From an uncultured Acidobacteriota bacterium (lineage in GTDB: Bacteria; Acidobacteriota; UBA6911): a stretch of 64,000 nt of DNA. Shown here piece after piece: positions 1 to 64,000 of the stretch (its first letter is position 1; every line of letters begins with the position of its first letter). The notes beneath the pieces are model-generated. The model was not told the origin of the DNA, did not search any database, and worked only from the letters and a program-made list of their open reading frames with translations. The position numbers and the translations under genes are program-made. The stretch covers positions 608,001 through 672,000 of the forward strand of contig CAWJKZ010000014.1 in NCBI GenBank assembly GCA_963843575.1, given 5' to 3'.

Positions 1-78
1 CACGAGGCCGTGCAACCACGGGCGAAAGATCAACACCGCTGCGAAGGCAGCCAGACCGAACCACTTCCAACGTGTCAT
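1..78 (-). CDS. 5' end of a gene running off the window (N-terminal signal/TM segment)
   Basis: ATG at 78 reads MTRWKWFGLAAFAAVLIFRPWLHGLV to the window edge, a hydrophobic N-terminus divergent from the next gene. Confidence 0.5.
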   Translation of the reverse strand, partial: MTRWKWFGLAAFAAVLIFRPWLHGLV

Positions 79-290
79 CAAGGGCTTGCCGGGCGCATCC
101 TTCCCTAGCGGGAGAAATTGCTGTTCCATATCAGGCTGGAATTATAGGGCCAAACAGCTCGACACCCCCCACAATTCGACGGCCACAAGGGTGGCACGCC
201 CGCGGGCGCCAAATCGTTTGTGTCGGAGCCGCTTCCTGACTAGAATCACCGCGGGGAAGGCGTACTGTGCAATTCTATCTGGAGACAGAA

Positions 291-1052
291 ATGAAAATCG
301 CGCTCACTTCAAGGCTCATTCCGATCCTTCTGTGCGGCCTGGCCATCGCAGCGGCGCAGCCGGCGCCTGCCGCCGCCCAGGGACTGTTCAGCAAAGACCT
401 CACGCTCCACGAAACCACCACCGGAGGAATGGGGGGCGGTACCAACGTCACCACCACCACCTATCTAAGCGACAACGCCATGAAGCGCTCGTCTTCGGAC
501 GGGAACGACACCATCATCCGCTTCGACACGGGAACCATGATCTCGATCGATCACAAGAAAAAGACCTACACCGAAATGACCATGGCGGAACTGCAGGCCA
601 TGCTCGACAAGGCCGCCGGGGCGATGCAGCAAATGGACGGCGAGACAGCAGCGGCGATGCGGAAGATGATGGGCGGCGGCAACGGCAACATCTCGTTCTC
701 GGTTGCCAAGGTTGGGCCGGGCGAGCCAATTGCCGGGTACGCCACGGAAAAATACCTGGTGAAGGGGCCCGTCGAGATGGAAATCTGGGCGGCTCCCGAC
801 GTGAAGGTCCCGGCCGCCTATTACGACGCCATGAAAGCGCGGATGAGACCCAATCCCCTTTTCGACATGGCCAAGATGTACGACGAGTTCAAGAAGATCA
901 ACGGCATGGCGCTCAAGAGCGTTTCCACAATGAAGATGATGGGCCGGGAGATGACCACGACCACGATCGTCAATTCCGTCGAAAAGGGTCCGGTCCCCGC
1001 GTCGACATTCGCCGTCCCTGCCGGCTACAAAAAGGTTTCGATGAAGGACTAG
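291..1052 (+). CDS. Secreted DUF4412-like protein
   Basis: GGAG SD before ATG 291; signal peptide; IDHKKKTY and GEPIAGYATEKY motifs; C-terminal VPASTFAVPAGYKKV; Met-rich. Confidence 0.75.
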   Translation: MKIALTSRLIPILLCGLAIAAAQPAPAAAQGLFSKDLTLHETTTGGMGGGTNVTTTTYLSDNAMKRSSSDGNDTIIRFDTGTMISIDHKKKTYTEMTMAELQAMLDKAAGAMQQMDGETAAAMRKMMGGGNGNISFSVAKVGPGEPIAGYATEKYLVKGPVEMEIWAAPDVKVPAAYYDAMKARMRPNPLFDMAKMYDEFKKINGMALKSVSTMKMMGREMTTTTIVNSVEKGPVPASTFAVPAGYKKVSMKD

Positions 1053-1455
1053 CGGCTGCTCAATTCAGGGCGGGCCCTCCGCGCCGCCCTGATCGATTCC
1101 TCCCGGGATCAAGGCTTGCGCATCATCTCGTGGCGGCGCAATTCGGACTCCGTGCAGGGCTTTCACCCGGGTATCCTGTCGCCCTGTGCCACGCGATACC
1201 CGGGAGAAACAGCAGTCGCAGATCCTCGCCCGCGCTGAAGAACTCCCAGTCCGCCTTCACCTCGTCCGTGACCTTGTGATTGTCCCGCAGGGTGTACTCT
1301 TCCCGTTTCCGCATGCCGCAGTCCGGATCCTTCCCTTCGAATTCCGTCCGACGCACCTCAAAAGCACGTTGCGGGTGGCCCAGCACGACCTATAATTGCC
1401 CGGCGTTTAATACCCCGGCGTCGCATTCGACGGAGCAAGACAACGAGGAGGGACG

Positions 1456-1785
1456 ATGGGTTCACCCACTGCCGTTTATGTCGGGATCAAAGGGTGTGTT
1501 CTCGCGCTGGACCGGGCGACAGGAACTGAAATCTGGCGCGCGGCGCTTAAAGGGAGCGATTTCGTCAACGTCACGGCAAGCGGCGGCGATCTTCTGGCCA
1601 CCACCCGGGGCGAAATATACTGCCTGGACAGCGCGACGGGCCACGTTCACTGGCACAATCCATTGAGAGGCTTGGGATTCGGCCTCTGTACCGTCGCTCC
1701 AGCCGAGGGCCTGCAAACCCCCGTGGCCGCCGCAAAACGGCGCAGGGACGAGGCGGCCGCCGCTTCCGCCGCCGCTGCCAGCTGA
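1456..1785 (+). CDS. Small PQQ-like beta-propeller repeat protein
   Basis: GGAGG SD; two ALDxATGxxxW-type repeats (ALDRATGTEIW, CLDSATGHVHW); Ala-rich tail. Confidence 0.75.
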   Translation: MGSPTAVYVGIKGCVLALDRATGTEIWRAALKGSDFVNVTASGGDLLATTRGEIYCLDSATGHVHWHNPLRGLGFGLCTVAPAEGLQTPVAAAKRRRDEAAAASAAAAS

Positions 1786-1827
1786 CGCCGGCCGGGTTTT
1801 GTCGCGGCGTGTGCCGAGACGAACTCG

Positions 1828-2565
1828 TCAACGAACCGTCGACCCGTCGGCGCTCTCGGAGTGGCCCGGCCACGCCCTGCCACTCGCCAGAGCATAGTAT
1901 CGCGCCGTCCTCGGCAGCTGCGCCCGCAATCCGGCCACGAGGAAACCTCCGGCCACCAGCAGAAACACGCCCAGCCTGAGCCAAGCCAGCTCCATGGGCC
2001 CAAGCCCCAGCCTGCCGCCCAGCCTCCAGGCCGCCCAAATGGCTACCTGCGCGGGCACCACGGTCCACACCCCGATGTAAAACCACGCTTTCTCGGCACC
2101 TTCTCCCTTGGTGGAACGGCGCGCCCGGGGCGTCCAGTCAAGCAAGGTGGCGCATACAACAGCCAGCGCAAGAGGGTAATAGAGCCAGAAATAGAGCTGC
2201 TCCAAAACCCACGCTCCCGTGAAAATCGCAATGACCAGCCCTATCAGATTGAGGGTAAAGGGCACGATGATGGCAATCCAGGCAGCCGTATAGCAGACAA
2301 GGCGATATCCGAGGTTCGGTTGGTCGAGTCCATAGTGCGTAATGTAAGGCCGCGGTTCGACTCCCGGAAGCCTCCCGGCTACCCCCCGCCAGATGCACAC
2401 CGAAACGACTAGAGCCAGCCAAAGCGCGTGCCTGCGGTCGGGGCCGCTAAGGTAAAGCGCGTAGGTCAGATGGCCCGGCAGAATGAAGAACACCCATATC
2501 CAGATGGGGAGGTGGAGGATCCGATAGTAGGTCTTGTTGAGTTCTCGCTGTACGACCTTCTTCAT
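1828..2565 (-). CDS. Hypothetical polytopic membrane protein
   Basis: 245 aa with about six Trp/Tyr-rich hydrophobic segments; AT-rich upstream region 2566-2631. Confidence 0.75.
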   Translation of the reverse strand: MKKVVQRELNKTYYRILHLPIWIWVFFILPGHLTYALYLSGPDRRHALWLALVVSVCIWRGVAGRLPGVEPRPYITHYGLDQPNLGYRLVCYTAAWIAIIVPFTLNLIGLVIAIFTGAWVLEQLYFWLYYPLALAVVCATLLDWTPRARRSTKGEGAEKAWFYIGVWTVVPAQVAIWAAWRLGGRLGLGPMELAWLRLGVFLLVAGGFLVAGLRAQLPRTARYYALASGRAWPGHSESADGSTVR

Positions 2566-2631
2566 ATGTATTATTCCGTTTTATAAATAGTTTAGGTAGA
2601 TCAATCTAAACAATTACATTAACCTTGCTGT

Positions 2632-5160
2632 CTACTTCGCGGGTGCGGCCAGGGACTGCATTTCCTTCTCCAGGTCTCGCGTGATCGACTCTGGATCGCG
2701 CGAGGGGTCGATGCGCATTGGGGCGCCGACGGTGACCGTCACGGCTCCCGGCGCGAACTTCTTTCCCATTCGCTTCAGCTCGAACAAGCCGTCGATCCGG
2801 ATGGTCACGACGGGCAGGTTCAGACTCCTGGCCAGCATCCCTATACCGCTCCGGAAAGGCGACAGCTTCCCATCCTGGGTACGCCGCCCTTCGGGAAACA
2901 CCAGGATAGAGTACCCATTGTCGGCGGACTCCCCGGCAAAGGCGAAACTTTCCCGGAACCCGGTTTGCTGTGGCAGGGGAAAGACGTTGAAAAGGGTCAC
3001 GACGAGGTAATAGGACATCTGTTCGACGAACCGCTTGCGCGGGGGCAGGTCTCGCGGAGGGTTGCGCATCCCTTCGAGCATCTCGCCGAGCATCGCCACC
3101 GCGAGGCGGTGCCGGATGCGCGCGGGAACCGCGGCGAGGATGAAACCGACATCGACCTGAGTGATGTGGTTGGAGACAATCAGGAGCGGACCGGAGACAC
3201 CCCGGAGGTTCTCCCTGCCGCGGACCCGGGGCCAGGCCATGAGCAGGGTTGCGGGGAATGAAACAAGGTAGTAGACCGCGAGCCGAAGTGCAGTGAAGAT
3301 CAAGTTGCGCGGCCACCGGGGATACTGGTAGTCGGAGCGGCGCACGATCGGCTGCCGCAGCATCTTCTCCAGGTCTCCAACCGTGGTAGCCCCAGTGAAT
3401 TTCGACTCGTTGAGGTCGGTCTGGTAGCGGTCTTCGAGCGCGCTGAGAAGTTCCACCCGTTCGATGGAGGTGAGGTTGAGTTCTTCATTCAGGTTCGTGG
3501 ATTCGGAGATCCCCGGACAGCGTCTGGAAGTGATGCGCTCGAGAAGATCCACCAAGGATCCGGAATGGGGAGACGAGTGGGGGCTTGCGTTGCCTGCCTG
3601 GGAACGGACGAAGGCCTCGATCAGGTTGAGCCGGGGCTTCTGGGTAGACGTCCGGGGGAAGTCCTCATCGGGCCACACGTGCCAGCGCCGTATCTGCTGG
3701 AATTCGGCAAGCGACTGGTTGGCGCGCCGGACTGCCGTCTCGGCGTCGCCGTGCACGATCAGGACTGCGCAGGGTTCCGCGTTCTGGTCCCGGCCCAGAC
3801 CGATGACGACGCAGTCGCGTACCTCGGGCTGCTGCCGCAGCGCGGCCTCCAAGTCCTCCGGGTAGATGTTCATGCCTTCGGGGGTGACGATGACGCTCTT
3901 TTTCCGACCCTTGAAATAGAGGTTCCCCTGCTCGTCCAGCTCGCCCATGTCGCCGGTGTGAAACCATCCTTCCTGTTCGAGTACCGGAATGGTCTCACCG
4001 CCCTTCGTGTATGCAGCGGCCACATTCTCGCCGCGCACGAGGATCTCCCCGCTGGCGTCGAGCTTCATTTCGTGCCCGGGCAGGACCTTGCCGATGGACC
4101 CGCGCCCCAGCCTGAACGGGTGGTTGACGCTGACCAGCGAGGTGGTTTCGGTGAGCCCGTACCCCTGGATAACGACGAAGCTGAGCTTCGTCCAGAAGAG
4201 TTCGGTGGCCGAGTCCAGGGCCGCCCCTCCTGAGATGAATGCCCAGAATTTCCAGCCGAACTGGCTGTGGATCCGGCGAAAACGCCACCAGCGCCTGACG
4301 AAATGCTCCCCCTGGGATGCGGCCAGTTGCCGTTCGAACCACTCCAGGCGGCCGGCGGACTCGAAGTCGCGGCGCACCTTCTCCCGCAGGGTCTCCAGCA
4401 GTCTGGGCACGGCGACCAGCACCGAGACACGTTCGCGCCTTATGCTGCGGACTATTTCGGAGGGATTGAGCGTGTCGTGGAACAATACGGTGGCACCCAA
4501 CAGCTGCGGGATGAAAATCCCGAGGAACTGTCCGAAGACGTGGCTGAGGGGGAGCAGGTTTAGGAACCGGAGCGGGTGGAAAAGCCGTTCGTATTTCAGG
4601 TACTTGCTGATCTCCAGCTCGAGTGGCTCCAGGTTTGCCAGCACGTTCCGGTGGGTCAGCACGACTCCCTTGGGGTCCGCGGTGGTGCCTGAGGTGAAGA
4701 CGATCTCGATGGGATCGTCGCGCCGTGCCTCCCCGGGATATGGCGAATCGGGCAGGTGCGCCAGGGATTGTCGGAGCTCGTCCAGCAGCAAAATGGCGGT
4801 GCCTCGGGGGAATTGCTTCTCCTGTTCCCGCGCACAGACGCACAGGCGCGGGCTCACCTGGCTCGCGACCCGGAGGGCAAAGTCAGGGGAGGCGATGCGA
4901 TCCATGGGGACGACCACCGCACCGCGCAAGAGAGAACCCAGGAAGGCGACAACCCACTCGGCGCTGTTGTCTCCCCAGATCAGGACTTTTTCCCCTTTCG
5001 CTACCCCTCGAGTCTCGAGTTCCCTCGCAAAGCGCCTAGCGGTCGAAGCCACCTCTCCGTATGACCACCGCACGGTGCGGTAGCCGCGTCGGTGCGCATA
5101 GGCAATCTCGGATCCCCGCGCGGCGAAATCGTCGAGATAACTGGTAACCGTCTGTCGCAT
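2632..5160 (-). CDS. AMP-binding acyl-activating enzyme fused to ACP and PlsC-type acyltransferase
   Basis: FTSGTTADPKGV, GYGLTE, HTGD and GRKK adenylation motifs; ACP-like LNLTSIERVELL; acyltransferase NHxxxxD (NHITQVD) and FPEGRRT. Confidence 0.9.
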   Translation of the reverse strand: MRQTVTSYLDDFAARGSEIAYAHRRGYRTVRWSYGEVASTARRFARELETRGVAKGEKVLIWGDNSAEWVVAFLGSLLRGAVVVPMDRIASPDFALRVASQVSPRLCVCAREQEKQFPRGTAILLLDELRQSLAHLPDSPYPGEARRDDPIEIVFTSGTTADPKGVVLTHRNVLANLEPLELEISKYLKYERLFHPLRFLNLLPLSHVFGQFLGIFIPQLLGATVLFHDTLNPSEIVRSIRRERVSVLVAVPRLLETLREKVRRDFESAGRLEWFERQLAASQGEHFVRRWWRFRRIHSQFGWKFWAFISGGAALDSATELFWTKLSFVVIQGYGLTETTSLVSVNHPFRLGRGSIGKVLPGHEMKLDASGEILVRGENVAAAYTKGGETIPVLEQEGWFHTGDMGELDEQGNLYFKGRKKSVIVTPEGMNIYPEDLEAALRQQPEVRDCVVIGLGRDQNAEPCAVLIVHGDAETAVRRANQSLAEFQQIRRWHVWPDEDFPRTSTQKPRLNLIEAFVRSQAGNASPHSSPHSGSLVDLLERITSRRCPGISESTNLNEELNLTSIERVELLSALEDRYQTDLNESKFTGATTVGDLEKMLRQPIVRRSDYQYPRWPRNLIFTALRLAVYYLVSFPATLLMAWPRVRGRENLRGVSGPLLIVSNHITQVDVGFILAAVPARIRHRLAVAMLGEMLEGMRNPPRDLPPRKRFVEQMSYYLVVTLFNVFPLPQQTGFRESFAFAGESADNGYSILVFPEGRRTQDGKLSPFRSGIGMLARSLNLPVVTIRIDGLFELKRMGKKFAPGAVTVTVGAPMRIDPSRDPESITRDLEKEMQSLAAPAK

Positions 5161-5364
5161 AAGAGAATGAATTCTACGCGATCATGCTGACGCGATCACG
5201 ACAAGATCGCATGGGACCGCGCACATCCTGCAAGGATGTCCGGGACGCCGTGGCGCGGCGGGTGCCGGGCTGCAGGAAACACGCGGGAAGTGCCGGGCGC
5301 CGCCCGCGGGGCAGTCTGATTCAGTCAGTCTCCGCCGGCGGCCGCCGCCGCGCTGCAGAAGGGA

Positions 5365-5901
5365 TCATAGGGCGCGCACGTCGGACGCATCGATCTCGAT
5401 GGAAACGGCCTGCCGGATGAGATCGACTTTGAGAACAAAGCGGAAGCGCCCCTTCTTCTGGACGAGGATGCCCTGGATTCCCTTCAAGGGACCGGCGACG
5501 ATTTCGACGCGGCGGCCGATCTGCATGTAGGGGTAGGGATCGACCGAGATACTTACCTCGAGGAAACGCCGGACCGCCTCGATCTGGTTCTCGGGAATGG
5601 GATCAGCGTGGCCCTCGTGACCGACAAACCGTACCGCCCCGGGCAGGTTCAGGATCCGGTACCGATTCTCGGGGGTGTTGACCTGGTTGACGAAGATGTA
5701 TCCCGGGAAGAGCGGCATCCAGATCCGCTTCTTCCTGTCTTTCCACCGGCTCAAGACCTCGCGCATGGGCAGGAAGACTTCAATGGAGCGGTCGGTCAGG
5801 TCCGTGAGCATCTTCTTCTCGAAGCGGCTTCGGGTATAGACCGCATACCACTCCGGGGAATCACTGGCCTTGGCATCATTGCCGGTCACTTCCATTCGCA
5901 T
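5365..5901 (-). CDS. UpxY/RfaH-type NusG-paralog transcription antiterminator
   Basis: WYAVYTRSRFEKK, WKDRKK..PLFPGYIFV (NGN domain); KOW VEIVAGPLKGIQG. Start is 5901 or 5895. Confidence 0.88.
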   Translation of the reverse strand: MRMEVTGNDAKASDSPEWYAVYTRSRFEKKMLTDLTDRSIEVFLPMREVLSRWKDRKKRIWMPLFPGYIFVNQVNTPENRYRILNLPGAVRFVGHEGHADPIPENQIEAVRRFLEVSISVDPYPYMQIGRRVEIVAGPLKGIQGILVQKKGRFRFVLKVDLIRQAVSIEIDASDVRAL

Positions 5902-6071
5902 ACCCAAATGAAGTATTGTCCGCCTGAGAGGTTGCCAGGGCTTAGAGCGAACGACAGACCCTGGTACACCGGGAACTGTGCCGGAGCGCGCCCGAATATA
6001 GCACACAACATCGGGCCGTCAAACCCTTCGGGTCTGGGGTTCCGTGCAGAAAGGCCGCAATCTAGGGAGGT

Positions 6072-7058
6072 TTGGTGAATCGGTCGAGGGTCGTGAACGC
6101 ACTGGCCGCGGGCGCGCTCGAGGAAGCCTCCGCGATCATAAGGCGCGGAGGGGTCGTCGCATTTCCGACGGAAACGGTGTACGGGCTCGGGGCGGACGCG
6201 ACCAACCCCGTCGCCGTGGCGCGAGTTTTCGAGCTGAAGCGACGCCCTTCGTTCGACCCCCTCATCGTCCACGTAGCCGATCCCGGCTCGGCGAGGGTTT
6301 ACGGTGACCTCGACCAGCGGCATGCCAATGAGCTGATCCAACGGTTCTGGCCCGGTCCCCTGACGCTCGTGGTGCCGCGCAAGGCTACGGTGCCGGGCAT
6401 CGTCACTGCCGGGCTCGATACCGTGGCGATACGGATGCCCGCACACGAAACCGCCATCTCCCTGATCCGCTCCGTCGGCAGCGCGATTGCGGCCCCCAGC
6501 GCCAACCTCTTCGGGCATGTGAGCCCAACGACCGCCGCCCACGTCTGCGAGCAGCTGCCCGATGTGGACCTCATCCTCGACGGGGGAGCGTGCCCGGTCG
6601 GGGTGGAGTCGACGATCATTGCCCTCGGCGGGCCCGAGCCGAGGCTCCTCCGACCCGGGGGCGTTTCGGTGGAGGAGATCGAGAGGGTGGTTGGGCCCGT
6701 TCGGCTGGATTCCAGCACCCCTGAAGTCCCCCTCAGCCCAGGTCAGCTCTCCAGGCACTATGCAACGCGCACGCGCCTCGAGATTGTTGAGGAGGAGGAT
6801 CTTGCGGCTGAAACGGGGCCACGGGATAACGTGGGGGTACTTGCGTTGAAATGCCCGCGGCACCCCGGCAGGTATGCAGCGGTCGAAGTCCTGTCGGAGT
6901 CCCGCGACTTGAGGGAGGCCGCGGCGAACCTGTTTTCCTCCCTGCGCCGACTGGACCAGCTCGCACTGGACCGTATCCTCGCCGTCCGAGTACCCGAAGA
7001 GGGTTTGGGGCTCGCCATCATGGACAGGCTCCGTCGCTGTTCCGCCGGGCGGGATTGA
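6072..7058 (+). CDS. tsaC: L-threonylcarbamoyladenylate synthase (Sua5 type)
   Basis: VAFPTETVYGLGA, KRRPSFDPLIVH, AAPSAN, GVESTI; SUA5 C-terminal domain (SPGQLSRHY, AIMDRLRR). Confidence 0.95.
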   Translation: MVNRSRVVNALAAGALEEASAIIRRGGVVAFPTETVYGLGADATNPVAVARVFELKRRPSFDPLIVHVADPGSARVYGDLDQRHANELIQRFWPGPLTLVVPRKATVPGIVTAGLDTVAIRMPAHETAISLIRSVGSAIAAPSANLFGHVSPTTAAHVCEQLPDVDLILDGGACPVGVESTIIALGGPEPRLLRPGGVSVEEIERVVGPVRLDSSTPEVPLSPGQLSRHYATRTRLEIVEEEDLAAETGPRDNVGVLALKCPRHPGRYAAVEVLSESRDLREAAANLFSSLRRLDQLALDRILAVRVPEEGLGLAIMDRLRRCSAGRD

Positions 7059-7250
7059 CTCGTCCGGCGCTTCCGGGGACGCGCCTCCGTCTCTCATGTC
7101 TTCGTTCGGGCGGGAAGTATCGCGTATCCGTTGGGCGGGGCGCCGCGCCGTCAACCGGTCCGGCCTTCGCGCCGGCAGGCTCCGGGCATTGAAGTTTTTG
7201 TCTCGCAGCGAGGTATTGTCGGGTAAAGTAACCGCGGAGCCGCGTGACCG

Positions 7251-7745
7251 ATGCCCATCGATTGTGACGAAATCCTGCCGGGAATTCTCTGGGTGGGGAC
7301 TTTCGTCCGCCCCGGTGAGATCGATGGCCTGCTGGAGAGACACATTACGACGGTGGTCAGCCTCCAAACCGATGGGAACTTCGCCTATTGCGGAGTTTCG
7401 GCCGATCAACTGACCCGGGCGCTGTCTGCGGCCGGCATTGCGCTTCGGCGTGTCCCGGTCGAGGACTTCAGCGCCGATCTGCTCGCCAGAAAACTGCCGG
7501 AATGCGTGGTAGTCCTGGCGGGCGCGCTCGCCCCGGAAGGAGCCCGCGTCTACCTTCACTGCACCGCGGGCATGAACCGGTCCCCGACGGTTGCGGCAGG
7601 CTACCTGATCCAGGCGCGGGGCGCCACTGCCCGACTGGCCCATGATTATGTGAGGACGCGCCGCCGGTGCAGACCCTACCTCTCGGTACTCGAGCAATTC
7701 GAGGAATACACGAAACAGCGGGATTCGGGACCAAGTAAGCCCTGA
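7251..7745 (+). CDS. Dual-specificity phosphatase, glucan-phosphatase (SEX4/LSF2)-like
   Basis: HCTAGMNRS catalytic CX5R loop; VEDF general-acid loop. Confidence 0.85.
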   Translation: MPIDCDEILPGILWVGTFVRPGEIDGLLERHITTVVSLQTDGNFAYCGVSADQLTRALSAAGIALRRVPVEDFSADLLARKLPECVVVLAGALAPEGARVYLHCTAGMNRSPTVAAGYLIQARGATARLAHDYVRTRRRCRPYLSVLEQFEEYTKQRDSGPSKP

Positions 7746-7772
7746 TTCTCTCGAAGGAGCCCAAAGCCCCAC

Positions 7773-8768
7773 ATGGCAAACAGTATCGGCAGTCCCCTTC
7801 TCGTGACCCTGTTCATCGTGGTTGTCCTTTTCCTGCTGTCGCTCGATCTCGGGGTTTTTCACAAGAGGGCACACGTGGTCGGAGTCCGCGAGGCCTTCCT
7901 CTGGAGTATCGCCTGGGTCGTGCTCTCGGTCTCATTCGGAGCGTGGGTGTATTGGCGCTTCGGGTCGAAGGCCGGCCTGGAATTCTATGCAGGGTACCTG
8001 ATCGAGTATGCCCTGAGCATGGACAACGTTTTCGTCTTTATCCTGATTTTTTCGTACTTTTCGGTGCCCCGCCTGTTGCACCACCGCGTCCTGTTCTGGG
8101 GAATACTCGGCGCTCTCGTCATGCGCGCCTCGTTTATCCTGGCGGGGGCGGCGCTCCTGCAGGCGTTCCATTGGGTGATCTACTTGTTCGGTGTGTTCCT
8201 GGTCTACACCGGGTTTAAGATCCTGCACCATGGCGACACGAAGGTAGAGCCGAGGAAGAATCCTGTGGTGCGGCTTTTCCAGAAACTTGTCCCGATCGAA
8301 TCAGGCTACCAGTCGGGCGGCTTTTTCGTCAAGCAGGCGGGGCGCTGGGCAGCCACCCCGCTTGCCCTGGTCCTCGTCACGGTCGAAACGACGGATCTCG
8401 TGTTTGCAGTCGACTCCATTCCCGCCATTTTCGCGGTCACCAACGACCCTTTCATAGTCTATACATCGAACATCTGCGCCATCCTCGGGCTGCGATCCAT
8501 GTATTTTCTGCTCGCGGCCGTCGTGGGCCGGTTTGCTTATCTTTCCACGGGATTGGGAGTTGTGCTGATGTATGTGGGCTGGAAGATGCTGCTTGCCGAC
8601 ATCTACCATATCCCGATCGCCGCCTCGCTGGCGGTTGTGGCGGTCGTCCTGGTCGGCTCGATCGTGCTGTCGGTCTGCTGGCCGCCGCGGAACCGGCCCG
8701 ATTCTTCAATTCCCGAAGACGGTTTGATAACATCGAATGCCCGGGATGATCATAAGGAGGAACCCTAG
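7773..8768 (+). CDS. TerC/Alx family membrane protein
   Basis: GYLIEYALSMDNVFVF, RVLFWGILGALVMR, DLVFAVDSIPAI, SNICAILGLRSMYF. Confidence 0.93.
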   Translation: MANSIGSPLLVTLFIVVVLFLLSLDLGVFHKRAHVVGVREAFLWSIAWVVLSVSFGAWVYWRFGSKAGLEFYAGYLIEYALSMDNVFVFILIFSYFSVPRLLHHRVLFWGILGALVMRASFILAGAALLQAFHWVIYLFGVFLVYTGFKILHHGDTKVEPRKNPVVRLFQKLVPIESGYQSGGFFVKQAGRWAATPLALVLVTVETTDLVFAVDSIPAIFAVTNDPFIVYTSNICAILGLRSMYFLLAAVVGRFAYLSTGLGVVLMYVGWKMLLADIYHIPIAASLAVVAVVLVGSIVLSVCWPPRNRPDSSIPEDGLITSNARDDHKEEP

Positions 8769-8989
8769 TGCCGCTCTACGAATACGAGTGCCGTAGCTGC
8801 AATGCGCGTTTTGAGAAGCTGGTGTATAACAACGGGACGCAAGTCGCGTGCCGCGAGTGCGGCGCGACGAATGTCGTGCAGTTGCTGTCCACCTTCGCGG
8901 TCGGAAGCTCGAGCGGCAAACTGCCGGCCGAGCCAGGGCCCTGCGGATCGTGCGGCGCAGCCCAGCGCGGGCTGTGCAACGTGAACTGA
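8768..8989 (+). CDS. FmdB family zinc-ribbon protein
   Basis: MPLYEYECRSC...CRECG; the GTG start overlaps the TerC stop codon. Confidence 0.9.
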   Translation: MPLYEYECRSCNARFEKLVYNNGTQVACRECGATNVVQLLSTFAVGSSSGKLPAEPGPCGSCGAAQRGLCNVN

Positions 8990-9033
8990 TCGCGGGTCGA
9001 TTCCGGCGCGCTCTGGGACGCGAGCACTTTCGA

Positions 9034-9894
9034 ATGGAACCTATCTCGCAGTACTACCACTCTCACCGATTGAAACTGCATTTTTGGGATTGGGGAGGGG
9101 ACGGCAAGCCGAACCTCGTGCTCGTGCACGGCAGCCGGGACCACGCGCGCTCATGGGACAGGATCGCCGCGGACTTCTGCCTCGACTTCCGGGTCGTGGC
9201 CCCCGATCTGCGCGGTCACGGCGACAGCGACTGGGCGCCGGGGGCGATGTACAGCATCCCCGAGTATGTCCTGGATGTCTCGGCCCTGATCGACATCGTG
9301 GGGAATTTCCCCATTTACCTCATAGGCCACTCCCTGGGCGGCGCCATCGTCCTGCAGTATGCGGGAATCTATCCAGACCGCGTCCGCAGGCTGGTTTCCA
9401 TTGAAGGGTACGGCCCTCCCCCCGAAAAACTCGTACCCCGACCCGCCCACGAACGCTCGCGGCGCTGGATTGAAAACATGCGGGTCTACGAGACCCGTGA
9501 GCCGCACCACTACCCGAACCTCGCGGCCGCGGTCCAGCGCATGCGGGAGGCCAACGCCTACCTGACCGAGGACCTAGCCCGGCACCTTACCCTGTTCGGC
9601 TCCAACTGGAACCCGGACGGTTCTCTCACCTGGAAGTTCGACAACTACGTGCGCGCGTTCTCGCCTTACGGATTCAACATGCAGGACGCCGAGGAAATAT
9701 GGCGCCAGATCACCTGTCCGACGCTCCTGTTCAAGGGGGAAGACAGCCGGGCGATGGACCCCGAAGCAGACGCACGCATCAGCGCGATCCCGCGCCACCG
9801 CCTCGTGAACGTTGCCAAAGCGGGCCACTGGGTCCACCACGATCAACCGCAGGTCTTCCTGCGCGAAACCCGCGGATTTTTTCGCCGCGAATGA
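9034..9894 (+). CDS. Alpha/beta fold hydrolase
   Basis: LVHG, PDLRGHGDS, GHSLGG nucleophile elbow, AGHWVHHD. Confidence 0.9.
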   Translation: MEPISQYYHSHRLKLHFWDWGGDGKPNLVLVHGSRDHARSWDRIAADFCLDFRVVAPDLRGHGDSDWAPGAMYSIPEYVLDVSALIDIVGNFPIYLIGHSLGGAIVLQYAGIYPDRVRRLVSIEGYGPPPEKLVPRPAHERSRRWIENMRVYETREPHHYPNLAAAVQRMREANAYLTEDLARHLTLFGSNWNPDGSLTWKFDNYVRAFSPYGFNMQDAEEIWRQITCPTLLFKGEDSRAMDPEADARISAIPRHRLVNVAKAGHWVHHDQPQVFLRETRGFFRRE

Positions 9895-10012
9895 CTGAAC
9901 ACTGATGTTGCAGCGCGCCCCTAAAAGGTGCTAGTTTCCGCGGATGTTTTCGATGATTAATACGGGCCGGCAGAGGAGGTCGCAGCCGGATCGACACTGA
10001 ACGGAGCTACGC

Positions 10013-11614
10013 ATGGCCAACGCACTGTTTGCCAAAAAACCCATGAGCCTGCTGCTGCACGAATCGCAGGAGTCCGGCGAACACACGCTGAAACGGACCC
10101 TGGGCCCCGTTTCGCTCACAGCACTCGGGGTCGGCGCGATCATCGGGGCGGGGATCTTCGTTCTCTCCGGGCTCGGGGCACACTATGCCGGGCCGGGGCT
10201 CATGATGTCGTTCGTCGTTTCGGGTCTCGGGTGCGCCTTCGCTGGCCTCTGCTACGCCGAGTTTGCGGCCATGATCCCGCTGGCGGGCAGCGCCTACACG
10301 TATGCTTACGCCACCTTGGGCGAGCTGTTCGCCTGGATCATCGGCTGGGATCTCACGCTCGAGTACGCCATGGGGGCGAGCACCGTCTCCTCCGGCTGGT
10401 CAAACCACTTCATCGAGTTCATGCGCATCTTCAAGATCGACATCCCGCTGTGGCTCGCCTATGACCACTGGACGGGATTGCGGGCGGCTCAGAACATGGT
10501 CGCGCGCGAAATGGCGAAGGCCGCCGATCCAAACCTCGTCGAAGGCACCAAGGAATTCATCGAGAAGGTGGCGGGAATCATCAGCGCCCGGTCGCCCGAA
10601 CTCGTGCAGCGGGCGCACGACATGGTGGGCGCCCCCCACCTGTTCGGATTCGAAGTCGGCTTCAACCTGCCCGCTTTCTGCATCGCTCTGCTGATCACGG
10701 CCGTCCTGGTCATCGGGATACGGGAGTCGGCCCGCTTCAACGCCACGATCGTCGTCATCAAGCTCGCGGTCGTCCTTTTCGTGATCGCGCTTGGGATGCG
10801 CTACGTCAACACGTCGAACTGGGGGAGCGACTGGTCGACCTTCGCCCCAATGGGCTTCTCGGGTATAGGAGCGGGCGCCGCGTATATCTTTTTTGCCTAT
10901 ATCGGTTTTGACGCCGTTTCAACCACCGCTCAGGAGGCAAAGAACCCGCAGCGCGATCTGCCCATCGGTATCATCACATCCCTGCTGGTCTGCACGGTGC
11001 TCTATATCCTGGTGGCGGCGGTGTTGACCGGCATGGTGCCCTGGAGAGAGGTTAATATCGAAGCCCCGATAGCGCGCGCCTTCATGGATCGCGGTTTGAC
11101 CGCCGCCTCTCACCTGATCACCGCGGGCGCACTGGCGGGCCTGACAAGCGTCATGCTGGTGATGTTGCTCGGCCAGACGCGTGTGCTCTATTCAATGGCC
11201 AACGACGGCCTGCTGCCGAAGAAATTCTTTGCCGCCATTCATCCGAGGTTCCGGACCCCATACAAGAACACGATCCTCGTAGGGCTGCTTGCCGCGGTTG
11301 TCGGGAGCTTGACCCCGATCGACGACATCGGCAAGATGGTGAACATAGGAACCCTTCTGGCATTTGTCATCGTATGCATCGCGGTCATGGTGCTGCGCCA
11401 CACAAACCCCGGCCAGGCCCGCCCTTTCCGGACCCCGCTCGTGCCGTGGGTGCCGGTACTGGGAATCGCCTTTAACGGCTATATGATGTACAAGCTGGGT
11501 TACGTCAACTGGCTCCGGCTGGTCGTCTGGCTGGCCATAGGACTCGTGATCTATTTCACTTACAGCCGCCACCACAGCAGGATAAGGGCGCTGCAGGCAG
11601 GCCGGAGGGATTGA
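10013..11614 (+). CDS. APC-superfamily amino acid permease (CAT/GkApcT-like)
   Basis: GVGAIIGAGIF, AGSAYTYAY, FFAYIGFDAVST, EAKNPQRDLPIGI. Confidence 0.93.
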   Translation: MANALFAKKPMSLLLHESQESGEHTLKRTLGPVSLTALGVGAIIGAGIFVLSGLGAHYAGPGLMMSFVVSGLGCAFAGLCYAEFAAMIPLAGSAYTYAYATLGELFAWIIGWDLTLEYAMGASTVSSGWSNHFIEFMRIFKIDIPLWLAYDHWTGLRAAQNMVAREMAKAADPNLVEGTKEFIEKVAGIISARSPELVQRAHDMVGAPHLFGFEVGFNLPAFCIALLITAVLVIGIRESARFNATIVVIKLAVVLFVIALGMRYVNTSNWGSDWSTFAPMGFSGIGAGAAYIFFAYIGFDAVSTTAQEAKNPQRDLPIGIITSLLVCTVLYILVAAVLTGMVPWREVNIEAPIARAFMDRGLTAASHLITAGALAGLTSVMLVMLLGQTRVLYSMANDGLLPKKFFAAIHPRFRTPYKNTILVGLLAAVVGSLTPIDDIGKMVNIGTLLAFVIVCIAVMVLRHTNPGQARPFRTPLVPWVPVLGIAFNGYMMYKLGYVNWLRLVVWLAIGLVIYFTYSRHHSRIRALQAGRRD

Positions 11615-11692
11615 CCGCTCGTGACAGGAGCGCGTTCGGGATGGCGCCGAGGGTAAGGGGGCCCGGACGAGGTTGGCTGATCATCAGGGGCA

Positions 11693-12085
11693 TTATGGGC
11701 GCGCGGGAGACCCCGCGACGGTGGGATAGCCGAGTTCGCGCCAGGTTCGGATTCCACCGCCCATGGATCTGACGTTCGTGTATCCCATCTTCTGCAGCAT
11801 GTCGGCCGCGAGCGCCGATCGGAACCCACCACCGCAGTAAAGAACGATGTCGGCCTGTTTTGCCGGGATCACTCTTTCGATATCGCGTTCGATGATGCCG
11901 CGTCCCAGGTGGATTGCCCCCGCAGCATGCCCGTCGCTCCACTCGGAATCCTCGCGGACATCGACAAAGGCGAAATCCTCGTTGTGCTGCTGTCGCGCCC
12001 GCACTTCCCCGGCGCTGATTTCCTTGATCCGGGACTTCGCGTCGTCGACCACTCTCAGAAACCCCTCGCTGTGGATCATGCGCAT
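11693..12085 (-). CDS. Single-domain rhodanese/sulfurtransferase
   Basis: DVREDSEW, GAIHLGRGIIERD, active loop YCGGGFRS. Confidence 0.9.
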   Translation of the reverse strand: MRMIHSEGFLRVVDDAKSRIKEISAGEVRARQQHNEDFAFVDVREDSEWSDGHAAGAIHLGRGIIERDIERVIPAKQADIVLYCGGGFRSALAADMLQKMGYTNVRSMGGGIRTWRELGYPTVAGSPARP

Positions 12086-12191
12086 GCCTCCCGGACTGGT
12101 TTATACAGCAGGAACCGTCGGTTGAAAAGAGTGGAAACGGCAGGGCGCCGCCCGGACGCACCGCGGCTCACTGTGTTGACGGGAGGCACGG

Positions 12192-12779
12192 CTACGCGCT
12201 CTTGCGCAATTCGACCAACACCTGACGCGCCACGGCCTTCAGGGTGTCAAGCACGCCGGTGCCTTTGGTGGCCACCGCTTCGAAAACGGGTTCGCCTTTG
12301 ACCTGAAGTTCCTTGACCAGCGACTCTGCGGGGAGAGCGGTCGGCAGATCCCTTTTGTTCAGCTGGAGCGCATACGGCATCTTCTTCAGGTCGAAACCGT
12401 ATTCCTTCAGATTCTGGGTGAGGTTCGACATCGACTCGAGATTGGCGTCGAGCCGCTCCTCCTGCGAATCGGCGACGAACACGATTCCATCCACCCCTCG
12501 GAGGATCAGCTTCCTGCTCGCGTCGTAGAACACCTGTCCCGGGACCGTATACAGGTGAAATCGGGTACGAAACCCCCGTATCTGTCCGAGATCGATCGGC
12601 AGGAAATCAAAAAACAGGGTGCGTTCGGTCTCGGTCGCCAGCGAGATCATCTTCCCCCTGTTCTCGGGATCGGTGATCTGAAAGACGTGCTGCAGGTTGG
12701 TCGTTTTCCCGCCCAGACCGGGTCCGTAGTACACGATTTTGCAGTTGATCTCCCGTGCTACATAGTTGATGAAAGTCAA
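12192..12779 (-). CDS. mglA: Small Ras-like GTPase MglA
   Basis: [24 protein letters not shown] (intrinsic Arg finger), TVPGQ, NKRD, EAVA. Confidence 0.96.
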
Positions 12780-12781
12780 GG

Positions 12782-13315
12782 CTAGCCCTTTCGCTCAAGA
12801 GAGGATTTCGAGCCAAAGTGCCCGAAAAGATTGTCGATCTCCTCGTCGGTAAACTGGGGGGGTGCCGGACCGGTCGAGGTGGGACTGGATCCGGGATTGG
12901 CTTCATGCCTGCGCGACAGCGCCCTGAAGAGGTCATCGAGCGCCGCGGTCGCACGCTTGACTTTCCACCGTACCATCCCCAGGGAAACCGCATCGTCGAA
13001 CACAAGCACGAGCGAAAACCGCCGCGCGACGTCCGAGATGTGGATGTTGCGGTTTTTACCCTGGTGGTAAATTATTGAGAAATCGGCCTCTCCGACCACC
13101 TGCGCCAGCCCGTCGGTCGCTGCGATATTGGCGGCCGCAAGGGAGGACAGCGCCGTCAGATCGATGTCGTGTGCCGGTCCTTCCCAGGCGATCTGGTGTC
13201 CTCCTCGATCGATCAGAAGGACCATGTCCGCCCGGAGATCCCGCTGCGTTCTGACCAGTATGGCTCGCAAGCGGGAGTTCTCGGCTTCGTGCAGGACGAT
13301 ATTGCTCAGACTCAT
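12782..13315 (-). CDS. mglB: Roadblock/LC7 GAP MglB with C-terminal helix
   Basis: Immediately upstream of mglA; [33 protein letters not shown]; C-terminal [10 protein letters not shown] helix. Confidence 0.92.
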
Positions 13316-13413
13316 CCACCTCGTCAGGAATGCGGCAATGTATGCCAGGGTCGGGCGGGAACTCGGGTGCCCGAATCACCCGGAAATCACATGTTGCGCA
13401 TCGGACGTTGCGC

Positions 13414-13443
13414 TTGACTTATCGACGGATTTTTCTTAATAAT
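13414..13443 (+). promoter_or_regulatory. Putative sigma70-type promoter of the TPR-glmU unit
   Basis: TTGACT followed 17-18 nt later by TAATAA/AATAAT in an AT-rich divergent intergenic region. Confidence 0.45.
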
Positions 13444-13515
13444 AACTGACAAATTTGCGTATGAGCTCCTTAAGCCGCGCAATTTGCTGAAAAAACATGA
13501 TTTAGGGGCGATCGA

Positions 13516-14319
13516 ATGGCACGGGCCGCGGCTCACAACAAGCCAACGGGCAGCAAGACGGAAAAACCGGCCACATCGAAGGCGAAGGCGGCACACGGAA
13601 GCAGCTCGGGATCGACGAAGTCGTCCGTCCTCAATGACTCGGCTGGCAAGACCGCGAAAAGGCCGATGAGGACCGAGAAGAAGCCCCACAAGGAAGGGAA
13701 ACGGCGCGCGGCCGAACAACAGGCTTCGGGCTCAGGCGAAACCCGGAAGCGGGCGGAATTTGGGCTTCCGACCCCGCCGCCCGACCGCCCGCCTCCTGTG
13801 CTGGGCGACTCGAGGAACACGACGGCCGCGCTGGCCTTGCTGGAAAAGGGAATCAAATTTATTTATCAGAAGGACTTCAAGAAAGCCCGCCACGAGCTGA
13901 AGTCCCTCTTGGACAGTTACCCCGAAGAACCGGAGATCCTCTCGCGCGCCCGGACCTACCTGCACATATGCGATCGTGAGGAGGCTGGGCACCGGAAGCC
14001 GACGGTCAGTTCGGATCAGCTGTACGCCCTCGGGGTACTCGATCACAATCGCGGGAACTACGACGGCGCGATTGCGCTGTTTCGCCAGTCGCTGGTTAAC
14101 CACCCGGACGCGGACTACGTGTTTTACTCCCTGGCCGCGTCCCTGGCCATGAAGGGTGAAACCGCCGAGGCCATCCAGAACCTCAAGCGCGCAATCGAGT
14201 TGAACGAAGACAACCGCGTCTATGCCAAGAACGACTCGGATTTCGCGGCATTGCACATCACCAGGGACTTCATGAGCTTGGTAGGCACCATCTCGTCCGC
14301 GTCGAACAGCGGGTACTGA
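13516..14319 (+). CDS. TPR protein with Lys/Ser/Ala-rich disordered N-terminus
   Basis: TPR helices (YALGVLDHNRGNYDGAIALF, AIQNLKRAIELN); NDSDF cap. Confidence 0.85.
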   Translation: MARAAAHNKPTGSKTEKPATSKAKAAHGSSSGSTKSSVLNDSAGKTAKRPMRTEKKPHKEGKRRAAEQQASGSGETRKRAEFGLPTPPPDRPPPVLGDSRNTTAALALLEKGIKFIYQKDFKKARHELKSLLDSYPEEPEILSRARTYLHICDREEAGHRKPTVSSDQLYALGVLDHNRGNYDGAIALFRQSLVNHPDADYVFYSLAASLAMKGETAEAIQNLKRAIELNEDNRVYAKNDSDFAALHITRDFMSLVGTISSASNSGY

Positions 14320-14382
14320 TTCGGGTGCCGTATAAGCCGCACCGGTGCTGCCCCGTACACAATCGTCCGCTCTCCAACAACT

Positions 14383-15780
14383 ATGGATAATCTGTCCGCA
14401 CTCATCCTGGCCGCCGGCAAAGGCACCAGGATGGTGAGCCGCCACGCCAAGGTGCTACACACTGTGTGTGGAGTGCCAATGATTGTAATGATTTACCGGG
14501 CCACGGCGCGCCTGAACCCCAACGAAATCATGGTCGTCATCGGCCAGGACGCCGAGCGCGTGCGCGGCTCCCTGGCAGGGTATCCCGCCACCTTCATCAT
14601 TCAGGAACAGCAGCTCGGGACCGGTCATGCCGTGATGGTCGCACGCGAGCGTCTGCAGGGCCGGAGCGGCGATCTCCTGGTCATGTTCGGCGACACGCCC
14701 CGGATCCGAACCGAGACTCTGGACAAGCTGGTTCGACACCATCAGGATTCTGGTGCGGCGGCGACGCTCCTGACCGTAAGAGTCCCGGAGCCCTTCGGCT
14801 ACGGCCGCATTCTCCGGGGAGACGGCGGCTGCATCGAAGCCATCGTTGAAGAGAAGGACGCCACCCCGGAGCAGCGACTGATACACGAGATCAATCCCGG
14901 TTTTTACTGCTTTCGGGTCCCTCCGCTGCTTGAGGCTCTCGAGAGGCTCTCCAACGACAACGCCCAGCGGGAATACTACGTCACCGACCTGATCGGGATA
15001 CAGCGGCGGGCAGGACTCCGCGTCGATGCCATCCTGCACGAAGACCACGAGGAACTCCGTGGCATCAACACGCGCGGCGAGCTGGCGCAGCTTTCGAACT
15101 TGCTGATGCGGCAGAAGAACGAGGAACTGATGACCGCGGGCGTCACCCTCGTCGACCCGGACTGCACCTACGTCGATCTGGACGTGATCGTGGAAAAGGA
15201 TGTGATCCTGCATCCGATGGTCGTCCTCGAGGGGAGAACCCGGATCGGCGCAGGCACGACCGTACGCACCAACTCCCGCATCTCCAATTCCGTGATCGGG
15301 GAGGAGGTGCAGGTGCTGGACTCCTGTGTGATCTCGGACTCGGAGGTGGCCCACGGGAGCACGGTCGGGCCGGCCGCGCACCTCCACGACGGCGCGCTCA
15401 TAGGGGAGCAATGCCGCATCGGCAACTACGTGGAGATCAAGAACAGCACCATCGGCAGCAGGACGACGGCGGCTCACTTGAGCTATATCGGCGATGCCAC
15501 CATCGGTGAGGACGTGAACTTCGGAGCGGGCGCGATAACCTGCAATTATGACGGCGTTCGGAAAAATGCTACCATTGTCGAAGATCACGTCTTCATCGGC
15601 ACAGATTCCCAACTGGTCGCACCCGTGCGGATAGGACGTGGCGCCTTTGTAGCCGCGGGCAGCTGTGTCACCGAGGACGTTCCCCCCGGTGCGCTCGGCA
15701 TAGCCCGGGCAAGGCAGGTTAACAAAGCGGACTGGGTGCGGCGGCGCAATGAACGATCCAAGCATGATAAACTGCCGTAA
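14383..15780 (+). CDS. glmU: Bifunctional UDP-GlcNAc pyrophosphorylase / GlcN-1-P acetyltransferase
   Basis: LAAGKGTRM, QLGTGHA, GYGRI, NAQREYYVTD, HLSYIGDA, CNYDG, hexapeptide repeats. Confidence 0.97.
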   Translation: MDNLSALILAAGKGTRMVSRHAKVLHTVCGVPMIVMIYRATARLNPNEIMVVIGQDAERVRGSLAGYPATFIIQEQQLGTGHAVMVARERLQGRSGDLLVMFGDTPRIRTETLDKLVRHHQDSGAAATLLTVRVPEPFGYGRILRGDGGCIEAIVEEKDATPEQRLIHEINPGFYCFRVPPLLEALERLSNDNAQREYYVTDLIGIQRRAGLRVDAILHEDHEELRGINTRGELAQLSNLLMRQKNEELMTAGVTLVDPDCTYVDLDVIVEKDVILHPMVVLEGRTRIGAGTTVRTNSRISNSVIGEEVQVLDSCVISDSEVAHGSTVGPAAHLHDGALIGEQCRIGNYVEIKNSTIGSRTTAAHLSYIGDATIGEDVNFGAGAITCNYDGVRKNATIVEDHVFIGTDSQLVAPVRIGRGAFVAAGSCVTEDVPPGALGIARARQVNKADWVRRRNERSKHDKLP

Positions 15781-16219
15781 CTGCATCAACTGGACCGACG
15801 AAAGTCTCGCCCGCATCGAAGCAGAACCCGATCCCGCCAAACACGTCTTCATGGGCTGCCGGCTGTTCGGCTACGTCGAAAACAACGCCTCGCTTGCCGA
15901 GTGCGCCCACTACGCTCAAAGCGAGAATCTATTCACGATCTGCGGAGCCTGCGGGATCACGGTGCCGAAGGCGTGTGTATCTCTCGGAGAGTGCGTCAAC
16001 TGTACCGACACGGACCTGTTCTGCATCGACCACTGCATCGGGGGCGAGAGCCGGAAATACTGCACCCACTTCGTGAGGCTCTATACGGAGGGCTTGCACC
16101 TCATCGCCGAAGGGCAGGCTTTTGAACTCTTCCCCACGATAGGGTTGCCCGGCCAGGAGAAGGACCAGCCTGTCGCACATCCGGACGACCGCGGTCAGAC
16201 TGACCAGGGCGAGCAGTAG
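15764..16219 (+). CDS. Cys-rich hypothetical protein (12 Cys)
   Basis: Overlaps the glmU stop; CxxC three times plus CxxHC and CxH; coding-like codon usage. Alternative start 15749. Confidence 0.7.
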   Translation: MINCRNCINWTDESLARIEAEPDPAKHVFMGCRLFGYVENNASLAECAHYAQSENLFTICGACGITVPKACVSLGECVNCTDTDLFCIDHCIGGESRKYCTHFVRLYTEGLHLIAEGQAFELFPTIGLPGQEKDQPVAHPDDRGQTDQGEQ

Positions 16220-16245
16220 GGATTGCCGCAGGCTTGCCCTGGGCT

Positions 16246-19152
16246 TCAGAACGAGTAGCGCAGCGCGACCTCGATCTCCCGGGCGCGGTGGGCCCCGAAA
16301 ATCTTGCCGAAGACGGAGGTGCCGTAAACCGCGTTCGGGGTTTCGAAGTTCACCTGGTTGAGGGCGTTGAACAACTCGACCCGCAACTCGACGAGATTCC
16401 CATCCGAGAAGCGGGTTTGCTTGATGACGCTGAGGTCCCAATTGACGTATGGGGGGCCCACCAGGATGTTGCGGCCCGAATTCCCATAGCTGTACGGGAG
16501 GGGCGCGGCAAAGTCTCCAGCGGAAAACCAGGCGTCGACACCCCGATCAGACGCAGCAAGGACGGCGGGGCCCAACCGGTCGGGACGGTCGTCCGACACG
16601 CCGTCGTTGTTGGGGTCTCCGCTGGATGTGACCGAGAAGCGGCTCCCCCCCTGGGCAGCGAGTGATCCCCGAGAGACGCCATCCGCTGGCGAGCTCACGC
16701 AACACCGGCCCGAGATTCCGCCCGTAAACGACCGGTCTTGCCGAACGGCAGGTCGATGATGTAGTTCAGGTAGAGCTGCCGCGCGGGCGGGTAGTCCGAC
16801 TGCGCACGCTCGGCCGCGAGGTTGCGCGGGTTCGACGGGTTCCCGTAGAAAGTGTCCCCGAGCGAAACCTGCCAGTCGAATCCTGACTTGAGGGACATGC
16901 CGTTCGAGAGCCTCCGCTCGAGCGCGAGATCGAGGCTCTGCCGGGTAAAGGCACCGCTTCCGGTAAGGATGTTGAAGCGGCCGAAATCCGGGTTCGGCCG
17001 TCTCGGCTGGACCGCCCCGGGACCGGGTAGCGGCACATTTGCGGCTATGGCTCGCGCCATGTGGACGCCCTTGCTCCCCTGGTACCACATTTCGAGTTTC
17101 CACTGCCGGAAGATCTCGTTCTGCAAACCCAGCTGCCAGTAGTGGATGTATGCCGTGCGCAGCGTGGGCTCGATCCCACGGACCGAGAGCTCGGCCGGCA
17201 CGGTGGTGGCGAAGGGATTGCCAAGGTCCAGTGAAGCCTGGTCAACGGGGGACAGTGCAGTCTGCACGTAGTAGAAAGGAAAGTTCCGCCCCAGGTAGGA
17301 AACGAAACTGTCGCGGCCGAGCGGGCTGTAGGCGAGGGAGTACGACGTGCGCAGCACGAGGCGGTTGCTGCCCGTAGGACGATAGGCGACTCCGAAGCTG
17401 GGGGCCAGGTCGTTACGATCCGGCAGAACAAGTCCCCCCTTCCCCGCCCCGCCTAGACCAAGGTGTTTCGCGTTTTCGCTTCCGGCGATCACGATCTCGC
17501 CGTCCTGGGGCGGATCGAACAGGAGCGGGATGAATCCCGAGACGTTGTTGCGCAGCGAACGAAATGGGGGGAAATAGCTGTACGTCAGTCCATACGAGAG
17601 GGACAGCCTCGGGCCGACTTTCCACTCGTCGCGCGCATACGCAGACCAGGTTCTGCGTCGCAGGTCGGACCGGTCCGAACCTATCCCGCGGCTCGCCGTG
17701 TCTGGAAGGCCGAGCAGGAAATCGGCGAAAGCGTCTCCGGTGTAATAGCCGTTGAACGAAAACCGCCCCCGGCGCAAGCCATCGGAACGGTTGTTGTTGG
17801 CCTGGATGGCGCTGACACCCAACCCGACCCGGATGGAATGGTTCGAGGGGGTGTAGGAGATTGCGCCCTCGTACTCAAACCTGTTGAGCGTCGCGGTCGA
17901 CCGGCAACCCGGAATCCCCGAATGACGAGTAGCCGGACAAGCGGAAATCGGGAAAGCCCTCCTCGTCGGGATCCTCCACCGACAGGCCCGGGATCCCCAC
18001 CGATGCAAGGAGCCCGGTCCGCCCCGCGTTCACGGAGGAGAGAAAGGTCGTGCTGCGCGCAAACCCGATCCGTCCGGTCGCAATCAGGCGGTTGGTGATC
18101 TTCTGCGTGTGCGACAAGCTCGCGTCCTGGTCGCTCGATTCGCGGCTGGAGCCGAAGGACGGTAGCGGGTGCACGAAGACGTCGTTGCCCCGTGTGAGCC
18201 AGTAGCGGACGACGTAGTTCGATCCGCCCGACAGCTGGTGATCCAACCTGACCGACCACGTGTTCCGGTTGCGCACGACCGGCTTGCTGTTGACGTAATT
18301 GCGGTCCGGATCCTCGCGGTTTGGATCCGGAAGCAGCGAGAGCAGCCCGCGGGAGACCGGGTGGATTCTCGATTCGGGGATACGATTCGCATCGAATGGA
18401 GTCGCCGTGACCGGATCGATCAGCGGTTGGGACAGACCGCCGAAGTCCCCCCGTTTCATCGCGGAGGTCGGAATGTGAGACAGCAGGGTGGATCCCTGGA
18501 CGATTCGCAGGCCCTCGAAAGTCCCGAGCACGTTGACGCTCTTCGTCACCGCGGCCGCCAGGGTAGCCCCAAACTGGTTCCGTTTGTATTCGGGCAGAGG
18601 CTCTCCGAGGGGGTCGAAGAAATTACGCGCATCGAAATTGTCGTTGCGGTGGAAGTGGTAGAGGGATCCGTGTAACCTTCCCCCTTTCTGAGCGGGAAAG
18701 GGGTTCACGATCTCCGCCGACGCCCTGACTTGCCGCGCGTCGGTCTCGCCGCCATCCCGCTCGACCTCGTAGTCACGGATTCCGGCCAGCGAGGGGTCGT
18801 TCTCCGGATCGCCCGGGGGCTCCATGCTGATGCGGGTCTCGAGGGCAACGAGACGGTTGTTCTCCGCCTGTAGCACCAGTTCCCTTTCCTCGGTCGCCTC
18901 CACCCTGATGAGGATCTCGTCGGAACCCGTGGCCAGGGAAATGGCGTAGACTCCGGCGGCGACTTCCTGCAGGAACGAGCCTTGCTCGTCGGTGCGCGGC
19001 GCGTAGCCGGCACCCGGGACGTTCCCGACGACCGAGAGAACGAGCGAGACTATGGGATTTCCCTGCCCGTCGACGACCTTTCCCTTCAGGACGGCCGCAT
19101 GCGCCTGGCCGACCAGGCACCACAATAGCGGGATCAGGAAGGTCCTTTTCAT
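16246..19152 (-). CDS. Oar-like TonB-dependent receptor-type outer membrane protein (frameshifted at least 3 times)
   Basis: Signal peptide MKRTFLIPLLW; carboxypeptidase-regulatory-like N-terminus; RNDNFDARNFFD, RNQFGA, DRNDLAPSFGVAY; C-terminal FGKIFGAHRAREIEVALRYSF. Frame breaks near 17885, 16700 and 16650. Confidence 0.85.
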
Positions 19153-19893
19153 ATGACGGGAACCCCGTTCACCATCATGTCCGAAACCGCGAAACTGGCC
19201 CGAAGGTCGGGGTCGAAGTTCGCGATGTCCAGCTCGAACGGAGACGGCGGCGTCTTCACCGGAAATCACCGGGACGCCCCCGACCGAGCGCGGAAAGACG
19301 AACTTCGCACCGACTTCGTCCTCGTGAGGCGGGAAGTATGCGGCCAGCTTCAACTGCGGGAACCGCACGGTGGAAAGGTACGCCCGCAGCCTCATCGATT
19401 CCGTCGTCTGCACTTCAAGGAATTGACGGACGCGCAACTCCACACTGGGATCGTTGGAGCGGAATCCGACGGTCAATACGATCCACCGGGAAACATCGAG
19501 CGTCAACCCAGGTTCGAGCGCCCTGTCCAGTCTCAGTTTCTCTTCCGGGGGGAGTTTGTCGTAGTTCGCCTGGATCTGGCGTACGCGGGCATAGGCCTCC
19601 CGAATGGGACGTGCGGACAGGAAACGCACGAAGAAAGTGCTGTAGATTTCCTTTTCTCCGGAGAGCCCACTGCCGATGCCGCCGAGAATGCGCGTGTAGG
19701 TCTCCTGCCTCGCCCACGGGGACCGAGTGAGCAGCGCGACAGCCTCTTGCAGGCTCAATCGCCCGAAGTCCTCCGATTTCGGCCCCTGCGCGAAAAGCAT
19801 AGATGCGCCGGCCAGCAGTATGGTCAGCAACCGGACCTTGGCATCAGGGCGAGAAAAAGCTCGAGCAGTCGTTTTACGCGAACGGAGTGTCAT
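19149..19893 (-). CDS. Exported hypothetical protein (one frameshift near 19240)
   Basis: Signal-like segment, LLTRSPWA, GAKFVFPR. Removing one base near 19240 gives ...FELDIANFDPDLRASFAVSDMMVNGVPVI* with an ATGA overlap onto the receptor start. Confidence 0.7.
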
Positions 19894-19965
19894 GCATACG
19901 TGGAGCCCGCAGGGCTGTGGCAGCGGACCATTGGCATATTAACCCAAACCGCGCACACAGTTCAA

Positions 19966-19984
19966 AGACAACTGGCAGTTGTCT
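19966..19984. promoter_or_regulatory. Perfect 19-bp palindrome, likely operator
   Basis: AGACAACTG-G-CAGTTGTCT, adjoining a minus-strand TTGAAC-N18-TAATAT promoter-like sequence. Confidence 0.6.
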
Positions 19985-20149
19985 CGTTGCACTGCGCCGG
20001 CGGCGTCGGAATCCGCTTGAGATTTCGTCGAGTCCCGTGCGGGGCCTTCGAGGTGGTTGGCGCCGGCTGGCTTCCCGCAAATGGGTGGTCAGGGATAAGG
20101 GATCGGCATCTTTCACCGGGCGACCCGGGCGACCCTTTCGATCACCCGG

Positions 20150-20743
20150 TCAATCGACCGGGCCTACGCGCGACATCGGCCAGTACCGGAACACCGCTTT
20201 GCCGTAGATCAGATCCCGCGAGACGAAACCCCAGTTCCGGCTGTCGTTACTGGAGTTCCTGTGGTCGCCCAGCACGAAGTACTCTCCGGCCGGAACTCTT
20301 TCTGTTCGCAGAGAATCATGGTCGCGGTACTCGGGCTTGAGGTACGGCTCGTCGACCTTCCGACCGTTGACGTATACCGATCCGTACCTGATCTCAAGCT
20401 CGTCGCCGGGGACGGCGACCACCCGCTTGATGAAGGACTTCGAGCGATCCCGGGGATACCAGAAGACGACGATGTCGCCGCGGTGGATGTCCGAGAACCG
20501 GTAAATGAAGCGGTTGACGAATATCCGCTCCTGGTCGACGAGCCTGGGGAGCATACTCGTGCCCTCGACCTTCACGGGCTGAATCACAAAAATGACGATG
20601 AAAATAGCCGTCGCAAAGGCGAACAGGATGTCGCGAAACCACGACTTCAGCTCCGCGAAGATTCTGTGGGGCATGCCTTTATCGTCAGCGTGAACAACCG
20701 GCTGAGGATCTGCCGGTTTTGCGCCAGTTTCGTCCATTGTCAA
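20150..20743 (-). CDS. lepB: Signal peptidase I
   Basis: VEGTSMLP (catalytic Ser), RGDIVVF, FIKRVVA (catalytic Lys), GDHRNSSNDSR. Confidence 0.95.
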   Translation of the reverse strand: MTMDETGAKPADPQPVVHADDKGMPHRIFAELKSWFRDILFAFATAIFIVIFVIQPVKVEGTSMLPRLVDQERIFVNRFIYRFSDIHRGDIVVFWYPRDRSKSFIKRVVAVPGDELEIRYGSVYVNGRKVDEPYLKPEYRDHDSLRTERVPAGEYFVLGDHRNSSNDSRNWGFVSRDLIYGKAVFRYWPMSRVGPVD

Positions 20744-20900
20744 AATACATCCGTAGTATGCCGGAAACCGCAGTGGGCTGTCTCAGAGCATTAAGCTAAC
20801 AAACGGCTCAGGGTAACTCAACACCTTTGTAAGTGCCGGGCCACACCTTAATACCGGATCCGCGGGCAAAAGGTTCACCGCTGGCCGGGCGACGTCTCCG

Positions 20901-20928
20901 TTGATTTTCGGGGCGTAGTTGTTATAAT
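20901..20928 (+). promoter_or_regulatory. Sigma70 promoter with extended -10
   Basis: TTGATT-N16-TATAAT, with TG immediately upstream of the -10 (TGTTATAAT). Confidence 0.7.
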
Positions 20929-21126
20929 GCCCTGTTGCCTTCCGGCGGCAGGTGCAATCAGTGCCCTAACCAGCTAGATAGCAAACACTTAAAGTTGGGC
21001 GCGTCGGTCCGATGCACCCTCGGGTACTGCGCAGCCGCCTGCTCGTCCAGGAGCCGGGGCCGCAACTCATGCGGGAGGAGAAGACCGGCGGTTGCCGCCC
21101 GCTCTCATGGACGGAATAAGGCAGAC

Positions 21127-22467
21127 ATGGACATCGTCGTACTCAGCGCGTCCCGCCAGAAGAACTGCACTCTCAAGGATGTCGCCGGCGGATTCGGAAC
21201 CGTTTTCACGGTTGGGAACTCCCCGTTCGCCCGTCTCCTCGAAGTGGCCAAGCGGCGCATAGCGGCCGTCCCCAACATCACTCTCGCATACCTCGACTCG
21301 ATCCTGACCGCCAACGGGGCGCGCGTCCGGGTTCTGGACGTGCGGCGGATGGACCAACTGGTGCCGGCCGACCTGTATTTGATCGCGTCCTCGATGGTCG
21401 ACTGCCGCTTCGAGCACGAGATCGGCCTGCAGGCAAGACGGCGGTTTGGCTGCAAGGTCGGTTACTTCGGGACATTTGCGGCGGCGGTCCCCGATTACTA
21501 CGAGGAGGCAGCCGACTTCATCGTCCGGGACGAAATCGAAAACATTGCGCCCAACCTGGCGCGGGGAGAAATGCCGTCCGGAGTCGTGTCGGCCGGCTAT
21601 GTCGGGGACCTGAATGCCCTCCCCTTTCCCAGTTGGGACCAGTTCAACACGTCCAGGTTCAGGTACCAGATCATAACCAACAAGGGGATCACGCTTCCGA
21701 TGCTCGGCAGCCGCGGGTGCCCCTACACTTGCAACTACTGCCCTTACCTGGTCAACTCCAAATACCGGATGAGGACGCCGGCAAACATCGTTGATGAGAT
21801 CGAGTACCTCGTCAGGAAGTACCGGATACGCGGGATCACCTTCAGGGATCCGAACCTCACCTTCGACAAGGCGCGCGCCCACGAATTTGCGGAACTGATC
21901 CTGCGGAAGAGACTGAACGTGCGGTGGGGCATGGAGGCCCGAACGGACCGGCTGGACAAGGATCTGATCGAGCTCCTCCATCGTTCGGGACTGAGGAGCG
22001 TCGAAGTGGGTGTTGAGTCCGCGAACGAGAACACACTGCGGGAAAACCTGAGAAAGGCGATTCCCAAGCCGCACCAGGAACGCGTCATCGATCACTGCCA
22101 CCGGCTCGGCATCAGGGTTATCGCCAACTACACCTTCGGGCTGCTCAGCGACACTGCCGAAGGCATACACGAAACCATCCGGTACGCGAAGAAGCTCAAC
22201 ACGTTTGCCATACAATTCACCGTGACGACCCCGTATCCCGGGACGCAGTTCTATGACAAGGTCAAACACCTCATCTTCGATTCCGATTGGGAGCATTTCA
22301 ACGGCTGGACGAGCGTCTTCCGCCATCCCTCGATCCCGTCCGGGGAGCTACACCGGTTGCGCGAGTTCGCCTATGTCTCTTATCACCTGCGCCCGCGATA
22401 TGTCTGGCGTTTTCTGAAATCGACCGTGCTGCACGGGCTGTTCTTCCCCGAACCCGAAGTGAGCTGA
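21127..22467 (+). CDS. B12-binding-domain radical SAM protein
   Basis: SRGCPYTCNYC CX3CX2C motif, GVESAN, TPYPGT; N-terminal cobalamin-binding-like region; LNALPFPSWD linker. Confidence 0.88.
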   Translation: MDIVVLSASRQKNCTLKDVAGGFGTVFTVGNSPFARLLEVAKRRIAAVPNITLAYLDSILTANGARVRVLDVRRMDQLVPADLYLIASSMVDCRFEHEIGLQARRRFGCKVGYFGTFAAAVPDYYEEAADFIVRDEIENIAPNLARGEMPSGVVSAGYVGDLNALPFPSWDQFNTSRFRYQIITNKGITLPMLGSRGCPYTCNYCPYLVNSKYRMRTPANIVDEIEYLVRKYRIRGITFRDPNLTFDKARAHEFAELILRKRLNVRWGMEARTDRLDKDLIELLHRSGLRSVEVGVESANENTLRENLRKAIPKPHQERVIDHCHRLGIRVIANYTFGLLSDTAEGIHETIRYAKKLNTFAIQFTVTTPYPGTQFYDKVKHLIFDSDWEHFNGWTSVFRHPSIPSGELHRLREFAYVSYHLRPRYVWRFLKSTVLHGLFFPEPEVS

Positions 22468-22491
22468 AGCACGGAATGCGTCGGGATTCCG

Positions 22492-23421
22492 ATGTCTGGT
22501 CAAGCGACCCCGTTCGTGACCGCCGCCCTGTGGCTGGTCGTCGGTGCGCTCCTCGGCTGGGGCGCGTCTCCGTCGCCGGTCTTCGTGACCGCCAGCTTCC
22601 AGGACCGGAACGGCCTGTTTCTGGAAAACCTCTCCAAGGCCGACCTCCAGGTTTTCGAAGACGGCACCCCCCGCCCGATCGAGTTCCTCGCCATGAACGA
22701 GCTCCAAGTCGCGTACGGGATCATCTTCGAACGCGGCCTGATTGAGGACGAGCATTGGCAGGACAGGAGGGCCGACACGCGCCGGTTGCCAGGCATCCAA
22801 TCCGCGCAGGAAATCGCCTATGAGCTGATCGATAAAAGCCTCGGGCAGCAGGCCGTCTGGGTCGGGGCATACGACGAGGAGCTCGAGGTGGTTCTCGAGC
22901 CGACCGCCGACGGCTTTCGCGCCAAAGACGCGATCCACCGCATCCGCGGGGCCGGGCGAGTCCAGTCGTTCCTCTACTCCGCGCTGTTTGCCGCCGTGCA
23001 GAAGATGTCCGAGCGTCCGGAACGACGCCGCGTCCTCATCGTTCTCCTCGACCAGGTCGATGCCAGGACCGCCGACAAAGTCCAGCCACTGAAAAATCTC
23101 CTCGCCGCCTCCAACGTCGAAGTGTTCACCATCAGCTTCGGGTCGCGGACCGGCACCGGCAGAGACGGGATGTCTTCCGTCCTGAGTCAGGCCGCCGCGC
23201 GGGACCTCGCCAGGGCGACCTGCGGGGAGGCCTTCTTCGCGGCGGACTACCGGGAGCACCTGGACGACATCTCACGCCGGCTCCTCAGTCAGATCCGGAC
23301 CTTTTACACGATCGGGTATCAATCCGAAGCGGCCCCGGACAAAGGCGCCAAGCTCACCATCCGCTGCGCTGTGCCGGGATCGAGGGCAAAGCACCATCCC
23401 GCAGTCCCCGTACTGCATTAA
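22492..23421 (+). CDS. Secreted VWA-domain (acidobacterial VWFA-related) protein
   Basis: Signal peptide; DRNGLFLENLSKADLQVFEDG, LYSALF, RRRVLIVL, LARATCG, YTIGY. MIDAS motif is degenerate. Confidence 0.75.
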   Translation: MSGQATPFVTAALWLVVGALLGWGASPSPVFVTASFQDRNGLFLENLSKADLQVFEDGTPRPIEFLAMNELQVAYGIIFERGLIEDEHWQDRRADTRRLPGIQSAQEIAYELIDKSLGQQAVWVGAYDEELEVVLEPTADGFRAKDAIHRIRGAGRVQSFLYSALFAAVQKMSERPERRRVLIVLLDQVDARTADKVQPLKNLLAASNVEVFTISFGSRTGTGRDGMSSVLSQAAARDLARATCGEAFFAADYREHLDDISRRLLSQIRTFYTIGYQSEAAPDKGAKLTIRCAVPGSRAKHHPAVPVLH

Positions 23422-23539
23422 TTCAGAAGCCGGTGCGCCGGGCATTATTGCCGTCGCCCGCGGCTTTGCCGCCGCACGCCCGCTCCAGTAATGTTTGGCC
23501 CCCGTGAGACGATAAGGGATTCAGTCCTGGAAGAGGTTT

Positions 23540-24751
23540 ATGGCGGGGAAGCATCAAAAGTTCTGGACGTTTGGCGGGGGCAAGGGGGGGGTCGGCAAGA
23601 GCTTCCTGACGGCGTCAATCGGGGTGGTGCTCGCCCGCATGGGCAAGTCCGTGATCGCGGTGGACGCGGACCTCGGTTCGGCCAACCTCCACACGTACCT
23701 GGGGATCAAGAGTCCCAGCCACACCCTCACCGACCTGCTGCAGCATCGCGCTTCAGTCGATCAGATCCTGCTGCCGACGCCCGTTGCGGGGCTGCGCATC
23801 ATCAGCTGCGCCGGCGATATCCTCGGAATGGCCAACCCGTTGTTCGGCGAAAAAGAAAGGATGATGAGCGTCATCTCCGATCTGGATGCCGACTACGTCC
23901 TGGTCGACCTGGGGGCCGGAACGTCATTCAATGTGCTGGATTTCTTCAATATGTCCGACGAAGGCATCGTGATCGTCTCGCCCGATCCCGCGTCGATGCA
24001 GAACGCCTATGCCTTCATCAAGAGCGCCATCTACCGGCGCATTCAGCGGCAGCTCGGGAACAACGAGGCCGTGGTCATGGCCCTGAAGCAGTCTCGCGAG
24101 ATGCCGCCGAACAAACCTCGCAGGATGGTCGATTTTTACGACCTGCTTTGCACATCGGACCCGAGAGCGGCCGAGGCGGTGGCGACACTCGTCGATGGCT
24201 ACCGGCCGATGATGATCGTCAACATGGCCGGCGCCGAGCAGGACCAGCGCGTGGCCGAGATACTTCAATCGGCGTCGAAGACTTTCCTGAACGTGGACAT
24301 CCGCTTCTGCGGCTTGGTCGCGTCCGATCCCGCCGTGCGGCGGGCATGCCAGCGCATGACGGTCCTGAACTTCGACGCCCCCGGCTGCGTCGCGGCGCAG
24401 CAGATCCGCAAGGCAGCGGAACGCCTGCTGAATTACTCGGAGCGCCGGCCCCAGGAAGACGGGAACGAGCGCCCGGTGCCCGGCACGCCGACGATGGGGC
24501 TGAACGACAACCTCGACTTCCTGGGGCGGCAGCTGCACATCCAGACCGAGGACCTCGGCTACACCGGCCGCTGCATCCAGACCCAGGTGTTTTGCGACGG
24601 CCGCGTTCTGCTCTCGACCAAGTCGGAGTATCCCGCTTCGGTGCAGCAACAGGCTGACCGCAGCCAACTGGTCGAGCTTATGCACAAACAGCACTACAAC
24701 GTCATCCGCGAGCTGGAGAGCAAGAAAGTCCGGATTCTCCGGCCCGCGTGA
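23540..24751 (+). CDS. MinD/FlhG-family ATPase with extra C-terminal (putatively RomY-like) domain
   Basis: Deviant Walker A GGKGGVGKS, VDADLGSANLH, DLGAGTS, PDPASMQNAY; C-terminal GLNDN...HIQTED...MHKQH domain. Confidence 0.85.
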   Translation: MAGKHQKFWTFGGGKGGVGKSFLTASIGVVLARMGKSVIAVDADLGSANLHTYLGIKSPSHTLTDLLQHRASVDQILLPTPVAGLRIISCAGDILGMANPLFGEKERMMSVISDLDADYVLVDLGAGTSFNVLDFFNMSDEGIVIVSPDPASMQNAYAFIKSAIYRRIQRQLGNNEAVVMALKQSREMPPNKPRRMVDFYDLLCTSDPRAAEAVATLVDGYRPMMIVNMAGAEQDQRVAEILQSASKTFLNVDIRFCGLVASDPAVRRACQRMTVLNFDAPGCVAAQQIRKAAERLLNYSERRPQEDGNERPVPGTPTMGLNDNLDFLGRQLHIQTEDLGYTGRCIQTQVFCDGRVLLSTKSEYPASVQQQADRSQLVELMHKQHYNVIRELESKKVRILRPA

Positions 24752-24770
24752 CCCGACGCCCGGATTGCCC

Positions 24771-25877
24771 ATGTCCAACAGCATTCCCCCGACGATACTG
24801 ATCGTAGACGACGAGCCGCACATTCGGGAAATTCTCGCCCACAACCTCTCTGGCAAATATGGGAAGTGTGTCATTTCGCACAGCGCCTTCGACGCCCTGA
24901 ACAAGGTAAAACACAACCTGTTTTCACTCGTGATCACCGACATCATGATGCCGGGCATGTCCGGAATGGAGCTGCTGCGCTTCGTCAAGAAGCACAGCCC
25001 CGACACGGCCGTCATCATGATCACGGGGGTGATGGACATCTCGGCGGCGGTGGACTCCCTGCGCAGCGGCGCGTGCGACTTCATCACGAAGCCGTTCGAC
25101 CTGCTCTCGCTGCGCCGCGCCGTCGACGGGGCCCTGGAACGGCGCCAGCTCCAACTGGAAAACCGTCACTACCAGGAGGAGCTCGAGAGAAAGGTCGAGG
25201 AGCGCTCGATCGAACTGAAAGCCGCGCTTCACGACGTCGAAGAGAGCTACCGGATGACACTGGAGGCGCTGGTCAGCGCGTTGGACGCACGCGAACACGA
25301 GACCCAGGCCCACTCCCAGCGGGTGCGTGCCTACACGCTCGCACTGGCGCAGCGGATCGGGTTCCCGCCCGACGAACTCGTGAACATCGGGCGCGGCGCA
25401 CTCCTGCACGATGTCGGGAAAATGGGGGTACCCGATTCGATCCTGCTGAAACCGGGCCGGCTCACGGCCGAAGAGTGGTGCGAAATGCGCCGCCACCCCT
25501 CCATCGGCTACGACATCCTGCGCAACATCAGTTTCCTGGCCCCGGCCGCGGAGATCGTCCTGTGTCACCAGGAGCGGTGGGACGGCACAGGGTATCCGGG
25601 GCAACTCGGCGAAGCGGACATCCCCCTCGGGGCACGCATCTTCGCGGTGGCCGACACGTTGGATGCCATGACGAGCCACCGCCCCTACCGGAAGGCGATG
25701 TCCTTCCAGACCGCCGCGGAGGAAGTCCGGCGCTGCGCCGGGACGCAGTTCGATCCGTACGTCGTCGAAGCCTTCCTGAGCGTGTCGCTTGACTTCTGGG
25801 AAAGCATTCATGAGGACGTTGCCCGCACAGCCCGGGCGGACGGATGCTACAATGTGATATGCCGCAAGCAAGGGTAG
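24771..25877 (+). CDS. Response regulator with HD-GYP c-di-GMP phosphodiesterase domain (RpfG-like)
   Basis: LIVDDE, TDIMMPG, KPF receiver; HDVGK, HQERWDGTGYP, RPYRKA. Confidence 0.93.
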   Translation: MSNSIPPTILIVDDEPHIREILAHNLSGKYGKCVISHSAFDALNKVKHNLFSLVITDIMMPGMSGMELLRFVKKHSPDTAVIMITGVMDISAAVDSLRSGACDFITKPFDLLSLRRAVDGALERRQLQLENRHYQEELERKVEERSIELKAALHDVEESYRMTLEALVSALDAREHETQAHSQRVRAYTLALAQRIGFPPDELVNIGRGALLHDVGKMGVPDSILLKPGRLTAEEWCEMRRHPSIGYDILRNISFLAPAAEIVLCHQERWDGTGYPGQLGEADIPLGARIFAVADTLDAMTSHRPYRKAMSFQTAAEEVRRCAGTQFDPYVVEAFLSVSLDFWESIHEDVARTARADGCYNVICRKQG

Positions 25878-26800
25878 TCCCGATCAACCATTCGCAGCGC
25901 GAGTCGATCCGAGCCCTGATGCTCGAGGAGGAGGCGGCGTGGTTGGAGGACTTGTCCTGGGACTACGCGCCGATCCGGCAGATCCTCTTCTCTTTTCTCG
26001 AACAAGACCTCCTTCCCGGGTATGTTGCCCTGGACGGGAATCGTCCCCTCAGCTACAGCTACTATCTCTCGCACAATCGGAAAGGGATTGTCGGCGCACT
26101 ATACGCCGCGAGGGCCGAGCACGCGCAGGAAGTCGCGCTCGACGTCCTCGGCCGGGTGCTGGAATCGCTGAAGGGACCCGAGACGGCGCGGCGCATCGAA
26201 GCCCAGCTCATGCCGTTTCACCACCTCAACCCGACGCCGGCATTCACCCGCTTCGGATTTCAGCACTACACCCGCTACTTCGTCGAACTGCAGCTCGATC
26301 AGTCGGAGTGGCACCGCGCCCAACCCCGCTCCGGGCACATCGCACCCTGGGATTCGGCCTTCCTCCGGTTGGCGGCCGACGTCGCCTTCAGGAGCTACCA
26401 GGACCAGATGGATGCCCTGATCTGCGAGGACTACTGCTCGACGGCGGGATGCGAGGGGTACCTGCGCAGCCTGGTCGAGAATCCCGGGTGCGGCGTTTTC
26501 GTTCCTGGCGCTTCGTTCCTGGCGCTGGACGGTCGCGGCCTGCCTTGTGGCTTCATCATTGGCTCCCGGATATCTGCAGGCGCCGGGATGATTCCGCAGG
26601 TTGCCATGCTCCCCTCGTTCCAGGGTCAGGGTCTCGGCAACGCCCTCATGCGCCACGCTCTGTTTGCGTTCAAGGCGCTCGGATACCGTACCGTGAGCCT
26701 CACGGTGACCAAGAAAAACCGCCGCGCCTTCGAATGGTACCAGCGCCTAGGATTCAAGCTGCGCAAGGAATTCGGGGCATACGTGTGGAACCGGGGCTGA
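25844..26800 (+). CDS. Tandem GNAT N-acetyltransferase
   Basis: FQGQGLG acetyl-CoA motif, LTVTKKN, WYQRLGF; degenerate N-terminal GNAT domain. Confidence 0.85.
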   Translation: MLQCDMPQARVVPINHSQRESIRALMLEEEAAWLEDLSWDYAPIRQILFSFLEQDLLPGYVALDGNRPLSYSYYLSHNRKGIVGALYAARAEHAQEVALDVLGRVLESLKGPETARRIEAQLMPFHHLNPTPAFTRFGFQHYTRYFVELQLDQSEWHRAQPRSGHIAPWDSAFLRLAADVAFRSYQDQMDALICEDYCSTAGCEGYLRSLVENPGCGVFVPGASFLALDGRGLPCGFIIGSRISAGAGMIPQVAMLPSFQGQGLGNALMRHALFAFKALGYRTVSLTVTKKNRRAFEWYQRLGFKLRKEFGAYVWNRG

Positions 26801-26801
26801 G

Positions 26802-27620
26802 CTACTTCGGCTCGAGCTCCGCATAGCGGGGATCCAGGACGACCACATCGACGCGGCGGTTTTTCGACCTTCCCTCCTCCGTGTCGTTGGTCGCCACGGG
26901 CCGGTATTCGGCATAGCCGGCGGCGGACATGCTGTCCGGGGAAAGGCCGAACTGAGTCACCAGGTAGGCCACGATCGCCGTGGCCCTCGCGGTGGAGAGC
27001 TCCCAGTTGGAAGGGAAACGGGAGTTGCGGATCGGCACGTTGTCGGTGTGACCCTCGATCCGAATGTGATTCTGTGCCGAGGTCAGTCCGGTCGCGATGG
27101 CGTCGAGGAGTCTGCGCCCCTCGGGCTTGATCTGGTCGCATCCCGAATCGAAAAAGCCGCCCTCCCCAAGGCTGATGATCAGGCCCCGCCCCTCCAACCG
27201 GGTCCGGACCATGGCGTTACGCAGCGCCTCCGGCCCCACCAGCGACTCGATGCTGCGCTTGAGCGCGCCCAGCGCGCCCCCCGGCTTTCCCCCAGGCCCG
27301 GGAGAAAAACCCGCCCGCAGCGCGTGGTCCCGCAGCGCTCCTTCCTTCGAAACGGTTATGGTGGCGGCAGCCTCTTTCCCTCCCTCCTTGCCGTTCCCCT
27401 CGCCTTTGCTCAACGAGAGCGTGCTGCTGCCGGTTTCGAACATGGTGCTGTCGAAGGAAGCCCTCATGGACTGGACCATCTTCCCCATTTTTTGTGCGTC
27501 CACGGTCGAGATGGCGTAGAGCGTGGTAAAAAAAGCGAAGAGGAGAGTGATGAAATCGGCGTAGGAGACAAGCCAGCGCTCGTGGTTCACGTGCTCCGGC
27601 GCTTTCTTCCTGCGGCCCAT
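26802..27620 (-). CDS. motB: Flagellar stator MotB
   Basis: WLVSYADFITLL TM with conserved Asp; OmpA-like domain GHTD, NWELS, NRRV. Confidence 0.95.
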   Translation of the reverse strand: MGRRKKAPEHVNHERWLVSYADFITLLFAFFTTLYAISTVDAQKMGKMVQSMRASFDSTMFETGSSTLSLSKGEGNGKEGGKEAAATITVSKEGALRDHALRAGFSPGPGGKPGGALGALKRSIESLVGPEALRNAMVRTRLEGRGLIISLGEGGFFDSGCDQIKPEGRRLLDAIATGLTSAQNHIRIEGHTDNVPIRNSRFPSNWELSTARATAIVAYLVTQFGLSPDSMSAAGYAEYRPVATNDTEEGRSKNRRVDVVVLDPRYAELEPK

Positions 27621-27647
27621 GCTGGACTCCCACTCGAGGACTGGACG

Positions 27648-28445
27648 TTACGCGGCTTTCTTGTGCGCCGACTCCGCCGCGGCGGCGGCCTCCTCCTGTT
27701 CCTTCCGGCTGAGGAAGCTCTTGAGCTTGTCCTCGATGAGGCGTGGATTCTCCCCTTCCAGGATGGAGATGACCCCGATGAGCATGATCTCCTTGGCGAC
27801 CATCAGGGAGCGCGTCTTCTGCTTGAGCTTGCCCGAGATCGGGAGGTAGAACACGTTCGCGGTGACCAACCCATACACGGTGGCGACGAAAGCCACAGCG
27901 ATGCCGCTGCCGAGTTTGCTGGGGTCGCTCAGGTTCTCCATCACGTGGATCAACCCGAGCACGGCGCCGATGATGCCGATGGTGGGCGAGTAGCCGCCCG
28001 CAGACTCCCAGAACTTGATGGGGTGCTCGGCTTCGTCCTCGATGTTGGAGATCTCCATCTCCATCGTCTCCCGGAGGATTTTCGGTTCCACCCCGTCGAC
28101 CGCCATCGTGAGTGCTTTCCTGAGGAACGGGTCGGTGGATTCCTGCATCTCCGCCTCGAGCGAGATGATCCCCTCCTTGCGGGCTTTCATGGCGAACCGG
28201 ATGATCTCGGCGATCACTTCCCTGTTGTTCACCTTCCGGTCCAGGAATGCCTGCTGCACGGCTTTGAAGCTCCGGACCACCACGGGGAGGGGAAACTGAA
28301 CCAGGCACGCTCCGAAGGTCCCACCGATCACGATGATAGCCGCCGTCGGTTGGAGGAGCGAGTGGACGTTGCCCCCCTCGAGCGCCTGGCCGCCAAGGAT
28401 GGCGCCTAACGCCAGCAGAATCCCGAGAATGGTAGCCAGATCCAT
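27648..28445 (-). CDS. motA: Flagellar stator MotA
   Basis: ARKEGIISLE, GGYSPTIGIIGAVLGLI, AVAFVATVYG, GENP. Confidence 0.95.
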   Translation of the reverse strand: MDLATILGILLALGAILGGQALEGGNVHSLLQPTAAIIVIGGTFGACLVQFPLPVVVRSFKAVQQAFLDRKVNNREVIAEIIRFAMKARKEGIISLEAEMQESTDPFLRKALTMAVDGVEPKILRETMEMEISNIEDEAEHPIKFWESAGGYSPTIGIIGAVLGLIHVMENLSDPSKLGSGIAVAFVATVYGLVTANVFYLPISGKLKQKTRSLMVAKEIMLIGVISILEGENPRLIEDKLKSFLSRKEQEEAAAAAESAHKKAA

Positions 28446-28459
28446 CGTTGCTCCCCGAA

Positions 28460-28696
28460 TCAGTCTGCCGCGTCGCCTGCCGGCACGCGCCGGATGTTTC
28501 TTTCCGCCTCCACAAGTCCGGCGACGGTCTTGCGGTACGCCACGATCTTCTGGATGATGTCGGCCATCGACTGCTGGACGACGACCTTGTCGCCGGTCGT
28601 CAGGGTGATGACGGAGTCCGGCGTCTCCTCGATGTACTCGATCAGATCGCAGTTGACCGCGATCGGGGCCTTGTTGATCTTCGTCAGCAGTATCAT
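28460..28696 (-). CDS. flbD: Flagellar FlbD family protein
   Basis: MILLTKIN...NCDLIEYIEETPDSVITLTTG; located upstream of motA. Confidence 0.88.
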   Translation of the reverse strand: MILLTKINKAPIAVNCDLIEYIEETPDSVITLTTGDKVVVQQSMADIIQKIVAYRKTVAGLVEAERNIRRVPAGDAAD

Positions 28697-28742
28697 ACGG
28701 TCATGGGCGTTTGAACCCGTCGGGCATATCGGCAACCGAGCC

Positions 28743-29459
28743 TCATCGCCTTAGGCTCGAGGCGGCGGCCGCCTGCAGGTACCTGGCCAGCGGCACGGGG
28801 GACCGTGCCTCGGGCACGCGCTGGATCAGCTCTTCGACCGCGATAAAGTCCTCCGGCGTGTCCACCGTGATGCGCAGTTCCGGCTGCCGCATCGCGTCCG
28901 GGGGTGCCAGGAGCGCGAACCGGAAGCGCTCCGGGTGGTGCTTCACATACAGGGTCACGTGCTCGCGGTGATGTGCAAGAGTCGCCTCGCGTTCGACCCT
29001 CGTCAGTGCCTCCGCCGTAATGGCCTCGGTCGCGGCGCCAACCGGCAGATCGGCTTCCATGCAGTAATCGAGCTTGCTCGTGCGGACGGCCCGGACGATG
29101 CGGTCGGCAGACCCGAAATCGACGAGCGGGTTGTCCGCGGTGGCCCGGATGATGATGCCCGGTCCGAACCGCTCGGAAGCCTGCTGGTACCGCTTCAGGA
29201 CGTCCAGCGACGGGCCCCGGTGCACCCGTGTCCCGAGGCGCTCGCATTCCCTCTCGACGGCGTCGTCCTCCTCCAGCGTTGTGGTCAGCACGATCACCTC
29301 GTCCACCGTCCGAGCGGCGCCCAGACGCCAGATGGCCCGTTCGAGGAGTGAGCGCCCCTGTATGCGCAGCAGCACCTTTCCGGGAAGCCGCGTGCTTCCC
29401 ATCCTGGCCTGCAGATACGCATGAACTGTCCCGGGCAACGGGGGTCCTCCCCTTGGCAT
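28743..29459 (-). CDS. SpsF/PseF-type cytidylyltransferase (CMP-nonulosonate synthetase family)
   Basis: QARMGSTRLPGKVL, DVLKRY, RATADNP, HREHVT, RITVDTPED. Confidence 0.88.
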   Translation of the reverse strand: MPRGGPPLPGTVHAYLQARMGSTRLPGKVLLRIQGRSLLERAIWRLGAARTVDEVIVLTTTLEEDDAVERECERLGTRVHRGPSLDVLKRYQQASERFGPGIIIRATADNPLVDFGSADRIVRAVRTSKLDYCMEADLPVGAATEAITAEALTRVEREATLAHHREHVTLYVKHHPERFRFALLAPPDAMRQPELRITVDTPEDFIAVEELIQRVPEARSPVPLARYLQAAAASSLRR

Positions 29460-29512
29460 CAAGATCTCTCATCGACACGAGGCCTGGAGCGCGGGCTGAG
29501 AAGGCCCGCTGT

Positions 29513-30226
29513 TCAGGCCGGCTGGAACTCGGCGCTTCTCGCCTCATACTCCTGCTGGGCTAGCTCGCAGTCTTCGCGCCGCCCTATGTCCCGCCAATAA
29601 TCCCCGGACGGATACCCGACCACCTTCTCGCCGTTGTCGAGCAGGCGCACGACGAGGTCGGGGAAATCCAGGTAGGAGCCCGCGTCGATGTAGCGCAGAA
29701 CACGGGGCTCATAGACGTAGACGCCCATGCTCACATCGAAGCAATAGAGCGGCTTCTCCCTGTAGGCAACCAGACGTGAGCTCTCATCGGTCTCCAGCAC
29801 ACCCAGGTCGATGCGGACTTCCTTCCGGTGCATGGCGATCGTCAAGGCGGCCCCGGAATCGCGGTGAAAGCCGGTCAGGACCCGGCAGTCCAGAGTGGTC
29901 AGCACGTCCCCGTTCATGGTCAGAAAGGTCTCGTCCAGACCCGGGATCATCGCCAGGGGGCCGGCGGTGCCCAGGGGCTGCCGTTCCCGATAGTAGCTGA
30001 GGTTCAGCCCGGGAATGCTCTTGTGCCCGTTCTGAAAATAGGCTTCGATCAGCTCGCCCAGGTGGCCGACCGAAAGGCAGATGTCGCCGATACCCTGCCG
30101 CACCAGCTGCCGGATCATGATCTCCAGGATCGGGCGCTCGCCGATGGGAACGAGGGGTTTCGGGAACACGGTCGTATAAGGCGCCAGCCTTGTCCCCTTC
30201 CCTCCTGCCAGGATGATGGCCTTCAT
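29513..30226 (-). CDS. Sugar-phosphate nucleotidyltransferase
   Basis: ILAGGKGTRLAPYT..PKPL, PLGTAG, NGD, WRDIG. Confidence 0.9.
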   Translation of the reverse strand: MKAIILAGGKGTRLAPYTTVFPKPLVPIGERPILEIMIRQLVRQGIGDICLSVGHLGELIEAYFQNGHKSIPGLNLSYYRERQPLGTAGPLAMIPGLDETFLTMNGDVLTTLDCRVLTGFHRDSGAALTIAMHRKEVRIDLGVLETDESSRLVAYREKPLYCFDVSMGVYVYEPRVLRYIDAGSYLDFPDLVVRLLDNGEKVVGYPSGDYWRDIGRREDCELAQQEYEARSAEFQPA

Positions 30227-31263
30227 GAGCGCACCTCCGCGACGACCGGGTCGGCCGCCGCTCCCGAAGCACTTTCGACCGCGTCGCACGACGTCTCGCT
30301 GCGGTCGGGCAAAAAGATCGCCGACTCGTAGCACGCCATCAGGAGCCCGTCGGTGAATTTCCCGATGCACGGATTTACCCGCCTGCCGCAGCGCATCTCG
30401 ACGAGCCAGGCCGGAAAATCCGCTCCCGCGGCGATCGTCAGGGGAATGCCCCCGGAGAAGCGCGGATTGACCTCGAATATGGTGGCCTCACCGCCTTCGT
30501 ACATCACCTGGATGTTGGCGGGGCCGCGAATCTGCAGCGCCTCCGCGGTGCGCGCCCCCAATTCGATCAGCCGCGGGTTATTCCAGGTGCGGCCGCGGTC
30601 GGTCACGCCGGAGCGGATCACCAGGCGCTCCCTGGGAACGACGCTGACGATTCTCCCGCTGAAGTCCGCGAGCACGTCGATGGTGAACTCGCGGCCAGCC
30701 AGGAACTCCTGAACCACGGGCTCGCGGACGGCATCGAGATAGAAGCGGAGCTCCCGCTCGTTGTATACGGGATGAGCCCCGACGCTACCACGGCCGGAGC
30801 GAGGCTTTAAGAAGAGTGGGTAACCTAGCGAGAGGAAGTCCAGGTCCGCGGGCAGCCACGTGCGTGCGGCCGGAAGACCGTGGTCCAGGAGAAAACGCGA
30901 GGTGAGCTGCTTGTCGTTGCAGATGGCGCCGGTTTGCGCGCCGGACACCGCCACCCGCACATCCATCTTCAGAAAGTCCTCCGCATACGCCCCGAACAGG
31001 GGCAGTTCATCGTCGATGGTCGGCACGAGCAGGTGTATCCGCTCCTTGAAGCAGATCGATTTGATCATCGGGATGTAATCAGGGTCGGTCGTCAACGGGA
31101 CGAGGTAGTGACGATCGCTGAAATAGAGGCCGGGGCTCAGCGTATTCATGTCGGTGGTGACAACGTTCCCCTGGAGACTCAGCTTCTCCAGGGCACGCAC
31201 GAACGCCTGGATGAGAGGAACCCGGCGGCTTGCTGCGGTAATCAGGATGTTGACTTCGCGCAT
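30223..31263 (-). CDS. ATP-grasp protein (CPSase-like/PylC-like N-terminus)
   Basis: NILITAASRR, PTIDDEL, CNDK, KPRSGRGS, QEFL, EVNPRFSGG. Confidence 0.9.
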   Translation of the reverse strand: MREVNILITAASRRVPLIQAFVRALEKLSLQGNVVTTDMNTLSPGLYFSDRHYLVPLTTDPDYIPMIKSICFKERIHLLVPTIDDELPLFGAYAEDFLKMDVRVAVSGAQTGAICNDKQLTSRFLLDHGLPAARTWLPADLDFLSLGYPLFLKPRSGRGSVGAHPVYNERELRFYLDAVREPVVQEFLAGREFTIDVLADFSGRIVSVVPRERLVIRSGVTDRGRTWNNPRLIELGARTAEALQIRGPANIQVMYEGGEATIFEVNPRFSGGIPLTIAAGADFPAWLVEMRCGRRVNPCIGKFTDGLLMACYESAIFLPDRSETSCDAVESASGAAADPVVAEVRS

Positions 31264-31279
31264 CGCGTTGGCTCCCGTT

Positions 31280-32383
31280 TCAATGGTTGAGCTGCTCCAT
31301 GGAGTTCGCGTCCTTTTCCCTGGCCGGTCCCAGCGACGGGAGCAGATCGTCCCACTGCAGAGCGTTGTCCCGCCCGATATTCCTGCGCACCTTCATGCCG
31401 ACGAGCCGCTCCGCCTGCTTCGGCTCCAGACCGGTGCCGGGCCGCTTGAAACCGAGCATCCAGGGCTCGATGGTCTCGTAAGACCGGATGTCCACGGCGG
31501 CCACGACGCTCCGGCGACTCAGGGCACGATTTTCCGCCTCGGATGCCGCCGGGCACTTCCTGCCGTCCCCAAGGCTCGATTCGACTGCCCGGATACTCTG
31601 CACCATCGACCGGAGTTCGCCGGGCTCCAGGCTCAGTTTGTGGTCCGGCCCCCGCGCCTGCCGGTCCAGCGTAAAGTGTTTTTCGATCAGAACGGCGCCG
31701 AGCGAAACAGCCACCAGCGGGAGAAGAATCCCCTCGCTGTGGTCGGAGAATCCGACCGGCAGGTCGAAGTAGTCGGCCATCGTCTGGATGGCCCGAAGGT
31801 TGAGGGACTCGGGCAGGGCCGGGTACGACGACACGCAGTGCAGCAGCACGATCTCGGCGGCGCCCGCCGTCCGTAGCGTCCAGACCGCCTCCGCCACCTC
31901 GCTCAAAAAGGACATCCCGGTCGAGAGCAGCACCGGCTTGCCTTTCGAGGCGACATGCTTCAGCAGGGGGACATAGGTGATGTCCGACGAGGCGATTTTG
32001 AACGCAGCGACCCCGATCTGGTCCAGCAGATCCGCGCTCTCCTCGTCGAACGGGGTCGAAAGGAACACGACCTTGCGGCGCTCGGCGTGTGTCTTCAGCT
32101 TCCCGTAGTCTTCCCACCCTAGTTCCAGCCGTCGGAACATGTGATACGCGGTTTCGGTGCCGTCATCCTGTTGGGCCAGCCGGTCGCGGTTGGCAACCAT
32201 GAGCCGGTCGGTGCGGAAGGTCTGGAACTTCACCGCATCCGCCCCGGCGTCGGCGGCCGCGTCGATCAGTTTCAAGGCCTCCGCGAGGCTCCCTCCGTGG
32301 TTGATCCCGATCTCAGCGACGACGAATGCCTTCGCCCCGTCGCCGACGACCCGGTCGTCAATCAAGAGCTCACGATGTGACAT
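31280..32383 (-). CDS. NeuB/PseI/LegI-family nonulosonic acid synthase
   Basis: AEIGINHGG, DAVKFQ, KIASSD, STGM, HCVSSYP, GFSDH, IEKHFTLD; SAF domain KRPGTG. Confidence 0.93.
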   Translation of the reverse strand: MSHRELLIDDRVVGDGAKAFVVAEIGINHGGSLAEALKLIDAAADAGADAVKFQTFRTDRLMVANRDRLAQQDDGTETAYHMFRRLELGWEDYGKLKTHAERRKVVFLSTPFDEESADLLDQIGVAAFKIASSDITYVPLLKHVASKGKPVLLSTGMSFLSEVAEAVWTLRTAGAAEIVLLHCVSSYPALPESLNLRAIQTMADYFDLPVGFSDHSEGILLPLVAVSLGAVLIEKHFTLDRQARGPDHKLSLEPGELRSMVQSIRAVESSLGDGRKCPAASEAENRALSRRSVVAAVDIRSYETIEPWMLGFKRPGTGLEPKQAERLVGMKVRRNIGRDNALQWDDLLPSLGPAREKDANSMEQLNH

Positions 32384-33048
32384 GGATTTGCCTGCTCCAG
32401 TATGTGCGGCAGTTGATACAGTGAACCGATGACATAATCGGGCCGGGGGGCAACCGAGTCGGTCCGTCCGTTGGGGGCGCTCACCTGGGCGAACATCATG
32501 CCCGCGCCGTGTGCGCCTCGACAGTCCTTGTCGGGGTTGTCGCCGATATACAGTGCCTCGCAGGGATCGGCCCGGAGGTAATCCAGCATCAAGGAGAACG
32601 TGAATGGATGCGGCTTCCCTTTTTCGCTGCCATAATCCCAGGTGTAGATTATCTTGTCGACGCGGTATTCCAGGCCGAGCGCCCTGACTTTGTTCCGCTG
32701 CACTTTTGGGAACCCGTCGGTGATGATGCCGAGCTTGTATTCGCGGCCCATTTTCTCGAGCAGGCGACCGTAACCGGGATAGAGCCGGATCTGAGGCACG
32801 TGGGTGCGGTAAACCTCCACCAGCTCCCCGACCGGGACCGCCCCCCTCAGGAAGCGTTCCCCCACCATGGGGAGAACCGCCCGCCTCCCGGAATTCACAT
32901 GCGACGCCATCATGGAACAGAAGATGTCGCCGCAGCTGCCGCCGTACCTCCCGGCGACGTAGCGGGCCACGGCCTGGTATCCGCTCTTTACGAAATCCGA
33001 TTCCGGGTACAATGTGTCGTCCAAATCGAACACCAGTGCCTGTATCAT
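32362..33048 (-). CDS. HAD-family hydrolase/phosphatase
   Basis: FDLDDTLY, ITDG, KPHP, IGDNPDKD. Confidence 0.92.
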   Translation of the reverse strand: MIQALVFDLDDTLYPESDFVKSGYQAVARYVAGRYGGSCGDIFCSMMASHVNSGRRAVLPMVGERFLRGAVPVGELVEVYRTHVPQIRLYPGYGRLLEKMGREYKLGIITDGFPKVQRNKVRALGLEYRVDKIIYTWDYGSEKGKPHPFTFSLMLDYLRADPCEALYIGDNPDKDCRGAHGAGMMFAQVSAPNGRTDSVAPRPDYVIGSLYQLPHILEQANPCHIVSS

Positions 33049-34154
33049 CAGCAGACCTGCGTGTTACGGCGCGCGGCGGCGCGCACCAGTTGCTCGACGC
33101 GGTGTGCGCCGGCCCCGTCCACCAGCTCCCGGCCCCGTTCCGAAAGCCTCGCCCTGAGCCCGTGGTCACCCTCCAGACGCTCGAGGAAGCCCGGGAGCCC
33201 CTCGACGGGCAACTCCGCTCCCATCCCCAGGTCTATGCAGGCACCGAGGTCCGCAAGCCGGGAGAGCGTGAGGTGTTGGTGCTCGTCGTAGGCCAGGCCC
33301 AACGCCGGAGTGCCGGCGCAGAGGGACTCGTACACGGACAGGCCGCCGGCCGTGAAGGCCAAGTCGGCGTCAAATAGGATTTCGGCGACCGGTTCCGCAG
33401 CCGCCGCCCAGCGAAACCTGACCGGCGACCAGTCAAGCAAGCCGAGTTGCCCCTGGCCCCACCGTGCGAATCCGGGGAATCCGGTCGCCTCGACAGGACG
33501 GCCCCAGAGGCGCAAGCCCTCCAGAATCCGCGGGAAATACCGGCCGGCGTCGCCGCCGCCCAGTGCCACGACGACCTTGCGTATCGAGTGCCGGATCTCC
33601 TTGCGGCGGGCGTGCAACGACCCGAACTCACAGTCCAGCACCGTGTATAACGGCCCCAGATGCGCGGTCGGGCTTCCGGGGAACCCACTCGTGCGTGGGG
33701 CGACACTGCCGTCGATCACGACGTCCGACGGCAGCGGGTCCAGGCCAAGATCATGAATGCTCAGCACCGGAACGGCGCGGCGCTTCGCTTCGAGGCACAG
33801 CGCGGCGGCGTGCCGCGATCCGCGGACGTCGATCAGCAGCACCGCCGGATTGCCTGCCGCAGGCCAGCGAATGTCCGGGCCAATCCGCACCCGGCCGTAG
33901 CCGCCCTCCTCCACCAGGGGGCCGCTCCACGCGTCGTCTGCCGCAAGCAGAAACAAGACTCCGATGCCGTCGGCTCGGAGCAGGCGGGCTAGAACCAGAC
34001 AACGCCGGAGATGTCCGAAACCGAGGGACGGCGCAGCCGCCGTGTGGATCCACACGACGCAGTCGTCTTCTGCGGCCCCGGGGCGCGGGAGTGGTTGTCC
34101 CGCCTGCACAGCGACGGGTGGACGCGTCAAGGAATTGTCACTCCGGCAGTTCAT
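33048..34154 (-). CDS. PseG/SpsG-like GT-B fold nucleotide-sugar hydrolase
   Basis: GFGHLRRC, LGGGD, DLAFTAGGLSVYE, HQ, DGAGA. Confidence 0.8.
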   Translation of the reverse strand: MNCRSDNSLTRPPVAVQAGQPLPRPGAAEDDCVVWIHTAAAPSLGFGHLRRCLVLARLLRADGIGVLFLLAADDAWSGPLVEEGGYGRVRIGPDIRWPAAGNPAVLLIDVRGSRHAAALCLEAKRRAVPVLSIHDLGLDPLPSDVVIDGSVAPRTSGFPGSPTAHLGPLYTVLDCEFGSLHARRKEIRHSIRKVVVALGGGDAGRYFPRILEGLRLWGRPVEATGFPGFARWGQGQLGLLDWSPVRFRWAAAAEPVAEILFDADLAFTAGGLSVYESLCAGTPALGLAYDEHQHLTLSRLADLGACIDLGMGAELPVEGLPGFLERLEGDHGLRARLSERGRELVDGAGAHRVEQLVRAAARRNTQVC

Positions 34155-34185
34155 TTGTCGGACCTTTGACGACTCATCCTGCTGC

Positions 34186-34797
34186 TCAAAACAACTCGGA
34201 CATCGACTGATACATCGACCTCCAGGCGGGCACCAAGGGCAGGATCTCGTACTCGAGGAGATCCGCCACGCAGATGAAGTCCTGCCGCTCGTGGGCGGAC
34301 ACCATTTGCTTCAGTACCAAAAGGAGTCGATCCTGCTGCGCGCGAGCGGAAACACCCGTGACGAGGATGCCGGCCAGAACGGGACCAAAGCTCGCCTGCA
34401 GCCGCTCCGTCAGCAGGTTCAGCCAGTGGAATCCTTCGTAGAGCTGCCGCAAACGCCCGAAGGCGTCCGGGCCGGGAGCAACCCGAAAACTGCCTGCCAG
34501 TGAGGGAGTTAAGGCTTCCACGCGCTCGAGGTAGGAAATAGCTTCCCCGATCGAATCCCGGGCTACGTCGCGCAGGTTTCCGGTGAGAACCTCTACCTTG
34601 TCGCGGGCGACGAGTGGGGCCGGCTGGGCGTCCGGCCCACCGCTGGAGGCAAACGGGATCCCGTCGACATCGATCCGCCTGATTACGGAGTTCGGCGGAA
34701 GGTGTCCCGCCTCGACGTGTCGGATGACTTCGGTCATCGAGGAAAAGGCGGAGGGGGGGGTCGGGATTTCCCTGGCGTCGACAAACAGTCTGGTCAT
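34186..34797 (-). CDS. Hypothetical flagellin-glycosylation-associated protein
   Basis: 203 aa; first gene after a sigma54 promoter; helical C-terminus ending DFICVADLLEYEILP. Confidence 0.7.
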   Translation of the reverse strand: MTRLFVDAREIPTPPSAFSSMTEVIRHVEAGHLPPNSVIRRIDVDGIPFASSGGPDAQPAPLVARDKVEVLTGNLRDVARDSIGEAISYLERVEALTPSLAGSFRVAPGPDAFGRLRQLYEGFHWLNLLTERLQASFGPVLAGILVTGVSARAQQDRLLLVLKQMVSAHERQDFICVADLLEYEILPLVPAWRSMYQSMSELF

Positions 34798-34846
34798 GAC
34801 TTCTCCGTGTGCAGAAGGCTGCGCGCGCTGATTCCGCAGGTGTCAA

Positions 34847-34862
34847 TGCAACTTGGGCGCCA
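34847..34862 (-). promoter_or_regulatory. Sigma54 promoter of the glycosylation-flbD-motAB operon
   Basis: Minus strand TGGCGC-CCAAG-TTGCA (GG-N10-GC). Confidence 0.75.
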
Positions 34863-34995
34863 GTCCGCCGGGGTTCACGGGTCTCCGACCCCGGAGGAGG
34901 GGCGGCAGCCGCCCCGGTAATAACCAGATCCGACGACTCTGCCGGGTCCCTGGGACCCCGGGTTGTCGCAGATCCACTTTGGCCCGATTTTGGTG

Positions 34996-35023
34996 TAATA
35001 CCGCGACGGCTTCGGGTCGATAG
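34996..35023 (+). promoter_or_regulatory. Sigma28 promoter of flagellin 1
   Basis: TAAT-N16-GTCGATAG. Confidence 0.75.
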
Positions 35024-35120
35024 AGTGGGCGACCGCGTTCCAGCATGAGACGCGGCCGGGAGAGCCGACGGGCAGGGAAGCCCGGGCGAGCACCCGACAA
35101 AAACTCATCCAATCCCGTCA

Positions 35121-35138
35121 GAATTCAAGGAGGAATTC
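35121..35138 (+). promoter_or_regulatory. CsrA-type hairpin over the flagellin 1 SD
   Basis: GAATTC-AAGGAG-GAATTC: ANGGA in a hexaloop. Confidence 0.75.
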
Positions 35139-35141
35139 AAA

Positions 35142-35999
35142 ATGGGAGCCTTCAGCATCCTCAACAACATTGCAGCCCTCAACGCCCAGAATCAGCTTTC
35201 GGTCAACAACAACAACCTGAGCCGCACATTCCTGCGCCTCTCTTCCGGCAAACGGATCAACTCGGGCGCCGACGACGCGGCCGGCCTGCAGATCGCCGAC
35301 AGCCTGCGCGCCAACATCCGGGCGCTCGATCAGGCGGTGCGCAACGCCATGGACGGCATCAGCCTGGCGCAGATCGCGGACGGCGCGCTGGAAGAGATCT
35401 CGAACATCCTTACTCGGGCCGTAACCCTGGCCGAGGAATCCGCCACGGAAACCACCGACGACGTCGGACGCGCGTCACTCGACACGGAGTACAACCTGAT
35501 CCAGGCGGAGATCTCCAGGATCGTCAACCAGACGAATTTCAACGGCGTGCAGCTCTTCACGCAGGCGGGCCTGAATGGCTCGGTCAGCATCTTCGTGGGC
35601 GACACCACCAGTTCCAGTTCGATCTCGGTGACGGTCAGCATGATTTCCACCAGTGGGGACCTGGTCACCGACCTCGGCGGATTCGACCTGTCGACCGTCG
35701 ATCTCACCACCGCCGCAGGCGCAGCGAACGCGCTCGGCACCATCAAGGATGCGCTGTCGGTCATTTCGGGCAACCGGGCGGAAGTCGGCGCGGGCATCAA
35801 TCGCCTGCAGGCGGCCATGGCTGTCCTGCAGAATCAGTCCCAGAACACGCAGTCCGCGGAGTCGACGATTCGCGACGCCAACGTGGCACAGGAAGTCTCC
35901 AACCTGACGAAATACCAGATCCTGGCACAGTCGGGGCTTGCCGCCCTGGCTCAGGCCAACGCCAACAGCCAGATCGTCCTCACGCTGTTGAACCGGTAG
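35142..35999 (+). CDS. fliC: Flagellin 1 (short, D0/D1 only)
   Basis: RLSSGKRINSGADDAAGL, IADGAL, NRL, AESTIRDA, ALAQAN; 285 aa. Confidence 0.97.
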   Translation: MGAFSILNNIAALNAQNQLSVNNNNLSRTFLRLSSGKRINSGADDAAGLQIADSLRANIRALDQAVRNAMDGISLAQIADGALEEISNILTRAVTLAEESATETTDDVGRASLDTEYNLIQAEISRIVNQTNFNGVQLFTQAGLNGSVSIFVGDTTSSSSISVTVSMISTSGDLVTDLGGFDLSTVDLTTAAGAANALGTIKDALSVISGNRAEVGAGINRLQAAMAVLQNQSQNTQSAESTIRDANVAQEVSNLTKYQILAQSGLAALAQANANSQIVLTLLNR

Positions 36000-36033
36000 A
36001 CTCCTCACTCCAACCCGGGAAGTGGCGGGAACA

Positions 36034-36068
36034 AAGGCGGGGCTTTCTGAAAGGGGGGGCTCCGCCTT
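36034..36068 (+). terminator. 3' stem-loop after flagellin 1
   Basis: AAGGCGGGGC..GAAA..GCTCCGCCTT; no U-tract. Confidence 0.45.
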
Positions 36069-36202
36069 CCCCTCCTGGCCACTCCGCAAGCACAGCGGTC
36101 CAGCCCCTGCGCAGCCTACCCACGGCCCGGCTCTCGCCACGCGCCGCATTTGACCGCTACCCCGGAATCTCGCTCCCTGCCGCAGCGCCCGCATTTTCCC
36201 CC

Positions 36203-36230
36203 TAATCTCCGGCGGCACCCCGGTCGATAA
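36203..36230 (+). promoter_or_regulatory. Sigma28 promoter of flagellin 2
   Basis: TAAT-N16-GTCGATAA, matching the flagellin 1 promoter. Confidence 0.8.
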
Positions 36231-36346
36231 CGTCTCACGAACAACACAATTTGATCCGGTCGACAGCCACCAGGCGCTGCTCGCGTGGGCCTCCCAAGGA
36301 GGCAGTCCCGCGCACACGGCCCCGAGCTGTCGCTGTCCCATTCTCT

Positions 36347-36366
36347 CGAATTCAAGGAGGAATTCG
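36347..36366 (+). promoter_or_regulatory. CsrA-type hairpin over the flagellin 2 SD
   Basis: CGAATTC-AAGGAG-GAATTCG. Confidence 0.75.
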
Positions 36367-36369
36367 CTC

Positions 36370-37230
36370 ATGGGTTCATTCAGCATTCTCAACAACATCG
36401 CCGGGCTCGGCGCCCAAAACCAACTCAACCTCAACAACATCAACCTGGCGCGCACCTTCCAGCGCCTCTCGTCGGGGAAAAGGATCAATTCCGGCGCGGA
36501 CGACGCCGCAGGTCTGCAGATTGCCGACAGCCTGCGCGCGAATATCCGAGCCCTCGACCAGGCGGTGCGCAACGCCAACGATGGGATCAGCGTAGCTCAG
36601 GTCGCCGATGGCGCCTTGCAGGAAATCACCAACCTCCTGACCCGTGCCGTCACCCTCGCGGAAGAAGCCGCAACCGAGACGACGGACACCGCGGGCCGCA
36701 CCTCGCTCAACAATGAGTTTACTCAGATCGAGGCGGAAATCGCGCGCATCGCGGGCCAGACCACTTTCAACGGCGTCGCGCTGTTCACGGCTGCCGGCGT
36801 GAACGGCTCGTTGAGTGTCTTCGTCGGCGACACCTCCGGTGCCAGTTCGATCGCTGTCTCGATCGCCACCATTACGGCCGACTCCAGCGCCGGCACCGTC
36901 ACCTCCCTCGGCGGCCAGAACCTAACCACCATCGATCTTTCCACCCAGGCCGGCGCGGCTTCCGCGCTCACGTCCATCAAAGCCGCTGTCTCCGGCGTGG
37001 CCAACGGCCGTGCCGGCATCGGCGCCGGGATCAACCGTCTGCAGACGGCCGTCGCGGTGCTGCAGGCTCAGTCCCAGAATACCCAGGCCGCGGAATCGAC
37101 GATCCGCGACGCCAACATCGCCGAAGAGGTGGCGAACTTGACCAAGTACCAGATTCTGGCTCAATCCGGTGTTGCCGCCCTGGCCCAGGCCAACGGCAAC
37201 AGCCAGATCGTCCTCAACCTCCTGAAGTAG
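36370..37230 (+). CDS. fliC: Flagellin 2 (short paralog)
   Basis: Same flagellin N/C motifs; N-terminal region nearly identical to flagellin 1; 286 aa. Confidence 0.97.
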   Translation: MGSFSILNNIAGLGAQNQLNLNNINLARTFQRLSSGKRINSGADDAAGLQIADSLRANIRALDQAVRNANDGISVAQVADGALQEITNLLTRAVTLAEEAATETTDTAGRTSLNNEFTQIEAEIARIAGQTTFNGVALFTAAGVNGSLSVFVGDTSGASSIAVSIATITADSSAGTVTSLGGQNLTTIDLSTQAGAASALTSIKAAVSGVANGRAGIGAGINRLQTAVAVLQAQSQNTQAAESTIRDANIAEEVANLTKYQILAQSGVAALAQANGNSQIVLNLLK

Positions 37231-37450
37231 GTAAAGGCCGGCACCGGCCGGCACCGTCGTGGCGAGCTTGGAGCGCGGGTTTCTTGGAAAGGGGAACCCG
37301 CCTCCCGGCCACACTCTCCCCACTCCAACCCGCACCCCCCCACACCTCCCTCGCACCTGCCAAACCGACCCATTCGGATCGAAAGAACTACCGGCTGTTT
37401 CGCACGGCAGATTCGAGCTTCCCGAGGATCCTATTTCGTCAATTTTCCGG

Positions 37451-37477
37451 TGAGCCCCCGCCCCAAAATGCCGATAA
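37451..37477 (+). promoter_or_regulatory. Probable sigma28 promoter of fliD-fliS
   Basis: Perfect -10 GCCGATAA at 37470-37477; weak -35 TGAG at N15. Confidence 0.6.
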
Positions 37478-37582
37478 GCACACTGTTGTGGCCCGGCGCC
37501 AGGGTTGCCGACCCGAATGCGGGCGTCACCTCCTGACGATGCGCAACAGCCGGAAAAATTTGCGCGCGAGTGAGGCAGAAGG

Positions 37583-39562
37583 ATGTCATCCATAAATCTC
37601 CTCAGCGGCGGTTTGGACGTCCAGGGAACCGTCGAAAAACTCATCTACGTCGAGAGCGAACCCATACGCCGCCTCGAAACTCAGACTAAGACCCTCAACA
37701 GCAAGGTCTCCGCCTACCAGTCGCTCAACACCAAGGTGTCGGCTCTCCTGGATCAGGTCAACGAGATGATCTTCCAGGACGAGACCGCCTCGCTTGCGCC
37801 CGTCTACTCCTTCGAGGACAGGCTCGCCCACAGCGTGTTCGGTGCACGCCAGGTGACCTCATCCGACGACGACGCGGTGAGCGCCACCGCCACCAAGGGC
37901 ATGTCCACCGGGACGTTCGCTCTCGCCGTGACCGGGCTGGCACAGGCCAGGACCGTGGCCGCCGGTAATTTCGCCGACACGACCACGACCCGCACCGGCA
38001 CGGGCACGCTGGCCTTTCGCGTCGGCTCCGCCGAACCAGTTACGGTCACGATCGATTCGACCAACAACACCCTCGAGGGCGTCCGTCGTGCCATCAATGC
38101 GGCTAATGCGGGGGTTACCGCAACTATTGTCAATGACGGAAGCTCCACGCCCTATCGGCTGACGATCACCGCCAACGAGACAGGGACGGCGAACTCCTTC
38201 AGCATTACCGACAACCTGACCGGCGGCCAAGCCTTGAATCTCGCCGAGAAAATGGCGGCGCAGGACGCCGAATTCTCCGTCAACGGCGTCAACATCACGA
38301 AGGCGTCCAACACCGTCTCCGACGTGGTCGACGGCGTGACGTTCACGCTCAAGAACACGACCGCGACGCCGGTCATGCTCACCGTGCAGAAGGACTACGA
38401 CGCCATCGTCTCCGCCGTCCAGAAACTGGCAACGGCTTTCAACGAAGTAAACACCTTCGCCAACCAGCAGTTCAGGTACAACCAGACGACCAAGACCGCC
38501 GGCGTCCTCTCGGGTGACGCAACCCTCCGGAGCACCCAGACGAGAATCCGTGACATCCTGGCGCAGGCGGTCGGCAACGCCTTCACGCCTTACCGGACGA
38601 TCAGCCAGATAGGGATCTCGTTCAGTAACGACGGCAGTCTCGTCGTGGACGACACCAAGCTGCGCAAGGCGCTGACCTCCAACTCGACACAGGTCGCTGC
38701 CCTCCTGCTCGGCGACGGGGCTGCAGGGACGGCGGAGAGCTTCGCCGCCACCGACGCCCGCGTCTCCTACTACGGCAAGGCCGCGGCGACCCAGACGGGG
38801 ACCTACGATGTATCGGTCACCGCTCTTGCAGCCCAGGCTGCGGTGACCGGCAGCGATATCGTGACGGCGCTGGCACAGGACGAACAGCTGACCATCCGCC
38901 ACGGCGGAACCACGACCCTGATCGACCTTCTGTTCGGCGATTCGCTCGCCACCGTCCTGTCCAAAGTCAACCAGGGCCTTGTCGCCGCCGGGGTTGCCGC
39001 AACCGCCTCCGACGACGGCACGGGCAGGATTCGAATCACCACGTCGGGCTGGGGCTCCGGAGAAAGCATCTCGGTCGAATCCAACGTCGACGCCACGGGA
39101 TCCAGCGGTTTCGGCACCACCGCGGCAACGGCGACCGGCACAGACATCGAAGGCACCATCAACGGGCACACGGCTGCCGGTGCGGGGCTGGTGCTCACCG
39201 GGGCCGCCGGGCAGCCGGAGGAGGGCCTCGGCATCGCCATCAACCAGGAATCGACGGGCGATTACGGCTCCGTGAGCTTCACCCAGGCCGTCTCCGGGTC
39301 GGAAGGCGCCAGCATCCTGGTCAACCTGCGCACCGCCCTGAAGGCGATCACCGACCCCCTGTCGGGGCCTATTCAAAGGGCCACGGATGCGCTCCATCAG
39401 ACAATCAAATCGATCGCGGACCGGATCGAGGAGTACGAAGAGCGCATGGAAGTCAGAGAGGAACTGCTCACCGCAGAGTATTCCCGGGCCGATCAGGCGT
39501 TGCGGTTGATGACAGTCACCCAGTCGGCGCTGTCCAGCCAGATCAGCTCGTTTTCCAGCTAA
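37583..39562 (+). CDS. fliD: Flagellar filament cap FliD (extended)
   Basis: GLDVQGTVEKL, AQDAEFSVNG, GVLSGD, IGISFSNDGSL, C-terminal coiled coil; 659 aa. Confidence 0.93.
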   Translation: MSSINLLSGGLDVQGTVEKLIYVESEPIRRLETQTKTLNSKVSAYQSLNTKVSALLDQVNEMIFQDETASLAPVYSFEDRLAHSVFGARQVTSSDDDAVSATATKGMSTGTFALAVTGLAQARTVAAGNFADTTTTRTGTGTLAFRVGSAEPVTVTIDSTNNTLEGVRRAINAANAGVTATIVNDGSSTPYRLTITANETGTANSFSITDNLTGGQALNLAEKMAAQDAEFSVNGVNITKASNTVSDVVDGVTFTLKNTTATPVMLTVQKDYDAIVSAVQKLATAFNEVNTFANQQFRYNQTTKTAGVLSGDATLRSTQTRIRDILAQAVGNAFTPYRTISQIGISFSNDGSLVVDDTKLRKALTSNSTQVAALLLGDGAAGTAESFAATDARVSYYGKAAATQTGTYDVSVTALAAQAAVTGSDIVTALAQDEQLTIRHGGTTTLIDLLFGDSLATVLSKVNQGLVAAGVAATASDDGTGRIRITTSGWGSGESISVESNVDATGSSGFGTTAATATGTDIEGTINGHTAAGAGLVLTGAAGQPEEGLGIAINQESTGDYGSVSFTQAVSGSEGASILVNLRTALKAITDPLSGPIQRATDALHQTIKSIADRIEEYEERMEVREELLTAEYSRADQALRLMTVTQSALSSQISSFSS

Positions 39563-39591
39563 CCGTACGCGTTGAGCCGAAGGAGTAGTTG

Positions 39592-40056
39592 ATGGTAGGC
39601 AGCCAACCTTCTGCGGGTCGGTACCGTGAAGTCGCGGTGAGGACCGCGAACCCGCTGCAGCTTGTGGTCATGCTGTACGACGGAGCCATCCAGGCACTCA
39701 AGGAAGCGCAGGACCACCTCGGGAAGAAGGACATTCCCAACCGCGCGCGCTGCATCAACCGTGCGGTCGCGATCCTGTCGGAACTCCAGGCGTGCCTGAA
39801 CTTCAGCAACGGGGGGGCCATCGCCCATTCCCTGGACAGGCTGTACACCTACATGAAGCAGCAGATCTTCACAGGAAATCTCGAGATGAACCGCGAACCC
39901 CTCGCCGAGGTGGTCGCGCTGCTCGAGAATCTCCGGTCGGCATGGGGCGAGATCGCCAGGCAGGCGCAGCCACAGCCGATGCGAGGCGACCCGGGCATGC
40001 TCAAGGACGGAACCACCGGCTCGCTCCAGCTCACGGGGCTCAACATCTCGGGGTGA
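39592..40056 (+). CDS. fliS: Flagellin chaperone FliS
   Basis: TANPLQLVVMLYDGAI, GGAIAHSLDRLYTYM, LRSAW. Confidence 0.95.
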   Translation: MVGSQPSAGRYREVAVRTANPLQLVVMLYDGAIQALKEAQDHLGKKDIPNRARCINRAVAILSELQACLNFSNGGAIAHSLDRLYTYMKQQIFTGNLEMNREPLAEVVALLENLRSAWGEIARQAQPQPMRGDPGMLKDGTTGSLQLTGLNISG

Positions 40057-40060
40057 ATCG

Positions 40061-40483
40061 ATGCAGTTTATCGACGAATTGCAGTACATCGACGGACTCT
40101 ACCAGGCTCTGCAGCACGAACTCTCGCCGGGCACGACTGAAGCCGAGGAAGCCTCGCTGGTGGAGACGGTACTGCGCAACAAAGACTTGCTTTGCCGCAT
40201 CGGGCAGCTCAACGAACGCGTGGCCCGCACGACTGCCGCGTGGAAAGATTTCAGGGAACGGGCAGACGCGCCGATGCGGGCGCAGGTCGAGTCGCTCATC
40301 CGAACGGTTCGTGCGCACGCGGCAGACCTCCAGCGTACCTGCGCACAACATGGCCACAGGCTCGAATCGCGTCTCGACCGGCTCGGACATGAGCGGGGCC
40401 GTCTGCGGACCGGCTTCCGTTACCTGGACAGCGTAAAGCCACCCAGAAACAACTACCCCAAATTTGTGGATTCGCTGGGCTGA
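40061..40483 (+). CDS. Helical protein in the FliT position (FliT/FlgN-like chaperone)
   Basis: Follows fliS; all-helical; C-terminal Y...PKFVD motif. Confidence 0.6.
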   Translation: MQFIDELQYIDGLYQALQHELSPGTTEAEEASLVETVLRNKDLLCRIGQLNERVARTTAAWKDFRERADAPMRAQVESLIRTVRAHAADLQRTCAQHGHRLESRLDRLGHERGRLRTGFRYLDSVKPPRNNYPKFVDSLG

Positions 40484-40607
40484 CCCGAGTCCAGGCATCC
40501 CTCGGCCCGGCCTGGTGCTCACGCTTTCCGACCTTCACCTTGAAAGCAGGAAATGCGGCATCCCCGCCAATGCTCTCTCGAGTGGCTTGTCCGCCCCCGC
40601 AATCTGA

Positions 40608-41012
40608 TCATGGTTCCAATGCCTTCACGGGACCCAGGTAGTGGTCCAACCAGGCAAGAACCTCCTTGATCAACTCGGCCCGTGGCAAAGCGTGACCGGA
40701 GTCGAAAATGGCGTGCCGTTTGTCTTTCCCGGGAGTGCCCAGGAGGCGGAACATCGGGATCTGGCTTTCCTCCAGTGGAGAAATGAAATCATCTCTGCCG
40801 TTCATCATCAGGACCGGGATCTTCACCCGTGAGAGGAAGTTGACCGGATTCGCAGCGCCAAACCGGGCCGGAGCACCTCCGGGAGGAAGGCCGCCCGATT
40901 GCAGGATGCTGGCCTTGAGACGGGGCTCAAGGGCTGAGACGATCGGACCGAACCCCGCACCCCCGCTGATACCGTAGAATGCCCGGGTGGCGTTTTCTTG
41001 ACCCGGGTTCAT
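40608..41012 (-). pseudogene. C-terminal fragment of an alpha/beta (dienelactone-hydrolase-like) domain
   Basis: Begins at the nucleophile strand (FYGISGG) and carries NGRDD and SGH; the N-terminal half of the fold is missing. Confidence 0.65.
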
Positions 41013-41325
41013 ACGCGGCTGCCGGACTTCAATCCTTGGGGGTTGACACCCAAGTAGGATTCAGCAGCGACGATTCAGAGTGGCCTGCGCAAAGGCCCAC
41101 CAACGGCTTGCTGGCCTCTGCAGAATATGGCTTGACGGGGAGCACCGCCGCGAGAACAAGAGTTAGGCCGCAAGCACGAACCGGTGGGCCTTGCCACACC
41201 ACCAAGTCCTCAAGACTCGTCTCCGGCATCCTCGTGCTGACTATTCGTCGAGGATGCCATGGCCGCAGCAGCCGGATGTCAGCGCCGACTCGGCTGGTTC
41301 GACGACCAATTTCTCCGGGCAGGGA

Positions 41326-41550
41326 TCAGCCCAGCAGCTTCTTGAGGATGTCCGGTCTGGGAATTTGTGACTGCGACGCGGCGAGGTTCTCCCGTTTGAT
41401 CGCTTCGAAGACCTCGTTCCGGTGGACGGAGATGTGCGCAGGGGCGTGGATGCCCACTTTGACGCTGCCGGCACTGACGGAGAGTATGGTCACCTCGATC
41501 TCGTTGCCGATGACCAGGCTCTCCCCTTTCTTGCGCGTGAAAACCAGCAT
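41326..41550 (-). CDS. csrA: Carbon storage regulator CsrA (FliW-responsive type)
   Basis: MLVFTRKKGES, VKVGIHAP, VHRNEV; C-terminal extension ENLAA. Confidence 0.95.
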   Translation of the reverse strand: MLVFTRKKGESLVIGNEIEVTILSVSAGSVKVGIHAPAHISVHRNEVFEAIKRENLAASQSQIPRPDILKKLLG

Positions 41551-41599
41551 GCGTTTCTCTGTCTCATCGGCCCGGCCCAAAAACCCGGGCAACCGGGGA

Positions 41600-42070
41600 T
41601 CAGCGCTCCGTCGACTCGTCTTTCTTCGAGCCGGCGAACAAGGGATGCCTCACCTGGTAGCTGCTCTGGTGGAGCACCACTTGTTTCCCCAGGCGCTCCC
41701 TGTGGTTGATGACGATGGGCGCCATCAGGTTCAGCGTAGCGTCCTCTGGGTTTTCCGGGACCGTCGCTACCGCGTAGACGGACACGCCTTCGGCTTCCCT
41801 GCTCCGGATTTCCTGCATGTCCGATTCGGCCAGTTGGAACTTGTAGCCCGCATCGACCAAGAATGGATTCACCACGAGCAGCGCGATGGGCGGATCGTCC
41901 AGCGCCTGGAGGTACTGAAACGGCTTCAGCTCGTCCATTTCGAGCACCGTGAACCGGCGGAGGTTGGGGAATCCCGGGAGGCCCTCCTTAAACGAGATCA
42001 CCTTGTCCTGAGGCACCTCGAGCATTCCGAAATTCACCGATTTTACGACCAGCGTCTGCGATTCGGCCAT
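41600..42070 (-). CDS. fliW: Flagellar assembly factor FliW
   Basis: FKEGLPGF, YLQAL, NPF, TLNLMAPIVIN, GKQVVL. Confidence 0.95.
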   Translation of the reverse strand: MAESQTLVVKSVNFGMLEVPQDKVISFKEGLPGFPNLRRFTVLEMDELKPFQYLQALDDPPIALLVVNPFLVDAGYKFQLAESDMQEIRSREAEGVSVYAVATVPENPEDATLNLMAPIVINHRERLGKQVVLHQSSYQVRHPLFAGSKKDESTER

Positions 42071-42197
42071 CCTGCACACCTGTCCCGCGCTTCAAGGCGG
42101 GAAATCATGTCATTGTAGCCTTGGGACGGCGCACAGGTTCAAGCGAAATCTGGGCAGCCGTCCCGGTGTGACTGCGTCGGCGCAGTCCCTTCGGGTG

Positions 42198-43073
42198 TCA
42201 TCCGAGGAAATCGAAGAGGTTGTACTGCTGCACGCTCCCCTGTGCGGTCAGGGTAGCCTTGAGGGCCGATTGAATCTGGTTCAGCTCGGTGATGGCCCGG
42301 GCCATATCCGCGTCCTCGACATTCCCGCGGCGGGTTTCGATGTTGAGTTGCTGGGCCTCGTGGTCGATCGTCACGTCGCTGAGCCTCCGCAGATCCACGC
42401 CCACCTGGACGCGGGCCTTGGTGATTTCGGCCAGCGCCGGCGCAATCCCGGAGAGCGCCCCCTGAATCGCCGATGAGTCACCGGAGTCGATGGCCTGCAG
42501 CAAAGCGTCGACCTTTTCGAAGATGGGGAGGAAGATGGCGGACCCCGGGATATTCTGCCTCACTTCGAGCGACGCCTCGATTTCGATCCGGTTCACGTCC
42601 GCATTGCCTTGGTACGTCACGGTGCCGTCGGACATGACGAACGCGGCTTCCTTGACGTCGGAGCCCGCGAAAATCGAACGGCCGCGCGTCTGCGTATTGC
42701 CCAGGGACAGCAACTCGTCGCGCAGCAGTCCGATCTCGGTCGCGATGCTGGCCCGGCCCGCTGCGTCCGTGGTGCCCGAGGCGGCGGCGCTCCCGCGCGT
42801 GAAAATGGTCGTGACCAGGTTGTAGGCGCTGCTCAACGCGGAATCGGCCACATTCAGGAAGAACGTGCTGTCGTCGATGTTGGTCTTGTACTGGTCGATG
42901 TCCGCCAACTGCGCCTTCAGCAGCACGAGCTCGGCGCTCCCGGAAGGCGAGTCCTGCAGCCGGTTGAGCTTCTTGCCCGACGAGACCTGGCGGCTGGCGG
43001 TTTCGAGCGCCTCATTCAGGTTCTCGGCACTCGACAGGAAATTGCGGTAGGTGATCGCTTGAGTGATTCGCAT
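42198..43073 (-). CDS. flgL: Hook-filament junction FlgL
   Basis: MRITQ, SSGKKL..DSP, IFAG, EDADMA, NLFDFL. Confidence 0.92.
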   Translation of the reverse strand: MRITQAITYRNFLSSAENLNEALETASRQVSSGKKLNRLQDSPSGSAELVLLKAQLADIDQYKTNIDDSTFFLNVADSALSSAYNLVTTIFTRGSAAASGTTDAAGRASIATEIGLLRDELLSLGNTQTRGRSIFAGSDVKEAAFVMSDGTVTYQGNADVNRIEIEASLEVRQNIPGSAIFLPIFEKVDALLQAIDSGDSSAIQGALSGIAPALAEITKARVQVGVDLRRLSDVTIDHEAQQLNIETRRGNVEDADMARAITELNQIQSALKATLTAQGSVQQYNLFDFLG

Positions 43074-43077
43074 ATCG

Positions 43078-44475
43078 TCAACTCAGGATTTGGATGAGGT
43101 CCTCGGTGAGCCCGTCCAGCACGCTGATGTAACGCGCCGTGGCCTGGAAGGCTTTCTGGTAGCGCACGATGCTGATCGCCTCCTCATCCAGGTTCACTCC
43201 GGAGTAAGCGTCGCGCTGGTTTTTGAGCTGGTCGAGCATGGCCTTCTGCAGCGTTATGCCGTCCTCGGCCGCCCGCGTGTCCTGGCCGATCTTGAACACG
43301 AGGTTCGCGTAGAACTGGGTGGCGGTCGCCGTCCCGGACGAAAAAAGACCCTCGTCGCCGATGTCCGCGAGCAGGCGCGCGTTGGCGTTGCTCCCGCTGC
43401 CGCTGCCCGCTACGCCGGCGGCGACGCGGTCGGGATCCGAAAACGCCAGCGACACGCTCTGGGCAGCGCCGGCATTGGAGCCCGGCACCGACTGCACGAA
43501 CGGGTTGAAGAAGTTCCCGCCGGCGGCACCGTTCAGATCAACCCCTGCACTATGCTGTGCGTTGACCCTTTGGATGAGGCCGGCCGCCATGTCGTCGAGG
43601 GTGGAAAGGTAACCGCTCAGGGTCGCCCGGGCGCTCAGCAGCCCGCCCAGGTTCCCGCCGTTGATCGTCGACGTGATGTCGGCGCCGCCGAGCTCGATCT
43701 GGAGCATGCCGTCCGAGCCGGACCTCGCCGTCTCGAGCGCATAGCTGTCGTCGCCGAGCACGAGGGTCCCTCCCTGCTTGGTCAGGACCGTGACGCGGCC
43801 CCCCTCCGTCTCGAAGTAAGAGACGTTCATCAGCCCCGAGAGCTTTTCGAGCAAGACCTGGCGCTGGTCCTCGAGTTCCGACGCCTCGGGGGCCTTCAGT
43901 GCGATGGCCTGCGCCACCCTGCTGTTGAGGCCTGCGACCGCGGCGGTCAGCGCGTTGATCTGGGTGGTCGTATCGGAAATGAAATACTCCTGGTAGCCGC
44001 GCACGCTCTGCACCTGGTCGTAAACCCGGTTGAACTCGACGCCGAGGTCGGCTGCGCTGGACAGGACCTGTTCCCGCAGCGTCACATCTTCCGGCGCGTT
44101 CGCCAGTGTGCTGAAACTGTTGAAGAAGTCCTCCAGCTTCCGGTCGAGTCCCTGGCCCGACCCGGAGTTGAACAGGGTCTCCACCTGCCGCAGCGCGGTC
44201 GCGACAGAATCGTAGCACCCCTGCGCCTCGGTTTCCTGGCTGATGCGATAATTAAGAAAGCGGTTGCGGAACGACTCGATCGTCCCCGAATTCACCCCGG
44301 CCAGTCCAAGGGCGGCGTCCGCGCCGTAGGGGTCGCCGGGCATCAGGTTCAAGCGCTGGCGCGAATACCCCGGCGTGTTGACGTTGGCGATGTTCCGCTG
44401 CGCGATTTCGAGCCCGAACTGCTGAGCCTGAAGCGCCTGCTGAGCCAAGGCAAGACTGTTGAAGATCGTCGACAT
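43078..44475 (-). CDS. flgK: Hook-associated protein FlgK
   Basis: NIANVNTPGYSRQ, DQR, SGVNLDEEA, YQKAFQA; start ATG 44475. Confidence 0.94.
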   Translation of the reverse strand: MSTIFNSLALAQQALQAQQFGLEIAQRNIANVNTPGYSRQRLNLMPGDPYGADAALGLAGVNSGTIESFRNRFLNYRISQETEAQGCYDSVATALRQVETLFNSGSGQGLDRKLEDFFNSFSTLANAPEDVTLREQVLSSAADLGVEFNRVYDQVQSVRGYQEYFISDTTTQINALTAAVAGLNSRVAQAIALKAPEASELEDQRQVLLEKLSGLMNVSYFETEGGRVTVLTKQGGTLVLGDDSYALETARSGSDGMLQIELGGADITSTINGGNLGGLLSARATLSGYLSTLDDMAAGLIQRVNAQHSAGVDLNGAAGGNFFNPFVQSVPGSNAGAAQSVSLAFSDPDRVAAGVAGSGSGSNANARLLADIGDEGLFSSGTATATQFYANLVFKIGQDTRAAEDGITLQKAMLDQLKNQRDAYSGVNLDEEAISIVRYQKAFQATARYISVLDGLTEDLIQILS

Positions 44476-44549
44476 GAGGTCCGTTTCCCGGCCGGTTGAG
44501 GCCGACAAGGAGGCTTTGCTTTCTTCGGTATCTCTTGAAACGGCTCCGG

Positions 44550-45042
44550 CTACGCCCTGCGGGAAATCGTGCTCTGGCCGGCGGAGATTGGCCGCAACAA
44601 CCCGGTGCCCTGGTAGGAGGTCGTGGCGCCGGCAAAGAAGTCCAGCAGGCCCCGGGAGTATCGGATCGAGCTCTCGACCAGCCGGATGTTGCGCTGGTTG
44701 ACGCTCTTGAGCTGTTCGACCAGGTTCTTGAACAGGCCGGAGAGGGACTTGATCTCGGCCGCGACGGAACGTTCGAGCCCGTCGGCGAGCTTCAAAAGGG
44801 TGAAATCTTCGCGCGGGATGTGGAATGTGCGGCACACGTCGTCGCACAAACGTTCCATCTCGCTCTCCAGGATGCGCAGCTTGATGTTGAACGTCTCGTC
44901 GACCTTGTTGCTCTCGACCAGCGGTTCCAGGCGGCCCTGCACCAGCAGGGCGGTCTTCCGACGCGCGTGCTCGATGAGCTCGCGGTAAAGCGACGACTTC
45001 CTCGCGAACGATTCCCAGAAGATCTGAAACCATCTTGTCCAT
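44550..45042 (-). CDS. flgN: FlgN chaperone (one frameshift near 44990)
   Basis: Between flgM and flgK; removing one base joins MDKMVSDLL..EE to LYRELIEHARRKTALLVQG; LKSVNQRNIRL; TSYQGTG. Confidence 0.8.
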
Positions 45043-45044
45043 GT

Positions 45045-45281
45045 TCAGACTCTGAGGTCGATGTGCGCCGAGGGTTTCGGGGATTCCTCAGGATCCGCGT
45101 CCTGTTCGGAGTTCCCTGCGCCGTTCGGCCGGGCCTTCTCGGGCCGCTGATCCCGGCTTTTCCGGGGATGGTCGTGGTTCAGGCGTTCATCTCTCGCGAC
45201 CTTCTCGAGAAACGTCCCCGATATGCTGCTGAATCCCAGACCGTCCGACATAGCCGCCCCCGGCTGCGTCGAATCGGACAC
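45045..45281 (-). CDS. Small disordered protein ending HIDLRV
   Basis: Fills the flgM-flgN gap with start/stop coupling. Confidence 0.55.
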   Translation of the reverse strand: MSDSTQPGAAMSDGLGFSSISGTFLEKVARDERLNHDHPRKSRDQRPEKARPNGAGNSEQDADPEESPKPSAHIDLRV

Positions 45282-45592
45282 TAGAAGACCTCGTCGATCA
45301 GATCACCACCAACGATTTTCTCGGCAATCATCTCCGCCTTGACGTTGTAGGTCCCATTTTCGAGCGCCTGGCGCACCTGTTCGACACGCGCCTCGCGGAC
45401 GTCCGGCGTGGAGCGGATCATCTCGTCCAGGTGTTGAATCTCCCGGCCCCGAACCGAGAGTTCGATGCGGTCCGCCTCGAGCCGCGACCCTTCCTCCACG
45501 TTCCTGTCGCTCCGGGCGTTCTGCGGGTGCGGGATATCGAGCCTGGAAATGCTCGCGTTAAGGGCTACCGGATTCTTGCCGTTAATCTCCAT
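45281..45592 (-). CDS. flgM: Anti-sigma28 factor FlgM
   Basis: DRIELS, DVREARVEQVRQALENGTYNV, IAEKI. Confidence 0.93.
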   Translation of the reverse strand: MEINGKNPVALNASISRLDIPHPQNARSDRNVEEGSRLEADRIELSVRGREIQHLDEMIRSTPDVREARVEQVRQALENGTYNVKAEMIAEKIVGGDLIDEVF

Positions 45593-45628
45593 AGCGTCCT
45601 CAAGAGATTACTTCTCTGTACGGTAATC

Positions 45629-45656
45629 ATATCGTCGGCGACATGATAGCACTTTA
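45629..45656 (-). promoter_or_regulatory. Sigma28 promoter of flgM-flgN-flgKL
   Basis: Minus strand TAAA-N16-GACGATAT. Confidence 0.75.
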
Positions 45657-45660
45657 AAGT

Positions 45661-46514
45661 TTAATCGCCAGAACCGCCTGAAAACCGCACAGATAGGCCA
45701 CTTCCGGGCGAGGCCCCTCCCTCCCACTCCGCCAGTGCCTGTTTCGGATCGATGCAGGCGCCGTTGCGGATCACCTCGAAATGAAGGTGAGGACCGGTCG
45801 AGCGACCCGTGTTTCCGACCGAACCGAGAACGTACAGGGGAGGCACAACCGCCCCTTCCTTTACCGAGATCGTTTCGAGGTGCGCGTAGCGCGTCTCGAG
45901 GCCGTCCGCGTGACGGAGCACCACGGTGTTCCCGTAGCCTGGCTCATACCTCGCAGACACGACCTCGGCCGCCGAGCGCAGCCTGGACCTCGGTCCCTGC
46001 CGCCGCGGCGATGTCGATGCCGTGGTGCACCCGCAGCCGGTGAGTGAACGGGTCACGCCTCGGCCCGAAGCCGGAGCTCACCGGGGCTCGCACGGGAAGC
46101 TGAAAATCCGGGATGTCCGGCTCGACCGCATCCGAGCGCGGCACCGGAAACGCCTGCCGGATCGGCGGCAGTGCCCTTCCCCGTCGTGGCGGCCTTGTCC
46201 GACTCCAGGTGCCGCACGACAAGGTCCCCTATTCCCAGGACGCTCCTCTGCGCCATCCCGCGCGCCAGTTCCTGGTCGAACAGCTCGGTGTAGATCTGGC
46301 GACCGAATCCACTCCCCGGATCCTCCGACTGTTCGATGGTTTCCCGCATTACCTTCAGAAGGTAGGAGACGAACAGCGACTCGAATTCCTGCGCCGCCTG
46401 CCGAAGTCCGGCTTCATCGTTGCCTTTTGCCTTCGCGGTGCGCTCGAACCGCTCCCCGGCCGTCATCAGAGGGTGGTTCAACGGGTTGGATATCGCCGGC
46501 AGATCCGAGCTCAC
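45661..46514 (-). CDS. flgJ: FlgJ rod-binding domain fused to M23 metallo-endopeptidase (two frameshifts)
   Basis: LRQAAQEFESLFVSYLLKVMR rod-binding domain; HHGID, GYGN, YAHL and GRSTGPHLHFE M23 motifs in adjacent frames; breaks near 46160 and 45970. Confidence 0.8.
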
Positions 46515-46612
46515 GCGAGATTCGTCCCTTCGATGTGCTTTCGACGCTTCGAAGACCGAGGCACCCGGACCATCGCCGGGTTCGGTTGCGCCCTGTTACC
46601 CGTGGCCCAATC

Positions 46613-47718
46613 TCAGAGGATCTCGAGATCCGCCTGCAAGGCGCCTTGAGCCTTTATGGCCTGCAAGATCGCAATGATGTCCCTGGGGCCGGCCCCGATT
46701 GCGTTGAGCGCACGGACGACCTCCTCCACGCTTGCCCCCTCGCGCAGGGTCACGGTGTGACTCTTGTCTTCCTGGACCGTAACCCGGGTCTCCGGAACGA
46801 CCGCGGTCTGCCCCTGGGACAGGGTGTGGGCTGGGAGACGCTGAAGATGGTGCCGACCTGCAGGGACAGGCTGCCGTGAATGATGGACACCTCGGCGACC
46901 TTCACGTCCTTGCCCAGGACCACGGTGCCGGTCTTTTCGTTGAGGACCACGCGCGCGGCGACGTCCACGTCCATCCTGGCATTCTCGACCAGCGCCATGA
47001 ACTCCACGACCCGCTTGCCGTAGGCCTCCGGCACCGCGACCGCGATGGTCCGGCCATCCACAGCCCCGGCCACGCTGGCGCCGACCAGCTCGTTGATCGC
47101 GCGTGCTGCACGACTCGCAGTCGTAAAATCGTTCTGGTGCAGCACCAGGACCAGGCGGTTCTTGGATTGCAGGTCGACGACCACCTCGCGCTCGACCAGG
47201 CCGCCATTCGGAATCCGGCCCACGGTCGGGTGGTTCATCTGCACCTTGTTGCCGCCGCCGGACGCGCTGAATCCGCCGAGCACGATCTGGCCCTGGGCCG
47301 TGACATAGTCCAGGTTGTTGGCCGCCTTCAGCGGAGTCATCACCAGGACGCCACCCTGAATGCTCTGGGCGTCCCCGATCGAACTGACCGTCACGTCGAT
47401 GCGGCTTCCCTGCCGGATGAAGGGAGGGAGGGTCGCGGTCACCATCACGGCCGCGATGTTCTTGACGCGGACCTGCTCGGGCACGATCGACAGCCCGCTG
47501 CGCTCGAGCATGTACGCCAGGGTCTGGGTCGAGAAGAACGTCTGGCTGCGGTCGCCGGTCCCGTTGAGCCCGACCACGAGCCCATAACCGACAAGCTGGT
47601 TGTCGCGCACGCCCTCGAACGCGGCGACGTCTTTGATGCGGCTTGCGGCCGGTGCCGCAGGCACGATACCCGCAACCAACAACAGGACCCAGGCGATCTT
47701 CCGCGCCATGCTCTTCAC
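46613..47718 (-). CDS. flgI: P-ring protein FlgI (frameshift near 46825)
   Basis: GVRDNQLVGYGLVVGLNGTGD, NEKTGTVV; C-terminal LQAIKAQGALQADLEIL* in the shifted frame. Confidence 0.92.
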
Positions 47719-47719
47719 T

Positions 47720-48422
47720 CTAAAAGGGCAAAATGCCGTTGAGGATCTTGTACAGCCAACCCGGCCGGATCGGTTCGCTTACCATCCCGCGCCCCTGGAC
47801 CCGGACCGTCATCTGGGCGACTGCCGACGAGGAAACGATGTTGTTGCGGTTGATGTCCTCGGCTCGGACGATCCCGGTCAGGTAGACGTTCTGGGTTTCG
47901 TTGTTCAACCGCACCTCGCGCACGGCTTCGACCAGGAGGTATCCGTTCGGCAAAACGTCCGTCACCCGGGCGGTCAGGCTCGTCTGCAGCGTGGAGGCCC
48001 GGGTGGTCGAGCCTTTCCCCTCGAAAGAGCTGCTGCTCTTCCCCGCCACCAGCGACGGGAGTTCCTTGACCTTGCCTTCCAGGCCGAAGAGGCCGTTGAA
48101 TCCCGCATTCGCCTCGGTGTTCCTGCTGTTTGTCGCATCGGCGCTGGCGCTGGCCAGGGTGGATTCCGCCACCCGGATCGTCACCACATCGTTGACGTTT
48201 CGGGCCCGGAAGTCGCGAAACAGTTCGGAGCGGCGACCGTTGGGCACCCAGAGCGAGCCCTCGGTGGAGGGGCGAGCTGCCGGCTGCGCTTTTGCCTCGG
48301 ACACGTAGGCCTGCAAGGCGGGGATAGCCGTTGACCGCGCGGACTTCGGACCGCACCCTGCGCCCAAGACAGGCCAGTGCGCCGCCGGCGCAGACAACGA
48401 CAACTCCGCGGACCCTGTTCAT
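47720..48422 (-). CDS. flgH: L-ring lipoprotein FlgH (frameshift near 48363)
   Basis: GSLW, VLPNG, TGIVR, GWL..ILPF; deleting one G from GGG restores the signal peptide and lipobox GAGC. Confidence 0.9.
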
Positions 48423-48436
48423 CTATCGTCCTCCTG

Positions 48437-49177
48437 TCAGTCGATCCTCACTTCGCCCGGCGCGACCACGCGGGCTTTCAGCGGCCGCTCGAACTCCAGG
48501 TTGCGCACGCGGACGACCTGGCCGAGACGGCCGTTTTGCTCCGCCCGGGCCAGAGCCGACAGAACAATGCCGACCCGCTCGACCCGAAGGCGCACCACGT
48601 CCCCGCTGCGCACCAGGAACGGGTCGGAAAGCGCGTCGCGCGTCACCGCGGCGCCGGCATCGAGAACGCGTCGAGCCACCTTGCCGGCCACACGCTCGGG
48701 TTCCCGGATATACTCGGCCCGCACGTCGGGAACCTCTTCCTCGACCAACGCCACGTCCTCCGGCGCAAGGACGGCCCCGTAGGGAATCCGCCGTTTCGCC
48801 TTCACAAACCGGCCCCGGACGGAAGCGTCGACGATCACCCAGAACGACAGAACCGGATTCCCACCCGAAACAGCCTCGACGCCCAGCAGGACGCCGTGAT
48901 AGTTCGCGGGTGCGGTTTTCGGAAACACCCGGAAACTCGCATCTCCCTGAGGCAGCTGGAGCCCGGCGACGCCCGTCACCGACCGGATGTCGATATTTTC
49001 GGCGGGACAACGGCATCCCTGCATGATGTGACCCTGCAGTGCGGAGACCAGCTCCGCAGCCCCCGTCAAGTCCCGCTTCGGCGTGGGCGTTTCGCCCCAG
49101 ACCGCGGCGGTCAGAGGTGCGGAGAGAAGCGAGAGGATGACCAGGACCAGCAAGCTCCGAACACTCCCCTCACCCAA
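48437..49177 (-). CDS. flgA: P-ring assembly chaperone FlgA (start uncertain)
   Basis: SAF domain, LVRSGDVV, ARAEQNGRLGQVVRVRN; located between flgG and flgH. Confidence 0.88.
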   Translation of the reverse strand: MGEGSVRSLLVLVILSLLSAPLTAAVWGETPTPKRDLTGAAELVSALQGHIMQGCRCPAENIDIRSVTGVAGLQLPQGDASFRVFPKTAPANYHGVLLGVEAVSGGNPVLSFWVIVDASVRGRFVKAKRRIPYGAVLAPEDVALVEEEVPDVRAEYIREPERVAGKVARRVLDAGAAVTRDALSDPFLVRSGDVVRLRVERVGIVLSALARAEQNGRLGQVVRVRNLEFERPLKARVVAPGEVRID

Positions 49178-49385
49178 CCTAGGGCAGTAAGAACTGCGTG
49201 GCGGGCATGGAAAGTCCGGGAGAGCGCAGGATAACCCCGCGACATCCTCCCGGTTGGAAAGGAAAGGGGTGAGGAGGTCGTCTCCCGTTCGTGCACGCTC
49301 TCGAGGGAATGCACGGGCGAGCCGATCGACCGTGTAACGGAAAGGGTGCCGGGTGAGGAGAGAGTCCGAAGCTAGCATGCCTGGT

Positions 49386-50174
49386 TTACCTGACGACTCC
49401 GTTTGCCTGGGTGAACATCTCGTCCGCCGTGCGGATGACCTTGGAGTTGGCCTCGTACGCGCGCTGGCTGATGATCATGTTGACCATCTCCTCGACGACG
49501 CTGACGTTGGATTGCTCCGTAAAACCCGACAGCAGGGTGCCGAGACCGTTCTCGCCGGGAGTCCCGGTGATCGCCTCCCCCGAAGCCTGGGTCGGCAGGA
49601 ACAGGTTTTTGCCCATGTTCTGCAAACCGGCCGGGTTCTGGAAGAGCGCGATCTCGATCCTGCCCACCTGTTGCGGCGTGTTCTGTCCCGCCTGCAGGAC
49701 CGAAACGGTGCCGTCGTTGCCGATAGTGATGGCAATCTGGTCCTGTGGAATCGTGATCTGCGGGTCGAGCAGATCCCCTTCCGAAGTCACCATCGCGCCG
49801 TCGCGGTTGAGGTGGAAGTTGCCGTTGCGCGTGTAGGCGATCTGGCCGTTGACCTGCCGGACCTGGAAGAAACCCTGCCCCTGGATGACCATGTCGAGCG
49901 GGCTGCTCGTGGAGGCGAAATCCCCCTGGGTGAAGATCATCTCGGTGGCGACGGGCTTGGTCCCCAGTCCGATCTGCAGCCCGACGGGGATTTCGGTGCT
50001 GGCGGTGTTGGCGGCCCCCGCCTGGCGGATGTTCTGGTAAAGCAGGTCCTGGAACTGGGCCCTGCGCAGCTTGAATCCGGTGGTGTTGATGTTGGCCAGG
50101 TTGTGTGCGATGGTGTCGATGTTCAGCTGCTGGGCTTCCATCCCGCTCGCGGCGGTGTACAGGGCGCGCAACAT
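49386..50174 (-). CDS. flgG: Distal rod protein FlgG
   Basis: NLANINTTGFK, FQDLLYQ, YTRNG, EQSNVSVVEEMV. Confidence 0.96.
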   Translation of the reverse strand: MLRALYTAASGMEAQQLNIDTIAHNLANINTTGFKLRRAQFQDLLYQNIRQAGAANTASTEIPVGLQIGLGTKPVATEMIFTQGDFASTSSPLDMVIQGQGFFQVRQVNGQIAYTRNGNFHLNRDGAMVTSEGDLLDPQITIPQDQIAITIGNDGTVSVLQAGQNTPQQVGRIEIALFQNPAGLQNMGKNLFLPTQASGEAITGTPGENGLGTLLSGFTEQSNVSVVEEMVNMIISQRAYEANSKVIRTADEMFTQANGVVR

Positions 50175-50183
50175 ATTGATCTC

Positions 50184-50917
50184 CTAACGGCCAAGCTTCT
50201 CGATGGCCTTGGCGTTGATATCGTTCATGAGCAGGTTGAAGCTCTTCTGTATGGCTTCGAACTGTCTCATGATGCCGACCAGCCCGACCACCGACGAGAT
50301 CGGGTTCACGTTCGACTGCTCCAGGTACCCCTGTTGGATCTCCAGACCGGGCGCTGCCCCGGCCACCTGCCCTTCCGCCGGCGCCAGCAGCGAACTTCCC
50401 TCGCGCAGGAGCGCGGCGGGATTTTCGAATGACGCTGTTTTCAGCCGGTCTATGCGCACGTCGTTGAGGAAGACTTCGCCCTGTTCGTTGATGGCGACCT
50501 TGCCGGGCCCAAGCGTGATCGCACCGTTTTCGCCCAGCACGGGGAAACCGTCGACGGTGCAGAGGACCGATTTCGCGTCGACACAAGGCTGCCGTTGCGC
50601 GTGTAGCGCACCCCCTGCGGGGCCCGCACGGAGAGAAAACCATTGCCGCTCAGGGCTACGTCCAGGTCCCGGCCGGTGAGCGCCAGGGAACCGCCCGCAA
50701 AATTCAGGGAGCCGCGCGACAGGACCGCGTGGTTGTTTATGACCGCCCCCAGTTCTCCGCCGGAGGAGTCCTGCAGGCTTTCATTCAGCAGCGTGTAAAA
50801 GGGCTTTTCCTCCTTGAACCCCGTGGTGTTCACGTTCGACAGGTTGTTCGACAGGATATCCAGCGCGTTCATCTGAGCGCGAAGTCCAGAGTAGGCTGTG
50901 TAGATCCCGCTGTTCAC
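50184..50917 (-). CDS. flgF: Proximal rod protein FlgF (frameshift near 50585)
   Basis: NNLSNVNTTGFK, TGRDLDVAL, YTRNG, then QGYLEQSNV in the shifted frame. Confidence 0.88.
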
Positions 50918-50957
50918 TGTTCGCCTTCCTGTGGGTCGATCTTCCTATCTATCCAGT

Positions 50958-50973
50958 TGCAACATCCGTGCCA
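50958..50973 (-). promoter_or_regulatory. Sigma54 promoter of flgFGAHIJ
   Basis: Minus strand TGGCAC-GGATG-TTGCA (consensus match). Confidence 0.85.
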
Positions 50974-51072
50974 CTCGCCCGGCTCGCTGCCAGGCCGTTC
51001 CCGGCCACCTTCGTGTCGAACTCCCTTGCGAGCGCGGCAATTGTTGCCCAGGGGCGGTGGGCAAGAAGTGCT

Positions 51073-51954
51073 TCAGACACCCCCGGAAGCAAAGGCGAAG
51101 CGCGTTTCCGGGATGCAAGGGACGCCTAGCCCCGCCTGCGGGCCGCCGAGGTGGCACACGTGCTCCGAGCGCCCCGCACAGTCCATGCGCACCCAGAGAC
51201 ACCCCTCGAGCAATTCCATCTGCAGGTTCTCGGCCCGGCGATCGTATGACGTCCTGATGACACCACTGACAATTTCGTGTAACTCCGGCAATGATCCGAA
51301 GCACCCGCAGTCGGACAAATCGAGATCAGAGGGGTCGTACCAGTGCTCGATCAGACGGTCGATGGCCGACACGTCACCAAGATAGGCGGCCACGTCGCTG
51401 CGCAACATCCGGCGCATCCCCTCGTGCAGGAAAGGGCTGACCGGGGCGGTAACCGCAAGGAGCACGGAGCGCTTCTTGTCGTCGTAGCCCACCGCCAGGG
51501 CCCGGGCGCATTTCGCCACCCTGCCGGGGACCAGGTCGGCGGACGGCGGACGGGGATCCGCCTCGCTCAGCTTCAGCAGCGGAAGCCCGAACTGCCGGGA
51601 AAGGGCGACTGTGACCTGGTGCTCCTCGAGAAATCCGAGGCGGATCAGCCACTCCCCTATGCGCCCCTGCTGGGTTTGGCGCTGGCGTGCCACGGCCAGC
51701 TGCAGCTGCTCGGGGGTGATCAGTGCATGATCCAGCAGGATCGACCCGAGGCGCGGGCGCGGGAAGCGCCGTTCCCGCTCCAGGAGCAGGCGCTTCCACC
51801 GGCCCGTCAGGTCGTTCCTGACCTGCGTTTCAAGGCACGCCAGACTGCAAAACGAGTCCCCGTTGAACTGCGGCACCCTGCGCCGGCTCAACAACAGGCT
51901 GAACTCGGAGCGGGTTCGTCCACATCCCTTGCGCTGGCAGCTAGCTTTGACCAT
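51073..51954 (-). CDS. Zn-finger plus MshEN (GspE/PilB N-terminal) protein lacking an ATPase domain
   Basis: CxxxxC...FCSLAC; RLGSILLDHALITPEQLQLAVARQ / RIGEWLIRLGFLEEHQVTVALSRQ tandem motifs; no Walker A. Confidence 0.8.
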   Translation of the reverse strand: MVKASCQRKGCGRTRSEFSLLLSRRRVPQFNGDSFCSLACLETQVRNDLTGRWKRLLLERERRFPRPRLGSILLDHALITPEQLQLAVARQRQTQQGRIGEWLIRLGFLEEHQVTVALSRQFGLPLLKLSEADPRPPSADLVPGRVAKCARALAVGYDDKKRSVLLAVTAPVSPFLHEGMRRMLRSDVAAYLGDVSAIDRLIEHWYDPSDLDLSDCGCFGSLPELHEIVSGVIRTSYDRRAENLQMELLEGCLWVRMDCAGRSEHVCHLGGPQAGLGVPCIPETRFAFASGGV

Positions 51955-52375
51955 GGCTTTGGGAGTCTCCGTTGACGGCCGGGTTGTGCGTGGGTCCGGT
52001 TTCGACGTACTTCCGCAGGCTCAATATCAGCTCCGCTTCCCCTCTGGGCAGTTTCAGGCGTCTTGAGATGTCATCTAGCGCGACGCCGTTCCTGGCCAGC
52101 CGGAGGACGCGGTGGCGCTTGTCGAGCGCCACCCCTGGGTCGGGTCCCGGGACCGAGAGTTCCACGATCCTCTCCTCCAGCGCCGCGATCGCGTCGGTCA
52201 ACTTCCGGTGCGTGGCGATGTGCGTGTCGGCCATCTGGCAGATCGCCTCCGTGCACGCCAGCAGTTCCCGCTCCAGGCCTCGGGTGCGCCGCCTCCAGGC
52301 CAGGTGCAGAATGACAAAAGTCCCCGCCATGGCCAGGGCCGGGAGTGCGATCGCGTTGAGGTGTGGGATAGACAT
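51941..52375 (-). CDS. DUF2802-like membrane-anchored HTH protein
   Basis: N-terminal TM, coiled coil, RLARNG..DDISRRL..PRGEAELIL. Confidence 0.65.
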   Translation of the reverse strand: MSIPHLNAIALPALAMAGTFVILHLAWRRRTRGLERELLACTEAICQMADTHIATHRKLTDAIAALEERIVELSVPGPDPGVALDKRHRVLRLARNGVALDDISRRLKLPRGEAELILSLRKYVETGPTHNPAVNGDSQSHGQS

Positions 52376-52425
52376 GACAGCTCCTCTCTTCAATGGGCCA
52401 CGGGTGCGGTCCTGCGCGTTGCCGC

Positions 52426-52725
52426 TCAGCCGAGCGACCGGATGCGGTCCGCGGTGCTTTCCACCTGCAGGATGCGGACGCCGTAGTTGCCGTCGACCAT
52501 CACCACTTCCCCCGTGGCGATGGGCTTGTCGTTGACCACGACGGTCACGGGGTCGTTCACCGCCTTGTTCAGCTCGATGACGGATCCGACGCCGAGCTTG
52601 AGGACGTCCTTGAGCTGCATTTCCGTGTCGCCGAACGACACCACGATCGGCAACTCGACATCGAGCAGCAGGTCCATGTTCCAGTTCGAGGCTGCCCCGG
52701 TTTCCGCCGGATTCTCTGCGTTCAT
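52426..52725 (-). CDS. fliN: C-ring protein FliN (copy 1)
   Basis: LLLDVELP, GSVIEL, ATGEVVMVDGNYGVRI. Confidence 0.92.
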   Translation of the reverse strand: MNAENPAETGAASNWNMDLLLDVELPIVVSFGDTEMQLKDVLKLGVGSVIELNKAVNDPVTVVVNDKPIATGEVVMVDGNYGVRILQVESTADRIRSLG

Positions 52726-52785
52726 CGCAAACCCTCGTTCTCCTCGCCGCTGTCGCCCCGGACCGCCGGGCCGGCCGCCTGCGAA

Positions 52786-53760
52786 TTAGGTCGACAATTT
52801 CCGGAATATCTCAAACGCCCGCTTCCCCCTGCGCGCGACGATCCTGCCCAGGAACTTCGGCACGCCCCCTACGGAAAGGACCAGCGGGTCGCCGACGCGG
52901 GCGTTGAGCCGCACGACGTCGCCCACTCCGAATTTCAGCAGGTCGTCCACCGTCATGGAGCTGTCCGCAAGCTCCGCGGCGACCGGCACCGGCGCCGGCT
53001 GGAGCAGGCTCAGGATACGCGGGGACTCGGTCCCGGAGACCTTCTGGCGGCGGATATTCCACTGTTGGTCGAACCTGGTCCTGATCATCTTCAGCATCCT
53101 TGAGGGGATGCAGATGTTCATCTTGCCGGAGCTCTCGGTGAGCTTCACCTCGAGCGCCACCGCAACGACCGTCTCGCCGGGAGAGACAATCTGGAACATC
53201 TGGGATTTCATCCCCGTCCCTTCGAGCGACAGGTCCAGTTCGATGATCGGCCGCCAGGCCTCCCGCAGGTCCTTCAGGGCCAGCTTCACCACTCCTTCCA
53301 TGATGTTCATCTCGATCTCGGTTAGGCTCCGATCGACGGTGGAGGGAGCTCCCGGCCCGCCCAGCAGGACATCGATCATGGGGAAGACCAGCCCGGGATT
53401 CAGCTCGAGCACGATATTGCTGTCCAACGGTCTCATCAGCACGCTGTTAAACAGGGTCGGATCGGGCAGCGTCTTCAGGAAATCCGCGTAGGTGACCTGC
53501 TCGACGCGCGCCAGCGTGACATCCACAAAGGCGCGCAGATAGGCCGACAGGGACGAGGCGAAGTTACGGGCGAAATAGTCGTGCATCAGGTGCAGGGATC
53601 GCATCTGGTCCTGCGAGATCCGGTCCGCGCGCCGGAAGTCATACCCGTTGACCTTTCGGCTTTCCTTGGGCGGCTCGGCAGCCTGCGCCAGGGGCAGCTC
53701 CTCGGTGGCCATCGCCGAGAACAGGGCATTGATCTCGTCCTGAGAGAGAATTTTGTCCAT
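52786..53760 (-). CDS. fliM: C-ring protein FliM
   Basis: ILSQDEINAL CheY-binding peptide, YDFRR, LTEIE, C-terminal SpoA domain. Confidence 0.95.
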   Translation of the reverse strand: MDKILSQDEINALFSAMATEELPLAQAAEPPKESRKVNGYDFRRADRISQDQMRSLHLMHDYFARNFASSLSAYLRAFVDVTLARVEQVTYADFLKTLPDPTLFNSVLMRPLDSNIVLELNPGLVFPMIDVLLGGPGAPSTVDRSLTEIEMNIMEGVVKLALKDLREAWRPIIELDLSLEGTGMKSQMFQIVSPGETVVAVALEVKLTESSGKMNICIPSRMLKMIRTRFDQQWNIRRQKVSGTESPRILSLLQPAPVPVAAELADSSMTVDDLLKFGVGDVVRLNARVGDPLVLSVGGVPKFLGRIVARRGKRAFEIFRKLST

Positions 53761-53772
53761 GGGGCTATCCCG

Positions 53773-54540
53773 CTACTCCTGGTCCTTGACCTTGCGCAGC
53801 TTCGTGCGGAGCCGCAGCATGGCCTTGGTGTGCAGTTGCGAAACGCGCGACTCGTTGACGCCGAGCACCTTCCCGATCTCTTTCATGGTGAGCTCGTCGT
53901 AGTAGTAGAGCGAGACCACGAGGCGTTCCTTTTTCGGGAGCAGGTCGATGGCGCCCCCGAGCAGGCCGCGGATCTCGGACTTGTGAAACAGGAAGAACGG
54001 ATCCATCTGCGGGGCGTCCGGGATATACCTGACCAGCGGCTCGCTGTTGCGGTCGTCGTCCTGCGGCGCGAGCTCCTGGAAGCTGCCGAGGTTGAGCCCC
54101 TTGATCTGGTCGACCAGTTCGTAGAACTCCTCGTAGGAGATCTCCATCTCCTCGCACACTTCCTTGTCCGTCGCGGGGCGCCCCAGCCTCTGCTCGAGGT
54201 CCCGGTAGACCTTCTCCAGGTCCTTGCTCTTCTTGCGTAGCGAGCGCGGAGCCCAGTCGAGGTTTCGGAGACTGTCGAGGATGGCCCCCTTGATGCGCAG
54301 CTCGGCATAGGTCTTGAACTTCACGCCGCGGGACGGATCGAACTTCTCGATCGCGTCCAGCAGGCCAAGAACGCCGGCGCTGACCAGGTCGTTGAGCTCG
54401 ACGTGGGAGGGGAGCTTGGTCGAGATACGCTGGGCGATGTACTTGATCTGCGACAGATGTTCCAGGATGAGCTGCTCGCGCTCGGCCTCCCGGGGAGCGG
54501 GGGCTTCATAGACTCTCGCTTGGCGTGCCAACTCTTGCAT
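53773..54540 (-). CDS. fliA: RNA polymerase sigma28 FliA
   Basis: DLVSAGVLGLL, FKTYA, GAILDSLR..DWAPRS, ESRVSQLH; SD GAGGA before ATG 54540 (alternative start 54615). Confidence 0.95.
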   Translation of the reverse strand: MQELARQARVYEAPAPREAEREQLILEHLSQIKYIAQRISTKLPSHVELNDLVSAGVLGLLDAIEKFDPSRGVKFKTYAELRIKGAILDSLRNLDWAPRSLRKKSKDLEKVYRDLEQRLGRPATDKEVCEEMEISYEEFYELVDQIKGLNLGSFQELAPQDDDRNSEPLVRYIPDAPQMDPFFLFHKSEIRGLLGGAIDLLPKKERLVVSLYYYDELTMKEIGKVLGVNESRVSQLHTKAMLRLRTKLRKVKDQE

Positions 54541-54654
54541 ATGGGATCCTCGTACACGCAGGTAAGGCCGGCTGACGGCACTTTCCTGCAGGCTATTCGA
54601 CGTGCTTTCCATCATTCTTTCCGGGACGCGGCTAAGGGTCGCCCGTTCGAAACG

Positions 54655-55563
54655 TCAGTTGACCCAATCATTGAGAAGTTTTTCCCAGACGAGGCTGTCG
54701 ACGGCCGGCAACGACGACCCTTGCCGGGCGACCGCCCGTGCGAGAACTCGGAAACACCGGCTGGCCGGAGAGTTGGGGTAGCGCTGGCTCACCAGCACCT
54801 GACTCCGGACAGCCTGGGGCACATGCGCGTCGCGCTCGATGTGCCCGAGGTACTCGACCTCGCGGTTGAGAAATCGCTTCACTACCGAATTGATCTGCCT
54901 GAACACGTCCCTCGCCTCGTCCCCGTGGCGGACGGAGTTGATGAGGACGCTGACCTGCTTCTGCGGCTGTTCTGCAAGGATGATCTTGACGACCGCATAG
55001 GCATCGACAATCGCGGTCGGCTCGGGATCGCTCACGACGACCACTTCGTGGGCCGAGCGCAGAAAGTGCGTGACGTTGCGGGAAATGCCCGCGGCGGTGT
55101 CGATGATGAAGAAGTCGCTGTCCCTGTCGAAATCGGCGAAGCTCTCGACAAGGTGGTTTCGCTGTCCAAGAGTCAGTTCCGAAAGCCGCTGCAACCCGGA
55201 ACTGGCCGGGATGACCCGGAAGCCGTTGGGGGCGTCCACGATGATCTCCGAGAGGCTCTTGTTGCCGAACAGCACGTGCCCCAGGTGAAACCGCGGGGTC
55301 AAGCCCAGCAAGATATCGAGATTCGCCAACCCGAAATCCGCGTCCAGCACGACCACCTTCTTGCCCAACTCCGCCAGGTTCGCCGCCAGGTTGGCCACCA
55401 CGTTGGTCTTGCCGACCCCGCCCTTGCCGCTCGTTACGGCGATGATCCGGGTCCCGGCCTGCCTCTCGGTCGACGCGGTTGTTCCCTGCCCCGATGTACG
55501 TTCCAGGGTGGCCGCCTGGTGGGGGATGCGATTCGAAACTTCCAACTTCCGTGGTTTTTCCAC
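54655..55563 (-). CDS. flhG: FlhG/FleN MinD-like ATPase
   Basis: SGKGGVGKT, DADFGLAN, DTAAG, PEPTAIVDAY; located between flhF and fliA. Confidence 0.93.
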   Translation of the reverse strand: MEKPRKLEVSNRIPHQAATLERTSGQGTTASTERQAGTRIIAVTSGKGGVGKTNVVANLAANLAELGKKVVVLDADFGLANLDILLGLTPRFHLGHVLFGNKSLSEIIVDAPNGFRVIPASSGLQRLSELTLGQRNHLVESFADFDRDSDFFIIDTAAGISRNVTHFLRSAHEVVVVSDPEPTAIVDAYAVVKIILAEQPQKQVSVLINSVRHGDEARDVFRQINSVVKRFLNREVEYLGHIERDAHVPQAVRSQVLVSQRYPNSPASRCFRVLARAVARQGSSLPAVDSLVWEKLLNDWVN

Positions 55564-55576
55564 TTGAGACTCCGTG

Positions 55577-56700
55577 TCAGGCGTCTTTCAGGACGATGTC
55601 CAGGATGCGTTCCTTCGGCAGCACGTGGATGTCTTCGGGCACGCGCTGGCCGTCTGTGTAGAACGACAGCGGCATCCCCGTCCGGACGAGCTCGTTGAAG
55701 ACCGGGCCGAAGGCCCCCGTCTCGTCCAGCTTGGTAAACAGGAGGTGATCCGGCTTGCAGGGACCGAATCGCGTCACGATCTCTTCCAGATCGGCGGACC
55801 TCGTCGTGGCGCTCAAAACGAGGTGCCGTTCCATGTCCGGCGCAACGCCGGCCAGGTCCGCCAGAGCGCCTATGGCTGCGCTGTCCCTGGGTGCCCGGCC
55901 AGCCGTGTCGATCAGGACGTAGTCGCGCCGGGAGTGCTCTTCGAGCGTGGCCCTGAGACCGTCAAGGTCCCTCGCAAACCGGAAAGGGACCCCGATCAGG
56001 GAGGCGTAAGTCCGCAACTGCTCGACCGCGCCGATACGGTACCCGTCGAGCGTCACCAGCACGACGCTCCGTCTCTTCTGAAGGGCCAGGCGCGCGGCCA
56101 GTTTCGCGATCGTGGTCGTTTTGCCAACGCCCGTCGGCCCTATGAACGCGACGAGGCGCTTGCCCGGAAGTTCTTCCCCGTTGCGCCCGAGATCAACCCG
56201 CCGGAGAGGGAGTTCAAGGCCGAGAGCAACGCGGCGCGATGACGCCGCCGGGGGACGTCGAGCATTCGGACCGATTGCCTGACCAGCCTTCGGGCGAGCC
56301 AGGCGTGAACTCCGGCCGTGACCAGATCGCGGTACAGCACGGCGGCCGTGCTGGCGCGCTGCTGCGCGGTTCTTTTCGTCGTGGAGGTCGCCTGCCCGGG
56401 GATCCCGCGCAGTGAAGCGGGGGTGTACAGGTCGGGGTCGGCCTCGGCCGGCGCACGGTCAGGACCGTCGACTGCGGCTGGGTTGCTGCCCTGGGACGCT
56501 CGCGGCGCTTTCGCAGGTCCCCTGAAGAGTTCCACCCCGTCGCAATTGTCGGCCGCGGCAACCACCTCGACGGTGGTCTCGCCGCCCGACCGGGAGGGTT
56601 TCTCCTTAGTGGAAAGCAGCAGGGCATCCGGGCCGAGTTCGGCCTTGATGTCTCGCAACGCCTCAGCCATTGTCCGGGCGTAGAAAGTCTTGATCCTCAT
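55577..56700 (-). CDS. flhF: SRP-type GTPase FlhF (frameshift near 56150)
   Basis: MRIKTFYA..ELGPDA N-terminus; GPTGVGKTTT, DTAG, TKLDE and GQRVPED in the shifted frame. Confidence 0.9.
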
Positions 56701-56701
56701 C

Positions 56702-58784
56702 CTAGCTCACCATCCCCACTGAAAGGACCCGGACGTTTGGCGGTATCTCGCTGTGCGAAAGGATGGCCACGCCCGGCAGATAGCGTTCGAGCAGCTGCCT
56801 CACATACATGCGGACGTTCGGCGAGCAGAGGATCACGGGGCTTGCTGAACCGGCCGCGGACTCGAGGGTGCGCCGGAAGCGGCTCATGATGTCCTTGGCC
56901 TGCCGAGGTTCCAGCGCCAGGTACGCTCCCTGGTCGGTGTGCACCACGCCGTCGGTTACCGCCTTCTCCAGTTCCGGGCTCACCGTGAACACGGGCAGTT
57001 CGCCGCTGTCGTTCTGGTAGGGCCGGCACAGCGAACGGGCCAGGGCCTGGCGGCAGTACTCGGTCAGCAGACCGATGTTTTTCGTGAAGGATCCGTAGTC
57101 GGCCAGGGTCTCCAGTATGGAGACGACGTCCCGGATGCTGACGCGCTCCTTGAGCAGATTCTGGAGCACCTTCTGCACCTCGCCGATCGAGAGCACTTTC
57201 GGCACCAGCTCCTCCACCACCTTCGGGTGCGTCTCGGCCACGGTGTCGAGCAGGCTCTTGGTTTCCTGACGTCCGAGCAGTTCGTGGGCGTGCGACTTGA
57301 TGATCTCGGTGACGTGCGTGGCGAGGACCGTTGTGGGGTCCACGACGGTGTAGCCCGCAAGCTGTGCACGTTCGCGGTCGCTCGATTTGATCCATCGCGC
57401 CGGCAAGCCGAATGCCGGCTCCCGCGTGACCACGCCGCTGAGTTCCTCGCGCGCGGTCCCCGGGTTGATCGCGAGCAGATGTTCCTGGAACAGTTCTCCC
57501 CGGGCGATCTCGACACCTTTCAGCAGAATCGAGTACTCCTTTGCGCCCAGCTGCAGGTTGTCGGTTATGTGAACCGGGGGCACGACGAGGCCCATGTCGA
57601 GCGCGATCTGTCGGCGGATGGACTTGATCCGGCCGAGGAAATCGCCACCCTGGCTCGCGTCGACGAAACGGATCAGGCCATAACCCACCTCGACCCCCAG
57701 CAGATCCACCTTGAGCAGGGATTCGATCTTTTCCTTCGGGCGCTCGGCCTCGGCCCGATCAGCCTTGTGCTTTTCCAGCAGCACCCGCTCCCCTTCCCGC
57801 AGGCGTCTGGTGCGCACGGCCATGATCCCGGTCATCGCCGCCAGCAGGAAGAACGGGGGGCCTGGGAGGCCGGGCACGAGGCCGAAGAAGAACAGAAAAC
57901 CCGAGCCGATGGCGATCGGGATGTGGTTCTTGAACAGCTGGCTCGCGACGTCGTCGCCCAGGTTTGCGTCCGAGGCCGCGCGCGTCGTGATGATGCCCCC
58001 TGCGACGGAGATCAGCAGCGAGGGGATGGCGGTCACCAGTCCGTCTCCGATCGTGAGCACCGTGAAGCGCTTCGCCGCCTCGGCCAGATCCATGTCGAAC
58101 TGAAAGACGCCGATGAGGAAGCCGCCGACAATATTGATGGTGAGGATGAGCATGCTGGCGATGGCGTCGCGGCTCGTGAACCGGATGGCCCCGTCCATGG
58201 CCCCGTAGAACTCGGCCTCCTTGAGAGACCATCTCGCGGCGCGCACGCGCCTCGTGTTCGTCGATCAGTCCCGCACTCAGGTCGGCATCGATGGCCATCT
58301 GCTTGCCGGGCATCGCGTCCAGGGTGAATCTGGCGGTGACTTCCGATATGCGGACGGAACCGTGGTTGATGACGATGAACTGAATTCCTATGAGGACCAG
58401 GAAGACGACGATACCGACGAAGTAGTTGCCGCCGACCACGAACTGGCCGAACGACTGGATCACCCTCCCGGCCGCGTCCTCCCCCTCGGATCCGTGCAGC
58501 AGGATGAGACGGGTCGACGCCACGTTCAGGGCGAGCCGGAAAAGGGTGACGATGAGGAGAAGCGACGGGAACACCGAGAAGTGGACCGGCTGCAGAATGT
58601 ACATCGAGACCAGCAGAATCAGGATCGAGAGGGTGATGTTCAGGCTGATCAGGAGGTCCATCGCCATGGTCGGCATGGGCAGCACCATGACAACCAGTAT
58701 CCCCATCACCGCCACGGGAACGATCAGGTGGACCTTGCCGAGGATTTGGGCGGGGCTTGAAGTGGCACTCTCTGCGACGCTCAT
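56702..58784 (-). CDS. flhA: Export gate protein FlhA (frameshift near 58225)
   Basis: [24 protein letters not shown], then EFYGAMDGA and TIGDGL in the next frame. Confidence 0.93.
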
Positions 58785-58833
58785 CGAACTTCCTCGATCT
58801 CCAGAGGGTTGTCTGCTGTTCGGAAGGCATTAA

Positions 58834-58849
58834 CGCAATTGGTATGCCA
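58834..58849 (-). promoter_or_regulatory. Sigma54 promoter of the flhA operon
   Basis: Minus strand TGGCAT-ACCAA-TTGCG. Confidence 0.8.
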
Positions 58850-58948
58850 CTGGAGACGGCGGAATCAGGCGGCGTTGCGGCGGTTTTCAGCGGGGCGGCA
58901 GAGGGCGTGGAAGCGTGTGCTCCGGCAATCCTGGAGGGTCCCGGCGCC

Positions 58949-60020
58949 CTACTTCCCCCAGGCGGCGCGTGCTTTGTAAATGTATGCGAGGATTTCGGCT
59001 ACGGCTTTGTACAGGCTGGCGGGAATGGTGGCCCCGACTTCGACGGTCTTGTACAGCGTCTGGGCGAGAGGTCTGTTCTCGACGGTAGGAATGTCGTGTT
59101 CACGTGCCAACTCTTTTATCTTGAGCGCCAAAAAGCCGACACCCTTCGCGACGACTTTCGGAGCTTCCATCGAGTCCATCTTGTAGGACAGCGCAACGGC
59201 GTAATGCGTGGGGTTGGTGATGACCACATCGGCCTTCGGCACCTCCGCCATCATTCTCTTCCGCGCCATGTCGCGCTGGATGCGGCGTATCCGGCCCTTC
59301 GTCAGCGGATCCCCTTCCATCTCTTTGAATTCTTCCTTGACCTCCTGCTTGGTCATCTTCAGCTGTTCCAGGAATCGATACTTCTCGAAGGCGTAGTCGA
59401 GCCCCGCAAGTATCACGAGAAAAACCGCCACCCGGAACAACAGTTCGTAGCTGATCACGCCAGTCCAGTGCATCAACTGGCGCACGTCCATCAGGACCAG
59501 GCGTGGGAAGAGCGTCAGATGTTGTGAGATCACTTGATAACTAATTGCCGACACTATTGCCAACACAAAGAGGCTCTTCACGAGCTGGACCGTTCCGTGT
59601 TTTGAAAAGACGCGCGACAGTCCGTTGCTTGGGTTGAGCTTCTCGAAACGGAATCCCAGGGCGTGTGCCGACAGGGTGAGCCCGCCTCCCTGCACGACAT
59701 TAGAGAGCACGCTGATGACGAGCGCCGCCCCCATCAGCGGCGCGGTGGCCAACGCCACCCGGGTCATGATCTGGCGTCCCAGGCCGTTGAGAAAGGAGAC
59801 GGAGAGCTCCGGCGGAACCCTCAGGCGCAGCACGTTCTGCATTTCCATCCCCAGGGTACCCATCAGGGACTGCGCCGAGTAAGAAAGGACCATGAGCCCG
59901 CCGAGCAGGACGAGGGCGGCGGGCACTTCCTTGCTCCGCGCCACCTGCCCCTTCTCACGGGCTTTCTGAAGCCTCCGTCTGTGTCGGCCTTTCGGTCTTG
60001 TTGTCTTTGCCGCCCGGCAT
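58949..60020 (-). CDS. flhB: Export gate protein FlhB (frameshift near 59980)
   Basis: KTERPT / RRLQKAREKGQVARSKE, KMTKQEVK, NPTH autocleavage motif. Confidence 0.93.
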
Positions 60021-60026
60021 GGGCTC

Positions 60027-60806
60027 CTATGCCATCTTTTGCACCAGGCCCAACAACTCGCGAAACAGCTTCGCGTAGTGCTCGCCCAGGAGTTGAGGCA
60101 GGAAATAGAAGGACAGGCTGAGACAGAAGAAACCGACCAGCAGTTTGGCGGGCATCCCCACGATTAGGATGTTGATCTGCGGGGCCACCCTGCCGATGAT
60201 CCCGAGCACGATGTCGGTAAGGACCGTAACGGCGATCACCGGGCTCGCAATCTGCACCCCCACCGACAACACTTGAGAGGAAAGTCGCAGGACTTCGGCC
60301 ACCAGTGGCCCGTGCAGCTTCAGCCCGGTGACCGGGACGTAACGGAAGCTGTCGCTGACCGCCATGAAAAACCAGTGATGCCCGTTGATCAGCAGGAACA
60401 GGACGAGCCCTATGAAGTTCTCCAGGAACGAGATCACCGACATCTCGACCTCGCTCTGCGGGTCGATGAGGTTGATGATCGAAAACCCCAGCTGGAAGGC
60501 GATGATCTGGCCAGCCAGCTGCATGGCCGCAAAGATAAACAGGGCGGACAACCCCAGCACCAGCCCGAAAACCGCCTCCCCCGCAGCCATGCCGATCATG
60601 GAAACTGGTGTGAGCTCCGCCGGCAGGCGCCCGAGCGGCAGGGCGGGAACGAGAGCCACGGTCGCAACCAGCGTCAGCACGACCCTCACCTGGTACGGGA
60701 TCGAGTAGCTGCTGAAGAAAGGAGCGAAGACCATGATGCCCGCCACCCTGAACAGGACGACGGCAAAACGCACGATCTCTGCATTGGAAAAGAAAATGGG
60801 TTCCAT
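60027..60806 (-). CDS. fliR: FliR
   Basis: RVAG..APFF, AGQII..QLG, NGH, RVAPQINI. Confidence 0.93.
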   Translation of the reverse strand: MEPIFFSNAEIVRFAVVLFRVAGIMVFAPFFSSYSIPYQVRVVLTLVATVALVPALPLGRLPAELTPVSMIGMAAGEAVFGLVLGLSALFIFAAMQLAGQIIAFQLGFSIINLIDPQSEVEMSVISFLENFIGLVLFLLINGHHWFFMAVSDSFRYVPVTGLKLHGPLVAEVLRLSSQVLSVGVQIASPVIAVTVLTDIVLGIIGRVAPQINILIVGMPAKLLVGFFCLSLSFYFLPQLLGEHYAKLFRELLGLVQKMA

Positions 60807-60834
60807 ACCGCCGCACCCGGGGAGCGGGCCGTGC

Positions 60835-61104
60835 CTAGTGCGCGAAGCGCTCGAGGTGGCCCAGCAGCCCTGTGGTGAATGACGTCATGATGCTCATGGC
60901 CCAGGGGAACAGGAGGAGAAACGCCAGAAATACTGCGATCACACGCGGCACGAACGACAGCGTCATGTCCTGGATTGAAGTGACCACCTGGGCGATGCTG
61001 ACGAACAGCCCGATCACCAGGGACACCATGAGCAGAGGCCCGCTCACCATAAGGGTGATCTGCAGGGTATCCCTGGCCAGCTTCAAAACGATGTCCTGCG
61101 ACAT
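60835..61104 (-). CDS. fliQ: FliQ
   Basis: GLFVSIAQVVTSIQDMTLSFVPR. Confidence 0.93.
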   Translation of the reverse strand: MSQDIVLKLARDTLQITLMVSGPLLMVSLVIGLFVSIAQVVTSIQDMTLSFVPRVIAVFLAFLLLFPWAMSIMTSFTTGLLGHLERFAH

Positions 61105-61353
61105 GCGGCGCCTCCTCCAACAGCGTTCTTGAAACACCTGAGTGAATCTCGCGTCATGTTTTTAAACCCTGGAGACCCTGGGCACCTGGATTGCCCCCTG
61201 CCGGGCCCGCGGCGGACCGGCGGCGTATCACAGCCGAACAGATGCCGGCCGGCCAGCAATGCGCCAAACGAGGCCGCGCGTTGCACCGTGTCGCGCGGGC
61301 ATCGCGCCTCGCTCTTGGAAGCCTGCAGATGCCACTGCTGCCGTCCTATACCC

Positions 61354-62103
61354 TTAGAAAAAGCTCCGGACCAGCGACCCGACGACAAGATTCCAGCCGT
61401 CGACGAGGACAAACAGCAGGATCTTGAACGGAGTTGAGACCACTACGGGGGGCAGCTGCATCATCCCCATGGATAGGAGCACGGCGGCCACGACCATGTC
61501 GATCACCAGGAAAGGGATGAACAGCACAAACCCGATTTGAAACGCCGTCTTCAGCTCGGAGATCATGTAGCTTGGGATCACCACCCGCATCGGCAGGTCC
61601 CGGGCATTCTGCGGTTTCGGGATCTTCGCGATGTTCATGAAAAGCGCCAGGTCCTTCTCGCGTGTGTAGCGCAGCATGAACTGGCGCATCGGCCCGCTCG
61701 CCAGGTCCAGCGCCTGCATCTCGGTTACTTTCCCGCTCAGCATCGGCTGGAGAGCCTCCTGGTTGATGCGCTCGCCCACGGGCTGCATGATGAAGTAGGT
61801 CAGGAACAGCGACAGCCCGATCAGCACCTGGTTGGGCGGCATGGTCTGCGTCCCGAGCGCCTGGCGCAGAAAGTGGGAGACAATGATGAGGCGGGTGAAG
61901 GAGGTCACCGACACGAGCAGAGCGGGCAACAGCGCCAGCACCGTCATCAAAACCAGGATCTGAACGGGCAGACTGAGCCCCCCCTCGTTCCCGGAGCCTC
62001 CGCCGACGCGCAGTTCGATACCGGAAAAACTCTTCTCCGCCGGTGCCGCAGAGGCGGCCGAGGCAAGGGCAAGGATGATCAGGAGCAGGGCTGCGGCTCG
62101 CAT
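61354..62103 (-). CDS. fliP: FliP
   Basis: TSFTR, PPNQ, SELKTAFQIGF, DGW. Confidence 0.95.
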   Translation of the reverse strand: MRAAALLLIILALASAASAAPAEKSFSGIELRVGGGSGNEGGLSLPVQILVLMTVLALLPALLVSVTSFTRLIIVSHFLRQALGTQTMPPNQVLIGLSLFLTYFIMQPVGERINQEALQPMLSGKVTEMQALDLASGPMRQFMLRYTREKDLALFMNIAKIPKPQNARDLPMRVVIPSYMISELKTAFQIGFVLFIPFLVIDMVVAAVLLSMGMMQLPPVVVSTPFKILLFVLVDGWNLVVGSLVRSFF

Positions 62104-62125
62104 GGATGATCCGGGCATGATGGCG

Positions 62126-63070
62126 TTACTGCTCCAGGCTTTCCCGCAGCTGCCGCATCTTGGCGCGCACGTCCGGCGGAAGGGTCTTGGGCCTCGCCTC
62201 ATTTCTCACGGTCGGGGCCTTCTCGATTTGGTAGATGTTGCGGAAGCGGTCGACCGCCGGCTTGGGGCGCGGAGCCACGGGTTGCTCTGAGGCCGCCTGC
62301 GCCCTGGAATCCTCCTCGACAGACAGCGGACCACGCAGCGCGGCTAGCAGCGTGATCTGGCCGGCCGTGTTGCCGATCAGAAAACGCTTGTCTTCCACCT
62401 GGATGACCGAGATGCTGCGCTTGTCGCCCATGGGGATGGTCTCCAGTACCTTGAGGCTCTTTTCCTGCGCCGCCTTCCTGAAGAGCTGCGGGGCAAACTT
62501 GCGGGTGCCGAAGACCGTCGCCCACATGAGGGCGACGACGATGCCGAACCCTCCGAGCACTCTGGTCAACGGGAAGTCTGCCGCCAGGCTGGGGATTTCT
62601 GCGGGCGCGGCCACCGGCGGCGGCACCACAGGAGCAGCAGGGGTGGCGGCCGGCGCTTCGGCTCCCGGGGGGGCGGCGGGTTGAGGCGCCTGCGCCCTCG
62701 ACGAGGCGGACTGACTGGTGCCAGCCTCCGGATCCGTCTCCTGCCCCGGAAGAGCCTGCGGCGCGATCGGCGGCGACAACGGCTCTGCCGCCACGGGCTG
62801 GGGGACCACCACGGCCGGCGTGGCGCTCTTTGTCCGGATATGCCGTCTCGGGGACGCCGTTTTGGGAGTCTGGGCGGCGGCCGGAGCAGGCACCGCCACC
62901 GCCGATCCCGGCGCCGTGGTTCTCGCCGCCTCGACGGCCGGCACCTCTTCCGAAGCCGCCGGACCCTGGTTTGAAATCAACGCTCCCGGCCGCGCGCCGG
63001 AGTCGAGACCCCAGGCACCGCAGACGAACAGTGCACACGCGGCAAGAGGCGGCATCAGCGACTTCTTCAT
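62126..63070 (-). CDS. fliO: FliO with long Pro/Ala-rich N-terminal extension
   Basis: TM followed by LKVLETIPMGDKRSISVIQVEDKRFLIG..ITLL; N-terminal signal peptide. Confidence 0.8.
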   Translation of the reverse strand: MKKSLMPPLAACALFVCGAWGLDSGARPGALISNQGPAASEEVPAVEAARTTAPGSAVAVPAPAAAQTPKTASPRRHIRTKSATPAVVVPQPVAAEPLSPPIAPQALPGQETDPEAGTSQSASSRAQAPQPAAPPGAEAPAATPAAPVVPPPVAAPAEIPSLAADFPLTRVLGGFGIVVALMWATVFGTRKFAPQLFRKAAQEKSLKVLETIPMGDKRSISVIQVEDKRFLIGNTAGQITLLAALRGPLSVEEDSRAQAASEQPVAPRPKPAVDRFRNIYQIEKAPTVRNEARPKTLPPDVRAKMRQLRESLEQ

Positions 63071-63081
63071 GGGATTCTCCA

Positions 63082-63366
63082 TTATGCTTTTGTGTGGAGA
63101 TCAGTGAGGCGGATCCCCGTCCTGGCTTCCATCTCGAGCACCTCGCCGTAAGCCACCAGCTTCCCGCTGATGTAGACGTCGAGGTTTTCACCCGCGGACT
63201 TCGGCAAATCGAGGATGGAGTTTGGCTTCAACTGGAGGATTTCGCGCACCTTCATACTCCGGCGCCCCAGCTCGATCGTGACTTTGAGGGGCACGTCGAA
63301 CAGGTGCTGAATCTCTTCGGTGTGTCGTTGTGCGTCGCTTTCGTGCTGCGCGCTGGAATCGGGCAT
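63082..63366 (-). CDS. fliN: FliN (copy 2)
   Basis: DVPLKVTIELG, AGENL, AYGEV, GIRL. Confidence 0.9.
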   Translation of the reverse strand: MPDSSAQHESDAQRHTEEIQHLFDVPLKVTIELGRRSMKVREILQLKPNSILDLPKSAGENLDVYISGKLVAYGEVLEMEARTGIRLTDLHTKA

Positions 63367-63394
63367 GGTGAACTCCGGAATAGGCAGGAGACCG

Positions 63395-63901
63395 CTACAT
63401 CTGGACCACGAAGTCGACGATATAAACCTCGCCGATCTTCCCTTTTGGCAACACGGCGTTGACCCTGGTGCGCACTTCCTCTCGCAGCCGGTTCTTTCCC
63501 TCGGCCGTCATGACCTGGTCTGCCGTCTTGCTGCTGAGCAGCGAGATGATGGTGTCCCGCGTGGCGGCGAGCACTACCGGATCCCCCGCCAGTTCCTCCC
63601 CCAGCTTTGCCTCGGCGAGGCCAAGCCGGAAGGTGACTTTGAGGAAACGGGGGTTGTCCGGATCCGCGAGGTTGACCAAGAACGGATCGAGGTTCAAGGT
63701 GGATTTCATCTCGAGCTTGCCGCTCGATTCGGGTTTGGCTGCGGCACCGGTGGCGGCCGCGGGCCCTCCTCGCGAGTGCTTGAAGTAGCGCCAGCTGGCG
63801 TAGCCGCCGCCGCTGGCCAGCACAACGGCGGCGCCGACGACCATCAGCAGCTTTCGTGATTTGGGCTTCTGCGGTTCAGTATCGGTCTTGGACTCGACCA
63901 T
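63395..63901 (-). CDS. fliL: FliL
   Basis: TM, FLVNLAD..RFLK, RD, EGK, YIVDFVVQ. Confidence 0.93.
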   Translation of the reverse strand: MVESKTDTEPQKPKSRKLLMVVGAAVVLASGGGYASWRYFKHSRGGPAAATGAAAKPESSGKLEMKSTLNLDPFLVNLADPDNPRFLKVTFRLGLAEAKLGEELAGDPVVLAATRDTIISLLSSKTADQVMTAEGKNRLREEVRTRVNAVLPKGKIGEVYIVDFVVQM

Positions 63902-63938
63902 GGCCGTCTCCTGTCACGGGTGGACTCACAGCAGCAAA

Positions 63939-63954
63939 TGCAAAACACATGCCA
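63939..63954 (-). promoter_or_regulatory. Sigma54 promoter of the fliL operon
   Basis: Minus strand TGGCAT-GTGTT-TTGCA. Confidence 0.8.
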
Positions 63955-64000
63955 TGAGTCCCCCTGCCGGGCGTCGGCCGTGGCCGTGCGTAAATGCGGG

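Follow-up and report, generated by a model that had tools for sequence, protein, structure and literature searches.

ATPases of the ParA/MinD superfamily usually act on their cargo via an adaptor, and MinC, which is carried by MinD, acts on FtsZ. RomY is known, to our knowledge, from a single organism, where it occurs as a small stand-alone co-GAP, and low-affinity binding to MglB underlies its action at the pole. The text of PMC9481161 and PMC13408092 describes RomY of Myxococcus xanthus as a co-GAP of MglB; this role, taken as established in the earlier note on this DNA, is in print. The co-GAP assays described in the text of PMC9481161 concern the M. xanthus protein only, and part of the measured activity resides in its N-terminal domain alone, for which a compact globular fold (residues 7–90) has been predicted in print with high confidence. 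A fusion of RomY with an ATPase of the FlhG/MinD/ParA type is not described in the article texts searched; among the papers listed, only a general review on M. xanthus names RomY together with such ATPases or with Acidobacteria. The word "fused" does not occur in the text of PMC9481161 proper, as distinct from the homolog lists in its S1 Fig and S1 Table. The literature search on MglA and MglB in Acidobacteria yielded nothing functional.

Such a fusion is encoded by a gene in the stretch of DNA analyzed here, a window of 64,000 nucleotides from an uncultured soil bacterium of the Acidobacteriota that possesses flagella and type IVa pili. The combination of the two modules, undescribed in the literature searched yet widespread, may link two modes of cell-pole organization, and would give a first sign that one protein can couple a positional ATPase to a Ras-like polarity GTPase.

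The modules of the fusion protein

The gene is an open reading frame at 23540..24751 of the plus strand (stop codon included) with an ATG start and a GC3 of 0.86, whose translation product of 403 aa comprises a ParA/MinD-type ATPase domain (residues 1–302; 23540..24445), a flexible linker (residues 303–317; 24446..24490), and a RomY N-terminal-type domain (RomY_N; residues 318–394; 24491..24721). This architecture confirms the earlier observation that an ATPase and a RomY_N domain are fused, and the closest full-length homologs are up to 89% identical to the query at 100% coverage. In a search of sequencing runs, where parts of the gene without cover carry no meaning, no run contained half of the gene's words, with the best DNA run reaching 0.21. 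A single 228-nt contig from the RNA library X15 is identical to 24282–24509 and reaches from the end of the ATPase through the linker into RomY_N, of which it covers the first 19 nt; because RNA libraries can contain DNA, this is not evidence of transcription.

Sequence motifs and Pfam matches indicate that the gene belongs to the ParA/MinD superfamily. The P-loop domains CbiA, ParA, and AAA_31 are found within residues 11–268 above their cut-offs, and the deviant Walker A motif G12-G-G-K15-G-G-V-G-K20-S21 (23573..23602) with its signature lysine (K15) and P-loop lysine (K20) is intact, as are D42/D44 and D123. Among 61 fused homologs, D123 does not vary, and K15, K20, S21, and D42 show conservation of at least 90%. 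Some fused homologs have lost a Walker A lysine (P0058 and P0089) or show a D-to-N change in the DxD motif (L004 and L006), so that ATP turnover is not universally kept. A sequence search of the PDB matched the ATPase part alone, with FleN (5j1j, E 1.6e-23) and FlhG (4rz2, E 7e-19) as the best solved relatives. In the AF2 model, the ATPase domain is predicted with a pLDDT of mostly 82–97, and the last core helix (residues 284–301) is followed by the linker, which is probably disordered (pLDDT <50) and differs in length among the homologs (gaps at columns 301–370 of alignment A3), and then by the RomY_N domain.

The earlier note had regarded the ATPase as a second FlhG-like one. The window indeed encodes a canonical FlhG/MinD-type ATPase (54655..55563, minus strand; Pfam and NCBIfam MinD-type matches), and both the deviant Walker A motif with its signature lysine and the proximity to flagellar genes are traits that the fusion shares with FlhG and FleN. 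It is, however, the paralog at 54655 that occupies the flhF-flhG-fliA position, between an SRP54-type flhF fragment and fliA in a cluster with flhB, flhA, fliM, fliD, and flgK. The two ATPases of the window are 33% identical over residues 12–172 only, and the canonical FlhG forms a long outgroup branch in a tree that places the fusion in a separate ParA/MinD subfamily. While the kinship with FlhG stands at the level of the best solved relatives, orthology with FlhG was rejected. The fusion further differs from FleN by a helical insertion of about 50 residues (residues ~162–223, 24023..24208; ~62 residues vs. ~11 in FleN), where the alignment breaks between residues 161 and 224 of the query (170 and 182 of FleN) and the AF2 model predicts helices at 150–172, 176–187, 196–206, and 208–220. 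In the model, the C terminus consists of the linker and RomY_N in place of the short terminal helix of FlhG and FleN.

The assignment of the C-terminal ~85 aa to the RomY N-terminal type, which the earlier note had proposed, is supported by the NCBIfam model NF053858 (RomY_Nterm), which matches residues 319–394 (24494–24721) with 63.8 bits (cut-off 50, E 1.5e-17) over model positions 3–78 of 83. A six-frame search of the genome yielded 67.1 bits, and none of the 14 control genomes was matched. The domain shares 36% identity with a Corallococcus RomY ortholog over 74 aa (E 2e-13). In an alignment of 60 domain sequences, which takes in RomY-like proteins with the C-terminal motif LDE.IL.YL, H333, Q335, T336, E337, G354, and H385 are invariant, and conservation reaches 90% or more at G320, N322, G329, T348, M381, and Q384. 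The domain is predicted to consist of four beta strands and a subsequent long helix (pLDDT 88.7). Foldseek found no match to the domain model in the PDB at E ≤0.001, and the best candidate, the pseudopilin 3cfi_A (E 0.048, TM 0.41), leaves the domain with no nameable structural relative. Pfam holds no model for this part of the protein, and the PDB sequence search returned no relative of it.

The domain has the conserved residues of M. xanthus RomY (G-x-N, H-x-Q-T-E, G, and Q-H), but it is located at the C terminus (residues 319–394 of 403) and not at the N terminus of the protein, is preceded by an ATPase of ~300 aa that RomY does not have, and is not followed by the tail and the LDE.IL.YL-type motif of RomY. 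The fusion was therefore rejected as a full-length RomY ortholog. With 63.8 bits, it scores roughly half as high as classical RomY-like proteins (100–137 bits). Within the phylum, the domain scores 60–75 bits, far below the 100–120 bits of the classical RomY-like proteins; it belongs to a divergent subfamily whose partner could have shifted.

Occurrence and genomic context

The fusion has 2938 homologs at E ≤1e-5. The best 120 listed are mostly ~400 aa long and cover 93–100% of the query; about ten are shorter fragments (coverage 57–91%). Full-length homologs are present in Acidobacteriota and Nitrospirota as well as in deltaproteobacterial or myxococcotal MAGs. RomY_Nterm was found above its cut-off in all ten homologs sampled, which bear four phylum labels, and a separate HMM detected RomY_N in all 61 sequences of alignment A2. 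Judging from these sequences, the fusion is real, old, and conserved. It is, nevertheless, a known domain in a new architecture, one among several, rather than the new system that the earlier note had put forward as a candidate: the ~3,400 cluster representatives of proteins with RomY_N include the ATPase fusion, combinations with a receiver domain, and tandem repeats. In the REC-RomY_N-like proteins, a known domain was suspected by eye in the middle region, but Pfam finds nothing besides the receiver domain. RomY-type domains are far more widespread than the printed range of Myxococcales, Bdellovibrio, and Deferribacteres.

An unfused subfamily of ParA/MinD-type ATPases of ~300 aa, on which we know of no experimental work, occurs in Myxococcota, Bdellovibrionota, Nitrospirota, and other phyla. 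Its members share the helical insertion and 30–46% identity with the fused query over residues ~5–300 but lack RomY_N, and they form a separate clade in the tree (48 rows, SH-aLRT 98). A profile search of genome contigs with the fused proteins yielded at least 600 stretches; among the 80 loci listed, 79 encode ATPases without a significant RomY_N, L071 being the sole exception, and 76 lack even a candidate recognizable by eye. In the unfused subfamily, a J-domain/HTH gene often comes next. Three divergent forms from Myxococcota (L067, L074, and L078) group among the fused rows of the tree; by eye, they have long acidic linkers and a C-terminal stretch resembling "...LHVQT.DL...", which the HMM detects in L067 alone and there without significance (11.9 bits, E 0.09).

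RomY_N is largely nested among genomes that encode MglA. Among 151 Acidobacteriota, a comparison of two tables found MglA in all 105 genomes that are positive for RomY_N, while nine others have MglA without RomY_N. Among 61 relatives, 49 of which encode MglA, 36 of the 37 RomY_N-positive genomes have both MglA and MglB. Of the 17 genomes with a frame of fused length, 16 encode MglA, and the exception, G027 (92% complete, 720 contigs), is a genome in which neither MglA nor MglB was found. Each genome of the family has one match to RomY_N, with no second copy found. In two genera of this family, the domain is present alone, in frames of ~107–180 aa at the same position of the locus (in one genus after cheW and cheR). 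The ATPase is therefore dispensable for the job of the domain, and the solo forms may have arisen by its loss.

The gene of the fusion is followed, after 13 nt and on the same strand, by an apparent operon partner encoding a response regulator with an HD-GYP-type HD domain (RR-HD-GYP; 24765..25877, plus strand; Pfam Response_reg and HD_5/HD). The best NCBIfam match of this protein, below the cut-off, is the NosR-family response regulator c-di-GMP phosphodiesterase, and its gene adjoins that of RomY_N in 12 of 17 loci of the family. It overlaps with a gene for a GNAT-like acetyltransferase protein of 318 aa (25844..26800, plus strand; Pfam Acetyltransf_1 at residues 214–304), which is the most constant neighbor, adjacent to the RomY_N gene or one gene away in 17 of 17 loci. 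Convergent with the operon lie motB, motA, and flbD (26802..28735, minus strand; Pfam MotB_plug/OmpA, MotA_ExbB/MotA_N, and FlbD), which begin the flagellar region about 2 kb downstream, as previously noted, and keep this position in 13 of 17 loci. This conserved synteny may point to a flagellar link of the fusion.

The predicted target, the Ras-like GTPase MglA (12192..12779, minus strand; 195 aa), has a weak Pfam match to Arf, the N-terminal and P-loop sequences MTFINY...GPGLGGKTT, and relatives that are 72–95% identical. The predicted co-target, the Roadblock-domain GAP MglB (12782..13315, minus strand; 177 aa), matches Pfam Robl_LC7 (alignment A5) and, with 64.8 bits, stays below the cut-off of 200 of the NCBIfam MglB model. 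The distance of 10 kb given in the earlier note is accurate: mglBA lies 10.2 kb upstream of the fusion and outside its operon, separated by housekeeping genes; the genes in between encode TPR, GlmU, TonB-dependent receptor, signal peptidase, radical-SAM, and VWA proteins. A neighboring gene matches the acidobact_VWFA model, and named homologs of the fusion come from Acidobacteriota (Terriglobia), both in line with the phylum of the window. Several genes of the window appear split (the TonB-dependent receptor, in two frames) or truncated (flhA and flhF), and the closest genome (L091) has many split genes.

Predicted docking on MglA and MglB and possible functions

In complex models with MglA-GTP:(MglB)2, the RomY_N domain is placed over the nucleotide pocket of MglA and beside one MglB protomer. 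The ipSAE, which expresses the confidence of a model and is not a measurement, is 0.70 (0.69, 0.72, and 0.70 in three runs), as opposed to 0.01 for the best of three controls; at least 52% of the contacts recur across the runs, and the partner has a pLDDT of at least 76. Of 80 solved complexes, 58 reach the pass mark, as do 2 of 110 mismatched pairs; these counts are only roughly valid here because the models used custom alignments and included GTP. Memory of a solved complex is an unlikely cause of the pass because the domain resembles no solved structure, either in sequence or in fold. The predicted interface comprises, on the side of the domain, the invariant residues G320, N322, H333, Q335, E337, and G354, and on the side of MglA, the P-loop (residues 21–24), R53, Q82, and the NKxD region (142–147). 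The docking anticipated in the earlier note is seen in the model, but its emphasis on MglB is not: MglA accounts for most of the confident contacts (21 residues listed), whereas those with MglB involve five residues of one protomer. Because replacement of MglA in a control lowers the score to 0.01, so that MglB alone does not suffice in the model, binding to the MglA-GTP/MglB complex is better supported than binding to MglB. The interface agrees with the description of the AlphaFold model of M. xanthus RomY in the text of PMC9481161, where RomY is likewise placed beside the nucleotide pocket of MglA and one MglB protomer; also the co-occurrence with MglA and MglB is the same for both.

The reading favored here, in which confidence and doubt are about evenly balanced, is that of a two-module polarity regulator, with RomY_N as co-GAP on MglA/MglB, the ATPase in control, and motility polarity as the output. 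Docked over the nucleotide pocket of MglA-GTP:(MglB)2 and against one MglB protomer, as modeled, RomY_N would probably raise MglB-dependent GTP hydrolysis like its Myxococcus counterpart. The flexible linker would serve as a tether between the co-GAP domain and the ATPase, which probably dimerizes on ATP and may thereby govern the place, timing, or valency of presentation of the co-GAP domain. The nearest parallel would be MinD carrying MinC, with an ATP-dependent ParA/MinD dimer that presents the regulator of another NTPase. Unlike MinD and MinC, which are two proteins and target FtsZ, the fusion is one polypeptide, its presumed target is a Ras-like GTPase with a Roadblock GAP, and no MinD-type membrane helix was identified. 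Motility polarity is the most likely output: flagella and type IVa pili are both present in the organism, and the gene is part of a conserved block with RR-HD-GYP, the GNAT-like protein, and motAB. Points that weigh against this reading are the low score of the domain, the distance to mglBA, the GNAT-like gene and not mglBA as constant neighbor, the genome G027, the solo forms, the altered ATPase motifs of some fused homologs, and the insufficiency of MglB alone in the model.

The modeled docking on MglA/MglB suits a co-GAP and a targeting tag equally well. The flow could be reversed, with RomY_N recruiting the ATPase to the MglB/MglA-marked pole, where the ATPase would position or count a cargo (flagellar basal body, stator, chemoreceptor array, or pilus machine) and GAP stimulation would be secondary or absent. 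ParA/MinD ATPases generally reach their cargo through an adaptor, FleN and FlhG, the nearest relatives with solved structures, regulate flagella, the gene keeps its site beside motAB-flbD and the flagellar cluster, and one solo form follows chemotaxis genes (cheW and cheR), all of which would fit such a tag. It is nonetheless a rather unlikely explanation, given that the domain, in its predicted position, covers the P-loop of MglA together with the catalytic residues R53 and Q82, which hints that hydrolysis is affected and that more than tethering is involved, that solo forms without the ATPase at the same locus point to a function of the domain itself, and that co-GAP activity of the RomY N-terminal domain has been measured, according to the text of PMC9481161.

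Less probable still is a partnership of the divergent domain with the GNAT-like protein and RR-HD-GYP instead of MglA/MglB, in a c-di-GMP or acetylation module that would control the flagellar motor. The constancy of these neighbors (17/17 and 12/17 loci), whose genes overlap or lie 13 nt apart on one strand, the score below that of classical RomY, and the single RomY_N match per genome, which leaves this family with no other copy, are consistent with such a module. The neighbor counts stem, however, from 17 loci of one family, whose synteny may be lineage-specific, whereas RomY_N is perfectly or nearly nested in MglA-bearing genomes and has kept the family-wide invariants that form the modeled interface with MglA. 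An assembly or frameshift artifact that joined two genes would be in line with the split-looking genes of the window (TonB-dependent receptor, flhA, and flhF) and of L091, but errors of this kind split genes and do not join them in frame. Since the same single frame is present in 13 genomes of the family checked by sequence, and the fusion recurs in independent metagenome proteins of several phyla, an artifact is effectively refuted.

The two-module polarity regulator also has a more far-reaching form, which is put forward tentatively and with more doubt than confidence: the ParA/MinD-type ATPase would directly gate a Ras-like switch, with ATP-dependent dimerization or surface binding deciding where the co-GAP meets MglA-GTP/MglB and, in an organism with flagella and type IV pili, setting the pole at which MglA is "off". 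If true, the two main NTPase systems of spatial organization in bacteria would be hard-wired in one protein. The fusion points to another answer to the question of where MglA is switched off, and it is easily testable by an assay of the domain with MglA and MglB or by a swap into M. xanthus. RomY_N may then represent a portable module that engages MglA/MglB on behalf of varied controllers. In another family of the class (L110 and L139), the RomY_N gene is located directly upstream of an mglB-mglA paralog pair.

Identity and architecture of the fusion protein

The open reading frame at 23540-24751 (+) encodes a protein of 403 residues, and its GC3 of 0.86 is normal for genuine genes of the window (63% GC). 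Residues 11-268 form a P-loop domain of the CobQ/CobB/MinD/ParA type (Pfam); the last 100 residues have no Pfam match. The RomY-like character of the C-terminal stretch, which the earlier note had proposed from the sequence alone, is borne out by the NCBIfam model NF053858 ("RomY N-terminal domain-containing regulatory protein"), which matches residues 319-394 of the same stretch (E 1.5e-17, 63.8 bits, cut-off 50), and by 36% identity over 74 residues (BLASTP, E 2e-13) to the 190-aa RomY orthologue of Corallococcus coralloides (locus L141), itself located with NF053858 at 136.8 bits. The fusion locus is the sole match to this model in the whole 6.68-Mb genome, and there are none in 14 control genomes.

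In the AlphaFold2 model of the fusion protein (61 homologues, mean pLDDT 84), the ATPase core spans residues 1-301 and is joined by a linker (residues 303-317, pLDDT <50) to a compact C-terminal domain (residues 321-393). This domain, in which a single long helix comes after four strands, reaches a pLDDT of 88.7 when modelled alone (60 sequences). Neither sequence search nor fold search retrieved a solved structure resembling the C-terminal domain. The best solved relatives of the fusion are FleN (5j1j, E 1.6e-23) and FlhG (4rz2), followed by MinD. Relative to FleN, the ATPase carries a helical insertion of about 50 residues (residues ~162-223), and its identity to the FlhG of the window is just 33% (residues 12-172). 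The Walker A motif is of the deviant type (G12-GGKGGVGKS-21, signature lysine K15). K15, K20, S21, and D42 are conserved in at least 90% of the 61 homologues, and D123 is invariant.

In two fused homologues (P0058 and P0089), a Walker A lysine is replaced (GKGGVGTS, GSGGVGKS), and one genus of fused homologues (L004, L006) has VDANL instead of VDADL, which suggests lineages with changed ATP binding or hydrolysis. A sediment metatranscriptome library (run X15) contains a 228-nt contig that matches positions 24282-24509 of the window exactly, across the junction of ATPase, linker, and domain; this documents the presence of the sequence in an RNA library and nothing further.

Genomic neighbourhood

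The gene context described in the earlier note, with MglA and MglB upstream of the fusion, flagellar genes downstream, and a canonical flhG at 54655, is correct. MglA (12192-12779, -; starting MTFINY...GPGLGGKTT) shares 72-95% identity with its counterparts in 20 relatives, and MglB (12782-13315, -) combines a Roadblock domain with an acidic helix at its C-terminus. Genes for TPR, GlmU-like, TonB-dependent receptor, signal peptidase, radical-SAM, and VWA proteins separate mglBA from the fusion; the two loci are linked without forming a single operon. A response regulator with an HD-GYP-type domain (RR-HD-GYP; 24765-25877, +) begins 13 nt downstream of the fusion and overlaps a GNAT-like gene (25844-26800, +), beyond which lie motB, motA, and flbD in convergent orientation, then flagellin-glycosylation-type genes and finally the flagellar cluster (fliD, flgK, fliM, fliA, flhG at 54655-55563, an flhF fragment, flhA, and flhB). 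Since the genome encodes both flagella and type IVa pilus ATPases (PilB and two PilT above cut-offs), either could be the output of MglA.

The neighbourhood recurs in 17 loci of the window's family in the order signal peptidase, radical-SAM, (VWA), fusion or RomY_N alone, (RR-HD-GYP), GNAT-like, and motB/motA/flbD. All 17 loci have the GNAT-like gene and 12 have RR-HD-GYP; in 13, mot genes fall inside the fetched stretch. Two genera of the family have the domain standing alone at the same position (frames of ~107-180 aa), at one locus after cheW and cheR. These solo forms imply that the domain can function without the ATPase, which looks like an added layer of control.

Some further features of the window deserve mention. 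The genes for a cytidylyltransferase, a nucleotidyltransferase, and an ATP-grasp protein at 28743-31263 (-), between flbD and the flagellar genes, keep their position in relatives and are possibly flagellin glycosylation genes. Inside the flagellar cluster, a 293-aa ORF (51073-51954, -) aligns with the initial ~140 positions of the PilB model (E 1.2e-10), which correspond to the N-terminal domain of type II/IV secretion ATPases; the ATPase part itself is absent. Several genes appear split or truncated (16695-19893, 55577-56700, and 56702-58830, all -): the TonB-dependent receptor consists of two overlapping frames, flhF is a 161-aa GTPase fragment, and flhA matches only model positions 157-656. 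In the closest genome (L091), the GNAT-like gene, motB, and motA have a similar appearance. The split genes of the window are probably assembly frameshifts.

Association with MglA and MglB

Profiling shows the domain nested among MglA-bearing genomes. RomY_N occurs in 37 of the 61 relatives, and MglA and MglB in 49 each; the only relative with RomY_N (in a fused-length frame) that lacks MglA or MglB is G027, an assembly of 720 contigs with 92% completeness and 8% contamination. In the phylum sample of 151 genomes, a comparison of the two hit tables assigns MglA to all 105 RomY_N-positive genomes, out of 114 with MglA in total (E<=1e-40); nine have MglA without RomY_N, and 37 have neither. Because the relatives are not independent, these counts describe a pattern rather than a statistical test. 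A Nannocystales genome with a fused gene encodes three MglA-like proteins, the best 71% identical. A second, divergent mglB-mglA pair in another family of this class is immediately preceded by a RomY_N gene (L110, genome G039, 7978-9970; likewise L139, genome G042, 7236-8074). The product of this gene at L110 (282 aa) scores 45.3 bits, slightly below the cut-off of 50, and has no Pfam match in its remaining part; the paralogous MglA shares 44% identity with that of the window.

A complex of two MglB (21-row alignment), MglA (21 rows), and GTP was modelled with the domain (10 rows) as scored partner. Three runs gave ipSAE values of 0.69, 0.72, and 0.70, against 0.01 for the best of three controls (two with unrelated partners, one with MglA replaced); the runs have at least 52% of contacts in common, with a partner pLDDT of at least 76. 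Of solved complexes, 58 of 80 reach the pass mark, as do 2 of 110 mismatched pairs; owing to the custom alignments and the ligand, these counts are only a rough guide here. The predicted interface involves MglA residues 21-24 (P-loop), 49, 51-53 (including R53), 82-84 (including Q82), 106-115, 142-147, and 171, residues 39-41, 54, and 57 of one MglB protomer, and domain residues 318-324, H333, Q335, E337-L339, Q349, F351, D353-V356, and S359. It contains six of the 11 invariant positions of alignment A1 and four of six of those invariant over 60 family members. The arrangement agrees with the AlphaFold-Multimer model described for M. xanthus, in which the RomY N-domain contacts MglA near the nucleotide pocket and one MglB monomer (PMC9481161). 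Since replacement of MglA abolished the score, the modelling supports binding of the domain to the MglA-GTP/MglB complex over binding to MglB alone; the scores express the confidence of a model and are not measurements.

Domain content, conservation, and co-occurrence, together with the predicted docking, make a tethered co-GAP the best-supported mechanism. The RomY_N domain would engage MglA-GTP/MglB, the ATPase would set the place or time of this engagement, presumably under the control of ATP, and stimulation of GAP activity and a motility output would follow. A co-GAP role of RomY itself is upheld in a 2026 study (PMC13408092). Two alternatives are live. The domain may be a pole-targeting tag, with the ATPase positioning a motility cargo; alternatively, a divergent RomY_N branch, which is what the fused and solo forms of the window's family are (47-75 bits, under classical RomY-like scores), may partner the neighbouring GNAT and HD-GYP proteins in place of MglAB. 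Counted against the co-GAP are this low HMM score, the missing operon linkage to mglBA, the GNAT-like gene as constant neighbour, the fused-length genome G027, and the altered Walker A or DxD residues in P0058, P0089, L004, and L006.

Spread of the fusion and of the RomY_N domain

The fusion protein has 2938 homologues at E<=1e-5 among 5.8 billion proteins. The best 120 are mostly ~400 aa long with 93-100% query coverage, apart from about ten shorter fragments (57-91%); those with named sources derive from MAGs of Acidobacteriota, Nitrospirota, "Deltaproteobacteria", and "Proteobacteria". An artefactual fusion is excluded by full-length fused homologues in several phyla, with RomY_Nterm above cut-off at the C-terminus of all ten homologues sampled over these four labels. 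A custom HMM detects the domain in 61 of 61 sequences of homologue alignment A2. In the window's family, 16 of the 37 domain-bearing genomes have a 396-471-aa frame around the domain, 13 of them sequence-checked as ATPase plus domain.

No fusion between a RomY domain and a ParA/MinD ATPase is described in the searched literature, although the supplementary homologue lists of PMC9481161, outside the search, could include fused forms; nor did that literature yield functional work on MglA in Acidobacteria. NCBI has a curated domain model, yet among the best 120 homologues the only names given are "P-loop NTPase", "flagellar biosynthesis protein FlhG", and "hypothetical". The proposal of a new system holds for the architecture, undescribed in that literature, and not for a categorically new system; the fusion is of real interest to researchers of bacterial polarity.

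When 110 ATPase domains were placed in a quick maximum-likelihood tree, one group of 34 rows (SH-aLRT 85) took in 31 of the 32 fused ones; an acidobacterial (24 rows) and a delta-type (6 rows) fused clade have support of 100 each. Unfused ATPases of ~300 aa from Myxococcus, Corallococcus, Anaeromyxobacter, Bdellovibrionota, Nitrospirota, and other Acidobacteriota form a separate large clade (48 rows, SH-aLRT 98), and the FlhG of the window branches as a long outgroup. A single origin of the fusion is not established because the fused L071 (a Nannocystales MAG) sits apart from the fused group. Three "unfused" rows inside that group, all Myxococcota (L067:4854-7847, L074:9908-11494, L078:9902-14419), have very long acidic or proline-rich low-complexity linkers, which bring the three proteins to lengths between 529 and 1506 aa (529, 998, and 1506), followed by a very divergent C-terminal RomY_N-like motif, seen by eye and statistically non-significant.

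A profile of ten domain sequences, run against 1.84 billion cluster representatives, matched 3374 proteins at E<=0.001 (2305 at E<=1e-10). Among the best 150, the domain is mostly N-terminal, as in RomY (proteins of 83-399 aa), C-terminal in 13 proteins of 362-409 aa, and present in three tandem copies in five proteins of ~300-320 aa (P0133, P0136, P0147, P0160, P0161). Of the 151 sampled Acidobacteriota genomes, 105 encode RomY_N, mostly in classical RomY-like genes (205-340-aa frames, 100-120 bits). This distribution is much wider than that printed for RomY in the S1 Fig legend of PMC9481161 (Myxococcales, Bdellovibrio, and two Deferribacteres).

Other Acidobacteriota families encode ~370-460-aa proteins (L131:6510-7793, L132:4118-5224, L133, L134, L135, L136) with a receiver domain at the N-terminus, no Pfam match in the middle region, and a weak RomY_N-like stretch ("...FQ[IV]QTE..." motif; 28-35 bits with a custom HMM, below the NCBIfam cut-off); they share genomes with a classical RomY-like gene (e.g., G071). 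Unfused ATPase relatives from Myxococcota and Spirochaetota-labelled MAGs are accompanied by a protein, encoded by the next gene (L017, L082) or in the same frame (L072), that by eye has a J-domain-like start and a RodZ-like helix-turn-helix.
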